Made by a program: the position numbers and the translations under genes
DNA from: Alphaproteobacteria bacterium
Lineage (GTDB): Bacteria > Pseudomonadota > Alphaproteobacteria > UBA828
Direction of reading: 5' to 3'
NCBI GenBank assembly: GCA_963667785.2
Contig: CAXXMU010000005.1
Location: 320,001 to 384,000 of the forward strand
Length of the DNA: 64,000 nucleotides
Shown here: positions 1-64,000 of the stretch, piece after piece
Position numbering within the stretch: the first letter of the stretch is position 1
Layout of the letters: each line of letters starts with the position of its first letter
Notes under the pieces: generated by a model
What the model was told of the DNA's origin: nothing
What the model saw: only the letters and a program-made list of their open reading frames with translations
Databases searched by the model: none

Positions 1-87
1 CCGCGTGGATCGGGCTCGCGGACCGCAAGCCCCCATGCAGGCGCGCGTCAACGGCACCCGGTGCGGGAAGGGAGACTACCGGAAACT

Positions 88-735
88 CTACGTCGCGCCG
101 CGTGCTGACGGGGACGTGTCGCCAAGCGGGTCGACGCCGGCAACGAGCGCCATCCTCACCAGGTGGGACAGGCTGTCCGCCCCCATCTTCTTCATGACGT
201 TCCGGCGATACACCTCGACAGTGCGGCCGCTGATTCCCAACTCGTACGCGGCAATCTTGTTGGAGCGGCCCATCACGAGCTGTTCGAACACCTGCCGTTC
301 GCGCAGGGTCAGCTCACCGATCCGGTCACCGATTTCGACCTTCTCGAGCCGGTCGCGCTGAGCATCTCCGCCAAGTTCGACGGCCCGCGCAACGCTCTCC
401 AGCAGGCGGTCCCGGCTCACCGGCTTCTCGATGAAATCGATCGCGCCGGCACGCATCGCCTGCACCGCCATGGTTATGTCGCCGTGACCGGTGACGATGA
501 TGATCGGCAGTATCACACCGCGATCTCTCACGCGCCGCTGAACCTCCAACCCGTCCAGGTCCGGCATCTTGACGTCCAACAGGACGCATGACCCAGGAAC
601 GGTATCCAGGGAGTCGAGAAACGCGGCTCCCGACCTGAATCCGCTGGTCCGATAACCTGCCGTTTCGAGCAGTGCCTCGAGCGACGCACGAACGGCGTCA
701 TCATCATCGACGACAATGATCAGCTCACCAGACAC
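88..735 (-). CDS. fixJ: FixJ-like response regulator (REC + LuxR HTH)
   Basis: VVDDDDAVR receiver start, LLDVKMP phospho-Asp, DFIEKP, and LTLRERQV...SNKIAAYELGISGRTVEVYRRNVMKKMGA HTH. Directly downstream of the FixL-like kinase. Confidence 0.85.
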   Translation of the reverse strand: MSGELIIVVDDDDAVRASLEALLETAGYRTSGFRSGAAFLDSLDTVPGSCVLLDVKMPDLDGLEVQRRVRDRGVILPIIIVTGHGDITMAVQAMRAGAIDFIEKPVSRDRLLESVARAVELGGDAQRDRLEKVEIGDRIGELTLRERQVFEQLVMGRSNKIAAYELGISGRTVEVYRRNVMKKMGADSLSHLVRMALVAGVDPLGDTSPSARGAT

Positions 736-736
736 G

Positions 737-1930
737 TCAGTATTTCGACTCTTCGAAGACCGGGACCGTAAAGCTAATTCGTGCGCCGCCTTTCGGCTTG
801 TCGTCTACAACGATCCTGCCGCCATGCGCATCGATGATCGAGCGGCAGATACTCAGACCGATTCCGATACCGTCGAGCTTGGTCGAAACGAACGGTTCGA
901 ACAGAGTCTCCCGGATCGCCGCAGGGAATCCGGGCCCATCATCTCCGACACTCACCTCAACCATGTCGCCTCTGGCCACGGTCGTGACGAAAACAGTGCT
1001 GCCGTCGCTGTCGCCCAACGCATCGATGCTATTGCGCACCAGATTATGGATCACTTGCTGGATCTGAACGTGATCGATAAGCACGGAGGGAAGATCGTCG
1101 GCAAGGCTCATCTTCAAGTCGATGCTCTCGCTCGCGGTTCCCAGCATCGTCAGCTCGCAAATCTCCCTCACCACGGTATTGATGTCCAACACGGATCGCT
1201 CGGTATCCCCCCTGCTCGCAAACTCGAGCAGCCGTCTGAGCACGTCGCCCGCCCGCCGTGTCTGGGCGACGGCTTGGTCCATGAGCTCGCGAATTCGGGC
1301 GCGCTCCCCGCCGTCGCCTTGATCGATCAGTGCGGCGCTGGCTTCGACAAATCCCATGGCTGCCGAAAGAGGCTGGGTCAGCTCGTGCGCCAGGGTGGAT
1401 CCCATTTCTCCAACGGCGCTTGCGCGCGATACCAGCAACAGCTCCGACTGCAGCTCCTCGATTTTCTCGCGGGCTCGCTGCACCTCGGTAAGGTCGTGAA
1501 GTGTGCCGATGAAGAGGGGCGCGTCGTCGCTATCGCGCAGCTCGCCCACCGACAGACGGATCGGAACCGTCGAACCGTCCTTGCGCCGGCCGCTCACGTC
1601 ACGGCCGCTTCCGATAATCTTTGCCTCACCTGACTGCAGATAGTTCTGTATGTAGGAGTCGTGATTCTGGCGATCGGGGTGGGGCATGAGAAGTTTGACA
1701 TTCCTGCCGAGAACTTCTCGTGCCGAATACCCGAATAGTCGTTCGCACGCGGCGTTATACAGCAACACCGTGCCCGACGAATCGATCACGACCATGCCAT
1801 CGAGCGCAGTATCGATCACCTGGCGAAGTCTATCCTCGCCAAGAAGACCCGACGTTCCTGAAAGCGCTGTTGGCGGCATGGCTTCTACACGTCGCGCCAC
1901 AATCCCGGTTTGGAGATCAACGGTCTCCAC
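737..1930 (-). CDS. fixL: FixL-like heme-PAS sensor histidine kinase
   Basis: MPHPDRQNHDSYIQNY...IIGSGRDVSGRRKDG matches the FixL heme-PAS pattern. H-box LAHELTQPL, N-box QVIHNLVRNS, G boxes DDGPG and GIGIGLSIC. Confidence 0.85.
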   Translation of the reverse strand: METVDLQTGIVARRVEAMPPTALSGTSGLLGEDRLRQVIDTALDGMVVIDSSGTVLLYNAACERLFGYSAREVLGRNVKLLMPHPDRQNHDSYIQNYLQSGEAKIIGSGRDVSGRRKDGSTVPIRLSVGELRDSDDAPLFIGTLHDLTEVQRAREKIEELQSELLLVSRASAVGEMGSTLAHELTQPLSAAMGFVEASAALIDQGDGGERARIRELMDQAVAQTRRAGDVLRRLLEFASRGDTERSVLDINTVVREICELTMLGTASESIDLKMSLADDLPSVLIDHVQIQQVIHNLVRNSIDALGDSDGSTVFVTTVARGDMVEVSVGDDGPGFPAAIRETLFEPFVSTKLDGIGIGLSICRSIIDAHGGRIVVDDKPKGGARISFTVPVFEESKY

Positions 1931-2357
1931 GTGCGTGCAATCGGCGACTGGGCGTCTATCCCAGAACTTCGCGACGATCGAAATGCCGTTCTCGAGTCAG
2001 ACACGTATCGGGGAAAAATAGATTGGAAAAATTCATCTCCTGACTCTCGATATACTAAGCGCAAACACCGAGTTCCAAACCGATACCGCGCACGAAATTC
2101 GCATCTGCCAGAGGCTATCGTATCTCCTCGTGTTCGGCGATCCTTGCACCGCCATCGCGATCCTGTGGCATCCTCGCTGGACGGCGCATGGCCTGTCAAT
2201 GTGGCGCGAGTTCACGACGGCGCCTCGTGTCAGTGCCGCCGCAGCATGCTCGGCGCAGACGGGATTTGCGTGATTCGCCGAACGGGTGGCGAATGGGGCG
2301 AGGGCGTCGTGCGGGGTGCGGACGAGCACTCTTCGGCCGACGGCAAGCCCTCGTCGC

Positions 2358-3782
2358 TCACCTGCGTAGTCGGCTCAGACGCACGGACAGATTGGACGGC
2401 ATCATCGTGAACGCCAGAAGCTCGTCCACGTCCCCACCGTCACGCACGGGCTCCACCTGGAAGTTCCGGCACAGCATCGCGAGGACCGTCCTGATCTGAA
2501 GCAGGGCGAGGCTGCGACCGGGGCAGAGGCGCGGGCCGGCGCCGAACGGAACAAAGGCGCGGCGGTCGTGCGGACAGGTTCTTGATTCAGGCGGAACGAG
2601 CCAGCGGTCGGGATCGAACCGTGCGCCCTCGCCGAAGTTCTCGTCCCGCGTCGCCATGCGCCTCACCAGCAGCATGATCGGCGTCCCCCTGGGTATCGCG
2701 CAGCCGAGGATCGTGACATCGGCCACGGGCTCGACCACGTGGAGCGGCGCGACGGGCTTCAGACGCATCACCTCGTTGCAGAAGGCGTCGAGGAACGGAA
2801 GCGCGTTGGCTTGATCCAGACTTGCGATGGCCGGCTCGGGCGCGACCACCGCATCGACCTCGCGCCGGACCCGCTCGAAGTGCTCCGGATACGTCGTGAA
2901 GTAGTGGACGGCCCAGGCCATGCTGTTCGCCGTCGTGTCCTCGCCCGCCAGCAGCAGCGTGCCGGCGTTGGCGAAGATCTCGGCGTCGCTGAACCCGGAC
3001 TCCTCGGTCTCCACCGCCGCCAGGATGGCCTCCAGGAAGTTGGTCGGCGCATCGCGCCGTTCGGGCTCGGCCGCCATGCGCTCCCGCGTGGCGCGGACCA
3101 TGTCTCCCACCTCCCGCTCCAGCGCCACGAGCGCCCGGTCGAGCGCGCGGTCAGACGGCAGGCGGATGTAGCGCCACCAGGGGAAGGCGGCGTTCACGCG
3201 CCGGTGCAGCACGGGGAAGACCTTGTCGAGATGCCGCTGTATCACCGGGCCCGGCGTCTCCAGGGTGTTGGCGTCGACCCCGAACGCAAGCTGCATGGTG
3301 ACGTCGACGGTGAAGCGCATCAGGTCGCGGCAGAGGTCCACGGGTTCCGAGGCATCCGCCGCCCGCTCCCAGCGCCGCTGCAGGCGTCCCACCGTCACCG
3401 CCAGCGTGGGAAAGAAGTCCTTGAGCTTCGCGCGGTTCAGGGCGGCGGTGACGATCCGGCGCTGCCGGCGCCAGTCCTCGCCTTCGGCCGCGAAGACGCC
3501 CTTGAGGCGCATTTCGGCAGCCACCGACTCGAGCATGACGGTGCGCCGGAAGCCCTCGGGACGCTGCACCAGGATGCGCTGGATGGCCGCGCGGTCCGAG
3601 ATCACCGCGATACGATGTGGTCCGATGCGGATCCGGAATATCGCGCCGTGCTGCTCCGCCCAGTCTTCCAGGATCAGGTGGAGCCGGTCGAAACGGATCC
3701 GATGGAGGTTGCCCAGCAGCGGCAGTCCACGGGGACCGGGGAGGTCGGCGAGCGGCGTCAATGCGCTTTCGCTCCGCGTCAT
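2358..3782 (-). CDS. Cytochrome P450
   Basis: LPGPRGLPLLGN N-terminus, AGEDTT I-helix, EVMR (ExxR), PDRW, FGAGPRLCPG heme-Cys motif. Start trimmed to ATG 3782. Confidence 0.93.
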   Translation of the reverse strand: MTRSESALTPLADLPGPRGLPLLGNLHRIRFDRLHLILEDWAEQHGAIFRIRIGPHRIAVISDRAAIQRILVQRPEGFRRTVMLESVAAEMRLKGVFAAEGEDWRRQRRIVTAALNRAKLKDFFPTLAVTVGRLQRRWERAADASEPVDLCRDLMRFTVDVTMQLAFGVDANTLETPGPVIQRHLDKVFPVLHRRVNAAFPWWRYIRLPSDRALDRALVALEREVGDMVRATRERMAAEPERRDAPTNFLEAILAAVETEESGFSDAEIFANAGTLLLAGEDTTANSMAWAVHYFTTYPEHFERVRREVDAVVAPEPAIASLDQANALPFLDAFCNEVMRLKPVAPLHVVEPVADVTILGCAIPRGTPIMLLVRRMATRDENFGEGARFDPDRWLVPPESRTCPHDRRAFVPFGAGPRLCPGRSLALLQIRTVLAMLCRNFQVEPVRDGGDVDELLAFTMMPSNLSVRLSRLRR

Positions 3783-3963
3783 GGCGCCATTCTCGGGCAT
3801 TTCGGGCCGTGGGCATAGCCGCGCAACCGACGCGCTGCCGGTCTCTCCCGTAAAGATCGAAGGCCGTTCGTCCGGGGCCCTCTTCTCGGATCGTCGACAG
3901 GATTCGTCACCCATCGGCTTCCGAGACGCAGCCCCGGATGGACAACCTATTGAGAGATCACAG

Positions 3964-5466
3964 CTAGTGCAGCGCGACCCGCGCCATGTGCTCGCCGGCT
4001 CGCAGCGCCTGGGCGGCGACGGTGAGCGCGGGATTGACGGCGGCGGACGAGGGAAAGAACGAGGCGTCGACGACGTAGAGATTGTCGAGATCGAAGGCCT
4101 TGCAGAAGGGGTCGAGCGGTGCGTCGGCCGGGTCGTGGCCGAAGCGCACGGTGCCGCACTGGTGCGACGGCGTCTCCTTGGAGAACGCCTTGCTCAGCAC
4201 GATGGGAAAGCCCGCCGCACGCAGCATCCGGCGCGCCTTCGCCACCAGCATCCTGTGCGCGGCGAGGTTCGTCCGCCGCCAGTCGAGGACGATGGTGCCG
4301 TCGCTGCGCGCCCTCACCCGACTGTCCGGATGCGGCAGGTCCTCCGACATGGCGTACCAGTCGACGCTGTGGGCAGCCAGCCAGGCTCGCGCCCAGCGCG
4401 GCACGCGGCGGATCTCGTTGCGCAGCATCGGCTCCATGATCTTGCCGAGAAGCTGCAGGTTGCCGAGCGGGGGCCCGCCCTCGCCATCGTCGAGGTAGAA
4501 GTCGTTGACCGCCAGCGTCTTCTGGAAGGTCTCCCTGTTGGCGCGGAGCGGCCCTATCGCCATGACCGCCGTGCAGTTGTGGTTCATGTAGTGGCGCCCG
4601 ACCATGCCGGAGGCGTTGGCGAGGCCACGTGCGTGCGTGGCGTGGACCGAGCGAAGCAGGATTGCCGCGCTGTTCACGGCGCCCGCCGCCAGCACGAAGA
4701 GCCCGCCCCGCACCTCCGTCCCGTCGGCTAACTCGACCGCCTCGATGCGCCGGCCGCTCGCGTCCGCGCGCAGGCGGACGACCCGTGCCCCGCATCGCAG
4801 CACCACGTTCTCGCACTCCAGCACCGGGTCGATGAGCCGGGTCTCGGCATCGCCCTTGGCGCCGAGGCGGCAGGGAAAGCCGTCGCAGGTGTTGCAGCGC
4901 ACGCAGGCGCCGCCTTCGTGGTCCTGCACCGACGACGGGAGCGGGAACGGGTGCAGGCCCTGTGCACGCAGCCGCTCGGCGAGCGCGGCGATCGCCGGGT
5001 TGTGGCGGAGCGGCGGATGCGGGTAGGGGCCGGAGCGCGCCGACTCCGTCGGGTCGGCCCCGGCTTCGCCGTGCACGCCGAAGAGACGCTCGGCTCGGGC
5101 GTAGTAGGGCTCCAGCGTGTCGTAGTCGACGGGCCAGGCCGGCGAGAGTCCGCCGGCGTGCTCCATGGCCACGAAATCCTCGCGCCGGAAGCGGAACATG
5201 GTGGCGCCGAACACCTTCGTATGACCGCCCACGTAGTAGAATTGCCCCGGCCGAAACGAGCGGCCGTTGCCGTCAACCCAGCGCTCGTCGGACTTGTAGG
5301 CGGCATCGGCGTAGACGGCCTCTGGGTCCCAGTTGCGGTCTTCGCGCGGGAGTCGCGATCCCCGCTCGAGGATGACGATGCGGGCGCCGGTGGGAGCCAG
5401 AACGTGGGCGATGCAGCCGCCGCCCACGCCCGACCCGACGATCACCACATCGAAGCCGCCCGCCAC
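3964..5466 (-). CDS. GMC family FAD oxidoreductase
   Basis: IVGSGVGG FAD motif, CVRCNTCDGFPC, SHQCGT, YVVDASFFPSSAAVNPALT. Confidence 0.9.
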   Translation of the reverse strand: MAGGFDVVIVGSGVGGGCIAHVLAPTGARIVILERGSRLPREDRNWDPEAVYADAAYKSDERWVDGNGRSFRPGQFYYVGGHTKVFGATMFRFRREDFVAMEHAGGLSPAWPVDYDTLEPYYARAERLFGVHGEAGADPTESARSGPYPHPPLRHNPAIAALAERLRAQGLHPFPLPSSVQDHEGGACVRCNTCDGFPCRLGAKGDAETRLIDPVLECENVVLRCGARVVRLRADASGRRIEAVELADGTEVRGGLFVLAAGAVNSAAILLRSVHATHARGLANASGMVGRHYMNHNCTAVMAIGPLRANRETFQKTLAVNDFYLDDGEGGPPLGNLQLLGKIMEPMLRNEIRRVPRWARAWLAAHSVDWYAMSEDLPHPDSRVRARSDGTIVLDWRRTNLAAHRMLVAKARRMLRAAGFPIVLSKAFSKETPSHQCGTVRFGHDPADAPLDPFCKAFDLDNLYVVDASFFPSSAAVNPALTVAAQALRAGEHMARVALH

Positions 5467-5470
5467 CGGC

Positions 5471-6586
5471 TCAGAGACGCTGCTCGGTCTCGGGGTCGAA
5501 GAGCACCGCCTTGGACATGTCGACCATGAAGGTGCAGCGCTCGCCTGCGCGGGCGCCGGTCTCGGCCCTGAGCCGGGCCACGGCTTCCCTGCCGCCCAGC
5601 CGGATCATCGCCAGCGTGTCGGCGCCGGTCGGCTGCGTGACCTCCACATGGGCTTCGAGCGGGTGGCGTTGGGCGCCATCGTCGGGGGCGGCGGCGGGGG
5701 CGTCGTCGATACTCTCGGGCCGGAGCCCCAGGATGACGTCGCGGCCGACGAAAGCCTCGGCAGCGGCGGAGGGCCGGTGGAGAGGCAGCACCGTGGTCGT
5801 GCCGTCCGCGCGCTTCAGACTGACGACCAGCGCTCCGTGCGCCCGGTCGAGCCGCGCCGGCACCAGGTTCATCGAGGGCGAGCCCATGAAGTCCGCCACG
5901 AAGATGTTGGCGGGTGTGTTGTAGATCTCGGCCGGCGTGCCGACCTGCTGCAGCACGCCGTCCTTCAGCACCGCAATCACGGTCGCCAGCGTCATCGCTT
6001 CGATCTGGTCATGGGTCACGTAGACGATGGTCGTTCCCAACCGCTGGTGCAGCTTCTGAATCTCGGTGCGCATCTCGACCCGGAGCTTGGCGTCCAGGTT
6101 GGAGAGCGGCTCGTCGAACAGGAAGATCTTTGGATCGCGCACCAACGCGCGCCCCATGGCGACGCGCTGGCGCTGGCCGCCGGAAAGCTGGCTCGGCTTG
6201 CGCTCCAGCAGGTCCTCGATCTGCAGCATGCTGGCCACCCTGGCCACCACCTGCTGGCGCTCGGCCTTGGGCACGCCCCGCATCTCCATGCCGAAGGACA
6301 TGTTCTTCGCGACGTTCATGTTGGGGTAGAGCGCGTAGGACTGGAACACCATGGCGATGTCGCGCTTGGAGGGGTGAAGCTCGTTCACCCGGACGCCGTC
6401 AATCAGGATCTCGCCGGCGGTAACGGTCTCGAGGCCCGCGATGGTGTTGAGCAGCGTCGACTTGCCGCAGCCCGAAGGCCCCACCAGCACGAGGAAGCCG
6501 CCGCGCGGCACGCTGATGTCGATGCCCTTGAGCACCTCGACCGAGCCGAAGCGCTTCTCGAGACCGTTGACCACCAGGAACGACAT
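5471..6586 (-). CDS. Carbohydrate ABC transporter ATPase (MalK/MsmX family)
   Basis: [36 protein letters not shown]-terminal TOBE domain. Confidence 0.93.
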
Positions 6587-6590
6587 GCGC

Positions 6591-7472
6591 CTACCCCTTG
6601 ACGGCGCCGGCCATGAGGCCGCGCACGAAATAGCGGCCGGCGACGACATAGACCAGCAGCGTCGGGATCGCCGCCAGGATCGCGCCGGCGAAGTGCACGT
6701 TGTACTCCTTCACGCCGGTCGACGAGCTGACCAGATTGTTGAGCGCAACCGTCATCGGCTGAGAGTCGAAATCCGAGAACGACGCGCCGAACAGGAAGTC
6801 GTTCCAGATACTGGTGAACTGCCAGATCACCGTGACCACGATGATGGGGCCCGAGCTCGGCAGGAGGATGCGGTAGAAGATGCGCAGGAAGTTGGCCCCG
6901 TCGATCTGCGCCGCCTTCACCAGTTCGGTCGGGAAGGCGGCGTAGTAGTTGCGGAAGAAGAGGGTGGTGAAGCCCAGGCCGTAGACCACGTGCACCAGCA
7001 CCAGGCCCCAGGTCGTGCCGGCGATGCCGAGGAAGCCCAGCACGCGGGCCATGGGGATGAGCACGATCTGGAAGGGGATAAAGCAGGCGAACAGCATCAG
7101 CGCGAAGAGGAGGGTATCGCCGCGGAAGCGCCACTTGGTGAGCACGTAGCCGTTGAGCGCCCCCAGCAGGGTCGAGATCACCACCGCAGGCACCACCATC
7201 TTGATCGAGTTCAGGAAGTAGGGTGCAAGGCCGGTCGGCTGAACGCCGATCTGGGCCTGGTTCCAGGCCTTGATCCAGGGCGCGATGGTGACGAGCTCGG
7301 GCAGCGCCAGCATGTTGCCGCCGCGGATCTCGTCCAGCTCCTTGAACGAGTTCACCATCATCACGAAGAGCGGCAGCAGGTAGTAGACGGCGAAGACCAG
7401 CAGCGCGGCATAGATCAGCGCCCGCGTGAGCCGGCCCGTGCGGACGGCGGTCTCCACGGCGCTAGCGGCCAC
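6591..7472 (-). CDS. Carbohydrate ABC permease (GtsC-like)
   Basis: Multiple TM segments, [14 protein letters not shown] loop, [20 protein letters not shown]. Confidence 0.9.
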
Positions 7473-8370
7473 GACGCGGCTCCCGCAGCTCGGCATAGAG
7501 GTAGGGCACGATGACGGCCGCGACCATCATCAGCATGATCACCGCGGAGCCCGCGCCGATGCCCATCTGGTTGCGGGTGAAGGTGTAGGAGTACATGAAG
7601 GTCGCCGGCATCTCGGTCGCCCGTCCAGGCCCGCCGCCGGTGAGCGCCACCACCAGGTCGTAGGACTTGATCGCCATGTGGGCGAGGACGACGAAGGCGG
7701 ACAGGAACGCGGGCCTGAGCTGCGGAATGATGATCCGTGCGTAGAGCTTGAGGTTCGAGGCGCCGTCGATCTGCGCCGCCTTGATGATCTCGTTGTCGAT
7801 GCCGCGCAGGCCCGCCAGGAAGATGGCCATGACGAAGCCCGAAGTCTGCCAGACCGCGGCGATCACGATGGTGTAGATCGCCATCTGGCGGCTCTTGATC
7901 CAGTCGAACTCGAAACTGGCCCAACCCCAGCTCTGCAGGGTCTGCTCGAGACCGATGCCGGGGTCGAGGAACCACTTCCATGCCGTGCCGGTGACGATGA
8001 AGCTGAGCGCCATCGGGTAGAGATAGAGCGGCCTCAGCACGCCTTCGCTGCGGATCTTCTGGTCGAGAAGGATGGCCAGGGTCAGGCCGATCACGGTGCA
8101 GATGGCGATGTAGAGGCCACCGAAGATCACCAGGTTCTCGACCGCCGTCGACCAGTGGCGCAGCCCGAACAGCTTCTCGTAGTTCTCGAAGCCGATGATG
8201 TTGAACTTGGGAAGGATGCGGGAGTCGGTGAACGAGAGGTAAACGGTGAAGACGATAAAGCCGTAAACGAAGAGAACGATCGCCGCGAAGCTGGGCGCCA
8301 GCACCAGCCGCGGCAGAGCCTGTTGCGCCCAGCCTCGAAGGTAACGGCCGTGCTCTACCGCGAAGGACAC
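7462..8370 (-). CDS. Carbohydrate ABC permease (GtsB-like)
   Basis: Multiple TM segments, [14 protein letters not shown] loop, TGGGPG. Confidence 0.9.
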   Translation of the reverse strand: MSFAVEHGRYLRGWAQQALPRLVLAPSFAAIVLFVYGFIVFTVYLSFTDSRILPKFNIIGFENYEKLFGLRHWSTAVENLVIFGGLYIAICTVIGLTLAILLDQKIRSEGVLRPLYLYPMALSFIVTGTAWKWFLDPGIGLEQTLQSWGWASFEFDWIKSRQMAIYTIVIAAVWQTSGFVMAIFLAGLRGIDNEIIKAAQIDGASNLKLYARIIIPQLRPAFLSAFVVLAHMAIKSYDLVVALTGGGPGRATEMPATFMYSYTFTRNQMGIGAGSAVIMLMMVAAVIVPYLYAELREPRRGR

Positions 8371-8446
8371 GGCCGTATCCCCCGCTCTTGCGCGATGAGG
8401 ACGGATTGGCCCCGACGAGTGGGCCGGGACCAATCGTCCATGTCGG

Positions 8447-9712
8447 CTACATCGCCGCTTCGACGGCGTTCACCAGCTCCTCGACGGCGGTCGCGGAATC
8501 GAACTCGCCGTTGAAGTGGGCGGTGACGACGTCATAGATGGCGTTCTTCACCGACGCCGGGCTCGCGTGGCCGTGGGCCATCGAGCCGTAGAGCGTGCCG
8601 TTGGCATTGGCCTCGGCCAGGTCCTTCATGCCCTTCTTGCCGCAGTCGTCGAAGGCCTCGTCGGAGACATCCGTGCGCGCGGGCACCGAGCCCTTGACCA
8701 CGTTGAAGGCGGACTGGAAGGAGGTCGACATGATCGCCGACGCCAGCTTCTCCTGCGCGGAGCGGCGCTCGTCGCCGACCGCGAACATGGCGAACTGGTC
8801 GGCGTTGAAGGTCACCGTCCCCTGCGTGCCGGGATGGCGGAAGCAGACGAAGTCCACGCCCGGCGTCTTGCCGGCATTCAGGAACTCGCCCTTGGCCCAG
8901 TCGCCCATCATCTGCATGCCGGCCTGGCCCTCGATGACCATGGCGGTGGCAAGGTTCCAGTCGCGGCCCGAGAAGTTCTCGTCCACGTAGGAGCGCAATG
9001 TCGCCATGCGATCGAACGCCGTCTTCATGGTATCGGAGCCGAGCGCGTCGGGGTCAAGCTCGATCATGGCCTTCTGGTAGAACTCCGACCCGCCCGTCGA
9101 CATCAGGACGCCGTCGAAGATCGTGGCCTCCTGCCAGGCCTGGCCGCCGTGGGCGAGCGCGACGTAGCCCGCACCCTGGATCGCGTCGAGGGCCGCGACC
9201 AGCTCGTCCCAGGTCGTGGGCGCGGCGATGCCGAGCTCGTCCAGGATCCCCTTGTTCGCCCACACCCAGTTGGTCGAGTGCACGTTGACCGGTGCCGAGA
9301 TCCACTTGTCGTCGTACTTGGCGAAACGCTGGAGCGCCGCCGGCACGACGCCGTCCCAGCCCTCTGCCGCCGCGACGGCGTTGAGGTCCGCAAGCGCGCC
9401 CTCGGCGGCCCAGTCCTGAATGTCGAAGCCCAGCATCTGCACCGCGGTCGGCGGATTGCCGGCGGTGACGCGCGCGCGCAGCACGGTCATCGCCTCGGTC
9501 CCGCCGCCCCCGGCGACCGGCATGTCCTGCCAGGTGACGCCCTGGCCTTCGAGGTCCTGCTTGAGGACGTTGAGGGCGGCCGCTTCGCCACCTGAGGTCC
9601 ACCAGTGCAGGACCTCGACTTCTTCGGCGGCCTCGGCGGCGGGCGTCAGCCCCACCGCAAGGGTCATCGCGGCGCCGGCGACGCCTGCCGCAAGGAAAGA
9701 CTTGAGTCTCAT
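8447..9712 (-). CDS. Sugar ABC substrate-binding protein (glucose/mannose type, GtsA-like)
   Basis: Signal peptide, [16 protein letters not shown] and [10 protein letters not shown] motifs typical of glucose-binding SBPs. Confidence 0.88.
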
Positions 9713-10006
9713 GTTAGGTCTCCCGTTGGTTGAATGCGCTTCTCACACTCGGTTGGTCCGGCTTTCCCGCGCATTCCGTTGGGAGCCGGTCCGCATTCTG
9801 TGGCCCAGGGATGTCGTCGGATGTCGCGACGGCGGCGTGCAGTTGCAGGGCTTAATCCCATAGTTCGCTGTGGCCGCGCTAGTGGCGATTGACCGGAAAG
9901 GGTCGCAGGATTCCTCTCCGTGATGCTGGATACGCCATCACGAATGTCGTCCATGCCGCCGGCACCGCCTGTCGCGAGCCGGGCGTCCACTCGCACGCCG
10001 AAAACA

Positions 10007-11821
10007 CTACACGACGACTGCGGCGCCAGACCCTGCCGGGCCGACGTTGTTGCGGAAGGCGGCGAAGAGCTCGCGCCCGATGCCGCTCGCATTGGCGGAG
10101 AGATCGGCCTCTGCCGGCGCGCGGGCGGCGAATTCGGCCGCATCGACAAGCACGTCGAGCCGACCTGCCGCGGCGTCGAGCCGGAGCACATCGCCGTCGC
10201 GCACCCGCGCGATGGCCCCGCCGGCCGCGGCCTCGGGCGTGACGTGGATGGCCGCCGGCACCTTGCCCGACGCGCCTGACATACGCCCGTCGGTGACCAG
10301 CGCCACGCGGAAGCCGCGATCCTGCAAACTGCCGAGTATCGGCGTCAGCGCGTGCAGCTCGGGCATGCCGTTGGCCTGCGGGCCCTGGAAGCGCAGCACG
10401 CAGACGAGATCGCTTTCGAGCGCGCCGTCGCGGAACGCAGCCCTGACCTCCTCCTGATCGTGGAACACGCGGGCCGGGGCCTCGACGACATGGTGCTCAG
10501 GTCTAACCGCCGACGTCTTGATGACCGTCTGGCCGAGATTGCCGCTCAGCACGACGAGCCCGCCGGTGCGTTGGAACGGATCGGATGCCGCCCGCAGAAT
10601 TCTGTCGCTCAGGCTCGTGCGGGCGCCCTCGCGCCAGGCAAGCCCATCGGCGCCCAGCACCGGCTCCCGGGTGTAGCGGGCCAGCCCGTCGCCCGCGACG
10701 GTGCGGACGTCGCCGTGCAGGAGCCCGGCTTCCAGCAGCTCGCCGATCATGAAACCTAACCCGCCGGCGGCGTGGAAGTGGTTCACGTCCGCCAGCCCGT
10801 TGGGATAGACGCGGGCCATCAGCGGGGTTGCGGCGGAAAGCGCCGCCATGTCTGTCCAGTCGATCAGCACGCCGGCGGCACGCGCCATCGCGACCAGGTG
10901 CAGGGTCAGATTGGTCGAGCCGCCGGTGGCGTGCAGGCCGACCATGCCGTTGACGAAGGCGCGCTCGTCGAGCACCGCGCTCGTGGGCGTGTAGGCGTTG
11001 CCGTCGGCGGTAATCTTCAGCGCCCGCCGTGCCGCCGCACGGGTCAGCGCCTCGCGCAGCGGCGTGCCGGGATTGACGAAGCTCGCGCCCGGCAGGTGCA
11101 GGCCCATGAACTCCATCAGCATCTGGTTCGAATTCGCCGTGCCGTAGAACGTGCAGGTGCCGGGGCCGTGATAGGACGCCATCTCGGCGGCCATGAGCTC
11201 GTCCCGGTCGATTTCGCCGCGGGCGAAGCGCTGGCGCACGGCGGCCTTCTCGTCGTTCGGCAGGCCCGAGGTCATCGGCCCCGCCGGGACGAAGATCCCC
11301 GGGATGTGGCCGAAGGTGGCCGCTGCGATCACGAGGCCGGGGACGATCTTGTCGCACACGCCAAGGAAGATCGCGGCGTCGAAGCAGTTGTGCGAGAGCG
11401 CCACGCCCGCCGCCAGCGCGATCACGTCGCGGCTGAAGAGCGAGAGCTCCATGCCCGGCCGGCCCTGGGTGACGCCGTCGCACATCGCCGGCACGCCGCC
11501 GGCGACCTGGGCGGTGCCGCCCGCCTGCCGGGCCGCATCGCGGATCAGCGCGGGATACCCCTCGAACGGCTGGTGGGCCGAGAGCATGTCGTTGTAGGCG
11601 GTAACGATGCCGATGTTGCCGGCGCTGCCTTCGCTCTGTCGCGCCTTGTCGGCTGCCGGGCTGGCGGCGAAGGCGTGCGCGAGGTTGCCGCAGGAGAGAT
11701 GCGCGCGCGCGGGCCCTGCGTCGGCAGCGCGGGTCATGCGTTCGAGATAGGCGGTGCGGGCGCTCCGGCTGCGTGCGCGGATGCACTCCGTCACCCGGTG
11801 GACGGTATCGTTCAGTGGCAT
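10007..11821 (-). CDS. edd: Phosphogluconate dehydratase
   Basis: [49 protein letters not shown]. Confidence 0.96.
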
Positions 11822-11842
11822 CGGGCTCTCCCGATCGTTGCC

Positions 11843-12496
11843 TTACGGCGCCCAGTAGATCGTGGCAGGGCGCGGCCCGTCGAGGACCAGGCGGACCGGC
11901 GCCTCGGCAGGGCCAGTCGTATTCCGTGCCCCGTCGAGCGCCGCGCGCTTTGCCGCGTCGTGGATCAGCACGAAGCACCGGCCCGCCCCGGTCAGCGCCG
12001 GCGCGGTGAGGGTGATGCGTTCCTCCGGCGCACCGGGGGCGCAGAGCCGCAGCGCCGGCGTGCGGCAGTCCGGCGAGAGCGCCTCGGCCAGGCGCTCGGC
12101 GCCGGGGAAGAGCGAGGCGACGTGCAGATCCTCTCCCATCCCCAGCACGCAGGCATCGAGCGGCAGGAGCGCCGAGAGCGCGCGTACGTCGTCGAGCGCC
12201 ACGAAGCGCGCGGCGCGGGCCGGGCCCGCGAACAGCGTTTCTCCCAGCAGGCGCCGGTTCGAGCGGGGATGGTCGGCGGGAACGCAGCGCTCGTCGGTGA
12301 GCGTCACCGCGACGGACGCCCAGTCGAGCGTCTGGCCGCCGAGCGCGGTGAGGAACGCGGCGGGCGTGGTGCCGCCCGGCACAGCGAGCGCGGCGCGGCC
12401 GGTGTCTCGAATCGCCGCGTCCAGCACCGCTGCGACCTCGCCGGCGAGAAGACGGGCCAGCGCGCGCCCGTCCGCGGCCTCGACGATCTGCGTCAC
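11843..12496 (-). CDS. pgl: 6-phosphogluconolactonase
   Basis: LAVPGGTTP, TDERCVP..HPRSN, LGMGEDLHVASLFP. Lies between zwf and edd. Confidence 0.93.
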   Translation of the reverse strand: MTQIVEAADGRALARLLAGEVAAVLDAAIRDTGRAALAVPGGTTPAAFLTALGGQTLDWASVAVTLTDERCVPADHPRSNRRLLGETLFAGPARAARFVALDDVRALSALLPLDACVLGMGEDLHVASLFPGAERLAEALSPDCRTPALRLCAPGAPEERITLTAPALTGAGRCFVLIHDAAKRAALDGARNTTGPAEAPVRLVLDGPRPATIYWAP

Positions 12497-13956
12497 GCCG
12501 CGACCGCGCGCCAGCGTCGGCCGTCGCGATGCATCAGCATCAGCGCATCTTCGGGGCCTGACGAATAGCTGTCGTAAGCCTGCGGCCGCTCGGGCGCGGC
12601 CTCCGTCGCAGCGATGATCGGATCGATCCAGCGCCAGGCCGCCTCGACCTCGTCGCCGCGCATGAACAGGGTCTGGTCGCCGCGAATCACGTCCATCACC
12701 AGCCGCTCGTAGGCATCCGGCATGCTCAGCCCTTCTGCGCCCAGGGTCTCGGCGAAGGTCATGTCGAGCGGCGCCTCGCAGAGCCGCATGCCGCCGGGGC
12801 CCGGCTCCTTGATGGTCAGTCTGAGCGTGATCCCCTCGTCCGGCTGCAACCTGATCGCCAGCACGTTGGGATGCGTGCCTCCCGCGCTCTCGGGGAAGAT
12901 CGAATGCGGCGCGTCCTTGAAGACGATGGCGATCTCCGACATCCGCGCCCGCAGCCGCTTGCCGGTGCGTAGGTAGAACGGCGCACCGTTCCAGCGCCAG
13001 TTGGCGATCTCCGCCTTGATCGCCACGAAGCTCTCGGTGCGCGATGCGGGGTTCTCCGCATCCTCCGGATAACCCGCCTCGCCATCGATGCCGCGATACT
13101 GGCCCAGTACCACGCAGCCCAGCCCCTCCAGCGGCTTCAGGCTGCGCAGCACCTTGAGCTTCTCGTCGCGCACCGCGTCCGGCTCGAAGTGCGCCGGTGG
13201 CTCCATGGCGATGAGGCAGAGAAGCTGCAGGAGATGGTTCTGCATCATGTCGCGAAGCGCGCCGTTGCGCTCGTAGTAGGCGCCCCGACCGCCGACGCCG
13301 ACCCGCTCGGCGACGGTGATCTGCACGTGGTCGACATGGCGGGCGTTCCAGATGGGCTCGAACAGCGCGTTGGCGAAGCGCAGCGCCATCAGGTTCTGCA
13401 CCGTCTCCTTCCCGAGATAGTGGTCGATCCGGTAGATCTGGCGCTCCGCGAACAGCGTCGCGAGCCGGCGGTTCAGCGCCTGCGCGCTCTCGAGATCGCG
13501 GCCGAACGGCTTCTCGACGACCAGCCGGGTGTCGGGTGTCCGGCAGCCGCTCCGCGCCACCCGTTCGGCGATCGGGCCGAAGAGGTGCGGCACCACCGAG
13601 AGATAGAAGGCCCGCATGCGCGCAGAGCCCTCGAGGCTTGCGGCGAGCGACGCCCAGCCGCCCTCGCCCTCCGCTTCGACGCGCACATAGTCGAGCATGG
13701 CGAGGAAGGCTGCCATCCGGTCGGGATCCGACGCGTCCGTGCCCGCATGCTCCTTCAGCGCCGCCTCGGCCATGCGGCGATAGCCGTCGGCGTCGAGCTC
13801 CCTGCGGCCGACGGCGACGATCCGCGATTCCGGCAACGCCTGGCCGGCGAGCATGCGGCGATAGAGCCCGGGCAGCAGCTTACGCCGCGCGAGATCGCCC
13901 GTGCCGCCGAAGACCACGAGATCGAAGGGATCGACCGGAATGACCCGCGCAACCAT
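12493..13956 (-). CDS. zwf: Glucose-6-phosphate 1-dehydrogenase
   Basis: FGGTGDLARRKL, EKPFG, RIDHYLGKE, YLRTGKR. Confidence 0.97.
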   Translation of the reverse strand: MVARVIPVDPFDLVVFGGTGDLARRKLLPGLYRRMLAGQALPESRIVAVGRRELDADGYRRMAEAALKEHAGTDASDPDRMAAFLAMLDYVRVEAEGEGGWASLAASLEGSARMRAFYLSVVPHLFGPIAERVARSGCRTPDTRLVVEKPFGRDLESAQALNRRLATLFAERQIYRIDHYLGKETVQNLMALRFANALFEPIWNARHVDHVQITVAERVGVGGRGAYYERNGALRDMMQNHLLQLLCLIAMEPPAHFEPDAVRDEKLKVLRSLKPLEGLGCVVLGQYRGIDGEAGYPEDAENPASRTESFVAIKAEIANWRWNGAPFYLRTGKRLRARMSEIAIVFKDAPHSIFPESAGGTHPNVLAIRLQPDEGITLRLTIKEPGPGGMRLCEAPLDMTFAETLGAEGLSMPDAYERLVMDVIRGDQTLFMRGDEVEAAWRWIDPIIAATEAAPERPQAYDSYSSGPEDALMLMHRDGRRWRAVAA

Positions 13957-14030
13957 GCTCAGTCCACCTCAGTTGAGGGCGGCATCGATAGACGTACTCC
14001 GCTGCCCCGACCGATCAAGTGGGCATGCGG

Positions 14031-14957
14031 TCAAAGCTCATGCCGCCACGGCGGGTTCGCCCCGGCGCGGGAGACGGTGATCGCGGCAACCCGGGCGCCG
14101 AAGCGCAAGGCGTCGCGCATCCGATCCGGATCGATGGCGGCGAGCGACCCCTTGATGAGCAGTCCGAGTTCCGCGAGCTTGGCCAGCACGCCCGCATTGA
14201 ACGTATCGCCCGCGCCGATCGTGTCGACGACATCGACGCGGTCGACCGGGACCGAGACCTCGGTGCCGTCCTTCAGGAAGGCGGTAGCGCCGGCGCCGCT
14301 CCGCGTCAGGATCACGACGGGCGGCCCGGCCTGGCGGACGAATTCCAGCTTCTCGAACAGCGATTGCGGGCCGGGGTAGATCCAGTTCAAGTCCTCGTCA
14401 GAGACTTTCACGATGTCCGACAGCGCGATCATCCGATCCAGACGGTCGCGATAGCGCCTGATGTCCCGGATGAAGCCGGGGCGGATGTTGGGATCGAGCA
14501 TGACGACGCGGGCCGCAGCTTCGCGCTTGAGAAGCGCAGCGTAGGCCTCGGCGCCGGGCTCGAAGACCAGGCTGATGCCACCGAAGTAGAGCGTGCTGAC
14601 CTCGCCGGGCAGCGGCGGCATGTCGGCCCGGTCGAGCATCCGTCCGGCCGAGTTCTCGTCGTAGAACAGGTAGGAGGCATGGCCATCCGTAAGCTGGACG
14701 AAGGCGAGCGTGGTGGGACGGCCGGACGTGACGACGAGCGACGTGTCGACATGGTTGGCATGAAGGGACGCGGTCAATTGCTGGCCGAACAGATCGCTGG
14801 AAAGTCCGGTCAGCATGCCTGTCTGCACGCCCAGCCGCCCAAGAGCGATCGCGGTGTTGAAGACTGCGCCGCCGACGTGCGGCACATAACCCTCCTGCCC
14901 TGACGCGGTCGGCGTCGGGATCATGTCGATCAGGGCTTCACCACAGCAAAGCAGCAT
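14031..14957 (-). CDS. PfkB-family carbohydrate kinase (probable fructokinase)
   Basis: CGEALID, GGAVFNTA, DPNIRP, DTIGAGDTFNAG. Follows mannitol dehydrogenase. Confidence 0.88.
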   Translation of the reverse strand: MLLCCGEALIDMIPTPTASGQEGYVPHVGGAVFNTAIALGRLGVQTGMLTGLSSDLFGQQLTASLHANHVDTSLVVTSGRPTTLAFVQLTDGHASYLFYDENSAGRMLDRADMPPLPGEVSTLYFGGISLVFEPGAEAYAALLKREAAARVVMLDPNIRPGFIRDIRRYRDRLDRMIALSDIVKVSDEDLNWIYPGPQSLFEKLEFVRQAGPPVVILTRSGAGATAFLKDGTEVSVPVDRVDVVDTIGAGDTFNAGVLAKLAELGLLIKGSLAAIDPDRMRDALRFGARVAAITVSRAGANPPWRHEL

Positions 14958-14961
14958 CAGA

Positions 14962-16449
14962 TCACGCCTCCACGCCGTCGAAGAACCGGTGCAGGGCTTC
15001 CCGCAGGCCCCTGGATGTTACTTCTTCGAGCTGCCGCGCGAAGGCTTCCTCCAACCGCTTGCTTTGGCCGAGGTCGCCGAAGACTTCGGAGAGGCCGAGG
15101 AACGCCGTTGGGTCGCTCCGCGCGGCGCGGGCTGCAGAGGTCAGCTGGTCGCTCCTCTGGTCTTGCAAGGCGATCCCGCAGTCGGCGGCGGTGGCGCATA
15201 GGCGGCTCCAGAACGCGATCTCGAGTGCCAACCCGTCGATCGGCGCCCCCCGCTCCAGGGCGTCCGAGACCGTGGGCAGGACGAACTTCGGCAGCCGATT
15301 CGAGGCGTCCTGGCAGAGCCGCGCGATGGTGTCGCCGAGCGCTGGGTTCGAGAAGCGCCGGGCGCAGGTCGTCAGGTAGTCGTCGAAGTCGAGGCCGGAA
15401 ATCGGCGTGAGCACCGGAATGACCTCGCGGCGCATCAACTGCATCATCCAGTGCGCGATGTCCTTATCGTCCATGGCGTCGTGAACGGCCTCGTAGCCGA
15501 GCAGGGCCGACGGATAGGCGATTGCCATGTGGCTCGCGTTGAGGATGCGGAGCTTCATGGTCTCATATGGCGTGACGTCGTCGACGAATTGCACGCCGAC
15601 ATGCTCCAGCGCCGGGCGGCCCTCGGGGAAGTTGTCCTCGATCACCCACTGCCTGAAGGGCTCGCAGACGACAGGGGCGGCATCGTCCAGCCCGAAGCGC
15701 TCCGCCACCAGCTCGCGCTCGCGCTCCGATGTGGCGGGCGTGATGCAATCGACCATCGCGTTCGGAAAGGCGACGTTCGCGGCAATCCAGTCGTGCAGGT
15801 CGCCTGAGACCAGGCCTGCGAGGCCGAGCACGGTCCGGCGGGTGACATCCCCGTTGTGCGGAACGTTGTCACAGGAGAGCACGGTGAACGGCGCAATCTT
15901 TCGCGCCCGGCGCCGTTCGAGAGCCGCGAGCAGCACGCCGAACACGGTCTGCGGATCGCCGGGATGCTCCACGTCGTGGCGGATTTCCGGATGCTCCGCA
16001 TCGAAACCGCCGGTCGTCGCATCGATAAAGTATCCGCCCTCGGTGATCGTCAGCGAGACGATGCGGATCGCCGGGTCGGTCAGGCGGGCGATGATCGCCC
16101 CTGCCCGCACCTCGCAGAAATCGACCATCGAGCCCGTGATGCGCGCCGAGGACCCGTCGGCGCTGAGGTCGACCACCGTCGTGAGCCAGTCCTGTGCTTC
16201 AAGCCGGCGCCGTTGCTCCGCGTCATAGGACTTCATCCCGGCACCGACGACTGCCCAGTCGAGATCGCGGCCCTGCTCGAAGAGCCTGTCCAGGTAGATC
16301 ATCTGGTGGGAGCGATGGAAGTTGCCGACACCGATATGAAGGATGCCGGGGCTCAGCGATGACCGCTCGTAGCGAGGGCCGGCGACGCTGCCGGGCAGAC
16401 GGTCGAGAGTGGCGAGGGAGAGTTTCACAGGTTTGACCACACTATTCAT
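14962..16449 (-). CDS. mtlK: Mannitol 2-dehydrogenase
   Basis: HIGVGNFHRSHQ, TITEGGY, SCDN, FPNAMVDCITP, KLRILNASH. Confidence 0.88.
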   Translation of the reverse strand: MNSVVKPVKLSLATLDRLPGSVAGPRYERSSLSPGILHIGVGNFHRSHQMIYLDRLFEQGRDLDWAVVGAGMKSYDAEQRRRLEAQDWLTTVVDLSADGSSARITGSMVDFCEVRAGAIIARLTDPAIRIVSLTITEGGYFIDATTGGFDAEHPEIRHDVEHPGDPQTVFGVLLAALERRRARKIAPFTVLSCDNVPHNGDVTRRTVLGLAGLVSGDLHDWIAANVAFPNAMVDCITPATSERERELVAERFGLDDAAPVVCEPFRQWVIEDNFPEGRPALEHVGVQFVDDVTPYETMKLRILNASHMAIAYPSALLGYEAVHDAMDDKDIAHWMMQLMRREVIPVLTPISGLDFDDYLTTCARRFSNPALGDTIARLCQDASNRLPKFVLPTVSDALERGAPIDGLALEIAFWSRLCATAADCGIALQDQRSDQLTSAARAARSDPTAFLGLSEVFGDLGQSKRLEEAFARQLEEVTSRGLREALHRFFDGVEA

Positions 16450-16567
16450 TCTTGTTGTCCGCGCCGCTGGTTGTGGGTGACGCGGCACGCCGCGTACGAG
16501 GAGATGAGTGAAGCCGTTCCGCTCAGGCCCTGCAGCGTGAACGGCGCCGTTTTTCCGTCCCTGCCGG

Positions 16568-17572
16568 TCATTCGATCCGCAGGCCTGCGGCGTCGAATCG
16601 ATGGAGCTTGGCCGGATCGGGGGTCAGGTAGACGGTATCGCCGTGGCCCGCGCCGTACTCGCCCCCGGCGCGGACGGTAAGCGTTCCCGAGCCATCCGAA
16701 AGATGCACGTAGAGGAAGGTGTCCGAGCCCAGATGCTCGGCGACGCCGACCGTGCCCTGCCAGGCTCCGTCGGTGGTCGAGATCGTCAGGTGCTCCGGGC
16801 GGATGCCGATGCTGTGCGCGCCGCGCCGGGCCGCTTCCTCGCCGTTGACGAAGTTCATCGTGGGCGAGCCGATGAAGCCCGCCACGAACCTGTTGCGCGG
16901 CGCGCTGTAGAGCTCCATGGGGCTCCCCACCTGCTCGATCACGCCCTCCTGCAGCACGACGATCTTCTCGGCCATGGTCATGGCCTCGACCTGATCGTGG
17001 GTGACGTAGACCATGGTGGTCTCGAGGCTCTGGTGCAGCTCGGAGATCTCGAGCCGCATGTTCACGCGGAGCGCCGCGTCGAGATTCGAGAGCGGCTCGT
17101 CGAACAGAAATGCGGTCGGGTCACGGACGATGGCCCGGCCGATGGCGACCCGCTGGCGCTGCCCGCCGGAGAGCTGACGGGGGCGGCGGTCGAGGTACTC
17201 GGTCAGGTTGAGAACCCTGGCCGCCTCCTCGACCTTCCTCATTTGCTCGTCCTTGCCGAGCCCCGCCATGCGCAGCGGAAAGGCGATGTTCTTGCGCACC
17301 GACATGTGCGGGTAGAGCGCGTAGGACTGGAACACCATGGCCAGGCGCCGCTTGGCCGGAGGCACGGCGGTGGCGTCCGCCCCGTCGATCTCGATGCGGC
17401 CGGAGGTGACGTCCTCGAGGCCTGCGATCAGCCGCAGGAGGGTGGACTTGCCGCAGCCCGACGGGCCGACGAAGACCACGAATTCACCGTCGGAAATCTC
17501 CAGGTCCAGCGGCCGGATCACCTCCACGTCGCCGAAGCTCTTGGAAACTGCGTCCAGTCGTATCTGGCCCAT
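16568..17572 (-). CDS. smoK: Polyol ABC transporter ATPase
   Basis: Walker [17 protein letters not shown] signature, position in the smo operon. Confidence 0.85.
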
Positions 17573-17582
17573 GCCGGGTCTC

Positions 17583-18413
17583 CTATTTCACCGCGCCGAA
17601 GGTGAGCCCGCGCACGAGCTGCCTCTGGCTGAACCAGCCCATGATCAGGATGGGTGCGATGGCGAGGGTGCTGGCGGCGCTCAACTTGGCGTAGAACAGG
17701 CCTTCGGGGCTCGAGTAGGCGGCGATGAAGGCCGTCAGCGGCGCCGCCTTGGCGGCGGTCAGGTTCAGGGTCCAGAACGCCTCGTTCCAGGCGAGGATGA
17801 TGTTCAGAAGCAGGGTCGAGGCGATGCCGGGCACCGCCATCGGCATCAGGACGTGGATGATTTCCGAACGCAGCGTGGCGCCGTCCATCCGCGCGGCTTC
17901 CAGGATGTCGACGGGAATCTCCCTGAAGTAGGTGTAGAGCATCCAGACGATGATCGGCAGGTTGATGAGGGTGAGCACGATCACCAGCCCGGCTTGCGTG
18001 TCGAGCAATCCGACGTCCCGGAAGATCAGGTAGATCGGGACCAGAACGCCCACCGGCGGCAGCATCTTGGTGGACAGCATCCACATCAGGACGTGCTTGG
18101 TGCGCTTCGTGGGGACGAAGGCCATCGACCAGGCCGCCGGGATCGCGATGATCAGCCCTAGCGCTGTGGAGCCGAGCGAGATGATCACCGAGTTCAGGAA
18201 GTGCCGGAAATAGTCCGAGCGCTCCTGAACGATGGCGAAGTTCTCCAGCGTCCAGTCGAACAGGACGAAGCTGGGAGGCGAGGCGATCGCCTCGGCTTCT
18301 GTCTTGAAGCTGGTCAGGATCGTCCAGAGGATCGGGAAGAAGATCGCCAGCCCGATGATCCAGGCGACGGCCGTTACGGTGGCCTTGCGGGCGGGTGTGA
18401 CGTTGCGCGCCAT
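17583..18413 (-). CDS. smoG: Polyol ABC permease
   Basis: Multiple TM segments, [26 protein letters not shown]. Confidence 0.85.
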
Positions 18414-18431
18414 GTCGCGATCCCCCTCCCC

Positions 18432-19304
18432 TCAGGCATCCAGATTCTTGCCGATCATCCGCATCAGGAAGATCGCGACGATGTTGGCCAGGATGATGGC
18501 GATGATCCCGCCGGCGGCTCCGCCGCCCACGTCGAAGTGCAGGAGCGACTGGGCGTAGATCAGGAAGGTCAGGTTGGTGGAAGCCGTGCCGGGGCCGCCG
18601 TTCGTTGTCACCAGGATCTCGGCGAAGATCGACAGCAGGAAGATCGTCTGGATCAGGATCACCACGGTGATCGCGCGCGCGAGGTGCGGCAGCACGATGA
18701 AGAGGAAGCGGTTCCAGTAGTTCGCGCCGTCCATCTCCGAGGCTTCGAGCTGCTCGCTGTCGAGAGACTGCAGGGCGGTCAGCAGGATCAGGGTGGCGAA
18801 CGGCAGCCACTGCCAGCTCACCATCAGGATGATCGAGAAGAGCGGCGCGTGCGCCAGGAAGTCGAACGGCTCGAGCCCGAGCCCCTTGGCGGCGTGCGCG
18901 AACAGGCCTGAGACCGGGTTCATGAACATGTTCTTCCACACCAGGGCAGACACTGTCGGCATGATGAAGAAGGGCGCGATCACCAGGACGCGGACGATCC
19001 CCCGGCCCCAGAAGGGCTGATCGAGCAGCAGCGCCAGCAGCACGCCGCCGATGACGGTGATCGCGAGGACGCCGCCGACGAGCACCAGGGTGTTCCGGAG
19101 TGCGTCGAAGAAGGCCGGGTCGGTGAGGAAGAAGCGGTAGTTGGTCAGGCCGGTCCATTGTTCCATGCCCGGCATGAGCAGGTTGTAGCGCAGGAGCGAG
19201 AAATAGACCGTGAGCCCGAGCGGAATGAGCATCCAGCCCAGCAGCAGCAGGACCGCGGGAGAGATCATCAGCCGCGCATGCACTCGGGAGTGTTGCGTCG
19301 GCAT
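18432..19304 (-). CDS. smoF: Polyol ABC permease
   Basis: Multiple TM segments, WQWLPFA, EASEMDGA, TTNGGPG. Confidence 0.85.
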   Translation of the reverse strand: MPTQHSRVHARLMISPAVLLLLGWMLIPLGLTVYFSLLRYNLLMPGMEQWTGLTNYRFFLTDPAFFDALRNTLVLVGGVLAITVIGGVLLALLLDQPFWGRGIVRVLVIAPFFIMPTVSALVWKNMFMNPVSGLFAHAAKGLGLEPFDFLAHAPLFSIILMVSWQWLPFATLILLTALQSLDSEQLEASEMDGANYWNRFLFIVLPHLARAITVVILIQTIFLLSIFAEILVTTNGGPGTASTNLTFLIYAQSLLHFDVGGGAAGGIIAIILANIVAIFLMRMIGKNLDA

Positions 19305-19330
19305 GGATCGGGCCTCCCGATTGCGTCGGG

Positions 19331-19364
19331 TTCGGTGGGGGCCGGCCCGCCGGCCCCCACCGAA
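19331..19364 (-). terminator. GC-rich hairpin between smoE and smoF (mRNA-stabilising or attenuating)
   Basis: ttcggtgggggccgg / ccggcccccaccgaa perfect 15-bp inverted repeat with no U-tract. Confidence 0.6.
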
Positions 19365-19378
19365 ACAAGAGGCTCAGC

Positions 19379-20692
19379 CTAGTTGATGTAACCCGCCTTG
19401 GTCATTTCCCGGACCGTGAGGGCCTGCGCGTTAGCCAGCGCCTCCTCGGCGGTCACCGTCCCGGCAAGCGCGGCCGAGAACTGCTGGCCGACGGCGGTGG
19501 CGATGCCCTGGAACTCCGGGATCGCAACGAACTGCACGCCGACGTACGGCACCGGATCGACCGCCGGGTTCGTCGGATCCGCCGAATTGATGCTGTCCAG
19601 CGTCATCTTGGCGAACGGAACCTTGGCGTATTCCGCGTTCTCGTAGAGCGAGGTGCGGGTGCCCGGCGGCACGTTCGCCCAGCCCTCCTTCGAGGCGACC
19701 AGCTCCAGATAGTCCTTCGACGTCGCCCAGGCGATGAACTTCTTCGCGGCTTCGACCTTCTCGGAGCCAGCCGGGATCGCCAGCGACCAGGCCCAGAGCC
19801 AGTTGCTGCGCTTGCCGAGCCCGTTGTCGGGGGCCAGCGCGAAGCCGACCTTGTCGTGCACGGTCGAGTCCTTCGGATTGGTCACGAACGAAGCGGCGAC
19901 GGTGGCGTCGATCCACATGCCGCACTTGCCGGTCTGGAACAGCGCGAGGTTCTCGTTGAACCCGTTGGAGGAGGCGCCGGGAGGGCCCGCGTCGGCCATA
20001 AGACCGAGGTAGAAGGTCAGCGTGTCCGACCACGCCTGGCTGTCGAACTGCGGGTTCCAGTCCTCGTCGAACCAGCGCGCGCCGAAGCTGTTGGAGGTGG
20101 CCGTGATGAAGGCCGCGTTCTCGCCCCAGCCGGCCTTGCCGCGCAGGCAGACGCCGTAGATCTCGTTGTCCTTGTCGGTCATGGCGCGGGCGGCCTGGGC
20201 GATGAAGTCCCAGGTGGGAGCATCCGGCATCTCGAGCCCGGCCTTCTCCATGAGGTCGGTGCGGTACATCACCATCGAGCTCTCGCCGTAAAAAGGCGAC
20301 GCATAGAGCTCGCCATCCACGGTGAGGCCGCCGCGGATCGCTGGCAGCAGGTCGTCGATGTCATAGCTCTCCGGCAGGTCGTTCAAGCCGACCAGCCAGC
20401 CCTGCTTGCCCCAGATCGGAACCTCGTAGGTGCCGATGGTCATGATGTCGTACTGGCCGCCCTTGGTGGCGATGTCGGTGGTGACACGCTGGCGCAGGAT
20501 GTTCTCCTCCAGCGTCACCCACTCCAGTTCGATGCCCGGGTTCTTGCTGGTAAAGTCGTCGGTCAGACCCTGCATGCGGATCATGTCGCCATTGTTGACC
20601 GTGGCGATCGTCAGCGTCTCGGCCGCCGCCGCGGTCGCCAAGAGGCACGTGGCGGCAACGGCGCCCATCAGGGCACTAAGCTTGATCTTCAT
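19379..20692 (-). CDS. smoE: Sorbitol/mannitol ABC substrate-binding protein
   Basis: Signal peptide, ETLTIATVNNGDMIRMQ, PVPYVGVQFVAIPEFQ. Confidence 0.9.
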   Translation of the reverse strand: MKIKLSALMGAVAATCLLATAAAAETLTIATVNNGDMIRMQGLTDDFTSKNPGIELEWVTLEENILRQRVTTDIATKGGQYDIMTIGTYEVPIWGKQGWLVGLNDLPESYDIDDLLPAIRGGLTVDGELYASPFYGESSMVMYRTDLMEKAGLEMPDAPTWDFIAQAARAMTDKDNEIYGVCLRGKAGWGENAAFITATSNSFGARWFDEDWNPQFDSQAWSDTLTFYLGLMADAGPPGASSNGFNENLALFQTGKCGMWIDATVAASFVTNPKDSTVHDKVGFALAPDNGLGKRSNWLWAWSLAIPAGSEKVEAAKKFIAWATSKDYLELVASKEGWANVPPGTRTSLYENAEYAKVPFAKMTLDSINSADPTNPAVDPVPYVGVQFVAIPEFQGIATAVGQQFSAALAGTVTAEEALANAQALTVREMTKAGYIN

Positions 20693-20714
20693 CGCATTCT
20701 CTCCATGCTCGCTC

Positions 20715-20782
20715 TGAGCAATTGCTATTGATCCGGGCAAATACTCATTCAGAAGATTCCTAGAGTCAACGCCAAATGCTCC
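20715..20782. promoter_or_regulatory. Putative SmoC operator sites and smoE promoter
   Basis: Related near-palindromes tgagcaattgctat (20715), cgggcaaatactca (20734) and cgccaaatgctcc (20770). TTGACT on the minus strand at 20764-20769. Confidence 0.5.
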
Positions 20783-20833
20783 CCGCACGGCGGTGAGCAG
20801 AGATAGTTGTTTCAATCCAATATGTTAAGGTGT

Positions 20834-21787
20834 TCAGGCCTGCGCCAGAACGGCCTCGGCCGTCGCTTCGTCGGTCACCAGCGCATTGATGAGCCGGCCG
20901 CGCATTGCCCCCAGAATCGCTGCGACCTTGAGTTCGCCGACAGCCAGCCCGATCACCGGGCGCGGGTTCGCGGGCAGCAGCGGCGCGCTCGAAACCCGAT
21001 CGTTGGTCAGGCCTTCGATCAGCCTGCCCTCGGAATCGAAGACCCAGCCGACGATCTCGCCGGCCGCGCCTACGCGGATGAGTGCCCGGCTTTCTTCATG
21101 GGTGATGAAGCCGTCCACCGTGAGCGGCGCCGAGCCGTCGATATGGCCGATCCCGACGAAGGTCGCGTCGGCGTCGGCGCACAGCCCCAACGTCTTCGCC
21201 ACTGGCTCCTGGCTGTGCAGGATGGGGAGCTCCGCCGGCTTGCGCACCAGCACGGGGAGCGGCATCGGGTTGTGCCGCCCGCCCACACGCTCGGCCATGC
21301 GCACGACCACGTTGTAGGCGGTGGCGGAGCCGTCGGGCATCGTGTTGCCGACCAGCGACACGAGATGATGCTGCGGGCAGTCCATCGACGGCAGTTGCTC
21401 GACGCAGGCGCGCAGGACGCGCCCCGTCCCCACCGCGATGACCCTGGGCGTCTTCGTATCGAGATGCCTCTGCATCTCGGCAGCGCCGGCGATGGCGATG
21501 CCGGCGATCGATTCGGGTGCGGCCGGGTCCGAAGGCACGATCTCGCAGGACTGCAGGCCGAAGCGCTCGCATAGCTGGCTCGAAAGCTCCATGCAGCGCG
21601 CGATGGGGTGATCCAGCCGGAACTTGATCAGCTTCTCGCTGACCGCCAGCGACACCAGCCTCTGCGCCGACTGCCGCGACACGCCCAGCTTCTGGGCGAT
21701 TTCGTCCTGGGTGTTGCCCGCGACGTAGTAGAGCCATCCGGCCCGGGCCGCGTCGTCCAGACGGTTGCCGCCGTTGGTCCTGGCCAT
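20834..21787 (-). CDS. smoC: SorC/DeoR sugar-binding transcriptional regulator
   Basis: AARAGWLYYVAGNTQDEIAQKLGVSRQSAQRL HTH, and INALVTDE at the end of the sugar-binding domain. Confidence 0.85.
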   Translation of the reverse strand: MARTNGGNRLDDAARAGWLYYVAGNTQDEIAQKLGVSRQSAQRLVSLAVSEKLIKFRLDHPIARCMELSSQLCERFGLQSCEIVPSDPAAPESIAGIAIAGAAEMQRHLDTKTPRVIAVGTGRVLRACVEQLPSMDCPQHHLVSLVGNTMPDGSATAYNVVVRMAERVGGRHNPMPLPVLVRKPAELPILHSQEPVAKTLGLCADADATFVGIGHIDGSAPLTVDGFITHEESRALIRVGAAGEIVGWVFDSEGRLIEGLTNDRVSSAPLLPANPRPVIGLAVGELKVAAILGAMRGRLINALVTDEATAEAVLAQA

Positions 21788-21797
21788 GGTCGCCCTG

Positions 21798-22478
21798 TCA
21801 CATCCTCAGCTCGGGCGCCAATACGTAAAACCGGTCCCAGTCGTCAAAAACCGTCACGTCCGCAGGTGTCTCGGCGCGCGCCCGCGCGGCATCGGCGATG
21901 TGCGATGCGCCCACGTAGCGCCAGACATTCATGCCGGCGGCCAGCCCCGCTTCGATCCCTGCCACACTGTCCTCGATCACCAGGCAACGCTCCGGCGGCG
22001 TCGCCATCTCGCGGGCGGCGAACAGGAAGAGGTCCGGCGCCGGCTTTCCGTTCGCAACCTGAGAGGCCGTGAAGACATCGGTGCCGAAATGGTCGGTGAG
22101 CCCAATGGCTTCCAGTGTATGGGCCACACGGGGCGCGCTTGAGCTGGTCGCGACGCAAGCGGGGCAGGTCAACTGCCCCAGCACGTCGAGAAACCCGGGC
22201 GTGGTTTGCAGGCTGTCCGCGAAGGCCTGTCTAAGCGCCGCACGGTAGTCGCTCACGAACGTAGGGGGCAGCGCAATCCCGAAGCGCTCGCCGATGATGT
22301 CGGCCACGACGGGGAAGCTCTTGCCGACGAAGTGGCGAAAGACGTACTCGGCGTCGATGCGAATGTCGTGGGCCAGGAGCTGCCGGACCAGGAGATTTGC
22401 GCTGATGACCTCGCTGTCGGCGATGACTCCATCGCAGTCGAATATGACCAGATCGACACTCCGCAATGCATCGGCCAC
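21798..22478 (-). CDS. HAD-family phosphatase
   Basis: IFDCDGVIADSE, GKPAPDLF, IEDSVAG. Confidence 0.9.
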   Translation of the reverse strand: MADALRSVDLVIFDCDGVIADSEVISANLLVRQLLAHDIRIDAEYVFRHFVGKSFPVVADIIGERFGIALPPTFVSDYRAALRQAFADSLQTTPGFLDVLGQLTCPACVATSSSAPRVAHTLEAIGLTDHFGTDVFTASQVANGKPAPDLFLFAAREMATPPERCLVIEDSVAGIEAGLAAGMNVWRYVGASHIADAARARAETPADVTVFDDWDRFYVLAPELRM

Positions 22479-22604
22479 CCGGCTGCTCCCGTCGCGGCAA
22501 CGAAACCTTCCACGGCGTGGGTTCCTTGACAAGCGCGAGGGGAATCGGGGTTCGTCCGCGGGACGCATGACCCGAACACGATGCCCGGACGCCCCTGCTC
22601 GGTC

Positions 22605-23003
22605 TCAGACGTCGGGGCCCCAGTCGTCGTACGCCGGCAGGTCGCCGGCCAGCCGGAGCCACGGCAGCCTCGTGTCCGCGAAGATGTGATATCCCGGTTC
22701 GGCTGCCGCGGGATCGCGGAGGCTGCCCACCGTCACGTCGAGTTCCGCGGCGCCATCGATGATGAAAGCGAGGTGGGTTCCGCACTCCCGGCAGAAATAC
22801 CGCGTCGCCTCGGGCGTGGACTTCAGCTCTGCCGGCGAGCCCTTCGTCCAGGACCACGCCGCGGTCGGGAAGGTGATCCACGTCACCACGGGCGCGGCGT
22901 GGACCCGGCGGCAGATGGTGCAGTGGCAGTGGAAGATGCGGAGCAGCTCGGCATCCGCCCGGTAGCGCAACGCGCCGCAATAGCACCCGCCTTCATGGGC
23001 CAT
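22605..23003 (-). CDS. GFA (CENP-V) family protein
   Basis: GGCYCG, HCHCTICRR, FCRECGT. Confidence 0.9.
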   Translation of the reverse strand: MAHEGGCYCGALRYRADAELLRIFHCHCTICRRVHAAPVVTWITFPTAAWSWTKGSPAELKSTPEATRYFCRECGTHLAFIIDGAAELDVTVGSLRDPAAAEPGYHIFADTRLPWLRLAGDLPAYDDWGPDV

Positions 23004-23066
23004 GTCTCGTCCTCCCTCGATCGCCGCCGACGCCGGACGCGCCCGGTCGCTCGCGTGTCACGCCGC

Positions 23067-24443
23067 CTATTGCAGCTCCCGGGCCACCCCGTCGAGGGCG
23101 TTCCGGGCGGTCTCGACGATCCGGTCTATCTGCGCCTCGGTGACGATCAGCGGCGGCGCCAAGACCATGATGTCGCGCACCGCCCGAATTATGACGCCCT
23201 GCTCGAGGCAATGATCCCGGCACTTGACCCCCGCATTCAGGTCGGGGTCGAGGCGCGTGCGCGAGGTCTTGTCCGCGGCGAGTTCGATCGCCCCGATCAT
23301 CCCGATGCCGCGCACCTCGCCGACCAGCGGATGGTCCCCCAGCTCCCGCAGGCGAGCCTGCAGATAGGGGCCGGTCGTCTGCCGCACGGTGTCGACGATG
23401 CCCTCGTCCTGCAGGACACGGATGTTTTCCAGCGCCACCGCACAGGCGACGGGATGTCCGGAATAGGTGAAGCCGTGCGCGAACTCGTCGTCCGCCTCGG
23501 TCAGCGCGTCCGCGACCCGCTCGCCGAGCAGGACGGCCGAGAGCGGCACATAGCTCGAGCTCACGCCCTTGGCGATGGTCATCAGGTCCGGCGTGAAGCC
23601 CAGCGTCTCGCAGCCGAACCACGCGCCGGTTCGCCCGAAACCGCAGATCACCTCGTCCGAAATCAACAGAACATCGTATTCGGCACAGATGCGCTGGACC
23701 TCCGGCCAGTAGCTCGCCGGCGGCACGATCACGCCGCCGGCCCCCTGGATCGGCTCGCCGATGAAGGCCGCGACCCGGTCGGGGCCAAGCGCGAGAATCT
23801 TGTCCTCCAGCGACTTGGCGGCGTGCAGACCGAGCGCGTCCGGGTCCATGTCGCCCTCGTGGTCGAACCAGTATGGCGCCTCGACGTGCTCGAATCCCGG
23901 CAGCGGCAGGTCGGCCTGGGGATGCATGAAGGCCAGCCCCGAAAGACTCGCCGCCGCCAGCGTGACGCCGTGGTAGCCATAGCGCCGGCCAATGATGATC
24001 TTCTTGTCGGGCCGGCCGCACAGGTTCCAGTAGTAGCGGACGATCTTGACGACCGAATCGTTGGCCTCCGATCCGGAGTTCGCGAAGAAGACGTGATTCA
24101 GGGTCCCCGGCGTGAGCTCCGCCAGCTTCGCGGCCAGTTCCACTGCCGGCGGGTTCGTCGACTGGAAGAAGGTGTTGTAGTAGGGCAATTCCAGAAGCTG
24201 GCGATAGGCTGCGTCCGCGAGTTCCTTCCGCCCGTATCCGACATTGACCGACCACAGGCCCGCCAGCCCGTCGAGCAGCTTGTTGCCGTCGGAATCCCAC
24301 AGGCAAGCGCCCTCCGCCCGTGTGATGACCCGGACGCCCCTGGCCGCCAGCTCGGCGTGATTGGTGAAGGGGTGAACGTGATGCTCGCGGTCGAGTGTCT
24401 GCCAGTACCCCGTCGTCTTGTTCTCCAGGCCGGTGCTGGCCAC
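23067..24443 (-). CDS. Class-III PLP aminotransferase (SpuC-like omega-amine transaminase)
   Basis: HVHPFT, NSGSEAND, YHGVT, DEVICGFGRTG, TIAKG, HGFTYSGHP. Confidence 0.92.
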   Translation of the reverse strand: MASTGLENKTTGYWQTLDREHHVHPFTNHAELAARGVRVITRAEGACLWDSDGNKLLDGLAGLWSVNVGYGRKELADAAYRQLLELPYYNTFFQSTNPPAVELAAKLAELTPGTLNHVFFANSGSEANDSVVKIVRYYWNLCGRPDKKIIIGRRYGYHGVTLAAASLSGLAFMHPQADLPLPGFEHVEAPYWFDHEGDMDPDALGLHAAKSLEDKILALGPDRVAAFIGEPIQGAGGVIVPPASYWPEVQRICAEYDVLLISDEVICGFGRTGAWFGCETLGFTPDLMTIAKGVSSSYVPLSAVLLGERVADALTEADDEFAHGFTYSGHPVACAVALENIRVLQDEGIVDTVRQTTGPYLQARLRELGDHPLVGEVRGIGMIGAIELAADKTSRTRLDPDLNAGVKCRDHCLEQGVIIRAVRDIMVLAPPLIVTEAQIDRIVETARNALDGVARELQ

Positions 24444-24952
24444 CTCTTGCCTCCCGATCTCTTCGCACCCGTCGTGCCGTCGACGCTCCGGTCGAGCGCC
24501 ATTGCATCGCCGGCCTCTCCGCCACACCGGGCAACCGGCGGGGTGGAGCGATGCCGGCCAGCGTAGCGACACGGCCGTTCTCGGGCTCGGCGCTCGGTGG
24601 ATCAGGCTACCACGAGTCCGGCCTCGAAACGGGAGCTGCTTCGGCATAAGCCCGGATGACGGGGTTCACAGCTCGAGTATTCCAGACAGGGAAGAGGTGC
24701 CGGGCGTGCGTCGCGGTCGACGGCCCCGCCGGCTCGTCGGAACGAACGAGCCCGTCGCGAGTCATGAAGATTTCGGTGCCCGGCGTTCTCGAAGGGTTGC
24801 AGCCGCGGCCGCGCTTTCTCGCGATCTGGCTGGCGGCGGCGCTCCATATCCGGCGCACGTGCGATTGACACCTGCCGCGGGTGCTGGCCGCCCGACTCCC
24901 GGAAACGGGACGGACGCGGGTGCTGCGCCTCATGGACGGGGGAGCGGAGGAC

Positions 24953-25888
24953 TCAGTCCTGGGAGAGGAATACCTCGCTCATCCCGACAAAGGACCCGAA
25001 GAAGTAGCCGACGCTGTCGTCGGCCTCCCCGAAGTAGGCGTCGCCGAACCCGGTCACGATGCGCGGATCGCCGGCATCGTCCGGCCGGTTGGAGAAGCGG
25101 CCGCCCCATTCGCCCTCCGTGAAGACGACGTCGCGGGCAGGGTGGTGTACCGCGGTGGTGCCGTCGAAGAAGTGCCCGGTGCCGAAGGGCTGTTCCTCAA
25201 GGTGAACCTCGTAGTCGGAGATGTCGTGCTGGACGTCTCCGCGGGAAGCGGGTGCGATAGCCGTGCGGATGGCAAGGTCGCCCGCGCAGCCGATGCAGCC
25301 GCCCACCGTCCCGGCTCCGAAGTCGGCGTCGAGCGTCACCAGTCCCTCGAACCCGTCGAACACGAAGTGGCGCTCCTCGCGCGTCTCACCGGGAGCGTAG
25401 GCGTAGATTCCGCCGGCCAGTCCGGCGTAGGAAGCGGTCCCGGTAACGGGCATCTCGGGCGGGTCTTCGATGTCGAATTCCGGGCCATCGACGATGGAGT
25501 ACTCCACCGTGTCGAAGGGGTCCAGGTCCGGAGGATGCTGGTCGGGATAGTAGGCCCAATATCCTGCCATCAGATAGTCGGCCGGGTCGTCAGCGTCATA
25601 GCTTACCGCGGCGTAGACGAGGGACGTGCCGTGGTTCTTGTCCTGCTGAAAGCGCCAGGCTCGGCCTTGGTGGCCCGGGATCGGGGTGACGAATTCCTCG
25701 ACCGAGTCCACGTCGTCCAGCGTGTTCACGGAGAGTTGGCGGCCGTCCTCAAGGGTGAGATGCACCCGCAGGTACTCTGTCGAGAACTGGGCGACACGCT
25801 CGAAGTCGATACGTTCTTCGGGTTCGGGATCTTCGACATAGCAGCCCGCGAGAACGGCGCAGGCAAGGAGGGGCACGAGAATCCTCAT
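24953..25888 (-). CDS. Acidic lipoprotein with TbpB-like C-terminal beta-barrel
   Basis: Lipobox LAGC at residues 13-16. PVTGTASYAG, LDADFGAGTVGG and GEWGGRF resemble TbpB-type barrel strands. Confidence 0.6.
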   Translation of the reverse strand: MRILVPLLACAVLAGCYVEDPEPEERIDFERVAQFSTEYLRVHLTLEDGRQLSVNTLDDVDSVEEFVTPIPGHQGRAWRFQQDKNHGTSLVYAAVSYDADDPADYLMAGYWAYYPDQHPPDLDPFDTVEYSIVDGPEFDIEDPPEMPVTGTASYAGLAGGIYAYAPGETREERHFVFDGFEGLVTLDADFGAGTVGGCIGCAGDLAIRTAIAPASRGDVQHDISDYEVHLEEQPFGTGHFFDGTTAVHHPARDVVFTEGEWGGRFSNRPDDAGDPRIVTGFGDAYFGEADDSVGYFFGSFVGMSEVFLSQD

Positions 25889-26114
25889 GCCGGAGTCTAG
25901 GCTGCGAGTCCGAAGGGGGTCAATTCACTCATTCGGTATCGTACCGCCTGCCGGCGCGATCCCCCTGTCCTCGAGAGGAGTCGACACGAAGCGGGCGGCG
26001 GCGGGCTGGAGAACGGACGGTCGCTACACGACACGCCAAGGCTGGAGAATCGAGGGACACACGATTCTTGGCATCCGAATGAACCGACTTATATCACTAT
26101 GTCAGTGAGAGACG

Positions 26115-26137
26115 ATGGCGGAAAGGGTGTCCGCCAT
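26115..26137. repeat. Probable att junction (tRNA-Ser 3'-end remnant)
   Basis: atggcgga-aagggtg-tccgccat is an 8-bp inverted repeat around a 7-bp spacer. tggcggaaagggtg matches the tRNA end tggcggagggggtg (46702-46715) at 12/14 in direct orientation. Confidence 0.65.
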
Positions 26138-26277
26138 TTTCGTATTTCGTCCAGTTTCGAGACGTTTGAATAACGCGGTGAATCAATGCGCTTATTGTGA
26201 AAGTCCTGTCTTGCGCCGTTTTGCCGTGTCCCGTATAATCCCGCTTTATTTAGGGAGTAGGAAAGAGGGTGGACCGA

Positions 26278-27501
26278 ATGGCGGACGGTCGAAAACCGAC
26301 GGGCAAGCACCCCGAGAAGAGGCTGAGTCCGGCCTTCGTACGCAAGGCCACCAAGCCAGGTCGCTACTACGACGGCCACGGGCTCTTCTTGAAAGTGGAC
26401 CCCTCCGGCGCCAAGCGGTGGGGACAGAGGCTCGTCATCCACGGGCGGCAACGCACACTTGGGCTGGGTGGATGCGCACTTGTCTCCCTCGCCGAAGCGC
26501 GGGAGGCCGCATTGGCGAACCGCAAGATCGCGCGCGAAGGCGGCGATCCTCTCGCTCAGCGCCGCCGCACAACCAATATCCCGAACTTCCAGGCAGCCGC
26601 CGCAACCGTCATCGAGCTTCACAGGCACGGCTGGCGGAACGAAAAGCATGCAGCGCAATGGGAGTCGACCCTGCGTACCTACGTGTACCCGCGCCTCGGC
26701 CAGCGCTCCGTCGCTGACATCTCGACCGCTGACGTCATGGCAGTTCTCATGCCGATCTGGAACGAGAGATCGGAGACCGCGCGGCGTGTGCGCCAGCGAG
26801 TTTCGACGGTGATGAATTGGGCCGTGGCGCAAGGCTACCGGGCCGACAACCCGGCCGGAGACGCCATCGGCGCGGCGCTCCCCAAGCACAACGGCAAGAC
26901 CAAGCGTCATCATCGAGCTCTGCCGCATGGCGAGGTCGCAGCCGCCATCGAGACGGTGCGCAGCTCGGGCGCTGGGATGTCCGTGAAGCTGGCCTTCGAG
27001 TTCCTGATCCTGACGGCCGCACGCTCAGGCGAGGTCAGGCTCGCCACCTGGGGCGAGATCGACACGGACGCGGCGACCTGGACCGTGCCGGCGACACGAA
27101 TGAAGGCCGGCATCGAGCACCGGGTGCCCCTCTGCGACCGCGCGATGACGATCCTGGACGAGGCGCGGGCGCTCGATGACGGAGGCGGCTTCATCTTCCC
27201 CGGCGCACGCGTCGGCAAGCCGCTGTCGGATATGACGCTGTCCAAGCTCATAGGCGACCTGGGCCTCGATGCTGTGCCGCACGGCTTCCGGTCGAGTTTC
27301 AGGGATTGGGCCTCCGAACTCACCAACGCCCCGCGCGACGTGATGGAGGCCGCTCTCGCCCACACCGTGCGCGACAAGGTCGAGGCCGCCTACAATCGAA
27401 CCGACCTGTTCGACCGCCGCCGCGCGCTCATGGACCAATGGGCTTCCTACCTCGATGGCGCAGGGGGCGCGGTCGTGCAAATGGTGCGACGATATGGGTA
27501 G
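26278..27501 (+). CDS. P4-like tyrosine integrase with arm-DNA-binding domain
   Basis: PGRYYDGHGLFLKV, SLAEAREAA, TAARSGE (catalytic R), PHGFRSSFRDW, LAH..VEAAY. Intact catalytic set. Confidence 0.95.
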   Translation: MADGRKPTGKHPEKRLSPAFVRKATKPGRYYDGHGLFLKVDPSGAKRWGQRLVIHGRQRTLGLGGCALVSLAEAREAALANRKIAREGGDPLAQRRRTTNIPNFQAAAATVIELHRHGWRNEKHAAQWESTLRTYVYPRLGQRSVADISTADVMAVLMPIWNERSETARRVRQRVSTVMNWAVAQGYRADNPAGDAIGAALPKHNGKTKRHHRALPHGEVAAAIETVRSSGAGMSVKLAFEFLILTAARSGEVRLATWGEIDTDAATWTVPATRMKAGIEHRVPLCDRAMTILDEARALDDGGGFIFPGARVGKPLSDMTLSKLIGDLGLDAVPHGFRSSFRDWASELTNAPRDVMEAALAHTVRDKVEAAYNRTDLFDRRRALMDQWASYLDGAGGAVVQMVRRYG

Positions 27502-28339
27502 CCGGGAGTGCCCCTGCCTCTCGTCACAACCTCGCGACATATTGCGCTGGGATGTGGTGGATTTGGAGCAGGAAGCGGTCGAGGTAGAGGGTAAGGACTA
27601 TTTTCTTCTGGACTTGACGCAGCAGAAATTCGCAATCTGCGCGCCTTTAAACGGAGTGCTCGGCGTGCTATTGCGTATTGCACTAGCTGTTAGGGACTCC
27701 AAGCCCAATTGCCACGCCGGTACATTTGGCAGCTTTTGCTATGAGGAGATAATAGTAGAAGCGGAGCGTCTTCTTTTTGAGAGAGCGGGTCCAAGTCTTA
27801 AGCATATTCCGCCGTTGGATCGGGTGCCCTTCACTTCTATTGCTGAAGGGTTATTGACACAGTATCGAGCCAACATCTGCTTGAATTGCTCGTGCCTCCT
27901 AAGGAAAGTTCACCAAGAGCGCGCTTCGTTCGATATCAGCAACCGCATACTGCGAGAGCTTTTGGCGCAGTGCGATCTGGTAGGCGAACATATTCCATTA
28001 GCGTTGCGCGATTGGTCAGCCAACTCACGTTTCACGAATCCGCCTGCACGCCCTAAAGGTAAACCGAGAAACAACTGGTATCGCGACCACCTCATTATCA
28101 TTACTATCGCCACGCTGGCCTACTGGACAGATAAGGCACCAACACGCAACGATGAATCCAGGTTGCGCGACTCAATTTGCGATGCGGTGGTCTGCGCATT
28201 TCAACGCAGTGGATATTCAAGCGTCAACTTTGCGACCGTAAAGCACGCGTGGCTCAATAAAGCAATGACGAATGATGGAAAGCCAATTGGACCCTCCGTA
28301 CTGAAGCGCTGGCGGGCGGAAGACAGCGCCACTGCATGA
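27494..28339 (+). CDS. Hypothetical satellite protein
   Basis: Long ORF in visibly AT-richer DNA between int and alpA. Start uncertain. Confidence 0.6.
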   Translation: MGSRECPCLSSQPRDILRWDVVDLEQEAVEVEGKDYFLLDLTQQKFAICAPLNGVLGVLLRIALAVRDSKPNCHAGTFGSFCYEEIIVEAERLLFERAGPSLKHIPPLDRVPFTSIAEGLLTQYRANICLNCSCLLRKVHQERASFDISNRILRELLAQCDLVGEHIPLALRDWSANSRFTNPPARPKGKPRNNWYRDHLIIITIATLAYWTDKAPTRNDESRLRDSICDAVVCAFQRSGYSSVNFATVKHAWLNKAMTNDGKPIGPSVLKRWRAEDSATA

Positions 28340-28470
28340 AGCCTGGCGTGGAACACGTGCGCCCGGCGGGTATCGAAAATCAGATTTATCGTACACGCGG
28401 TACTCCTGAGATCCTGGCAATCTATTGCCGGATCAGCAAGTCCCACTGCGTATGGCAAAGGAGAAATCGC

Positions 28471-28674
28471 ATGACTGAAGCCATGATCCTCCGGTTGCCC
28501 GCTGTCATCAAAATGACGGGCATTTCGAGGTCTCGCATTCACGTATACATGAATCGTGCGACCGATCCCTTCCCCAGGCCGATCCAGCTCGGTCCCAATT
28601 CAGTTGGTTGGCGCAAATCCGAGGTCGAGGCCTGGCTCAATACCAGGGAACGCACAGCGCCGCGCGCAGCTTGA
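28471..28674 (+). CDS. alpA: AlpA-family regulator/excisionase
   Basis: ILRLPAVIKMTGISRSRI...FPRPIQLGPNSVGWRKSEVEAWL, with an AAGGAG RBS. Confidence 0.9.
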   Translation: MTEAMILRLPAVIKMTGISRSRIHVYMNRATDPFPRPIQLGPNSVGWRKSEVEAWLNTRERTAPRAA

Positions 28675-28732
28675 TGCAAAGGGTTGCAAATGGAAGCGCC
28701 CGCCCAGAGGTGGCAACCGGGATGGACGCAGC

Positions 28733-29089
28733 ATGTCTCGAAAGCGAGCCGAGAGCGCCAACTACGTAGCCCGCGCACACTCCGTTCACAGCAGCGGCGT
28801 TGACTTCGATGCGGTCAACGCGGCAACGATGGTTCACTTGCCGGCGCTATGTATCCGTTGGCTTCCCGACGGACGACGCGAAGGCCACGAGTGGTCTGCG
28901 CGCAATCCGCGCCGTGTGGATCGGCGGCCCGGCTCGTTCAAGGTGAACCTGATTACTGGCCGGTGGGCCGACTTCGCTCTGACGGATGCGCGCGGCGGTG
29001 ATCCCGTGTCGCTCGCCGCGTATCTGTCCGGCCGGTCGCAGACTCAGGCCGCACGCGCCTTGGCCGCTATGCTCGGGCTAGACAAATGA
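28733..29089 (+). CDS. Stand-alone primase N-terminal (zinc-finger-like) domain protein
   Basis: WLPDGRREGHEW..RNPRR.DRRPGSFKVNL.TGRWADFA...GGDPVSL. ATGA overlap with the next gene. Confidence 0.7.
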   Translation: MSRKRAESANYVARAHSVHSSGVDFDAVNAATMVHLPALCIRWLPDGRREGHEWSARNPRRVDRRPGSFKVNLITGRWADFALTDARGGDPVSLAAYLSGRSQTQAARALAAMLGLDK

Positions 29090-31230
29090 GCGACGCTGAC
29101 GGCGATGGCGCTGCCATGTTCAAGCCGTTGAGCGACGCGGAGCGCCAACGAGCAGACCAAGCCGCGCCCGCCGACAGAGACCAGGACCCCCAACCAATCG
29201 TACCGGTTCTGGCTGACGCGCCCACCCCGAACTGGCACCAACTGCGCCCAGAGGAAGCCATGGGTGCCCCGGTCAATTGGTGGACCTACTTCACAGAGGA
29301 TGGCGCCATCGCCTTCCATGTGGTGCGGTGGAAGCACAAGGATCCGCAAGAGCGCGACGTCATCCGCCCGGTCACGTGGTGCCGGCTTCCCAATGAGCAC
29401 ACGCGTTGGCTGTGTAGAGCAATGCAGGCACCGCGCCCGCTCTACGACCTGCCGGACTTGATCGAATCCACCTCAAGGCTGGTCGTTGTCGTCGAGGGCG
29501 AGAAATGCGCCGACGCGGCGGCCCGTGTCTTTCCCGACTGCATCGTCACGACCTGGGCCGGCGGTTCGAAGGCGTGGGCGAAGACGGACTGGCGGCCGCT
29601 CACTGGCCGCGAAATCCTGTTGGTGTCGGATGCCGATGATACGGGCCGCGCCGCGATGCACGAGCTCGCAGCACGCTTGGCGGCAATGGAGTGCACCGTG
29701 CGCCTCTACCTGCCAGAAGGCGACGACGGCTACGACATTGCGGATGCCGTGAACCAACAGGACCAACATGACTTAGAGAAAATGCGCGACCGAATTGAGG
29801 CGCGATCGATACCGTGGGAGCCCGTAGTCTTGGCCACGCCAAACATCAAGGATAACGCTACGTGGCAAAATGAACTCATCGAGCGGATGACCAGCGGTGA
29901 CCTGGATGCAATCGCGAAGCCAGAAACCATTGCCAAGTTGCACGCTCTCCAAGAGAGCAGCCGGCTCAGCGCCGAGCTCTTGCGGGCCAAGCTCTCGGCT
30001 ATCCCCAAGGTGCGGGTGACCTTCCTAGACGCAGCGTTTGGTACAAAGCGCGGCGCTGGTAATGGCGTCAAGCTACAGGGTCAGCTCGTGGAATGGCCTG
30101 AGGTTGTACCTTGGCCCGAAGCGGTTGACGGCCCCGCGTTGCTCGCGGAAATAGCTCGACTGTTTCGCTATTACGTGAGTCTACCGAACGGCGGTGCGGA
30201 AGCGTTGGCGCTATGGACACTCTACGCTTGGGCATTTGAAGCCTTTGGAGTGTGCCCAAACCTGATGATTACAGCGCCGGAACGTGAGAGCGGCAAGACG
30301 CGGGTTACGGAGCTCTTGTCGTGGATAGTCCCACGACCGAATCCAGTGAGCGACGCTTCGGTGGCAGTAATCATCAGGGGCATCGAACGGAACCGCCCCA
30401 CTTTGATAATCGATGAGGCACAGCATTTCTTGAGGCGCCGGCCGGACGATCCGATACGAGGCATTCTTCTTGCGAGCTTCAGTCGGCGATTCGCCATTGT
30501 GGAACGATGTGAAGGCGACAATCACGAACCACGCCGCTTTTCAACTTTTACCCCGAAGGCGATGAACGGTCGCAAGCTCGTTTCTCTAGATGACATGCTG
30601 ACTTCTCGATCCGTAGTCATTCCCTTGACCCGCGCAAGAAAGCGTTACCCGGACCTGAGGGCAGATCGTGACCCCGTCGGCGAGGATCTTCGTCGCAAGT
30701 GCGCTCGTTGGCGCGACGACAACATAACGGCGCTCAGTGACGCTGATCCCGACATGGGCGAACTGTTCGGGCGCATCGCCGATGTGTGGCGACCGCTGTT
30801 CGCCATCGCCGACACCGCCGGGGGCGCTTGGCCGCGCCTGGCGCGTCACACGGCAACGACACTGGCGAACCAGACGTCCGCAATCGCACCGGGCGACACG
30901 CTGGGCGTGCAGCTTCTCAAAGACATCCGCCAAGTGTTTGCAGTTCGAGGCGACCCTGATCAAATCCCGACGACCGATCTCGATCACGCGCTTTGCACCA
31001 TGCCAGAACGCCCATGGGAGACCTTGAGAAACGGCAAGCCGATGACATCGCAAAAACGCGGCAAGATGCTCACCGACTATGGCATTCGCACGAACAAGGC
31101 CCGTGATGGCGAGAGGACGCGGAACGTCTATCTGAAATCGGCGTTCGAAACCGCTTGGAAAGCGTGGCTGCAAGACGCGCCTGTCTCAGAACCGGAACAC
31201 CGGAACAATGGCCTCGAATCAAGTAGTTAG
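29086..31230 (+). CDS. Satellite replication protein: TOPRIM + NTPase-like + DUF3631-like domains
   Basis: VVEGEKCADA, TWAGGS and SDADDTG (TOPRIM); APERESGKT (P-loop-like); LIIDEA; DVWRPLFAIAD.AGG.WP. Confidence 0.8.
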   Translation: MSDADGDGAAMFKPLSDAERQRADQAAPADRDQDPQPIVPVLADAPTPNWHQLRPEEAMGAPVNWWTYFTEDGAIAFHVVRWKHKDPQERDVIRPVTWCRLPNEHTRWLCRAMQAPRPLYDLPDLIESTSRLVVVVEGEKCADAAARVFPDCIVTTWAGGSKAWAKTDWRPLTGREILLVSDADDTGRAAMHELAARLAAMECTVRLYLPEGDDGYDIADAVNQQDQHDLEKMRDRIEARSIPWEPVVLATPNIKDNATWQNELIERMTSGDLDAIAKPETIAKLHALQESSRLSAELLRAKLSAIPKVRVTFLDAAFGTKRGAGNGVKLQGQLVEWPEVVPWPEAVDGPALLAEIARLFRYYVSLPNGGAEALALWTLYAWAFEAFGVCPNLMITAPERESGKTRVTELLSWIVPRPNPVSDASVAVIIRGIERNRPTLIIDEAQHFLRRRPDDPIRGILLASFSRRFAIVERCEGDNHEPRRFSTFTPKAMNGRKLVSLDDMLTSRSVVIPLTRARKRYPDLRADRDPVGEDLRRKCARWRDDNITALSDADPDMGELFGRIADVWRPLFAIADTAGGAWPRLARHTATTLANQTSAIAPGDTLGVQLLKDIRQVFAVRGDPDQIPTTDLDHALCTMPERPWETLRNGKPMTSQKRGKMLTDYGIRTNKARDGERTRNVYLKSAFETAWKAWLQDAPVSEPEHRNNGLESSS

Positions 31231-31320
31231 TGCCTTGGCAATTTGGAACATACATTCGCGAGTGTTCCGGTTCCCCTGTCCCTTAACAGGTTGAATTTCA
31301 ACAACTGTTCCGGTGTTCCA
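31189..31320. repeat. GGAACA/TGTTCC iteron-like cluster (putative satellite origin)
   Basis: GGAACA at 31194, 31202 and 31245; TGTTCC at 31263, 31306 and 31314. Confidence 0.6.
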
Positions 31321-31856
31321 GTCCTTAACCGTGGGGAGCTGGGAGCGTGACCTCGCCCGTGTTGCCGATCTGCGACGGGGTGCAGCCCCCGAACGCTCGG
31401 GACTTATACGCCTAACTAGTGTCCTGCTTCCGAAGTTCGCGTGATTTCGGTGCGGACGTCCGACCTGCACGAGCCGTCCAATTTCATCGTCATGCCCGGA
31501 CTTGTTCCGGACTCGTTTGCCAACCTAGCCAAACGCCGACCCCCGCCGCCTGTTGCCGTCCACACTGCTATAAGTCACTGTATCATATAGAATTTGCTGG
31601 TGTCCACCGGTCCTTTTCTCCTTGAACCGCCGCCACGGATCGTCTCAAATTGCCCCCGATTTGCTGTCGCTCGATTCCGGTTTGATGACTGGATTTCGGG
31701 CGCAACCGGCGATGGCGGAATTCCGTTCGGTCACGCGGTGATGGAAAGGGAGGAAGAGGCCAGCGGCTCCAGGGGTGGCGAGACGGAGCCCGGAGTTTCC
31801 GTCGACTTCCTCATCATCGCCATCCCTCGGACGAACGCCTTCGGGGAGAGAAAACC

Positions 31857-33044
31857 ATGCCGAAGCGCAGTACCCTCAGACTGACCAAGCGGATTGTGGA
31901 CGGGCTCAAGGCCGACGGCAAGGACGCCATCTTCTGGGACCGCGACCTTGCCGGCTTCGGCGTGCGGGTGCATGCCACGGGACGCAAGCTCTATATCGTC
32001 CAGTCCAGAGGGCCGGCAGGCCTGAAGCGGATGACGCTCGGGCGGGTCGGCACCGGGACCATCGAGGACCGCCGGCGCGAGGCATCCGTCGTCATCGACC
32101 GCATTAAGCGGGGCGAGGACCCCAAGCCGTCGAAGCCGCCGCCACCGCCCACGGTCGCCGACCTGTCCGAACTCGTACTCAAGAACTACGTCGAGACGCG
32201 CTGCAAGCCGAGCACGGCCAAAAACTACCGAGTGTCGATCCGGAACCACATCTTGCCCGCCCTGGAGACGAAGGCGCTCGAGGATGTCGGGTCCGAGGAC
32301 CTCACGGCGCTCCACCACAAGCTGCGGGCGACACCGGCGGCGGCCAACCAGGCCATGTGAGTGCTGTCGAAGATGTTGTCGTTGGGCGAGAGCTGGGGGA
32401 TGGTGCCGCCCGGCCGCAAACCGGGCCGGCATGTCCGCCATTACCGCGGGAAGCCCCGCGAGCGCTTCCTGACCCCGGAGGAGTTCCGGCGGCTGGGGAC
32501 GGCGCTGAAGATGTTCGAAGCCAAGGGCTCGATGGTGCCCTCGGCGATCGCCGCGATCCGCCTGCTGATGCTCACCGGCTGCCGAACGGACGAGACCCTC
32601 ACCCTGAAATGGGATGACGTCGACCGCACGGCGCGGGTCTAGCGCTTGCGCGATTCGAAGACCGGACCGCGCATGGTGCCGCTGACCGGGCCGGTGCTCA
32701 AAGTGCTGGACGGCATCGAGCGGGCCAAAGGGGTTCCCTGGGTACTCCGGGGCACGAAGCCCGAGTCCCGGCTGGCCTGTCTTTCCTCGTATTGGCAGAG
32801 GATCAGGAGAGAGACTGGCCTCCACGATGTGCGCGTCCACGACCTGCGACACTCGTTCGGCAGCCACGCAGTGCTACAAGGCGTCCCGCTACCGATTATC
32901 TCCCGCCCGCTCGACCACAAGCGGTCGAGCATGACGCTGCGCTATGCCTATGTCGGCGACCGGGAGATCGAGGCAGCGGCGGAACGCATCGGAGCGGCTA
33001 TCGCGCGAGCATTGAATGGTAGCGCGACCAAATGCAATGCATAG
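31857..33044 (+). pseudogene. Tyrosine integrase pseudogene
   Basis: One frame interrupted by TGA 32358 and TAG 32640. Retains FWDRDLAGFGVRV, LTGCR, DSKTG and HDLRHSF; LGH has degenerated to LDH. Confidence 0.88.
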
Positions 33045-33324
33045 TGCGCACCATCAATCGGCGGTTCTATCGTCAAGACCTCGCTTAGTAGGGCGGATTT
33101 AGTTGATCGATATTCTAGACAAGGAACTACTTCTAAGGCTATGGAAGATTGTTGATCAACCGTCGCATTTCTTGCAGGTCTCTCAGGAATTAGAGGTACC
33201 GTCTTTCATTTCCGTGGAACCCACACGAGTTCGTAGTCTTTTGTAACTATTTGGACTTGATCCCAAAAGCGCGATAGTACTACAAAGGGACTATATTTCT
33301 AACAGTCGAACCGGAGAAGGATCG

Positions 33325-33981
33325 ATGCTGTCGATCGCGGAGGAAATTGTACTCCTGGCACTGGACGATGAGACCGGCAAGCTGAACACGCGGCTGCCGG
33401 TTCACTCTCTGCGCAACGCGGTCAGCGGCGCCCTGCTAATGGACCTCGCCTTCGAGAACCGCATCGACACCGACCTGCACCGCCTCATCGTCATCGACGC
33501 GGCGCCGCTTGGCGCGCCGGTCCTGGATGACGTTCTCGCGCAGATCGCCAGCGACGAGGAGGAGCGGGAGACAGGCCATTGGGTTCACCTGATCGCCGGC
33601 GAGTACGAGACGCTGCAGCCGCAATTGCTGGGTCGTCTGGTTGCACGTGGAATCCTGTCCCAGCAAGAGGGCAGGCTGTCCTGGCTTATTGGCGTCCGTC
33701 GCTATCCGACCGTCGACGATCGTCCCCAGCGCGATGTGAAGCAGCGGATCATGGACACACTGCTGAGCGACGTGATCCCCGACCCACGCGACATCGCCAT
33801 CATCTGCCTGGCCGACGCCTGTGCCCTGTGGCGCGGCGTGATCGACGAGCGCGAGCTGGCCGATGCCAAGCCCAGAATCGAGCAGATCGTCAAGATGGAC
33901 CTGATTGGCCAGTCGGTCACCCGCACGATTCGCGAACTGCAGGACGCCACGCGCGGTGAAGAGGCCAAGTGGTTTCGCTGA
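33325..33981 (+). CDS. GPP34 (GOLPH3/Vps74-like) family protein
   Basis: LSIAEEIVLLALDDETG, GALLMDLAFENRIDTD, RLVARGIL, RRYP, IPDPRD, with a good RBS. Confidence 0.8.
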   Translation: MLSIAEEIVLLALDDETGKLNTRLPVHSLRNAVSGALLMDLAFENRIDTDLHRLIVIDAAPLGAPVLDDVLAQIASDEEERETGHWVHLIAGEYETLQPQLLGRLVARGILSQQEGRLSWLIGVRRYPTVDDRPQRDVKQRIMDTLLSDVIPDPRDIAIICLADACALWRGVIDERELADAKPRIEQIVKMDLIGQSVTRTIRELQDATRGEEAKWFR

Positions 33982-33993
33982 CCCACGTTCCGT

Positions 33994-34938
33994 TCAGACC
34001 ACCCATTGCAAGAGGAAGGCCACGGCGACGCTGACGGCGAGGCCGATGAAGCCCTTGAAGGCGTCCTTGACGACGATCATCGTGGTCTCGCGGTTCGACC
34101 GCAGGTGCGTGTCCAGCGCCACGGCGAACTCGCGGCCGGCCAGCAGGCCGAGGAACACCCAGGTGGTGCTCATGGGCACATTGCTCAGCTCCTTGAAGAA
34201 GAACAGGATGAGCCCGTAGATCAAGTCGATTATCGTCGCCGAGCGGATGTCCTGGGTGTTGATCTTGGTGGTGACGATGCGCTGGATCTCTCCGCCGCGC
34301 CGGTAGAAAATCCAGGCGTGCAGCACCACCATCACACCGATGACCATGATCAGCATTTCGGGCCCCAGCGAGCGGGGCAGATAGACCACGATATTGGCGA
34401 GGTCCTGGACCAGCCACTGGCTCCACAGGAACGCGGTGGAAAGCCATTGCAGCACCACCCAGTATGGTGCCGGTGGGCGGCTTGATGTCTCGATAAACCG
34501 GCGCTCGACGACGCGGGTTACGAACTTGTACACCAAGTAACCGACGACCGCGGCCACCGCATAGCCCAGGAGGGACTTGGTGAGCATGCTGGTCAGCCCG
34601 CGCGGGTTGAAGGCGGTCAGGACCAGAAACGTCGTGCTGACGGGGATACCGAGGCGCGTGAGACCGAGGATCACCAATGGCGGAATTATCATCCACCAGG
34701 CGTGGGTCTCGATCTCGGGGATTTTCGACAGCCGGCCGTAGGCCACATCGCCGTCATTCATGAAATAGCCGTATAGAAACACGGCAACGAGGATGCTGCT
34801 TGCGTATAGCCACAGAATCCACCAGGGCCGACGGGCGTTCGAGGCGAGAAACGTGCCCAGGGTTTGAATCGCGTCGTTGGCGACCACTGCATATGCCGCT
34901 AGCAAGAAGCCGACGTACATGTAGATTTCAGTGGTCAT
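33994..34938 (-). CDS. Multi-TM membrane protein, distant PiT-like transporter
   Basis: VANDAIQT and VQDLAN pseudo-repeat, with paired IPVSTTF / VPMSTTW motifs. Confidence 0.6.
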   Translation of the reverse strand: MTTEIYMYVGFLLAAYAVVANDAIQTLGTFLASNARRPWWILWLYASSILVAVFLYGYFMNDGDVAYGRLSKIPEIETHAWWMIIPPLVILGLTRLGIPVSTTFLVLTAFNPRGLTSMLTKSLLGYAVAAVVGYLVYKFVTRVVERRFIETSSRPPAPYWVVLQWLSTAFLWSQWLVQDLANIVVYLPRSLGPEMLIMVIGVMVVLHAWIFYRRGGEIQRIVTTKINTQDIRSATIIDLIYGLILFFFKELSNVPMSTTWVFLGLLAGREFAVALDTHLRSNRETTMIVVKDAFKGFIGLAVSVAVAFLLQWVV

Positions 34939-34961
34939 GGCAGGTTTGGCCGCGAACGCGG

Positions 34962-35801
34962 TTAACTGGCGGCTCTTCCCAGGAGTCGTCGCAAGGCGCG
35001 CCGGGAGTGGGCAGAGAACAGGGCGGCGCTGCCGAGGACGAGCGCGAAGAGAACCAGCGCCGCCACCACGATCGAGGGACCTGAGGGCGTGTCCCAAACG
35101 AGGGAGCCGTGAAGCCCGCCTGCCACCGACACTGCCCCGATCACGCTCGCAAACAACGCCATCTGCTCGGGCGTACGCGCCAGCCGTCGCGCCGTCGCCG
35201 CCGGAATGATCAGGAGCGACACGATAAGGAGCAGACCGATGATCTTCATGGCGATCGCCACGGCGAGCGCGATCAGTAGCGTGAAGGCGATGCGGACGAG
35301 GCCGACCCGCACGCCCTCGGCCCGCGCGAGTTCTTCATGGACGGTGATGGCCAGCAGAGGCCGCCAGATCAGCGCTGTCGCGATGAGGACGGCTCCGCCG
35401 CCGCCGTAGATCCAGATCAGATCGCGGCCGCTGACCGCCAGGATGTCGCCGAACAGGTAGCTCATCAGGTCCACCCGCACGCTCTCGAAGAAGCTGATCC
35501 CGACGAGGCCGACGGCGAGCGCGCCGTGCGCGAGGATGCCGAGCAGCGTATCCGTGGCCAGTCGCCGCTGCCGCTCCAACAGCAGAAACAGCAGGGCGAG
35601 CGCGACACAGGTGAGGATGATGCCAACATTGATGTCGATGCTCAGCGCAATACCGAGGACGACGCCGAGCAGCGCGCTGTGGGCGATCGAAGCTCCGAAG
35701 TAGGACATACGCCGCCACACGATGAAGCAGCCGAGCGGCCCGGTGGCGAGCGCTACGCCGATGCCGCCGGCAAGCGCGCGCGCGAAGAAGTCGTCGAACA
35801 C
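34962..35801 (-). CDS. znuB: Zinc ABC permease
   Basis: GPLGCFIVWRRMSYFG, DTLLGILAH, DLMSYLFGDILAV, DTPSGPSIVV. Confidence 0.9.
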   Translation of the reverse strand: MFDDFFARALAGGIGVALATGPLGCFIVWRRMSYFGASIAHSALLGVVLGIALSIDINVGIILTCVALALLFLLLERQRRLATDTLLGILAHGALAVGLVGISFFESVRVDLMSYLFGDILAVSGRDLIWIYGGGGAVLIATALIWRPLLAITVHEELARAEGVRVGLVRIAFTLLIALAVAIAMKIIGLLLIVSLLIIPAATARRLARTPEQMALFASVIGAVSVAGGLHGSLVWDTPSGPSIVVAALVLFALVLGSAALFSAHSRRALRRLLGRAAS

Positions 35802-35810
35802 CGCGTGTCC

Positions 35811-36620
35811 TTAGCCGGCCTCGCCTGACGGCGAACCGGTGCTGGAATGGCCACGGTCGGCCGGAACCACCGAAACGGGGAGGCCGTGAGTATGGTCGTG
35901 CTCGTGGGTGTAGACAGCGACCGCGGCAGCGGCATGGGGACCGAACAGAGAAATGTATTCGGGATGCCGGCTCACCGCCTCTGGCTCGCCGGCGCAGCAG
36001 ACATGCCCGTTGATGCAGACCACCCGGTCGGTCGCGCCCAGCACCAGGTGAAGGTCGTGGGAAATGATCAACACGCCGCATCCGCGGCGGTCGCGCAGCC
36101 GGGCGATCAATTGATGCATCGCCAGTTGACCCGCGAAATCCACCTGCTGGACCGGTTCGTCCAACACCAGCAGGTCGGAATTGCGCAGCAGGGCGCGGGC
36201 TAGCAGGACACGCCTGTATTCGCCGCCGGAGAGGCTGCTGAGCTGGCGCTCCATCACCTCCGCCACTCCTACCTCGTCGAGAGTCGCTTCGGCCTCGGCG
36301 CGGCCGCCGCGCCCCGCCATCGCGAGGAAACGCCGGACGGTGAGCGGCAGCAGTTCCTCCGGCGCGATGCGTTGGGGGACGTACCCCACGATCAAGCCGG
36401 GCGCGTGGCGGACAGACCCCGAGTCCGGCTTGATAAGTCCGAGCAAGGCGCGCACAGCGGTGGTCTTGCCTGCGCCGTTCGGGCCGATCAGGCTCAGCAC
36501 CTCCCGCCGGCGAACCTCGATCGAGACCCGGTCCAGCACCGTGCGATCCCCGTAATGCACGATGAGGTCCTGGCCTGAGGCGAGCAGCGGCTCGGAGGCA
36601 GGGTCAGGCCCCTGGTTCAT
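35811..36620 (-). CDS. znuC: Zinc ABC ATPase
   Basis: GPNGAGKT, LSGGE, SHDLHLV, CINGHVCCAGEPE, and the YTHEHDHTH tail. Confidence 0.9.
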   Translation of the reverse strand: MNQGPDPASEPLLASGQDLIVHYGDRTVLDRVSIEVRRREVLSLIGPNGAGKTTAVRALLGLIKPDSGSVRHAPGLIVGYVPQRIAPEELLPLTVRRFLAMAGRGGRAEAEATLDEVGVAEVMERQLSSLSGGEYRRVLLARALLRNSDLLVLDEPVQQVDFAGQLAMHQLIARLRDRRGCGVLIISHDLHLVLGATDRVVCINGHVCCAGEPEAVSRHPEYISLFGPHAAAAVAVYTHEHDHTHGLPVSVVPADRGHSSTGSPSGEAG

Positions 36621-36850
36621 GCGGTCGGCGGATGCATCGCGCCATGAGGGAAACTGCCTCACGGCCCGGTCATCGCCATGCGCGGTCGCCCTAGGGCCGG
36701 AACTCGATCCCCTTCGCCACATGCGCGGATGACGGGCGCGCCCTTGCGCGGCGTTGCTCCACATGCAATCGCCGACCTCCGCTCGAAGTGGCTTTCATCG
36801 CCGGTGCTTGCCATGTCGAGCGCTTCCCCCTCGCGACCGCCTGGATTCGA

Positions 36851-37339
36851 TCAGAAGAATACCATCAGCAGCATGATCCCGGCCGCTCCCCCCACGATGA
36901 AGGCGACGGTGCTGATAATGCCGGTTAGCGTTGCCCAGTCGGCCATCTGCCACGTTCGGGCTTCCACGTTGAACATGACGTCGGAGCGATCGCTGTCGCC
37001 GTCGACGAAGCGCTTCAGCGCGGATTCGGCGCCGTGGGCTTCCTTGATGGAGACGATGGTGACCAGGAACATGGTTAGCGCCGCCGTCAACGTGCCGATA
37101 CCGAACACCAGTATGGTCAACACTGCGAGCCAATGGAAAATGCCTTCAGTGTCGGTGCCCGTCGTGCTCATGAAGCCGATGATGAGGGCGGTGGCGCCGG
37201 CATTGCCGAACAGCAGGAAGCGCGTCGACTCGAGGATCATCCGGAACATGATGTTCCGGCGCATCGAGACGACCTTGTACCCTTCGCGGAGCCACTCCTC
37301 GCCGGTCTCCTCTAACGTGAAGTCTTCGAGTTTCTTCAC
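36851..37339 (-). CDS. Hypothetical 3-TM membrane protein
   Basis: Three hydrophobic segments. GTGA overlap with the upstream SBP stop. Confidence 0.65.
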   Translation of the reverse strand: MKKLEDFTLEETGEEWLREGYKVVSMRRNIMFRMILESTRFLLFGNAGATALIIGFMSTTGTDTEGIFHWLAVLTILVFGIGTLTAALTMFLVTIVSIKEAHGAESALKRFVDGDSDRSDVMFNVEARTWQMADWATLTGIISTVAFIVGGAAGIMLLMVFF

Positions 37340-38568
37340 TCGCCGGTCTCCCTCGTGCGCACGGAACCGACAATATGCTCTAACCGAACGTAGTCTGACC
37401 CGACGTTCGCGCCTTCATGGAAGACGATCACCCAGTCGTCGATGTGGACGGGGGTCGGCGCCAGCGCCGCTTCCAGGAATGCTTCCCGAGTGAGCTCCTC
37501 TGGCATTCGCTCCAACACGTCGATGAGGAAGCGACCCAGGATGTAGCCTCTGAGCGACAGCGAATCCGCCTCGCGCTCTCTGGCCGCCGGTTCGGCCTCC
37601 CTGTAGGCGTCGAGGGTTGCGCGGAAACGCTTCAGCAGCGCGACGTTGTTATCTCCGAGGTCCGGCGTAACTCTTGTCGCTAGCACCAGCGCATCCTGGT
37701 CATTTACCAACTCCCTCAAACGCTCCATGCTTATGAAGGACAGAGTCGCCATGACGTAGCCATGGCCGAGAGTCGTTGCCGTATTGATCAATTCGGCTAC
37801 TACCCCAGAAGTCGCTGCGAACATCACCACGTCCAAGTCGGCCTTGGCCATGACAAACGCGGCCCCATGAACGGCATGGGTATTCCGCGAATAGGAAGAC
37901 TTGGCGAGGATGGGCAGGTCGAGGGCGGTCAGTGCGTCATGGAAGTGCTTCAGAATCGAGCGGCCGAACGCGTCGTCCTGATAAATGATGCCAAACCGGC
38001 GAGCTCGCTCATGGTCGTACAAGTGGTTGACCAACAATTGTACTTCCTCTCGGTAGCCGGCGTGAAGATTGACCACGTTCGGGTTTCGCTCGGCGTCCCT
38101 CAGGAATTCCGCTCCGCTGAAAGGACCGACGAAGGGCATCATCGCCGAACGGAAAATGGGCAGCATGCGTTTGGCAGTCGGCGTTCCGACGCTGCCTATA
38201 ACCGCGAAAACCTCGTTTTCGACGACGAACTGTCTCGCGTTGGCTACAGCGGGATTCGGTTCGTAGCCGTCATCTCGCGTTACGAGCTTCAACTGTCTGC
38301 CGTGTACACCTCCTTCGGCGTTTCTTTCGTGAAAGGCGGCGAGTAGGCCGGCGCGATACTGACGGCCGCCGTGCTCGCCGGGACCCGAGAGGGGGGCGCT
38401 CTGACCGAAAGTGATGGCGTCTTCGGTCACTCCCGGCGCAGCTGCGGCAGGTGCGGCGCACCATGCTGCGCCGACGACGAGCGCGACGGCGAGCGCCGCG
38501 AGACACTTGCCCATCGGTGGCACCGTCCTCCCTGCCTTCATCCTCTCCTGCCGCCGAGTGCGATTCAC
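37336..38568 (-). CDS. LivJ-type (type I) periplasmic binding protein
   Basis: Signal peptide, GVTEDAITFGQSAPLSGP, GGVHGRQLKL..RDDGYEP, VGTPT, YQDDAFG. The true start may be ATG 38541. Confidence 0.85.
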   Translation of the reverse strand: MNRTRRQERMKAGRTVPPMGKCLAALAVALVVGAAWCAAPAAAAPGVTEDAITFGQSAPLSGPGEHGGRQYRAGLLAAFHERNAEGGVHGRQLKLVTRDDGYEPNPAVANARQFVVENEVFAVIGSVGTPTAKRMLPIFRSAMMPFVGPFSGAEFLRDAERNPNVVNLHAGYREEVQLLVNHLYDHERARRFGIIYQDDAFGRSILKHFHDALTALDLPILAKSSYSRNTHAVHGAAFVMAKADLDVVMFAATSGVVAELINTATTLGHGYVMATLSFISMERLRELVNDQDALVLATRVTPDLGDNNVALLKRFRATLDAYREAEPAAREREADSLSLRGYILGRFLIDVLERMPEELTREAFLEAALAPTPVHIDDWVIVFHEGANVGSDYVRLEHIVGSVRTRETGE

Positions 38569-39956
38569 TGCGCGGCCTCCACGCCCGTCTCCGCCGGTGC
38601 CTCAGCGTCAGCCTTCTTTTTCTTCTCTTCCGTTCCGGTCTTCGACACGTCCTGAGCGCTTCCGCTCTCGGCCCCTTCGTCGACGACGGTCCGGTCCACC
38701 ATGGGAGGCTCGTTCGCTTCCGCCGCCGCGGCGACGCTCGTCAGGGGAGCATGGCGATGGTCGAAGATCGAAAGATCATCGAAGATCAACGAACGCGGAT
38801 TGGCGATCGTCATGTGGTCGCGTTCGCTCAGGCGAGTGTGAAGCCGTCCGTCGAGGAGGAAACGATCCGCTTCAACAGCTTCCAGACCGTGCGCGCCCGA
38901 CTCGCTCGCAGTCGTGATCGACGTCCGCGCGCCGGCCAGATTCTCCGTAGGAACGGAGGCCGTCGTCGTCGGCGCCGGCCCGCGCCCGATGCCGGGATGT
39001 ATCCCTTCGATCATGTTGACGTCGATCACCGACGTGTCGCCGGGGTTCACGGCCGAGAGTGTGGCATCGCGGAAGATGCTACGCATGCGCTGCCAGTATC
39101 GCGTGATTGTCACGGAGGCCGGCTCGCTTCGATAGGCCGCCAGCAGATCCAGGAATGCCCCCGCGCTGCTCTCTGCTTGAATCCGCCGTTCCCTTGCCCT
39201 GGCCGTCGCATCCATCAATACCGCCTCGGCTTGGCCCCGGCTTCGGGCCAGGAGTCTCTCCCTCTCGCGATTGGCGTGGCTGACGGCCTGAACGCTCTCG
39301 GCGATGGCGTCGCTCACATCGCGGAAGGCGGCAACGGTCTCGTCGATGGGGCGAAGATCGACGATGTTGAGCGCCAGCAGCTCGATGCCGATGTCGTTGG
39401 CATCGAGGTAGTCCAGGGTGTCCGTGTGCAGCTCGGCCTGAATCGCGTCACGATTGTTGGTGAAGATGAGATCGATGAAGTGCCGGCCCATGATCTCGAT
39501 CAGGCGCTCTCGCACGATGACCCGCAACACCGTTTCGGGATCGGTGGTCGCGTACAGGTAGTTCCTCAGATGGCCGATCCTGTATTGCAGGGCCACGTTC
39601 ACTTCGAACAGGTTCGTGTCTCCCGAGAGGATGGAGAAGCTGACGCTGCCGTCGCCGCCCTGCGAGGCCACGTTGTCACGCGTGATGCGCTTGACCTTGC
39701 GCACGTAAGCCCTTTCGACGACTGGAACCGCATAATGAATTCCGGGTGGGATCTCCTCGTCCACCACCTTGCCGAAGCGTGTCAGGACCCCCTGTTCCTC
39801 CTTCTTCACGACATAGATGCCGGTCGCCAGGACCGCGATGATCGTGATGGCGGCCAGCGCCACCAGGATCAGCACCCTGTGATCCCGCACGTAGTCGAAG
39901 GTCGCGTAGATGACGCGCGTGCTCGGTGGGAGACTCTCGGTGGTGGGTTCCGACAT
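38565..39956 (-). CDS. hflK: HflK-like SPFH protein with long C-terminal extension
   Basis: TM then TGIYVVKKEEQGVLTRFGK, PGIHY..P, ILSGDTNL, AAFRDV, RSRGQAE, and FLDLLAAYRSEP. Confidence 0.75.
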   Translation of the reverse strand: MSEPTTESLPPSTRVIYATFDYVRDHRVLILVALAAITIIAVLATGIYVVKKEEQGVLTRFGKVVDEEIPPGIHYAVPVVERAYVRKVKRITRDNVASQGGDGSVSFSILSGDTNLFEVNVALQYRIGHLRNYLYATTDPETVLRVIVRERLIEIMGRHFIDLIFTNNRDAIQAELHTDTLDYLDANDIGIELLALNIVDLRPIDETVAAFRDVSDAIAESVQAVSHANRERERLLARSRGQAEAVLMDATARARERRIQAESSAGAFLDLLAAYRSEPASVTITRYWQRMRSIFRDATLSAVNPGDTSVIDVNMIEGIHPGIGRGPAPTTTASVPTENLAGARTSITTASESGAHGLEAVEADRFLLDGRLHTRLSERDHMTIANPRSLIFDDLSIFDHRHAPLTSVAAAAEANEPPMVDRTVVDEGAESGSAQDVSKTGTEEKKKKADAEAPAETGVEAAQ

Positions 39957-39968
39957 GATCCCGTCTCG

Positions 39969-40871
39969 CTACTGCGATTCCGGCGCCGGTATTTCGTTGC
40001 TGTCGAGATACTTGAAGAGTTCGTTGTCGGCCGGCAGCATCAGCGTGGTGTTCTGGTCGATGATCGAATCGTAGCTGTCGAGCGCGCGGATGAACTTGTA
40101 GAAGTCCGGGTCCTCGCGATACGCGGTGGCGAGAGTCGCCATGGCGTCGGCTTCGGCCCGGCCGAGGATGGTGGTCGCCTCGGCGTGGGCGTGCGCCATG
40201 ATTTTCTCGTGCTCGTTGATGGCGTGCGCCTCGATCCGCATGGCCTGCTCTTCGCCTTCGCTGCGATAGCGGGCGGCGATGCGGGCACGCTCGGAGATCA
40301 TCCGCTGGATGATGCTGGGCCGGTTTGCCGCCGGCAGCGTGTACTCGACGAGGCCCGCGCGGATGACGTCGATACCATAGTCCGCGGCGGCAATGGGCTT
40401 GACCTGGTCGAGTATCTCCCGGGACGCGATGGTGAGGTCTTCGTTCGCCAGTCCGAGGCTCACGAAGGCGTCGCGGGACTTGTTGCTCACCACGATGCCG
40501 ACACTCGCCCGATACAGATCGCCCAGCCGCTCGATAGCCCTGGCCTCGGTTCGGACGGATTCCACGTAGCGAATGGGGTCGGTAATGCGCCACAGCAGGT
40601 AGCCGTCCACCAGAACGTTCTTCTGGTCCTCGGTTATGAACTCCTGCGTGAGGCCGGTCAGCGGGCGCACGCGCCTGTCCACCTTGTACACCCGTGAGAT
40701 GGGCCACGGGTACTTGGCGTGCAGGCCGGGCTCCTTCGGCGGCTCAGTAATCTTGCCGAAGTGGGTGAGAACGCCCTGTTCCGATTCGTCGATGACGTAG
40801 AGACAGTCGTAGACGACGATGGCCACGAACAGGATTGCGATGGCTGCCGCTACTCGCTTCTTCGTTATCAT
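39969..40871 (-). CDS. hflC: HflC-like SPFH protein
   Basis: EPGLHAKYPWP, ITEDQKNVLVD, RMISERARIAARYRSEGEE, DPDFYKFIRALDSY. Confidence 0.8.
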   Translation of the reverse strand: MITKKRVAAAIAILFVAIVVYDCLYVIDESEQGVLTHFGKITEPPKEPGLHAKYPWPISRVYKVDRRVRPLTGLTQEFITEDQKNVLVDGYLLWRITDPIRYVESVRTEARAIERLGDLYRASVGIVVSNKSRDAFVSLGLANEDLTIASREILDQVKPIAAADYGIDVIRAGLVEYTLPAANRPSIIQRMISERARIAARYRSEGEEQAMRIEAHAINEHEKIMAHAHAEATTILGRAEADAMATLATAYREDPDFYKFIRALDSYDSIIDQNTTLMLPADNELFKYLDSNEIPAPESQ

Positions 40872-40929
40872 GGCTGGCTTCCCATCGTTCCGTTCGCGGA
40901 GGCGCTCCGACGCGTGATCGGCGTCCGTC

Positions 40930-43209
40930 TCAGTGATGAGGGGGCTCGGGGGCGCCGTTCCACGATTTCCACAGCGCAACCCGGTTCAGCGTGTCGTCGC
41001 TCGGGACAATGATCTTGCTCTTGTTAGCGAGGGAGGATTCCAGCTTCTCGCGCCACAGCATGGTCTCGAGCACCTCGGGCGCGGTCCCGACGGCTTCGGC
41101 GATCACGCGGATAGCGTCGCTCTCCGCCGCCGAGATGACCGTTCTGCGGGTGGCGTCGCCCTTGGCCTGTTCGAGCTCGTACGCCGCGTTGCCGTGCGCC
41201 CTGGGTATCAGCGAAACCAGGAACCGCTGCGCGTTGACGATGATGCGCTCCCTGTCCTCCTGCGAGCTCGATACCTCGCGGAAGGCGTTCATGGCGGCAT
41301 CGATCGGTGCAACCGAGAGCAGGCTAACTTTGACGATGTCGACGGCGTCGAGCACCTCGCTGTCGCCCTCGGGGATGCGGCCCCGGAATACGTCCTCGAT
41401 GCGATCCTGCAGCGCCACGCGCTCCACGTTGAGCAGGTCGTCCAAGGTCCGAGCGGAGACGAATTTGCGCAGCTCGCGGCGTATGTTGTCGCCGATCGCC
41501 TGCTGCGGGCTGTCGACGCGATAGTGATAGGTGTAGGGGTCGCTGACGCGGTACTGCATGCTCACCGAGAGCGACATCAGGTTGAGATCGCCGGTGAGGT
41601 ACTCCTGCGTCTCACCGCTGGCGATGGACTTGACCTCGCGCACGGGCCACTTGTCGGCCCTGGCAAACGGTGCGGGCGGCAGATAGTGCAGACCGGGTTG
41701 CAGATCCTTCCACACCACCGCGCCGAACAGGCGTCCGTAGCCGACCTCGCCGGGGCGAACGACGGTCAGGCCGCTCAGCACGAATACGGCGATGGCGATC
41801 AGCCAGACGCCGATTCCGGCAGACCGGCGCGGGTCGATGGCGCCGATGAGTGGCGCATCACCCGTCATCCGGAGCCACCACCGCTTGGCGGGGGCGAACC
41901 AGGGGCCGACGTTGGAGACCAGGTCCTGGTATCCGCTCTTCAGCGCGCCCGCGCGGAAGCGCCAGACGATGAGCGCGGCAAGCCCCAGCGCAGATGCCCA
42001 CTGCACCACCATTATTGCCGGGGAGTCGGACGCATCCAGGTTCACGGCGAGGGACACCCCGAGGGAGAGCAGGGCCAGATCGATGATGATGCCCAGCACC
42101 ACCGTCACCGCGACCACCGAGCCCACGTAGATCGACGCGAAGCGCAGGCCGAATTGGCTGATGATGATCGCGATCGTGCCGGTGTTAGTGGCCGGGCCGG
42201 TCATCAGGAAGATGGCCGCCGCGCCCGGGCTGAACCCCTTGGCGATCAGGGCTGCGGCGATGGGCGTGCTGGCCGAGGCGCAGATGTAGAGCGGCACGCC
42301 GACCAAGACCATGATGGGATAGGAGATCCAACGGGCGTGCTCGTACTGCATCAGGTCGCTCGGGATGACCATGAAGAGCACACCGCCAAGCGCAAGGCCC
42401 ACCAGCAGGGCGAAGAGAATGTCGTCGGCGACCTCGACGAAGCCGTAGCGAAGGATGTGTTTGCAGACGGTGGTGAACGTGAGGTCACTCTGCTCTTGAT
42501 CCGCTTTTTCTTCTTCTTGGGGGGAGGGTGCGTCCCGAGACGGCGAGAGTATCTCGCGGTAGAACTCCGGCTTGATCCAGGTCATGGACCGGACGCGCCC
42601 GATACGTTCGACCGCACGGCGCAGCCAGGCGTCGAAGAACGCCCTGAATTCTCTCGGGCGGACGTAGCAGTCGTCCTCTCCCCAGCGGAGAGGCTTGTGA
42701 CCGTGGTCGTGATCGTGACCATGGGCGCAGCTGTCGTCGTGCTCGTGCTCGTGGTCGTGATCGGCAGCGGAGGGGGCCGTCCGGGCCTCGTCACGGCCGC
42801 GGATCAACCCGATGCAGAAGATGCCGGCGACAACGCCCGTAATGAAGCTCATGACCGGCCGCACGAGGGCCGGAATCGGGCCGAAGAACGCGTTGGTGAC
42901 GAGAATCGAGTCCGCGCCCGTCTCCGGCGCAGTAATCAGGAACGACATGCACGACGACCGCGAGGCTCCCTTGCGCCGCATCTCCGCCACGACCGGCACC
43001 ACGGAACAGCTGCAAAGCGGCATCGGCACGCCGATGGCAGCACTGGTACTGACGGATTTCAGGCTGTCGTGACGCAGCCACCTTTGGGTGGCCTGTCTTG
43101 AGATGAACACGTGGATCAGCCCGGCCAGGAACAGGCCGAGCAGGAGCATCGGCGACAGCAGCAGGAAGGACGACCAGAAGAAGTCCAGGAATCCGACGAT
43201 CTGTGTCAC
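40930..43209 (-). CDS. DUF318/SO_0444-type metal permease fused to a C-terminal SPFH (HflK-like) domain
   Basis: PLCSCSVVP, FLITAPETG.DS, His-rich loop DHDHEHEHDDSCAHGHDHDHGH, LYICASASTP and GPATN; then VVRPGEVG..RLFG, PGLHY, YLTGDLNL, AFREV and PRAHGNA. Confidence 0.85.
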   Translation of the reverse strand: MTQIVGFLDFFWSSFLLLSPMLLLGLFLAGLIHVFISRQATQRWLRHDSLKSVSTSAAIGVPMPLCSCSVVPVVAEMRRKGASRSSCMSFLITAPETGADSILVTNAFFGPIPALVRPVMSFITGVVAGIFCIGLIRGRDEARTAPSAADHDHEHEHDDSCAHGHDHDHGHKPLRWGEDDCYVRPREFRAFFDAWLRRAVERIGRVRSMTWIKPEFYREILSPSRDAPSPQEEEKADQEQSDLTFTTVCKHILRYGFVEVADDILFALLVGLALGGVLFMVIPSDLMQYEHARWISYPIMVLVGVPLYICASASTPIAAALIAKGFSPGAAAIFLMTGPATNTGTIAIIISQFGLRFASIYVGSVVAVTVVLGIIIDLALLSLGVSLAVNLDASDSPAIMVVQWASALGLAALIVWRFRAGALKSGYQDLVSNVGPWFAPAKRWWLRMTGDAPLIGAIDPRRSAGIGVWLIAIAVFVLSGLTVVRPGEVGYGRLFGAVVWKDLQPGLHYLPPAPFARADKWPVREVKSIASGETQEYLTGDLNLMSLSVSMQYRVSDPYTYHYRVDSPQQAIGDNIRRELRKFVSARTLDDLLNVERVALQDRIEDVFRGRIPEGDSEVLDAVDIVKVSLLSVAPIDAAMNAFREVSSSQEDRERIIVNAQRFLVSLIPRAHGNAAYELEQAKGDATRRTVISAAESDAIRVIAEAVGTAPEVLETMLWREKLESSLANKSKIIVPSDDTLNRVALWKSWNGAPEPPHH

Positions 43210-43610
43210 GGCACTGGCTTGCTTGGCAGTGGAATGACGAGCCTGAATCGCGACGGGTTTGCGAACCGCGCCACGATCCTGCCTCGGCGGGCCGGGCCAT
43301 ACCGGGGGATGCGGGGCGATCTCGGCATGGTCATGGCGGTCCGGCCGCTCGCATGCCGGTCAGCACGCGGCCCCGTCTTCGGCCAAATCGGCGTCGCCGG
43401 GAACGTCTCGAAGTGGGTGCGTGGCAGGTCTTCATCGCCCATCCCGCACACTGTCTGGGAGCACCTTCGCCGTCGGGCAAAGGAACGTTCGCCTTGAACG
43501 ACAGTATCAAGCGCGAGAGAGTCTGCCCAAATTCTTTTCTTTGACACGATCCAACAAAAACTTATTCGCGACGGGGGTTGCCCACTGCTGAAATCTTCAA
43601 TCGAATACTT

Positions 43611-43628
43611 GTTATCTTATATCGTTAC
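43611..43628. promoter_or_regulatory. Putative Zur box
   Basis: GTAACGATATAAGATAAC (minus strand) matches the Zur-type palindrome GTAATGTTATAACATTAC (consensus recalled from memory) at 14/18. AT-rich site upstream of a zinc-related operon. Confidence 0.5.
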
Positions 43629-43635
43629 ATGTGCG

Positions 43636-44149
43636 CGCGACGACGCGATCCGGGAGATTCTCGAGACGGTGCGGGCGACGGCGGCGCGCATAAACGCGCT
43701 CCAGGAGGCGTCAGGCCCAGAACACGAGATGGCAGAAGCGCTGGCTCGCGAGACGGCGGCGATGACGTAGGCCGCCGAGGATGTGCGCGGTGCGCTCGCC
43801 AAGGCGGCAGAGCTCGCCGGTAAGCAGGACGGACAGGCGACTGCCGGAGCACAGGCGCTGGCCAAGAGCGTCGCCGCGCTGAAGGCCCAGGGCGAGGCGC
43901 TCGACAAGCGCATCCGCGCGACGGGCACGCAGGCGCAGGCGAACGCCGGGCAGGCGGAGGCCGCCGCCTAGGGCATTGCCGAGATGAAGGAGGCAGCGGT
44001 GGCGCCCATGTCTGACAGATCTGGCCATAGGGTCTGCGTCGTTCGTTTTCTTCGTGCTGGGCGCCGTGCTGCAGCGGGAGACCGACGTCGTTTCCTTCGG
44101 CGACCCCCGCCACGAGTGGAGCGAGTATGTCGAGGAGCACTACTGTTAG
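43636..44149 (+). pseudogene. Degraded Ala-rich coiled-coil protein with C-terminal TM segment
   Basis: RDDAIREILETV...MT*AAEDV...EAAA*GIAEMK with TAG at 43768 and 43969, then a frame change to SFVFFVLGAVLQRE. No start codon. Confidence 0.55.
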
Positions 44150-44878
44150 TCGATCAGCTTCGCTTTGAGAAAGGCAGCCACAAGATTGCGACGCTCACCA
44201 ACAATGGAGGTGGTCGCATTCGACTTGAGGCGGATCCGGAGGGCGCGCTCGCCCAACTGGACGGGCTAGGTGCGGGGGATTGGGAAGTCGCGACGCGGCT
44301 CGTGTTCAACAGTTGGCTCTCTTCTGCCGGTCCCGACGCGAGCATTTGAAGCTGGTAGCCGTGCGCCGCTAGCCAGCGTCAGAGCGGCCATGCGCATAGT
44401 CCAGAAGTCGTCGTCACGCGCAGTTCAATTTCGACCTGGAACTTCATCCCAATTTGGTTAGTTTCTCGAATCCAGCTTGAGCCCCCAATGGTTCGCGGAG
44501 TCGCTCTCGGTGAATCCGGTCCAGGACCGGCACCTTCTCGAGTGACGGAGCTGATGCTCTCAACACCAAGTGCTCAGGATGGTGCCTCTTGGCTCGCCAC
44601 CCACCGCCGAACTCCCATCCCCAAGCCGCGAGGCCTCCAGCCGCCCCGGGGGCTGGTCAGCAACGCGTATCGTGTCCAACAGTTGGATTGAGCGTTACGC
44701 TCATCTCGATCTTTCACGAACGCTTTCCGATTCAGACCGATAGCCGTGCGGCGAAGCCTTGAGCAGCTCGAACAGAAGGGTGGGCTCGAGATGGGAGCGA
44801 TCAACTGATCACACCTCGCCGCGCGGCAAAGGGCGCTTGAGAACGCCGATCTGGGGTAACAGTACGAAGAGCGAGACA

Positions 44879-45226
44879 ATGCCAAGACCACCGGAGGGGA
44901 TGTTGCCGACGAGCAGTAGTCCGTGGACGACGATGGCGGAGAAGCAGTGGAGACAGACGCGGCCGATCATGGTGAAGCGCTTGGAGGAGGTCGGACAACT
45001 GAGCCGGGCGCTGAGGATGGCGGTGGACGCGACATCGGAGCAGATGTTCGAGGTGACGGCGAGGGGCGTGGAGCCGACAGCGGCGAGGTAGGCCGCGATG
45101 AGCGAGAACCTTCTGCTCCCGGACGAGAGGGAGGTTCCGGATCTGCCGGCGGATCTCGTTCCCCTCGCGTACCAAGAAACAACTATTCCGTCGGTGAAGC
45201 AAACGATTTTGGAAGAGATCACTTGA
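44879..45226 (+). pseudogene. Small mobile-element protein relic (loosely TnpV-like)
   Basis: MAEKQWRQTRPIMVKRLEEVGQL...TAAR*AAMSENLLLPDE. One internal TAG at 45089 in a purine-rich coding-like frame. Confidence 0.4.
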
Positions 45227-45928
45227 CCTAAAGAGGTGCAAAACGGAGACGAAGATTTTACCAACGATGTGTTGGCAGAATAATCCATCGATAGGTGAAG
45301 CCTATGAGCTCGCTGGCCGAGCTAACAGACGCGGCGTAGGAGATTAGGGGGTTTTCAGCGGATGGCACAAAAGACTTGGCTCTGACTGCTCCGCCCGAAC
45401 CCCCTACGCATGAGACCGGTGAAGGAACGCCCTTTGCCAATGGCCATCTCTCCCCGCCGATCAGGCTCCGACGGGGAGGTCAATCAATCCCTGCATGCGT
45501 TCACGAGGCGGAGGGTTAGAGATTTTCCTCACCACTCGCAGGACACCACACCACGCGCCCACGGCCTGATCGGCCAGCCCTTTTTGGACCCAATCCGTAC
45601 CGGATGCACAGAGGACTCCTAGAGGTCGGAGGACCCGTCGGATGGGACCCGTAGGCCCCCCTACCCCAGCGATTTCCTGTCTGCAGGGGCAGAGTGGTTT
45701 CTTCGATCCCATGTGTGTGCTTCAAGCAGCCCGAACGCACAGCCTTGGTGCCCACCACCCCACCATGCGCACGGTTGAGTGCGCACCCCAAGACTCGGAA
45801 ACTCGTTGCGGTAGGAGGTGCAGCGCTGGCCATTGAGCTCCGGCGTTGCCGGCGAACCACCCCCTGCCAGCCCCTATGCTAAGACGATCAGCGCTTGGCG
45901 GGATGGATGACGGGGAGGGAAAGATGTC

Positions 45929-46258
45929 ATGCGGCCGACGTCACGCGACGAGGCGGATTTCGACTGCGATGGCGCGGTACTGATGAAGAACGTTGTGCCG
46001 GCCAGATGGCTACGCGTGCTGGAGCAGGCGACCGAACGCGACATCGCGGAGTTGGGCGACGTGCTCGCTTTCCACGCGATGACCGTTCGCAGCGCCGGCG
46101 GCAACCTCACGACGGATGTGTGCAGGCACGGCTATGCGGTGCGCTGTTGCGGCGAGAGATGCACCGTCTTTGCCGGCCTTGGTCCGAACCGTGACCTGCG
46201 CAACCCGGCTCTCACCGACGGCGACACGCTCGATAGCGCGCAATACCCTGTTGTCTGA
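45929..46258 (+). pseudogene. PhyH-family dioxygenase remnant with internal deletion
   Basis: N-terminal FDCDGAVLMKNVV joined directly to C-terminal GDVLAFHAMTV.SAGGN...GYAVR...LDSAQYPVV. The HxD core is missing. Confidence 0.65.
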
Positions 46259-46701
46259 CCCTGACGCTGGCAGCGCGATCAGCGACTGTCGGCTGTGGAG
46301 AGAAAGCCCATGATCCAAAGGCTATCTCGTCTCCAGCTTGTTCATCCGGTTCGACGTCGAGGAGGTCATCCGGTTGGAGACGGACTTCGGAATCGCGGTG
46401 TTCGCGATCATCCTCTCGGTGGGCGTCGCCGACGCCATCCTACATCGACTCGACACAGGCTCGGGCTGGACTTCGTTCGACGCCGACGACAATGGGCGTT
46501 CAGGTAGCCTCGGTCGTGCTGGAGGTGGTGAAACCGAGAAGGGTTCCTTCTCGTTGGTTCGCAATCTGAGATGGACGGGATTGTCCCGAGCAGTTCCGGG
46601 GCGTATCGCGGAATCGCGTTGCGAATAGGGTTGTAAATAGGGAGCGTGGGGCGTCGTGGTCAGAAAATAACACTCTGAAACAATAACTTATCTAATAAGT
46701 G

Positions 46702-46791
46702 TGGCGGAGGGGGTGGGATTCGAACCCACGGTACGCTCGCGCGTACAACGGTTTTCGAGACCGCCCCGTTCGACCACTCCGGCACCCCTCC
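46702..46791 (-). tRNA. tRNA-Ser(CGA)
   Basis: GGAGGGG acceptor stem, GCGGT-CT-CGA-AA-ACCGT anticodon arm, long variable arm, GGTTCGAATCC, encoded CCA. 90 nt. Confidence 0.97.
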
Positions 46792-46821
46792 GCGGCCTGG
46801 CGCGCGTCGCGCGGCCCCTAT

Positions 46822-47694
46822 CTACGCCTGCGCGCCGCCCTCGGCAACCGCGGCTGCCGCGACGCTGCGCTCGTAGCCGGCGAAATCCTCTGTGCCGAGC
46901 ACGTGGCGTTCCATCCAGGCGGTGAACGCCTCGCGCGATCGCGCGATCGCGTCCCACGCCTCGTAGAACGTGTTGTCGCGGCGGTAGTAGCCGAGCGCAT
47001 AGGAGGGCCGGGCGCCGCCGGGCTCCTCGCAGACCGCGCTCACCACCCAATGCGGCAGGATGACGGCATTCGCCGGCGGCGCGAACTCGTCCACGATCTC
47101 CTCCACCGTGACGATCACCCGCCTGGACGCAAGCGCCACCTCCTTCTGCACGCCGGAGATGCCCCACAGCATCACGTTGCCCCTGGCATCCGCCTGCTGG
47201 GCGTGGAGCACCGCGACGTCGGGGCGGACGGCGGGCGAGGCCGCGAGTCGCTCGCCGGTGAAGGGGCATTCGATGAACTTGATGAGCGGGTTGTGCGCCG
47301 GCAGGTCGGAGCCGGCATAGCCCCGGATCACGCCGAAGGGGAGCCCGCTCGCGCCCGCGACATAGGCGTTGGCGAGGTCGGCATGGCTGCGCTCCTCGAT
47401 CTCCATGGGCCTGGGCCAGCCGTTCTCCACCGCGTCGCGGAAGCGGTGCAGCGAGCCCACCCCCGGATTGCCGCCCCAGGAGAAGACCAGGCGCCCGACG
47501 CAGCCCATGCCGATGAGCTGGTCGTAGATGAGGTCCGGCGTCATGCGCACCGCGGTGAGGTTGCGAAAGCCCGCGCGAATCACCGCGTGGCCCGCGGCAT
47601 GGGGGATCAGGTGGGTGAACCCCTCCATGGCGACGGTATCTCCCTCCTCGATGAGCGAGGACACCGCGTCGGCGAGCGGGACGATCTCGGCCAT
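46822..47694 (-). CDS. CoA-transferase subunit A (3-oxoadipate/glutaconate type, CatI-like)
   Basis: EGFTHLIPHAAGH, RMTPDLIYDQLIG, FSWGGNPGVGSLHR, PSYALGYY.RDN. Confidence 0.9.
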   Translation of the reverse strand: MAEIVPLADAVSSLIEEGDTVAMEGFTHLIPHAAGHAVIRAGFRNLTAVRMTPDLIYDQLIGMGCVGRLVFSWGGNPGVGSLHRFRDAVENGWPRPMEIEERSHADLANAYVAGASGLPFGVIRGYAGSDLPAHNPLIKFIECPFTGERLAASPAVRPDVAVLHAQQADARGNVMLWGISGVQKEVALASRRVIVTVEEIVDEFAPPANAVILPHWVVSAVCEEPGGARPSYALGYYRRDNTFYEAWDAIARSREAFTAWMERHVLGTEDFAGYERSVAAAAVAEGGAQA

Positions 47695-47754
47695 GCGCCG
47701 GGCGCGCGGTGACGCGGGCGTTGCGCTGCGGGGGAGGAAGCGGGCGCCTGGCGG

Positions 47755-48747
47755 CTAGAAGCGCACCGGGACGACCGGCGCCTCGCCCTTGGCGATCATC
47801 TCCGGGATCGCCGGCGAGGCGTTCTCCCACACCAGCAGCATCGAGCGCTTGGGCGAGAAGCCCTGGTGGCGGATGTCAGCCGGCATGCAGGCGACATCGC
47901 CGGCGCGCATGGTCACCACCGCGCGCGGGTCGCCCGATTCCTTGTCCTTGACGTTCCAGACGATCTCGTCCGAGAGCTGGATGAACCACTCGACGCGGTC
48001 GTTGCCGTGCTCCACCGGCAGGATGAACTCCTCGGAGGTGGGGCAGAAGAGGCTGTCCTTGAGCACGGAGCAGACGGACGGGTTCCAGGTCACGTCCGAG
48101 CGCGAGAGGTAGGCGAAGAGGTTGAAGGACTGCACCTCGTCCTCGAAGCCGGGCTCGATCTCGACCTCCGGCTCGTCCTGGTCGACGTCGGCGAACATGC
48201 GGTTGACCGGGTAGCCGCTTTCGTCGGTGCGGAGCGGGGCGTCGCCCGGCAGGCCCACCATGCGCTTCGCCGTCACCCGCACGCGGCCGAGGGCCTCGGG
48301 ATTGCGGCCGCTCTTGCGACCGAAAGGCTGCGCCGTCTCCTGCGGCGCCGTGAACGGGTCGTAACCGGTGTTGGTCCAGTCGTCGAGCATCGCCTGGAAG
48401 GTCGCCCTCAGGTCGTCGGAATCGATCGTCTCCCGATAGTCGCGGCCGTTGTCGCGGTAGGCGTCGTTGTAGCGCCCGATATAGAGCTCGACCCGGCCGT
48501 AGAGGTTGGTGGTGCCGAACACGTCGTCGAAGTTCAGCGTGCCGTAGAAGAAGTTCCACGCCACCTCGCGCACCAGCGCCCGCAGAAAGGCGTCCACCGG
48601 CATGAGATGCGAGCCTTCGGGCCAGGTGACGTAGGCGAAATACTCGTCGCGGCGGAAGCCGAAACCGCCGATCTGGAAACTGCGGTAGCCCGTGTAGTTG
48701 TCGGGATCGGAGGCCGCGTAGGCTGCCTGTGCGGTCTGTGCGGACAT
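47755..48747 (-). CDS. Hydroquinone 1,2-dioxygenase large subunit (HqdB/PnpD/HapD-like)
   Basis: RDEYFA, YLSRSDVTWNPSV, ILPVEHGNDRVEWFIQLSDEI and MPADIRHQG (His/Glu/His iron ligands). Confidence 0.85.
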   Translation of the reverse strand: MSAQTAQAAYAASDPDNYTGYRSFQIGGFGFRRDEYFAYVTWPEGSHLMPVDAFLRALVREVAWNFFYGTLNFDDVFGTTNLYGRVELYIGRYNDAYRDNGRDYRETIDSDDLRATFQAMLDDWTNTGYDPFTAPQETAQPFGRKSGRNPEALGRVRVTAKRMVGLPGDAPLRTDESGYPVNRMFADVDQDEPEVEIEPGFEDEVQSFNLFAYLSRSDVTWNPSVCSVLKDSLFCPTSEEFILPVEHGNDRVEWFIQLSDEIVWNVKDKESGDPRAVVTMRAGDVACMPADIRHQGFSPKRSMLLVWENASPAIPEMIAKGEAPVVPVRF

Positions 48748-48752
48748 CGCTC

Positions 48753-49250
48753 TCACTCCTCGCCGGTCTGGCAGATTTCGGCCCAGCGCTCCACGGTGAG
48801 CGGGCCGTTCATCGTCTGGAAGAGGACAACGCTCGGCGCCTCGGCCGAGATGCGATAGGCGGCGTTGGCCGGCAGCAGGGTGAGGTGCCCGCGCCCGGCA
48901 TGCACGCGTCCCATGCGCGGGCCGTCGGGGTCTCCCTCCAGCGCATGCGCGCCATCGCCCTCGGGCGCGTCGGCTGCGTGCTTCATCAGCTCGACCTCGA
49001 TCCGGCCATCGAGGCAGAGCGCGAACTCGTCGTGGGCCGCCATGAACCAGGGCGAGGCACCTTCCACGCGCATGATCTCGATCGCGTACTCCAGGTTCTT
49101 GGCCACGCAGACGCGCTCGAACGGCGCCGACGTGCCGGCGACCTCGAACACGTTGGAGAAGACATAGTTGCGCGGATCGTCGTTGATGATGTGCACGCCG
49201 CCCTTGCGGAAATCGCCGAGCGATCCGAGCTCCGTCGTGTAGTCGGCCAT
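48753..49250 (-). CDS. Hydroquinone 1,2-dioxygenase small subunit (HqdA/PnpC/HapC-like)
   Basis: GSL.DFRKGGV.II.DDPRNYVFSNVFEVA, KNLEY, HDEF, ERWAEIC. Confidence 0.85.
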   Translation of the reverse strand: MADYTTELGSLGDFRKGGVHIINDDPRNYVFSNVFEVAGTSAPFERVCVAKNLEYAIEIMRVEGASPWFMAAHDEFALCLDGRIEVELMKHAADAPEGDGAHALEGDPDGPRMGRVHAGRGHLTLLPANAAYRISAEAPSVVLFQTMNGPLTVERWAEICQTGEE

Positions 49251-49429
49251 GGGCCCCGCCCCCTGCCGGTCGTTCGCGCTGCGGCGGCCACTCTACCCGA
49301 AACGCGCGCGTGGGCGGAGCCGTTTTCAGCATCGCCCGCTGCCCTCCGCTCCACCCCGGAGGGATAGGAAAAACCGCCTGGGCGGCGCATAATGCCGCCA
49401 TGTCATCGGCACGGGCGATCGAGCGGCGC

Positions 49430-49609
49430 ATGGCGCGGGGCGGTCTACGACGCAGGCTCCTGATCGGGGCGGCGGCGCTCGGCACGGGCCTCATCGCCTG
49501 GCACGGGGATACCTGCTACGCGCTGGCGGCCGAGGCCTACCGGAGCCTCACCGACGCCTATCTCGTCATGTGGATCGAGCGCGCGGGCGGCGCGCTGGGC
49601 TGCTTCTAG
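49430..49609 (+). CDS. Small hypothetical membrane protein
   Basis: Basic N-terminus plus hydrophobic helix, GC3-rich codons, fills an intergenic gap. Could start at 49400. Confidence 0.5.
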   Translation: MARGGLRRRLLIGAAALGTGLIAWHGDTCYALAAEAYRSLTDAYLVMWIERAGGALGCF

Positions 49610-49659
49610 CGCGTCCCGGCGGCGGGACGGGGAGCGGGCCGGCAGGGCGCCGGGGAACC

Positions 49660-50457
49660 ATGCCGAAATTCGCCGCCAATCTCAGCTTCCTGTTCCAGGA
49701 GCTGGAATTCCTCGACCGCTTCGAGGCGGCGCGGCGTGCGGGCTTCCAGGCGGTCGAGTATCTCTTCCCCTACGACCATCCACCGGCGGAGATCGCGGCC
49801 CGGCTGGACGACAACGGGCTGAGCCAGGCGCTCTTCAACCTGTCGCCGGGGGACTGGGACGCCGGCGAGCGCGGCCTGACGGCGCTGCCGGGGAGGGAGG
49901 ACGACTTCCACCGCTCGGTCGACACCGCGCTCCGCTACGCCGATGCGCTCGGCTGCCGCCGGCTCCACGTGCTGGCGGCCGTCGTGCCGGACGGCGCCGA
50001 CGCGCGCGCCTGCGAGGACGCCTACGTGGCGAACCTCTCCCACGCGGCCGATGCCTTCGGGCGCGAGGGCATCCGCGCCCTCATCGAGCCGCTCAACACG
50101 ATCGACAATCCGGGCTATCTGCTGTCCACCGCCGGCCATGCACAGCGCGTGATCGAGACCGTCGGCAGCCCCAATCTCTTCCTCCAGTACGACCTCTATC
50201 ACCGCCAGATCATGGAGGGCAGCCTGGCCGCGGGCTTCGCGCAGCACCGCGAGATCATCGCCCATATCCAGATCGCCGGCGTCCCCGGCCGCCACGAGCC
50301 CGACGTGGGCGAGATCAACTACCCCTATCTCTTCGACATGCTCGACGCCGCGGGCTATGACGGCTGGGTCGGCTGCGAATACCGGCCCAGGGGCGGCACC
50401 CTCGATGGGCTGGGCTGGCTGGCTCCCTACGGCATCGGCACCGGGCTGATCGCCTGA
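49660..50457 (+). CDS. Hydroxypyruvate/2-oxo-tetronate isomerase (Hyi/OtnI family)
   Basis: MPKFAANLS, VEYLFPY, IEPLN, DLYHRQI, GVPGRHEP, WVGCEYRP. Confidence 0.92.
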   Translation: MPKFAANLSFLFQELEFLDRFEAARRAGFQAVEYLFPYDHPPAEIAARLDDNGLSQALFNLSPGDWDAGERGLTALPGREDDFHRSVDTALRYADALGCRRLHVLAAVVPDGADARACEDAYVANLSHAADAFGREGIRALIEPLNTIDNPGYLLSTAGHAQRVIETVGSPNLFLQYDLYHRQIMEGSLAAGFAQHREIIAHIQIAGVPGRHEPDVGEINYPYLFDMLDAAGYDGWVGCEYRPRGGTLDGLGWLAPYGIGTGLIA

Positions 50458-50494
50458 GCGGGCACGCAGGCGCGGAACGGCGGAGGAGGACGCG

Positions 50495-51130
50495 ATGACC
50501 GACGACACCTACCGGGACATCGGCTACGGCGCGATGGAGATCGGCTTCGGCGAGCGGCCGGGCATCCTGGTGGTCGATCTGCAGACCGGCTTCACCCAGC
50601 CGCGCTTTCCCCTCGGCGGCTGCGAGCTGGTGCATCGCGCGGTGGACAACAGCGCCCGGGTGCTGGCCGCCGCCCGCGCCGCAGGGGTGCCGGTCGCCAA
50701 CTGCTACACCGCCTATCACTCGAAGGGCGACATGCTGCACTGGAAGATCGGACCGGTGCGCGACGAGTTCTTCGAGGGCGAGCCCTGCACCGAGATGGAG
50801 CCCCGCACCTCCGATGCCGACTACGACTACATCCTGCGCAAGTCGGCGCCCTCGATCTTCTTCCAGACTCCGGTCGCCGCCTTCCTCACCAAGCACCGGG
50901 TGGACACGACCATCGTCATGGGCTGCATGACCAGCGGCTGCATCCGCGCGTCGGTGATCGATTCCTTCTCCAACGGCTACCGCACCATGGTGCCGGAGGA
51001 CTGCGTCGGCGACGCGGGCGAGGGGCCGCACCGGGATAACCTGCGCGATGTCGGCCGCCGCTACGCCGACATCGTCTCGTCCGGGCAGGTGCTCGACTAT
51101 CTCGACGAGATCAGGAAGCGCAATTCCTGA
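50495..51130 (+). CDS. Isochorismatase-family amidohydrolase
   Basis: GFGERP.ILVVDLQ, KSAPSIFF.T, GCMTSGCIRAS. Confidence 0.9.
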   Translation: MTDDTYRDIGYGAMEIGFGERPGILVVDLQTGFTQPRFPLGGCELVHRAVDNSARVLAAARAAGVPVANCYTAYHSKGDMLHWKIGPVRDEFFEGEPCTEMEPRTSDADYDYILRKSAPSIFFQTPVAAFLTKHRVDTTIVMGCMTSGCIRASVIDSFSNGYRTMVPEDCVGDAGEGPHRDNLRDVGRRYADIVSSGQVLDYLDEIRKRNS

Positions 51131-51139
51131 AGGGTGCCC

Positions 51140-51433
51140 CTAGCAGGACGGCCGGAGCCGGTAGGGATCGGGCGCGGGCTGGATGTCGGCGCGGCCGGGG
51201 GGCAGGGCCTCCCCTTTCAGCACTGCTGCGCGGAGCGTCGCCTCGTCGACGGCGCGCTTCTCGTTGAGGGCGCGCGCGAGCGAGAGCGCCGCACGGCGCG
51301 TCTGGCAGGTGCCCACGAAGGCATAGAGCCGGCGGCCCTTCGCGTGCCGCTCGGCCCGGACGACGCGCCAGGTGGAGTCCTCGCCGGCCAGTCCCTCGAC
51401 GACCACGTAGTGGGTGGGCGCCCCGTCATCCAT
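51140..51433 (-). CDS. Hypothetical protein
   Basis: 97-aa ORF that fills the gap co-directionally. No recognisable motif. Confidence 0.45.
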   Translation of the reverse strand: MDDGAPTHYVVVEGLAGEDSTWRVVRAERHAKGRRLYAFVGTCQTRRAALSLARALNEKRAVDEATLRAAVLKGEALPPGRADIQPAPDPYRLRPSC

Positions 51434-51485
51434 GGACCCGAGGCTAACCCGGATTCCCCGCCGGGGCCATGCTCCGCGCGGCGGG

Positions 51486-52346
51486 CTAACCGCGGTCGCG
51501 CACGTGTTCGTAGATCTCGGTGAAGTCCGAATCGGGACGCGCGGCCTCCATCCCGTCCCAGATGGTCCGCAGCATGCCGGCGAGGGTGCCGGGCGCGCCC
51601 GCGCCGGCCACGCTCGCCTGGTAGAGGCGGATGTCCTTGGCCATGAGCCTGGTGGCGAAGCCGGAATCGAAGCTGCCGGTGGCGATGCGGTTGGGGAACT
51701 TGTCCTCGGTCGCGGTGTTGCGGCCGGTGGACAGATTGACCGTCTCCAGGATCGTCGCCATGTCGAGGCCCTGCGAGACGCCGAAGGCCACCGCCTCGCT
51801 GGTCGCCGCCATCGCCGTGGCGGAGAGGAAGTTGTTCAGGAGCTTCATCGCCATGCCGTGGCCGGGCTCGGTGCCCACATGGCGGGCGTTCGCCGCCATC
51901 GGGCGCACGAAGGGCTCGACCTCGGCGAAGAGATCGTCGGGTGCGGCCACCATCATGGCGAGCGTGCCGGCCTGCGCGCCCTTCGTGCCGCCGCTCACCG
52001 GCGCATCGGCGTAGCGGATGCCGGCGCCGGCCAGCAGGTCGTGGGCCGCGCGCGCATCGGCGATGCCGGCCGTGGTGCTGTCCACCACGATCTCGACGGC
52101 CCTCTCCGAGCACGCCGCCAGCTCGCGCGCCACCTGCAGCACGACCGGCCCGTCGGGGAGGCAGAGGAAGACGATGCGGGCCCGCGCAGCGACCTCCCGC
52201 GCGGACCCGGCGCAGGGCGCCCCGGGCGGGGCCAGCGCCGCCGTGCCGGCGGCATCGAAGCACACCACCTCGTGGCCGGCGGCGGCCAGGTTGTGCACCA
52301 TGGGGCCGCCCATGTTGCCGAGGCCGATGAAGCCGAGGGCGGGCAT
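51486..52346 (-). CDS. NAD(P)-dependent beta-hydroxyacid dehydrogenase
   Basis: GFIGLGNMGGPM, DAPVSGG, KLLNNFL, F...LMAKD. Confidence 0.92.
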   Translation of the reverse strand: MPALGFIGLGNMGGPMVHNLAAAGHEVVCFDAAGTAALAPPGAPCAGSAREVAARARIVFLCLPDGPVVLQVARELAACSERAVEIVVDSTTAGIADARAAHDLLAGAGIRYADAPVSGGTKGAQAGTLAMMVAAPDDLFAEVEPFVRPMAANARHVGTEPGHGMAMKLLNNFLSATAMAATSEAVAFGVSQGLDMATILETVNLSTGRNTATEDKFPNRIATGSFDSGFATRLMAKDIRLYQASVAGAGAPGTLAGMLRTIWDGMEAARPDSDFTEIYEHVRDRG

Positions 52347-52735
52347 CAGCCGGCCTTCGCTTCGCGGTGCTCGTCGACGACGCGGCGGGCGATGCGGAAC
52401 CCTTCGACCGCCGCCGGCGCGCCGCAATAGACGGCGACCTGGATCAGCGTCTCCTTGATCTCGTCCACGGTCACGCCGTTGGTGAGCGCGCCCTTGAGAT
52501 GCAGCTCCAGCTCGTGGTTGCGGCCCAGCGCCGACAGCATGCAGATGTTGTTGAGGCTGCGCTGCTTGCGGCTCAGCCCCGGCCGGCCCCATACCGCGCC
52601 CCAGCAGTATTCGGTGAGGATCTCCTGGAACTCCTGGTTGAAGTCGTCGGCGCTGCCGATGGCGCGGTCGACGTACTCGGAACCGAGCACCTCGCGCCGG
52701 ATCTGGAGGCCCTTCTCGTACATCTCGTTGGGCAT
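52346..52735 (-). CDS. Carboxymuconolactone decarboxylase family protein
   Basis: GLQIRREVLG.EYV, YCWGAVWGRPGL, HLKGAL.NG, YCGAPA. Confidence 0.92.
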   Translation of the reverse strand: MPNEMYEKGLQIRREVLGSEYVDRAIGSADDFNQEFQEILTEYCWGAVWGRPGLSRKQRSLNNICMLSALGRNHELELHLKGALTNGVTVDEIKETLIQVAVYCGAPAAVEGFRIARRVVDEHREAKAG

Positions 52736-52846
52736 GGCGGCTACTCTCCTGGCTGACGGTGGGGGCCGCGCCCGGCGCGGCCGGCCGCGCATCATAGCGG
52801 CCCGGCCGGCAAATCCCAGGATAGCGGCAGAGTGTAGGCGGCCAGA

Positions 52847-53022
52847 TAGAGCGCATCCGTCTTTGACGGATGAGCGATAGGCCGCGACCGCGGCCCGCCG
52901 CTTATGCGGCGCCCTCGCATCGTGCGCTCCGCGCGCGTGGACGCGCGACGGCGTCGGCTGCAAGCCGACTGCCGTGAGCGACAAAAGGCTTGAGCGTTTC
53001 CGTGCGAAACGGAAACGCCCTA
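52847..53022 (+). repeat. MITE/RIME-like intergenic repeat, copy 1
   Basis: Close inverted copy at 59761-59936, with terminal hairpins. Confidence 0.85.
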
Positions 53023-54186
53023 TTCCGCCGTGTGCGCCTCGAGAAACGCCTCGTCGATGGTGACGCCGAGGCCGGGGCGGTCGGGAATGGCGATCATGCC
53101 GTCCTTCACCTCGAAGGACTCCTCGACGAGATCGTGCAGCAGCGGGTTGGCGCCGAGGGAGTACTCGGCGATCACCGCCGCCGGCGAGACGGCCATGACC
53201 TGGAGCCCGGCCGCGAAATTGAGCGCGCCGCCCCAGAGGTGGGGCGCGAGGAAGACCCCGTGGCACTCGGCCAGCGCCGCGATCCGCATGGCCTCGGTGA
53301 TGCCGCCGGCGATGGCGAGATCGGGCTGGAAGTAGTCCACCGCCTGGTGGGCCAGCAGGTCGCGGAAGTCGAAGCGGGTGAACTCGCTCTCGCCTGCGGC
53401 GACGGGGATGTCGCACGCCGCCCGGACCGTGCCCATGCCGGCCTTGTCGTCGGCGTTCACCGGCTCCTCGAACCAGGCGAGGCCGCATTCCTCCACCAGC
53501 CGCACGAAGCGGAGCGCCTCCTTCACCGAATAGGTGCCGTGGGCATCGACCATGATGGCGGTGTCGCAGCCGAGATGGGCGCGGGCCGCCCGCACCCGGC
53601 GCACCGAGGTGAGCAGGTCGCCGTCGCCGGCACCGACGCGCATCTTCACGGCGCGAAAGCCGCCGCGCGCGACATAGCCTTCGAGCTCCACGCCGATGGC
53701 CTCGGCCGGCGCCCAGCCGCCGGAGGCGTAGGCCGGCATGGCGTCCCGGCACTTGCCGCCCAGCAGCCGCCACACCGGGACGTCGAGCGAGCGCCCCAGG
53801 ATGTCCCAGCAGGCCATGTCGATAGCGCCGATGGCGCTGATCCTGATGCCACGACGGTCCAGCACCGGAAAGCCGCGGCCGCGCTCGAGCGCGAAGTGGG
53901 CGCGGCCGCCGCTGTAGCCGATCTCCCACAGCCGGCGAGGGTCGCGCGGGTCCTCGCCGATCAGCGCCGGGCCGAGATCGCGGTTGATGAGGGCCGTCAG
54001 CGCGGCATTGTTGCCCATGCTGCCGACCGAGGCCTTGGCCTCTCCCCAGCCCACCAGCCCGCATTCGGTCTCCACCCGAACGATGGTGGCGTCGAAGTAG
54101 TTGGCGACGCCGAGATCGCTCCGGTGCTGCTGCGCCGCGGGGATCGGCACGTGCGCCCAGCGCGCGGTGACGCTCCTGATCTTCAT
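53020..54186 (-). CDS. Mandelate racemase/muconate lactonizing enzyme family
   Basis: AIDMACWDILG, KMRVG, MVDAHG, WFEEP, GESEF, QPD. Confidence 0.92.
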   Translation of the reverse strand: MKIRSVTARWAHVPIPAAQQHRSDLGVANYFDATIVRVETECGLVGWGEAKASVGSMGNNAALTALINRDLGPALIGEDPRDPRRLWEIGYSGGRAHFALERGRGFPVLDRRGIRISAIGAIDMACWDILGRSLDVPVWRLLGGKCRDAMPAYASGGWAPAEAIGVELEGYVARGGFRAVKMRVGAGDGDLLTSVRRVRAARAHLGCDTAIMVDAHGTYSVKEALRFVRLVEECGLAWFEEPVNADDKAGMGTVRAACDIPVAAGESEFTRFDFRDLLAHQAVDYFQPDLAIAGGITEAMRIAALAECHGVFLAPHLWGGALNFAAGLQVMAVSPAAVIAEYSLGANPLLHDLVEESFEVKDGMIAIPDRPGLGVTIDEAFLEAHTAE

Positions 54187-54638
54187 CGTCCTGCCATCCC
54201 TCGGTGAGCGGTCGCGCAGTCCCGCCGAGCACGGCGGCGCTGCCTGCGCGCCGAAAGCAGCCGTTCGATGCGCGCGCGCAGCGCCTCGTCGTCGCGCGCG
54301 GCCCTGAAGATCTCGTAGTATTCGTCCTCGCCGATCCCTGCCGCCTCCTCGATGGCGCGGCCGATATCGGCGTCGGCCGCCTCGACGAGAGCCTCGCGCC
54401 TGTCCTCGTCGGCCTCGCCTTCGATGCGCGGACGCCACGCCTCGATCCGCCGGCTCACCTCGATCGTGACGGTCACGAACGCCTCGAGCGTGGCCTCGTC
54501 GTAGTCGTCGGCCGCCGCGCGCTGGCCCGGCCCGAGCACGGCACCTGCCAGGGCGATGGCCAGCAGCAGGACGGTGAGCCGCGGCAGGAGGCCGCTCACG
54601 GCGCCCCCTCGGCCGCGGCGGGTGTCGGGGGTCGCCAT
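54183..54638 (-). CDS. Exported DUF4168-like protein
   Basis: Signal peptide, YDEATLEAFV, GIGEDEYYEI..AAR.DEALRARI. Confidence 0.7.
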   Translation of the reverse strand: MATPDTRRGRGGAVSGLLPRLTVLLLAIALAGAVLGPGQRAAADDYDEATLEAFVTVTIEVSRRIEAWRPRIEGEADEDRREALVEAADADIGRAIEEAAGIGEDEYYEIFRAARDDEALRARIERLLSARRQRRRARRDCATAHRGMAGR

Positions 54639-54663
54639 CGCGGTGCCTTCGGCGCGGGCGCCG

Positions 54664-55464
54664 CTAGCCGCCGGACCCGGCCGACCGGGTGAAGGTCAGC
54701 GTCGCAATGGGCGCATCCGAGAACGGGGCCACGCCGCGCAGGCTCGTGATGGTGCCTTGCGGCAAGGTGGCGGCGTTGTCGAACGAGAGCTCGTCTCCCT
54801 CCTCGGTGCCGGCGTCCCAGGGAAAAAGCTCCAGCGTGAGCGTCTCCACCCACGCGCCTGACGCATCGAGGAGCGAGAGACCGGAGACGCCCACGAACCA
54901 GTCGGGGCTGGGCGCGATCATCGAGAGCAGGGTGATGCGCGGATGGTCGGCGGTGACGGTGACGGCATCGAACGTCGACGAGTCCGTCGCGCCGCTGCCG
55001 TCCTCCTTGCGCAGCACGCCGAGCGTGTTCGCCCCGGCCGCCTCGATTTCCTTCGTCAGGGTGGCCGTGCGCCCGCGCTCCGCCATGGATTCGACGCCCG
55101 GCGTGGCCATGCCGCCGGCCTCGAGGAAGGTGACGGCAGCGTTGTGGACGCCGCCGATCAGCGGCGAGAAGTGCGCGCCGTCGGGCATGCCTGCCGGGGT
55201 GACGTCGGTGGTCCAGGTGCCGGTGAAGGTCACGCCATAGGTCACGGAATCGTGAGCGGACGTGAGAGCCGGGTCGTCGGCCTGCGGGCTGAGCGACATG
55301 TCGGGCGCCGTCTCGGCATGGGCGCTCCCGAGGACGAACGTGGCGGCGATGAGGGCGGCACAGGCCGAGGCGGCGATACGCCCGGTCCACCCGATGCCGG
55401 AGCTGAAGGGCGGCACTGCCTCGGCGGCGGTGCCGCCACGAGCCGGCATGGCGGACCTCCTCAT
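54664..55464 (-). CDS. Exported Spondin_N-domain protein
   Basis: YGVTFTGTW, HFSPLIGGVH, MAERG, SMIAPSPDWFVGV and WDAGTE are typical Spondin_N motifs. Start uncertain. Confidence 0.85.
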   Translation of the reverse strand: MRRSAMPARGGTAAEAVPPFSSGIGWTGRIAASACAALIAATFVLGSAHAETAPDMSLSPQADDPALTSAHDSVTYGVTFTGTWTTDVTPAGMPDGAHFSPLIGGVHNAAVTFLEAGGMATPGVESMAERGRTATLTKEIEAAGANTLGVLRKEDGSGATDSSTFDAVTVTADHPRITLLSMIAPSPDWFVGVSGLSLLDASGAWVETLTLELFPWDAGTEEGDELSFDNAATLPQGTITSLRGVAPFSDAPIATLTFTRSAGSGG

Positions 55465-55607
55465 TGCTCCTCACCTCCCCCAACGCGCGCGTTCCGGCGG
55501 AACCGCTCATCGACGTTGAAGCGATTACGATAGCAGGATGGCCCGACCTGCGTAATCACGAAAAGGTGAGTGACGACAGCCGGTTCGGGTCGGGAACCGC
55601 GGCTCCG

Positions 55608-56612
55608 TCAGGTGACCTGGAAGCCGTGGGCGAAGGGGTCCTCGGCATCGACGAAGATGGTGTTGAGCCCGGTGATCCGCGCCCAGCCCTCGATGCTCGG
55701 CACGATGGCGTCGTGGTTGCCCACACGGGCGGCGCTCTCGACGCGGCAGCGGAACAGGCTGCCGATGATGCTCTCGTGCACGAACTCGTCGCCGGCAGCC
55801 AGCCTGCCCTTGGCCGCCCACTGCGCCATGCGCGCCGAGCTGCCGGTGCCGCAGGGGGACCGGTCGAGCGCGCCGGAGCCGTAGAAGACGGCGTTCCGCC
55901 CGTGGGCGCTCGCGTCCCGCGGCGCGCCGGTCCACATCACGTGGCTGACGCCGGCGATCGAGGGGTCGTCCGGGTGAACGCAGTCCACCACCCGGTTGCA
56001 GGCCTCGCGCAGGCCGGGGCTCATGGCCAGCAGCTCGGCCGCCGAGAACGCCTCCATCCCCGCGTAGCCCGGCTGCGGATCGACAATGGCGTAGAAGTTG
56101 CCGCCATAGGCGATGTCCACCGTGAGCGGGCCGAGGACCGGGCACTCGACCGTGACGCCGGTCTCGGCCAGGAAGCTCGGCACGTTGGTGATGCGCACGG
56201 CGTCCACGCGTGCGCCATCCTGCCGGTAGCGCGCGTCGACGCGGCCCGCCGGCGTGTCGAGGACCACGATGCCCTCGCTCCGCGGGGAGACGAGGCCGTG
56301 CTCGAGCGCGATGGTCACGGTACCGATGGTGCCGTGGCCGCACATCGGCAGGCACCCCGTGGTCTCGATGAAGAGGAGCGCGAGATCGGCGTCCCCCGAG
56401 ATGGGCGGATAGAGCACCGTGCCCGACATCAGATCGTGGCCGCGCGGCTCGAACATGAGCGCCTGCCTGATCCAGTCGTAGTCGCGGAGGAAGTGCTGGC
56501 GCCGCTCGCTCATGCTGGCGCCGGCGAGCGCAGGCCCGCCGCCCGCCACCACCCGCACCGGATTGCCGCAGGTGTGGCCGTCGATGCAGAAGAAGCTGTG
56601 GCGTGCGCTCAT
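55608..56612 (-). CDS. 4-hydroxyproline 2-epimerase (proline racemase family)
   Basis: IDGHTCGNPVR, EPRGH, PMCGHGTIG, DRSPCGTG. Confidence 0.92.
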   Translation of the reverse strand: MSARHSFFCIDGHTCGNPVRVVAGGGPALAGASMSERRQHFLRDYDWIRQALMFEPRGHDLMSGTVLYPPISGDADLALLFIETTGCLPMCGHGTIGTVTIALEHGLVSPRSEGIVVLDTPAGRVDARYRQDGARVDAVRITNVPSFLAETGVTVECPVLGPLTVDIAYGGNFYAIVDPQPGYAGMEAFSAAELLAMSPGLREACNRVVDCVHPDDPSIAGVSHVMWTGAPRDASAHGRNAVFYGSGALDRSPCGTGSSARMAQWAAKGRLAAGDEFVHESIIGSLFRCRVESAARVGNHDAIVPSIEGWARITGLNTIFVDAEDPFAHGFQVT

Positions 56613-57601
56613 GGCTCGCCCTCGCCGGCGACCGCCACCCACCGGCCGGTTGCCGCGGCCGCGACCAGCGCCTCCATCACGGCGATACCGTGCACGGCTT
56701 CGGCGGTCGTCACCGTGTACGCCGCCTCGCCGGCGCAGGCGGCGGCGAACTCGTCGAGCTCCAGCCTGAGTGTGTCCAGCGCCTCGATCGGCTCGTCGCG
56801 CGCGGGCCCGTCCGCCGGGTGGACGGTGAGCCGGCTGTTGTCGATCTGGGCGTGTGCATTGCCGCCGGTACCGTAGACGTTGATGTAGGACGTGTGCGGG
56901 CACGCGAACATGGTGCCGAGATAGCCGGAGACGCCTGATTCGAAGGTGAACAGCACCGATGTCGTGTCGTCGATATCGACCGGGACCGCGCGCCGGTAGG
57001 CCTGCGCCGCGACCCGCGCGATGGGCCCGAGCAGATAGACGAGGGCGTCGATCATGTGGATGCCGAGCCCGGTGACCGAGCCGGCCGGGCTCTCGACACG
57101 GTTGGAGCGCCAGAGATCGGGCGGGTAGCCGAGCGCGCTCGGGACCGAGAAGTTCGCCTCGGCGTGGAGGACCGTGCCGAAGTCGCCCGCTTCGAGCATC
57201 GCCTTGAGAGCGCGGGTGGCGCTATGCCAGCGCCGGTTTTGCCCGATTGCGAGCACCACGCCGGCCGCCGCGCACGCATCCGCCGCGGCCTGCGCGCTCG
57301 CACGGGTGAGCGTGAAGGGCTTCTCGCAGAAGACGTGCTTGCCGGCCGCAGCCGCCGCGATCACCTGCTCGGCATGGGTCGAGTGCGGCGTGGTGAGGAT
57401 GACCGCGTCGATCGTCTCGTCGGCGAGCACCGCCTCGTAGGACTCGTGCTGGGCCGTGCCGTACTTCTCGGCAAAGGCCGCGCGCTTCGCCGCCGAGCGG
57501 GTGAAGCAGGTCACGATGCGGATCGCGTCCGACTTGCCCTGTGCGGCGTCCGCGAGCTCGTCGGACCACCAGCCCATTCCGATTGAGGCGGCGCGCAGCA
57601 T
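56609..57601 (-). CDS. Gfo/Idh/MocA oxidoreductase
   Basis: IGMGWW, TPHSTH, GKHVFCEKP, GIHMID. Confidence 0.9.
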   Translation of the reverse strand: MLRAASIGMGWWSDELADAAQGKSDAIRIVTCFTRSAAKRAAFAEKYGTAQHESYEAVLADETIDAVILTTPHSTHAEQVIAAAAAGKHVFCEKPFTLTRASAQAAADACAAAGVVLAIGQNRRWHSATRALKAMLEAGDFGTVLHAEANFSVPSALGYPPDLWRSNRVESPAGSVTGLGIHMIDALVYLLGPIARVAAQAYRRAVPVDIDDTTSVLFTFESGVSGYLGTMFACPHTSYINVYGTGGNAHAQIDNSRLTVHPADGPARDEPIEALDTLRLELDEFAAACAGEAAYTVTTAEAVHGIAVMEALVAAAATGRWVAVAGEGEP

Positions 57602-57683
57602 GGCTTACACCCGCTTCCATGACCCTTGCACCGACACTAGCATTCCGCCTGCCGCCGGCGAACCCGATTCCCGGCGGAGGCCC

Positions 57684-58850
57684 GTGAGGCCCCCTGTGGA
57701 GGCCCTGACCGGCGCCCGGCTGCACGGGCCCGACGGGTTTCTCACGGGCCGCGCCCTGCTGCTGGAGGGCGGCACCGTCGGCGACATCGTGGCCGACGAC
57801 GCGATCCCGCCTGCCGCCCGCATCACCCGGCTCGCGGGCGGCACGCTCGCCGCCGGCTTCATCGACCTTCAGGTCAACGGCGGCGGCGGCGTGATGTTCA
57901 ACGACGCACCGAGCGCCGACACGATCGCCGCGATCGGCGCCGCCCACAGGGCGCGGGGCACCACGTCGTTCCTGCCGACCTTCATCTCCGGCGGGCGCGC
58001 CGAGATGGCGCAGGCGGTGGCGGCGGTGCGCGCGGCGATGGAGCGGGCGCTGCCGGGGGTGCTCGGCATCCACTTCGAGGGGCCCCACCTCAACCCGGCC
58101 AGGCGCGGCGCCCACGATGCGGCGGCGCTGCGGCCGCCCGCCGAGGGCGACATCGACCTGCTCGCCTCGCTCGGCACGGGCCGCACCCTGGTGACGCTCG
58201 CGCCGGAGTGCGTCGCGCCGGCGGATATTGCGGCGCTTGCCGGGCGCGGCGTCGTCGTCGTCGCCGGCCACAGCGAGGCAGACGCAGAGACCATGGGCAG
58301 GGCGGTTGCGCAGGGGCTCGGCGGCGTCACCCACCTCTTCAACGCCATGGGCCCGCTCGGCCATCGCGAGCCGGGCACGGCAGGCGCGGCGCTCAGCGAG
58401 GATTCGCTTGCCTGCGGCATCATCGCCGACGGCGTCCACGTGCACTGGGACATGCTGCGCCTCGCCTGGCGCGCGAAGCCCAGGGGCAGGCTCTTCCTGG
58501 TGAGCGACAGCATGGCTCCCGTCGGCACGCCCGAGATGGAGACATTCCGCCTCGGCGGTGCGCCGGTGCGCCTCGTGGACGGCTGCCTGCGCACGGCGGA
58601 TGGCCGGCTCGCCGGCTCCCTGCTCGATCTGGGGTTGGCGGTGCGGAACTGCGTCGTCCACGCCGGCATCCCGCTGGAGGACGCGCTCTCCATGGCCGCC
58701 GCGTGGCCGGCGGATTTCCTCGGCGTCGGCGCGGACCGCGGACGCCTCGCGCCGGGGCTCCGGGCCGATCTCGTCTGGCTCGACGACGACCTGCGCGTGC
58801 GGACCGTCTGGACCGCCGGCGTGCCCGCCGACGCGCCGGCGGACACCTAG
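57684..58850 (+). CDS. nagA: N-acetylglucosamine-6-phosphate deacetylase
   Basis: GFIDLQVNGGGG, HFEGP, TLAPE, THLFNAM, IADGVHV, LAGS. Confidence 0.93.
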   Translation: MRPPVEALTGARLHGPDGFLTGRALLLEGGTVGDIVADDAIPPAARITRLAGGTLAAGFIDLQVNGGGGVMFNDAPSADTIAAIGAAHRARGTTSFLPTFISGGRAEMAQAVAAVRAAMERALPGVLGIHFEGPHLNPARRGAHDAAALRPPAEGDIDLLASLGTGRTLVTLAPECVAPADIAALAGRGVVVVAGHSEADAETMGRAVAQGLGGVTHLFNAMGPLGHREPGTAGAALSEDSLACGIIADGVHVHWDMLRLAWRAKPRGRLFLVSDSMAPVGTPEMETFRLGGAPVRLVDGCLRTADGRLAGSLLDLGLAVRNCVVHAGIPLEDALSMAAAWPADFLGVGADRGRLAPGLRADLVWLDDDLRVRTVWTAGVPADAPADT

Positions 58851-58876
58851 CCCCTGGCCCGGTGGCAGGAGGAACG

Positions 58877-59779
58877 ATGCGCATCGGTATCGACATCGGC
58901 GGCACCAAGCTCGCCGCGATCGGTCTCGACGATGACGGCGCCGAGCTGGCGCGCTTCCGCCAGCCGGTCCCGACGGGCTTCGACGACCTGATCGACGCCG
59001 TCGCCGGCATGGTCGAGCGGCTGACGGCGGCCGGCGTGCGCGCGCCCGCGATCGGCGTCAGCATCCCCGGCGTCATCACGCGCGACGGCGGGATCGACAT
59101 GATCGTGAACCTGCCCTGGCTCGCTGGCCGGCCGCTGCGCGCGGCCCTGGAGGCGCGGCTCGGCTGCCCGGTCGCGCTCGCGAACGATGCCAACTGCTTC
59201 ACCCTCTCCGAGGCGAGCGACGGCGCTGCCGCCGGTGCCGAGGTGGTGTTCGGCGTCATCCTCGGCACCGGCGTCGGCGGCGGGCTCGTGGTAGGCGGCA
59301 GGGTCCTGGTGGGCGCCAACGCCAGCGCCGGCGAGTGGGGCCACAATCCCTGGCCCACGCCCGGCGCGGGCGGCGTGCCGTGTGCCTGCGGGCGCTTCGC
59401 CCAGGGCTGCGTCGAGACTTGGCTCAACGGGCAGGCGCTCGCGCGCGACTATGCGGCGATCGGCGCAGGCGAAGCGACGGCCGAGGCGATCGGCGCGCGG
59501 GCCGAGGCCGGCGAGGCGGCCGCCACCGAGGCGGTGGCCCGCTACGCCGGGCGTCTGGCCCAGGCGCTCGCCGGCGTCATCAACGTGGTCGACCCGGACG
59601 CGATCGTGCTCGGCGGCGGGCTTTCGGAGATCGCCGCGCTCTATCGGCTCGTGCCTGCCGCCTGGGGTCGGCACGCGAGCGTCGACCGGCCGGCCACGAA
59701 GCTCGTCCGCGCGCGCTTCGGCCCGGACAGCGGCCTGCGCGGCGCGGCGTGGCTCGGGGTGGGCGCGTTTCCGTCTTAG
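58877..59779 (+). CDS. ROK-family sugar kinase
   Basis: GIDIGGTK, ANDANC, LGTGVGGG, GEWGH, CACG...GCVE. Confidence 0.92.
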   Translation: MRIGIDIGGTKLAAIGLDDDGAELARFRQPVPTGFDDLIDAVAGMVERLTAAGVRAPAIGVSIPGVITRDGGIDMIVNLPWLAGRPLRAALEARLGCPVALANDANCFTLSEASDGAAAGAEVVFGVILGTGVGGGLVVGGRVLVGANASAGEWGHNPWPTPGAGGVPCACGRFAQGCVETWLNGQALARDYAAIGAGEATAEAIGARAEAGEAAATEAVARYAGRLAQALAGVINVVDPDAIVLGGGLSEIAALYRLVPAAWGRHASVDRPATKLVRARFGPDSGLRGAAWLGVGAFPS

Positions 59780-59936
59780 ACAAAAACGCTCCGGCCTTTT
59801 ATCGCTCACGGCAGCCGGCTTGCAGCCGGCGCCGTCGCGCGGGACGCGCGCGGAGCGCACGATGCGGGCGCGCCGCATAAGCGGCGGGCCGCGGTCGCGG
59901 CCTGTCGCGCATCCGTCAAAGACGGACGCGCTGCTA
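59761..59936 (-). repeat. MITE/RIME-like intergenic repeat, copy 2
   Basis: Reverse complement of 52847-53022 with scattered substitutions. Confidence 0.85.
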
Positions 59937-60914
59937 GTGAAGCTGGGGGGTCTTGAGGTACTCGTCGCGGGTGGCGGTGAGCACCCGCACCTCGTGGGGC
60001 TCGCCGTTGCGCATGACGGTGAGCGGCACGGCAACGCCGGCCTCGCCGACCGCCCAGACGCTGCGGAAGAGCTCGACCAGGCTGCCCACGGGCTGCCGGT
60101 TAACCGCCAGCACCTGGTCGCCGACCTGGAGCTCCGCCTGCTCGGCGGGACCCTCCGGCGCCAGGCCCGCGACGACGAGCGCATCATCTACCTCGGTGAC
60201 GTAGGCGCCGAGCCAGGGCCTGGGCGGGCGCTGGGTGCGGCCGAGCGTCTGCATGTCGTCCACGATCGGCTTCAGCAGGTCGATCGGCACGATCATGTTG
60301 CCGTCGAGCGTGTCCTCGCCGCCGGCGCCGGCCTGGCGCACCAGCAGCGAGCCGATGCCGACGAGGCAGCCGTGCCGGTCGATCAGCGCGCTGCCGCCCC
60401 AGTTGGGATGCGGCGGGGCGGTGAACAGCGCCTCGTCGAGCACGTATTCCCAATAGCCGGCGAACTCGCGCTTGGCGGTGACGCGGGCGTTGAGCGAGCG
60501 CCGCCGGCCGCCTTCGCCGGCCACGATCACGTAGTCGCCGACCTCGAGCGCGGCCGAGCTGCCGATCTCCAGCGGGGGCACGCCGAAGCGGCCGAGCGCC
60601 TGCACCAGGCCGAAGCCGGATTCGAAGTCGTAGCCCAGCGCGTGGCCCTCGAGCACGCTGCCGTCGCTCGCCGTCAGCCACACGGAGTCCGCCTCGGCGA
60701 TCAGGTAGCCGATGGTCAGCACTAGGCCGCTCGCCCCGATCAGCACCCCGTTGCCGGTCCTCTCCGTGCCCAGAATGCCGGCGGTGAACGCATCCTCCGC
60801 GATGGTCGCGCGCAGGCTCACCATCGCGCCCAGCGCGCGATCGAGATCGAACGACACCTGCTCCTGCTTCGGCTGGGCCGAGTGCGGGATCTCCCAGTCG
60901 AACTCCTCGCTCAT
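59934..60914 (-). CDS. S1C/HtrA-like trypsin + PDZ protein with atypical active site
   Basis: GNGVLI, LTIGYL, HPNWGGSALI...LVGIG, RPWLG, and GPAEQAEL.VGD (PDZ). Confidence 0.8.
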   Translation of the reverse strand: MSEEFDWEIPHSAQPKQEQVSFDLDRALGAMVSLRATIAEDAFTAGILGTERTGNGVLIGASGLVLTIGYLIAEADSVWLTASDGSVLEGHALGYDFESGFGLVQALGRFGVPPLEIGSSAALEVGDYVIVAGEGGRRRSLNARVTAKREFAGYWEYVLDEALFTAPPHPNWGGSALIDRHGCLVGIGSLLVRQAGAGGEDTLDGNMIVPIDLLKPIVDDMQTLGRTQRPPRPWLGAYVTEVDDALVVAGLAPEGPAEQAELQVGDQVLAVNRQPVGSLVELFRSVWAVGEAGVAVPLTVMRNGEPHEVRVLTATRDEYLKTPQLH

Positions 60915-61023
60915 GCCCCCTGTCCTGACTGTTTTCCCTGGGCCACGCCCCGAAACTATCCCGTCCCCGCCGCACCCTGGCAAGGGGCGTGGCGGGTTGG
61001 AAAGCGGGCCGGGCGGGACCGCC

Positions 61024-62575
61024 TCAGGGCGAGAGATCGCCCCGGAACAGCACGTCGAAGGGGATGCCGTTGACGGTGACGGCGCCGTCGCGGCGGAGGT
61101 CGAACTCGTAGGCATGGACGGCCGCGCCGGTCCCTTCGTCGAGGACCGGCCGGCCGAGCCCCTGGAGCACGACCAGGAACGCCACCGCCGCCTCGTCTCC
61201 CTCCCTCACGGCCAGGGCCAGGAGCTCGCTCAGCCCGGCGATGCGCGCGTTCACGCGGCCGACGAGGCCGAAGAGGCTCGCGGGCTCGATCCGGAGGCTG
61301 CCGTCGGCCCAGAACTCGTATGACGGCGCGCGCGCGTGGATCTCCCGCAGGTCGAGCGCCGTATCGGCCGCATCGAGGTGCGCGAGAACATCGTCCGGCA
61401 GCGAATAGCGCCGGCTCTCGGGCGCTTCGCCCCGCTCCTCGAGGGCGGCAAACGTCTCGGCGAGCCGCCGCAGCGGCAGCCTCTCCAGCGCCAGGTCGAC
61501 GGTGGCCCCCTGGGGCATGAACGCGGACGGCAGGCCGGCAACCCCCTCCCAGTCGAGCAGCAGATCGGAGACCGTGATCCGCGTGGCAAGCTCGGCGTGC
61601 GCCGCGCGGTCGTCGAGTTCCACCTGCCAGACGAGCTCGCCGAGCGCGACACTGTCACCGCCGCCCGGCTCCTCGCGGGAGATCGTCATCGCCAGGTCGC
61701 GGATCGTGACGGTCGAGTCCGATCGCCCCCAGCGGCCCTCGAAGAGGGGCGCAAACGCGAAGTCGAGCGCATCCGGCGCGAGCTCGACCTCGCCGAGCAT
61801 GCCGATGCCGAAGTCGCGGCGCATCTGCAGCACCGCCTCCCGGTCGAGACCCTCGAAACTGCCGGTGACCTCGACCGCCCCGAGCGAGAGGTCCTCGGAC
61901 TCGAGGCCGGAGAGAGACAGCGAGTAGCGGCCGTCCCAGAGCCCGTCGGCGCGCTCGACCAGCTCGTCGGCAAGGACGACCGCCGCGAGCGAGGCGATCG
62001 CCGCGCCGCCCGCGCTCGTGCGCTCGAAGGCCCGCAGCCGCGCGGCGGACACGTCCAGCCGGGTCGCGATCTCCAGGTCCGAGCGCCAGGTGCCGGAAAT
62101 CGCGCTCTCGCCGACGGTGAAGCGCTCCGCCCGCCTGTCGGTCGCCGGCGGCAGGGCCGACTCGAAGTCGTACGCGGCCCCGCCCCGGGGCGTGACCGCG
62201 ATCGCGAGATCGCCCAGATCCAGGAAGTCGCTGCCGCTGGAGGGCTCCGCCAGCCGCGCGCCGGGGAGGTGGACGGTGACGGTGCCGTCCCTCTCCTCGG
62301 CCCACATCGGCTCGGAGAGCGAGAGCCGGAGGCCGTCGGAGCCGGCGCCGAGCCGCTGCTCCAGCCAGTCGGCGATGGGGAGCATGACCCGGCCTTCCCT
62401 GCTGTCGGGATCGACCGGCGCCACGGGAATGATCCGCCCGCCGGGCGCGCCCCTTCGCCCCCTCGGCATGCGCCATCCCCGCCGGGAGCAGCGCGAGGCC
62501 GAGGACGAGCGCGGCGGCGAGTGCGACGAGAGCCGCGCCTGCCCGCCGTCGCAGCCGCAATCCCATTCGTCCCAT
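61024..62575 (-). pseudogene. Exported hypothetical protein split by an apparent 1-nt frameshift
   Basis: The signal peptide (AALVALAAALVLGLALLPAGMAHA) is in one frame and the body is in another. The switch falls at G-runs 62450-62462. Confidence 0.55.
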
Positions 62576-62582
62576 CTCCCGC

Positions 62583-63413
62583 TCAGTCGACGCGCGGGAT
62601 GTCCTCCGTCGGTGTCGTGATCGCGGTGTAGAGATCGGGACGGCGGTCCCTGAACATGGGCCAGGCGCGCCGCGCGGCGAACACCTGCGTTCTCTCCAGC
62701 GTCGCCGTGATCGTCTCGTCGCCGGCGTCGCCGGCCTCGGCGAGCACCTGCGAATCCGGCGCGACGATCATGCTGCGCCCGCCGAAGGTCCACTCCCCCT
62801 CCAGCCCCACCTTGTTGCAGGGCGCGAAGTAGACGCCGTTCTCGAAGGCGCGGGTCTGCATCGTCTCGCGCCAGCAGGCGAAGGGCGGGCAGGCGAAGGG
62901 CACCACGATCAGCTCCGCCCCGTTGACCGCGGCGCAGCGCGCCGATTCCGGGAAGAACGTGTCGTAGCAGATGTTGATTCCGACCCGCCATTCGCCGATG
63001 CGGAACACGGGAAAGTGCGAGCCGTAGCGGAAGTAGATCTTCTCCAGGCTGCGCACCGCCGCCGGGTGCGCCTTGCGGTAGCGGCCGAGGATGGCACCCG
63101 CCGGGTCGATGACGATGGCGCTGTCGTAGCAGAGCCCCGCCGAATCCGCCTCGAAGATGGTGGCGACGATGTGAATGCCGTGCTCGCGCGCCTTCTCGCG
63201 CATGGTCGAGATGGCGATGCCGTCCTCGCCCTCGGCCTCGTCGATATGCGCGTAGTCGCGATACTGGAAGACGTAGGGGTGGTTGAAGAACTCCGGCACG
63301 ACCACGAGATCGGGTTTTTGGGCCGCCACCGCCCGGTCGATGTAGCCTGCCGCGCGGGCCACGTTCTCCGCATGATCGGGCGTGCTGTTCATCTGGATCA
63401 GGCAGAGTTTCAT
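62583..63413 (-). CDS. Carbon-nitrogen hydrolase (nitrilase superfamily)
   Basis: VPEFF, YRKAH, NICYDTFFPE triad, RAFENG. Confidence 0.92.
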   Translation of the reverse strand: MKLCLIQMNSTPDHAENVARAAGYIDRAVAAQKPDLVVVPEFFNHPYVFQYRDYAHIDEAEGEDGIAISTMREKAREHGIHIVATIFEADSAGLCYDSAIVIDPAGAILGRYRKAHPAAVRSLEKIYFRYGSHFPVFRIGEWRVGINICYDTFFPESARCAAVNGAELIVVPFACPPFACWRETMQTRAFENGVYFAPCNKVGLEGEWTFGGRSMIVAPDSQVLAEAGDAGDETITATLERTQVFAARRAWPMFRDRRPDLYTAITTPTEDIPRVD

Positions 63414-63520
63414 CGCACTTCCCCCCGTGCTATCCCGCGCCCGTTGCGCGGCCTCAGCGTAGCGGCAATCGCCGGCGCCGGCCACGGCGGCGCCCTGGGC
63501 AACGAAGGGGGACGGAGCGC

Positions 63521-64000
63521 ATGAGCGAGCACGTGCTCACCACCGCCGTCGTCGGCAGCTATCCGCAGCCGGACTGGCTCGTCGACAGGGACAACCTGGT
63601 GAACAGGCTGCCGCCCAGGGTGCGGGCGCAGGAGATCTGGCGCATCCCGCACGAGCATCTGGAAGAGGCGCAGGAGGCGGCGACTCTGGCCGCGATCAGG
63701 GATCAGGAGCGCGCCGGACTCGACGTCGTCAGCGACGGCGAGATCAGGCGCGAGAGCTATTCCAACCGGCTCGCCACCGCGCTCGGCGGCATCGACAGGG
63801 AGCGGAGCGGCACCGCGATGGACCGAACCGGGAAGCCCGCCGCCGTCCCCCTCGTCTCAGGGCCGATCCGGCGCGAGCGCCCCATCGAGGTGGACGACGT
63901 GCGCTTTCTGCGCGCCAATACCGAGCGCACGATCAAAATCACCCTGCCCGGCCCCTTCACCATGACCCAGCAGGCCGAGAACGCCCATTACCCGGACGAC
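63521..64000 (+). CDS. Cobalamin-independent methionine synthase II family protein (partial, runs off the window)
   Basis: Translated by hand: TTAVVGSYPQPDWL, QERAGLDVVSDGEIRRESY, KITLPGPFTM. Confidence 0.85.
   Translation, partial: MSEHVLTTAVVGSYPQPDWLVDRDNLVNRLPPRVRAQEIWRIPHEHLEEAQEAATLAAIRDQERAGLDVVSDGEIRRESYSNRLATALGGIDRERSGTAMDRTGKPAAVPLVSGPIRRERPIEVDDVRFLRANTERTIKITLPGPFTMTQQAENAHYPDD

Follow-up and report, generated by a model that had tools for sequence, protein, structure and literature searches.

The window analysed here, a stretch of 64,000 nucleotides, carries on its minus strand a gene (40930..43209) that encodes in one open frame a 759-aa protein with an SO_0444/ArsP_1 permease in its N-terminal half and an HflK-type SPFH domain in its C-terminal half. 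Pfam placed ArsP_1 at residues 5-377 (4.6e-45) and Band_7 at 483-657 (4e-14), and these matches within a single open frame confirmed the in-frame fusion that a sequence-only reading of the DNA had described. The protein scored 325.6 bits over residues 11-415 against the NCBIfam SO_0444 family Cu/Zn efflux transporter (NF033936), above the cut-off of 300, with SaoE, a predicted heavy-metal efflux protein, as the second NCBIfam match. The hflK profile TIGR01933 gave 123.2 bits over residues 501-740, which is below its cut-off of 159.4. In the AlphaFold2 model (mean pLDDT 85.1), whose best structural matches are HflK and HflC, the permease extends from residue 1 to about 420 and is followed by a predicted cytoplasmic linker helix (422-449), a TM anchor (463-478), the SPFH domain (481-635), a 70-residue helix (637-707) and a C-terminal part.

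The permease half has two repeats, each with a broken helix. According to the model and the alignment, the CSCS motif (residues 66-69; 43003..43014, minus strand) lies in the broken helix of repeat 1 and the CASAS motif (residues 310-314; 42268..42282, minus strand) in the corresponding one of repeat 2. C66, C68 and C310 are invariant in all 123 fusions aligned; CSC is described as the most conserved motif of the SO_0444/ArsP permease family (bioRxiv 10.1101/2022.07.06.499078). Between the repeats runs a His/Asp-rich loop (residues ~145-175; 42685..42777, minus strand), disordered in the model (pLDDT <50 at 145-168) and probably cytoplasmic by the positive-inside rule, with H165, H167, H169 and H171 invariant in 23 close homologues. 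Together with GPATN, all the motifs and the loop listed in the sequence-only reading were found in the translation. The fusion can not be attributed to an assembly chimera, because both Pfam domains occur in 116 of the 120 best homologues and the junction is covered by a contig from an independent run (X8 record 30, spanning 41693-42294). It is recurrent as well, being full length in 101 of the 150 best 50%-identity cluster representatives; a cluster in the ESM Atlas has 1191 members.

Four more genes follow on the same strand. The HflC-like gene (39969..40871; 300 aa from the MITKK start) and the HflK-like gene (38565..39956; 463 aa with an extra C-terminal tail) had been proposed before and were identified by Pfam and NCBIfam. 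The earlier proposal of a three-gene unit did not hold, as a type-I periplasmic binding protein and a small membrane protein are conserved with them. The binding protein (37336..38568; 410 aa, Peripla_BP_6 with a signal peptide) has a start that overlaps the HflK-like stop by 4 nt. It belongs to the Leu/Ile/Val-type (LivJ-like) fold class (model pLDDT 87.2), the closest solved structures being 4kv7, 3lop and 4m88, none with an assigned ligand, and it has no evident metal site, H231 being the sole invariant His with zero invariant Cys. The start of p162 (36851..37339; 162 aa, about three TM segments) overlaps the binding-protein stop by another 4 nt. This protein matched no Pfam or NCBIfam family, and its homologues number only 361 at E<=0.001 among 5.8 billion proteins; the 120 listed are all 162-163 aa long, and H69, E100, H102 and E105 are invariant. 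Spacing within the cassette is tight: from gene to gene, the medians over 66-73 loci are -4, 12, -17 and -4 nt. Automatic annotation already gives names to cassette proteins, and we found no published study of the five-gene operon.

Relation to canonical HflK and HflC

The HflC-like protein scored 169.9 bits against TIGR01932, above the cut-off of 134.4, and aligned with residues 6-327 of the 334 in E. coli HflC. The HflK-like protein reached 136.9 bits against TIGR01933 (cut-off 159.4) and aligned with residues 81-353 of the 419 in E. coli HflK, while the SPFH part of the fusion aligned with residues 89-344. All three are far under the stricter NF008181 and NF008259 cut-offs. Outside the part of the HflK-like protein that can be aligned with E. 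coli HflK, its tail has a conserved cassette-specific block (residues 361-400; 38757..38876, minus strand), in which the commonest residue makes up 0.57-0.83 of the column in 73 loci versus 0.35-0.49 in the preceding linker. The three proteins share the HflK/C domain plan of an N-terminal TM segment, SPFH domain, coiled-coil helix and C-terminal part, as in the E. coli HflK/HflC-FtsH complex (PDB 7vhp, 7wi3, 9cz2).

A tree of 61 SPFH rows resolved a separate clade for each of the three groups (fusion, HflC-like, HflK-like), all with an SH-aLRT support of 100% and with stems 1.9-2.1 changes per column long. The HflC-like clade is sister to canonical HflC and the HflK-like clade falls within the HflK branch; the cassette clades stand beside the canonical HflK and HflC clades rather than inside them, so that the proteins are not canonical orthologues. 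A separate clade had been anticipated in the sequence-only reading, and so had a second, canonical hflKC copy, which we located elsewhere in the same genome (260.5 and 223.6 bits). The possibility that the cassette genes are this genome's only canonical HflKC was therefore rejected. Among the five cassette genomes examined, one from Gemmatimonadota (G004) had no HflK match above the cut-off except the cassette's own. The reported absence of an FtsH context was also upheld: a family profile search found no FtsH in the 64-kb window, and the single match above the family cut-off in the genome is on another contig. Thus the cassette differs from the E. coli system in having three paralogues rather than two, each in its own long-stemmed clade, in the fusion of one HflK-type unit to a permease, in the extra tail block of the free HflK-like protein, and in lying outside an FtsH context in a genome that also has the canonical pair.

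Spread, zinc-gene neighbourhood and a Zur-type box

The five genes are colinear in 73 of the 80 related loci, and contig ends truncate six of the other seven. The loci come from at least nine phyla, and the cassette was found in sponge and coral-reef metagenome runs. The fusion was absent from all 40 relatives searched and the cassette tree mixes phyla; the cassette therefore moves horizontally and has spread among unrelated sponge- and reef-associated bacteria. In the Pseudomonadales, the single fused form among 301 genomes sampled belongs to an already-known cassette carrier. Distant metagenome fusions, soil-metagenome versions at 24-46% identity, keep the order fusion, HflC-like, HflK-like; this core trio predates the five-gene cassette. 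Their neighbours include ZIP, ZnuA, ZnuCB and, beside one locus, SCO1 of the copper-chaperone family.

Downstream of the cassette on the same strand lie, as had been noted from the sequence, znuC (35811..36764, true start probably near 36620; NF007090 276 bits, under the 306 cut-off) and then znuB (34962..35801; Pfam ABC-3 2.5e-72; NF007089 261 bits, under the 284 cut-off). They are variable neighbours and not a core part of the unit, since znuB/C occur in 21 of the 80 loci. A ZIP gene is directly 3' of p162 in 30 loci (15-238 nt past it in 23), and ZnuA is present in 15. In 22 loci a CusA/CzcA RND pump lies nearby, accompanied by an adaptor and an outer-membrane protein; in 12 of these it is upstream on the strand of the cassette. 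The RND-to-fusion gaps range from 75 to 3210 nt (75-199 nt in seven of the 12), much wider than those within the cassette. No MerR/ZntR-type regulator and no ars or cop gene was among the recurrent neighbours of the related loci.

A predicted Zur-type box, reading TGTTATCTTATATCG on the plus strand, is located at 43610..43624, in the AT-rich DNA that separates the operon from a divergent plus-strand ORF. It has two mismatches to TGTTATNNTATAACA, which we take to be the Zur-type consensus pattern, and is distant from the fusion gene, whose start codon lies about 400 nt downstream; no AT-rich or Zur-type box was found in the p162-znuC spacer. The pattern occurs three times in the 4.09-Mb genome, this box included, where about four matches would be expected by chance on a rough estimate that assumes independent bases. 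A weight matrix derived solely from 10 sites in other genomes ranked the box of this genome's znuA second and that of the operon fifth; three of the five best matches do not adjoin known zinc genes. In 1.38 Mb of related loci there are 15 pattern matches, of which seven, in 6 of 79 loci, fall within 450 nt upstream of the fusion gene, regions that make up 2.6% of the sequence searched. Others lie beside znu genes, for example in the znuC-znuA spacer of locus L093. The neighbourhoods and the Zur-type boxes together bear out the link to zinc made in the sequence-only reading, which had also pointed to a Zur-like box upstream.

A possible zinc-homeostasis machine and its alternatives

We favor, with moderate confidence, the reading that the five genes, which are translationally coupled, together encode a membrane machine for zinc homeostasis, in which the permease is held in an HflK/C-like assembly and which is probably induced at zinc shortage. 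Because they keep the TM anchor, SPFH domain, long helix and C-terminal part through which E. coli HflK and HflC assemble, we infer that the HflC-like protein and the free and fused HflK-type proteins form a ring or cage on the periplasmic face. Since the C-terminal half of the permease polypeptide would itself be an HflK-type subunit, such an assembly would hold several copies of a secondary metal permease, gathered in one membrane patch. Where the two helices break, C66, C68 and C310 would form the transport site, most likely for Zn(II) and possibly for Cu or Cd. The binding protein and the 3-TM protein were added as fixed partners in the sponge and reef clade. The alphaproteobacterial versions, including that of this window, would be under Zur and therefore on at zinc shortage together with znuCB, in which case the operon may serve zinc acquisition or allocation rather than detoxification. 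The sequence-only reading had proposed an SPFH cage around the permease that forms a periplasmic compartment for zinc capture. By homology to E. coli HflK/C such a cage would be plausible. NCBIfam files the permease in an efflux family, and capture is therefore not the default reading. Several observations count against the zinc-shortage reading, namely the SO_0444-family efflux score, the RND pumps in 22 loci, the distance and the two mismatches of the box in this window together with a number of genome matches close to chance, Zur-type boxes in just 6 of 79 loci, and a binding protein of Leu/Ile/Val-type fold without evident metal site.

Some of these same observations would fit an operon for metal detoxification, in which surplus Zn(II), Cu or Cd leaves the cytoplasm for the periplasm through the fused permease, the SPFH assembly does no more than stabilize or gate this permease, and CzcCBA clears the metal from the periplasm. 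Besides the equivalog score (325.6 versus 300 bits) and the pumps, 12 of them upstream on the same strand, the literature on the family points in this direction: SO_0444 was required under ZnSO4 or CuCl2 stress (PMC3219624), a member was induced by Cd and Cu in Nitratiruptor (PMC10092412), and ArsP-family members are described as exporters (bioRxiv 10.1101/2022.07.06.499078). We consider this reading unlikely, if well short of far-fetched, given that the Zur-type boxes and same-strand znuA or znuCB of the alphaproteobacterial loci point to expression at zinc shortage, that in 23 loci a ZIP importer gene lies 15-238 nt beyond p162, that a periplasmic binding protein without obvious efflux role is fixed in the cassette, that a MerR/ZntR-type regulator is not a recurrent neighbour, and that the pumps are spaced much more widely from the fusion than the cassette genes are from each other. 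It is very improbable in our view that the zinc genes mark a general metal island and that the three-cysteine site carries Cu(I), Cd, an organoarsenical or another metalloid. The Pfam family is ArsP_1, SaoE is the second NCBIfam match, SCO1 adjoins one distant locus, and selenocysteine variants of the CSC motif are reported in the family (bioRxiv 10.1101/2022.07.06.499078); yet ZIP, ZnuABC and Czc recur in the close and distant family where ars, cop and MerR-type genes do not, and the His/Asp-rich loop fits a divalent cation.

The near full-length homology of the three proteins to E. coli HflK/HflC, the TIGR01932 match above cut-off, and the reading of PA2437-2439 as FtsH modulators in P. aeruginosa papers (PMC11761036, PMC9431628) would also be compatible with extra HflK/C-type modulators enclosing FtsH, the fused permease being a sensor or regulated substrate that tunes this zinc protease to metal status. 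Such a role is hardly to be expected of proteins on stems of 1.9-2.1 apart from the canonical clades, in a genome that keeps a canonical pair with far higher scores; ftsH is absent from the window and from the recurrent neighbour clusters of the close and distant family, and in the Gemmatimonadota genome no HflK match besides that of the cassette exceeds the cut-off. Improbable too, although it retains the cage, is a closed periplasmic vault of HflK/C type in which the permeases are wall subunits moving zinc into or out of a private chamber with the binding protein. The latter would then be a metal or ligand carrier that loads exported proteins or hoards zinc under starvation in the host or the sea, and the five-gene unit would be a niche gene set exchanged among unrelated sponge and reef bacteria.

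The preferred reading of a zinc-homeostasis machine can be set beside several known systems. SO_0444 of Shewanella oneidensis, the type member of the permease family, is required when zinc or copper is in excess. It has been proposed to act in efflux and lies in an operon with a ZntR-like regulator (PMC3219624). The cassette fusion shares the two-repeat permease and CSC motif of SO_0444 and scores above the equivalog cut-off, whereas its permease is fused to HflK in a five-gene operon with a Zur-type box and znu or ZIP neighbours. The closest published analogue of the cassette is the Zur-bound PA2439-PA2434 locus of P. aeruginosa, where by published description three SPFH genes in a row lie beside a Zn/Cu transporter (PMC4542158, PMC11761036, PMC9431628). 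The three HflK/C-family genes PA2437-2439, beside the importer HmtA, were 9-14-fold up on zinc depletion (PMC4542158, Table 2), and Zur shifted the PA2439 promoter in EMSA (bioRxiv 10.1101/2021.05.28.446167). The transporter there is a separate P-type ATPase, HmtA, and not a fused ArsP_1 permease. With this trio in print, the pairing of SPFH genes with zinc transport has some precedent.

QmcA-YbbJ (8z5g) and human stomatin with aquaporin 1 (9zd2) share the SPFH fold and the idea of a ring that holds a membrane protein, but the client is separate in those complexes and covalently joined in the cassette, whose three types of subunit would form a hetero-oligomer. Importers of the tripartite TRAP and TTT classes are built from a large permease, a binding protein in the periplasm and a small membrane protein. 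The cassette likewise encodes a large permease, a membrane protein of ~160 aa and a binding protein, an analogy of gene sets alone: Pfam and NCBIfam found ArsP_1, Peripla_BP_6 and nothing for p162, with no DctPQM or TctABC homology, so that the cassette has no sequence relation to these importers, its binding protein being of the LivJ-like type I and p162 without family.

The clients of bacterial SPFH assemblies of the HflK/C, stomatin and flotillin type are difficult to identify, and this is the chief obstacle to learning what such assemblies do apart from controlling FtsH. In the fusion the gene itself specifies the client, the metal permease and an HflK-type subunit being one polypeptide, and this common architecture offers a direct system for asking how an SPFH ring acts on a transporter. 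It might also account for the Zur-regulated HflK/C-like trio of P. aeruginosa, which has turned up in several zinc studies and has so far lacked an explanation. The occurrence of so tight an operon across at least nine phyla and in sponge and coral-reef runs points to metal handling as a trait that is traded among the bacteria living there.

Architecture of the operon and recurrence of the fusion

The minus-strand genes of the operon run nearly without spacers. The operon opens with the 759-aa fusion (43209-40930), in which Pfam places ArsP_1 at residues 5-377 (4.6e-45) and Band_7 at residues 483-657 (4e-14). In NCBIfam the permease half belongs to the SO_0444 Cu/Zn efflux transporter family (325.6 bits, curated cut-off 300), and the C-terminal half scores 123 bits as HflK, below the cut-off of 159. 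A 300-aa HflC-like protein (40871-39969) and a 463-aa HflK-like protein (39956-38565) follow, both with a Pfam Band_7 domain. The former scores 169.9 bits against the NCBIfam hflC cut-off of 134.4 and the latter 136.9 bits as hflK, below the cut-off of 159.4. Past the region that can be aligned to E. coli HflK, 40 residues of the HflK-like protein (361-400) form a conserved block. The sequence-only reading had described a permease fused to SPFH and followed by hflC-like and hflK-like genes, which Pfam and NCBIfam bear out. Whereas these three SPFH genes are as described, the unit ends two genes later.

Of the two further minus-strand genes, one (38568-37336) encodes a Peripla_BP_6 binding protein of 410 aa that carries a signal peptide, and the other (37339-36851) encodes p162, a membrane protein of 162 aa without a family. 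The nearest structures to the binding protein are 4kv7, 3lop and 4m88, each without an assigned ligand. p162 is the best-conserved small component, with 49-77% identity across phyla and invariant H69, E100, H102 and E105. No more than 361 proteins belong to its family at E<=0.001, and among the 120 matches listed all are 162-163 aa long, unnamed and without a Pfam family. Complex prediction for p162 with the permease domain (residues 1-445) scored 0.01 against a mark of 0.32, giving no verdict either way. After p162 come znuC (36764-35811), znuB (35801-34962) and a gene for a membrane protein weakly resembling PHO4/PiT (35097-33994), all on the minus strand. PiT carriers transport metal-phosphate. 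Two other loci have relatives of the PHO4/PiT-like protein (55-58% identity) close to the cassette (L056:1285-2247 and L074:15017-15949). A GPP34 (Golgi phosphoprotein 3) family protein (33325-33981, plus strand; 1.1e-44) adjoins the operon end from the opposite strand.

A one-off fusion or an assembly chimera, the artefacts that the sequence-only reading had itself raised, is excluded by homologues and by a contig across the joint. A search of 5.8 billion clustered proteins returned 771 matches to the fusion at E<=0.001. Among the best 120 of these, 116 have both Pfam domains, at 58-96% identity and nearly all at full length. When 1.84 billion representatives at 50% identity were scanned without a profile, 1103 matched at E<=1e-30, and 101 of the best 150 were full-length fusions of 660-860 aa with 24-60% identity. 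An ESM Atlas cluster of 1191 members has ArsP_1 in 100% and Band_7 in 99%. In the source databases these proteins go by the name of 'SO_0444 family Cu/Zn efflux transporter' or of 'HflK protein'. All 30 bins of 36700-43700 are covered by contigs from four public sequencing runs, one of which has a contig spanning the fusion joint (X8, record 30; 41693-42294).

In its AlphaFold2 model, which has a mean pLDDT of 85.1, the fusion shows a pair of permease repeats, and in each of them a helix is broken, at CSCS in one and at CASAS in the other. Further elements are a disordered loop rich in His, a linker helix at 422-449, a TM helix at 463-478, the SPFH domain and a helix of 70 residues. Structural neighbours of the model are HflK/C, QmcA, prohibitin, stomatin, erlin, flotillin and vault, and all 50 Foldseek matches at E<=0.001 carry SPFH or vault protein names. 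A PDB sequence search with the permease half found no solved homologue.

Relation to canonical HflKC and FtsH

The window's genome contains five Band_7 genes. Three are in the cassette, and the other two form a pair near miaA on contig C1, with scores of 260.5 (hflK) and 223.6 (hflC). The sole match above the FtsH family cut-off lies on contig C2. In an SPFH tree of 61 sequences with SH-aLRT support, the three kinds of cassette protein (fusion, HflC-like and HflK-like) fell into separate clades, each with 100% support and a stem of 1.9-2.1 changes per column. The HflC-like clade joined canonical HflC (99) and both HflK-type clades joined canonical HflK (99). The cassette proteins are paralogues of hflKC, distinct from the genome's own hflKC; the separate clades in this tree and the second, canonical copy on C1 are what had been anticipated from the sequence alone. 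All three proteins can be aligned to nearly the whole solved chains of E. coli HflK or HflC. Canonical hflK was above cut-off in four of five other cassette genomes examined, the exception being a Gemmatimonadota genome.

A second kind of HflK fusion was seen in a Bryobacterales cassette genome (L103, G003:C1:524621-528472; ORF 1393-3828, minus strand). This 811-aa ORF, in an open frame of 1014 aa, ends C-terminally in an HflK-type domain and adjoins a canonical-like hflK/hflC pair. The window's genome also has two ArsP_1 permeases unfused to Band_7 (C1:341567-342388 and C6:550056-550925), in frames of 454 and 551 aa.

Distribution and spread of the cassette

A scan of one genome per species gave 229 relatives, and locus counts refer to the best 80 of these 229, all from metagenome-assembled genomes. 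They fall mainly in Gammaproteobacteria (20), Alphaproteobacteria (17), Latescibacterota (16), Terriglobia (10), Gemmatimonadota (5) and Opitutia (2), with one each in Spirochaetia, Dadabacteria, Nitrospinota and Syntrophobacteria and six unlabelled. The five genes are colinear on one strand in 73 of the 80 loci, and six of the seven exceptions are truncated by contig ends. The other, L092, has neither the binding-protein nor the p162 gene despite 6.6 kb of downstream sequence. The five genes are separated by median distances of -4, 12, -17 and -4 nt, as is typical of translational coupling. In L026 (12637-15917), from an alphaproteobacterial chromosome, the HflK-like and binding-protein genes are separated by an insertion of about 3.2 kb, the only such break in the 80 loci.

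Distant fusions on metagenome contigs (25-38% identity) keep the order of fusion, HflC-like and HflK-like genes, and tblastn found neither the binding protein nor p162 in these loci. The three-gene core is therefore old and the five-gene form a derived clade. Directly upstream of the fusion gene, 30 of 63 distant metagenome loci have an acetamidase/formamidase-family gene (FmdA_AmdA), often preceded by a fourth Band_7 gene, which was checked with Pfam in two loci (L135:5881-7901 and L143:982-3315).

In 40 relatives of the window's genome no match was found at E<=1e-20. These were 20 species from its genus, at least 92% complete in most cases, together with 4 from its family, 5 from its order and 11 from its class. 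Between the same pairs of genomes, cassette proteins were 12-30 identity points closer than canonical HflK and HflC, and in the SPFH tree branches were short inside the cassette clades as against long canonical branches. Cross-phylum pairs (Spirochaetota-Dadabacteria, Gemmatimonadota-Arenicellales and Terriglobia-Nitrospinota) recurred in all three gene clades, and a concatenated tree of 74 cassettes needed 11 phylum-label changes against a minimum of 6. To judge by these comparisons, the cassette spreads horizontally and is mobile between phyla; some contigs may be misplaced in bins, though many records are titled single-chromosome assemblies.

A few kb past the far end of the operon lie a phage-type integrase (Phage_int_M, Arm-DNA-bind_3, Phage_integrase; 26269-27501, plus) and a Toprim/DUF3631 primase-like gene (29086-31230, plus), and 3.5 kb upstream lies tRNA-Ser(CGA) (46702-46791, minus). 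A genomic island between the integrase at 26.3 kb and the tRNA at 46.7 kb was considered but is not supported. No direct repeat of the tRNA end occurs in 24000-47200, so island borders could not be set. Between the operon and the tRNA (43210-46700) three ORFs were tested and none had a Pfam match. By eye, a coiled-coil-like plus-strand frame starting near 43625 is broken by an in-frame TAG.

Runs containing the stretch come from 16 studies; apart from coded organisms, their labels are sponge metagenome and coral reef metagenome. The sponge/coral reef-labelled runs X4 and X8 cover all 30 bins, most pieces being 90-99% alike. The runs used for coverage have a share of at least 0.2, which X18-X23 fall short of. 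Latescibacterota, Dadabacteria, Poriferihabitaceae and similar groups are typical sponge associates, in agreement with these labels.

Zinc neighbourhood and the role of the permease

Metal genes make up the variable neighbours of the cassette in the 80 loci. In 30 loci p162 is followed by a ZIP transporter, in 23 of them on the same strand with a gap of 15-238 nt; ZnuA occurs in 15, often on the same strand directly upstream, and znuB/C in 21. A CusA/CzcA-family RND pump (TIGR00914, 1070.8 bits) with adaptor and outer-membrane protein is found in 22 to 25. The distant fusion family also adjoins ZIP, ZnuA, ZnuCB and SCO1. The zinc context proposed from the sequence alone holds for the window, with znuC and znuB downstream on the same strand and a Zur-like box upstream, but znuB/C is variable (21/80 loci).

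AT-rich Zur-type palindromes precede the fusion gene in several alphaproteobacterial loci, including a perfect box, TGTTATTTTATAACA, in L020. Against what we take to be the Zur-type consensus, 15 matches with <=2 mismatches occurred in 1.38 Mb of loci. Seven, from 6 of 79 loci, lie in the 450 nt leading up to the fusion gene, and others adjoin znu genes, as in the znuC-znuA spacer of L093. The window's box (43610-43624), about 400 nt from the start, has 2 mismatches to this presumed consensus, and by a rough estimate about four such boxes are expected by chance genome-wide. With a matrix built from ten foreign sites only, the box of the genome's own znuA came second genome-wide and that of the cassette fifth. 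Three Fur-family proteins of the organism are candidates for Zur. The p162-znuC spacer has no comparable box, and transcription from the cassette promoter may therefore extend into znuCB.

When 80 regions preceding the fusion gene were searched for perfect palindromes, no 5-mer half-site pair was shared by six or more of them, and a strict AT-rich palindrome filter found little there. An Rfam scan of 33000-48000 (E<=1) returned only tRNA-Ser and chance-level matches, with no riboswitch in the leader of about 400 nt. A promoter/terminator scan of 33500-44200 was near the shuffled level (2 against 1.5 and 9 against 5.5 expected).

Three other matrix matches were considered as extra Zur regulon members and rejected, none being at a known zinc gene. 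C1:921304 is a broad AT-rich stretch before a radical-SAM gene and C2:729583 adjoins an aminotransferase. The best match genome-wide, C2:545661, lies about 95 nt before a 504-aa protein (L203:759-2273) that starts like a signal peptide and belongs to no Pfam family. This protein is a candidate for zinc regulation in the envelope. Just upstream of the genome's only znuA (C6:663402-664286) is a membrane protein with a long His-rich run (C6:662169-663143, plus strand), with a Zur-type box between the two.

SO_0444 is described as needed under ZnSO4 or CuCl2 stress, adjoining a ZntR-like regulator and proposed as a copper/zinc efflux protein (PMC3219624). A Nitratiruptor family member is described as Cd- and Cu-induced (PMC10092412), and the CSC motif, at times with selenocysteine, as a hallmark of the permease family (bioRxiv 10.1101/2022.07.06.499078). 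In P. aeruginosa, three HflK/C-family genes, PA2437-2439, are reported to head the locus of the Zn/Cu importer HmtA, with expression up 9-14-fold under zinc depletion (PMC4542158, Table 2). Their proteins reportedly increase too (PMC11761036), the PA2439 promoter is reported to be shifted by Zur (bioRxiv 10.1101/2021.05.28.446167), and this literature regards them as FtsH modulators of unknown role (PMC9431628). Among 301 Pseudomonadales genomes the fused form occurs only in the cassette carrier G005, so the P. aeruginosa trio is probably unfused; unfused permeases occur in about 50 of the 301, with 615-630-aa frames in two. The trio resembles the cassette in its three HflK/C-family genes in a row beside a Zn/Cu transporter, and may be related to it. 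Our literature search, which covered texts outside supplements, found no publication on the fused architecture, including none covering PF03773 and PF01145 together.

The best-supported reading is a zinc-homeostasis permease covalently held in a three-component HflK/C-like assembly, for which we infer the cage, the substrate and the regulation. The five-gene form would add a binding protein and a small membrane subunit to this assembly. Export of metal by the permease would fit its assignment to the SO_0444 efflux family and the Czc neighbours of the cassette. For the window, however, we favour a role in zinc shortage over export, in view of the Zur-type boxes, the znu and ZIP neighbours, the binding protein as a fixed member and, by analogy, the Pseudomonas precedent. 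The observation made from the sequence alone is confirmed and enlarged, and its interpretation as a cage-tied zinc system is borne out in part. The cassette combines known kinds of component, an SPFH scaffold and a metal permease, in a form that is widespread, mobile, automatically annotated and unstudied.
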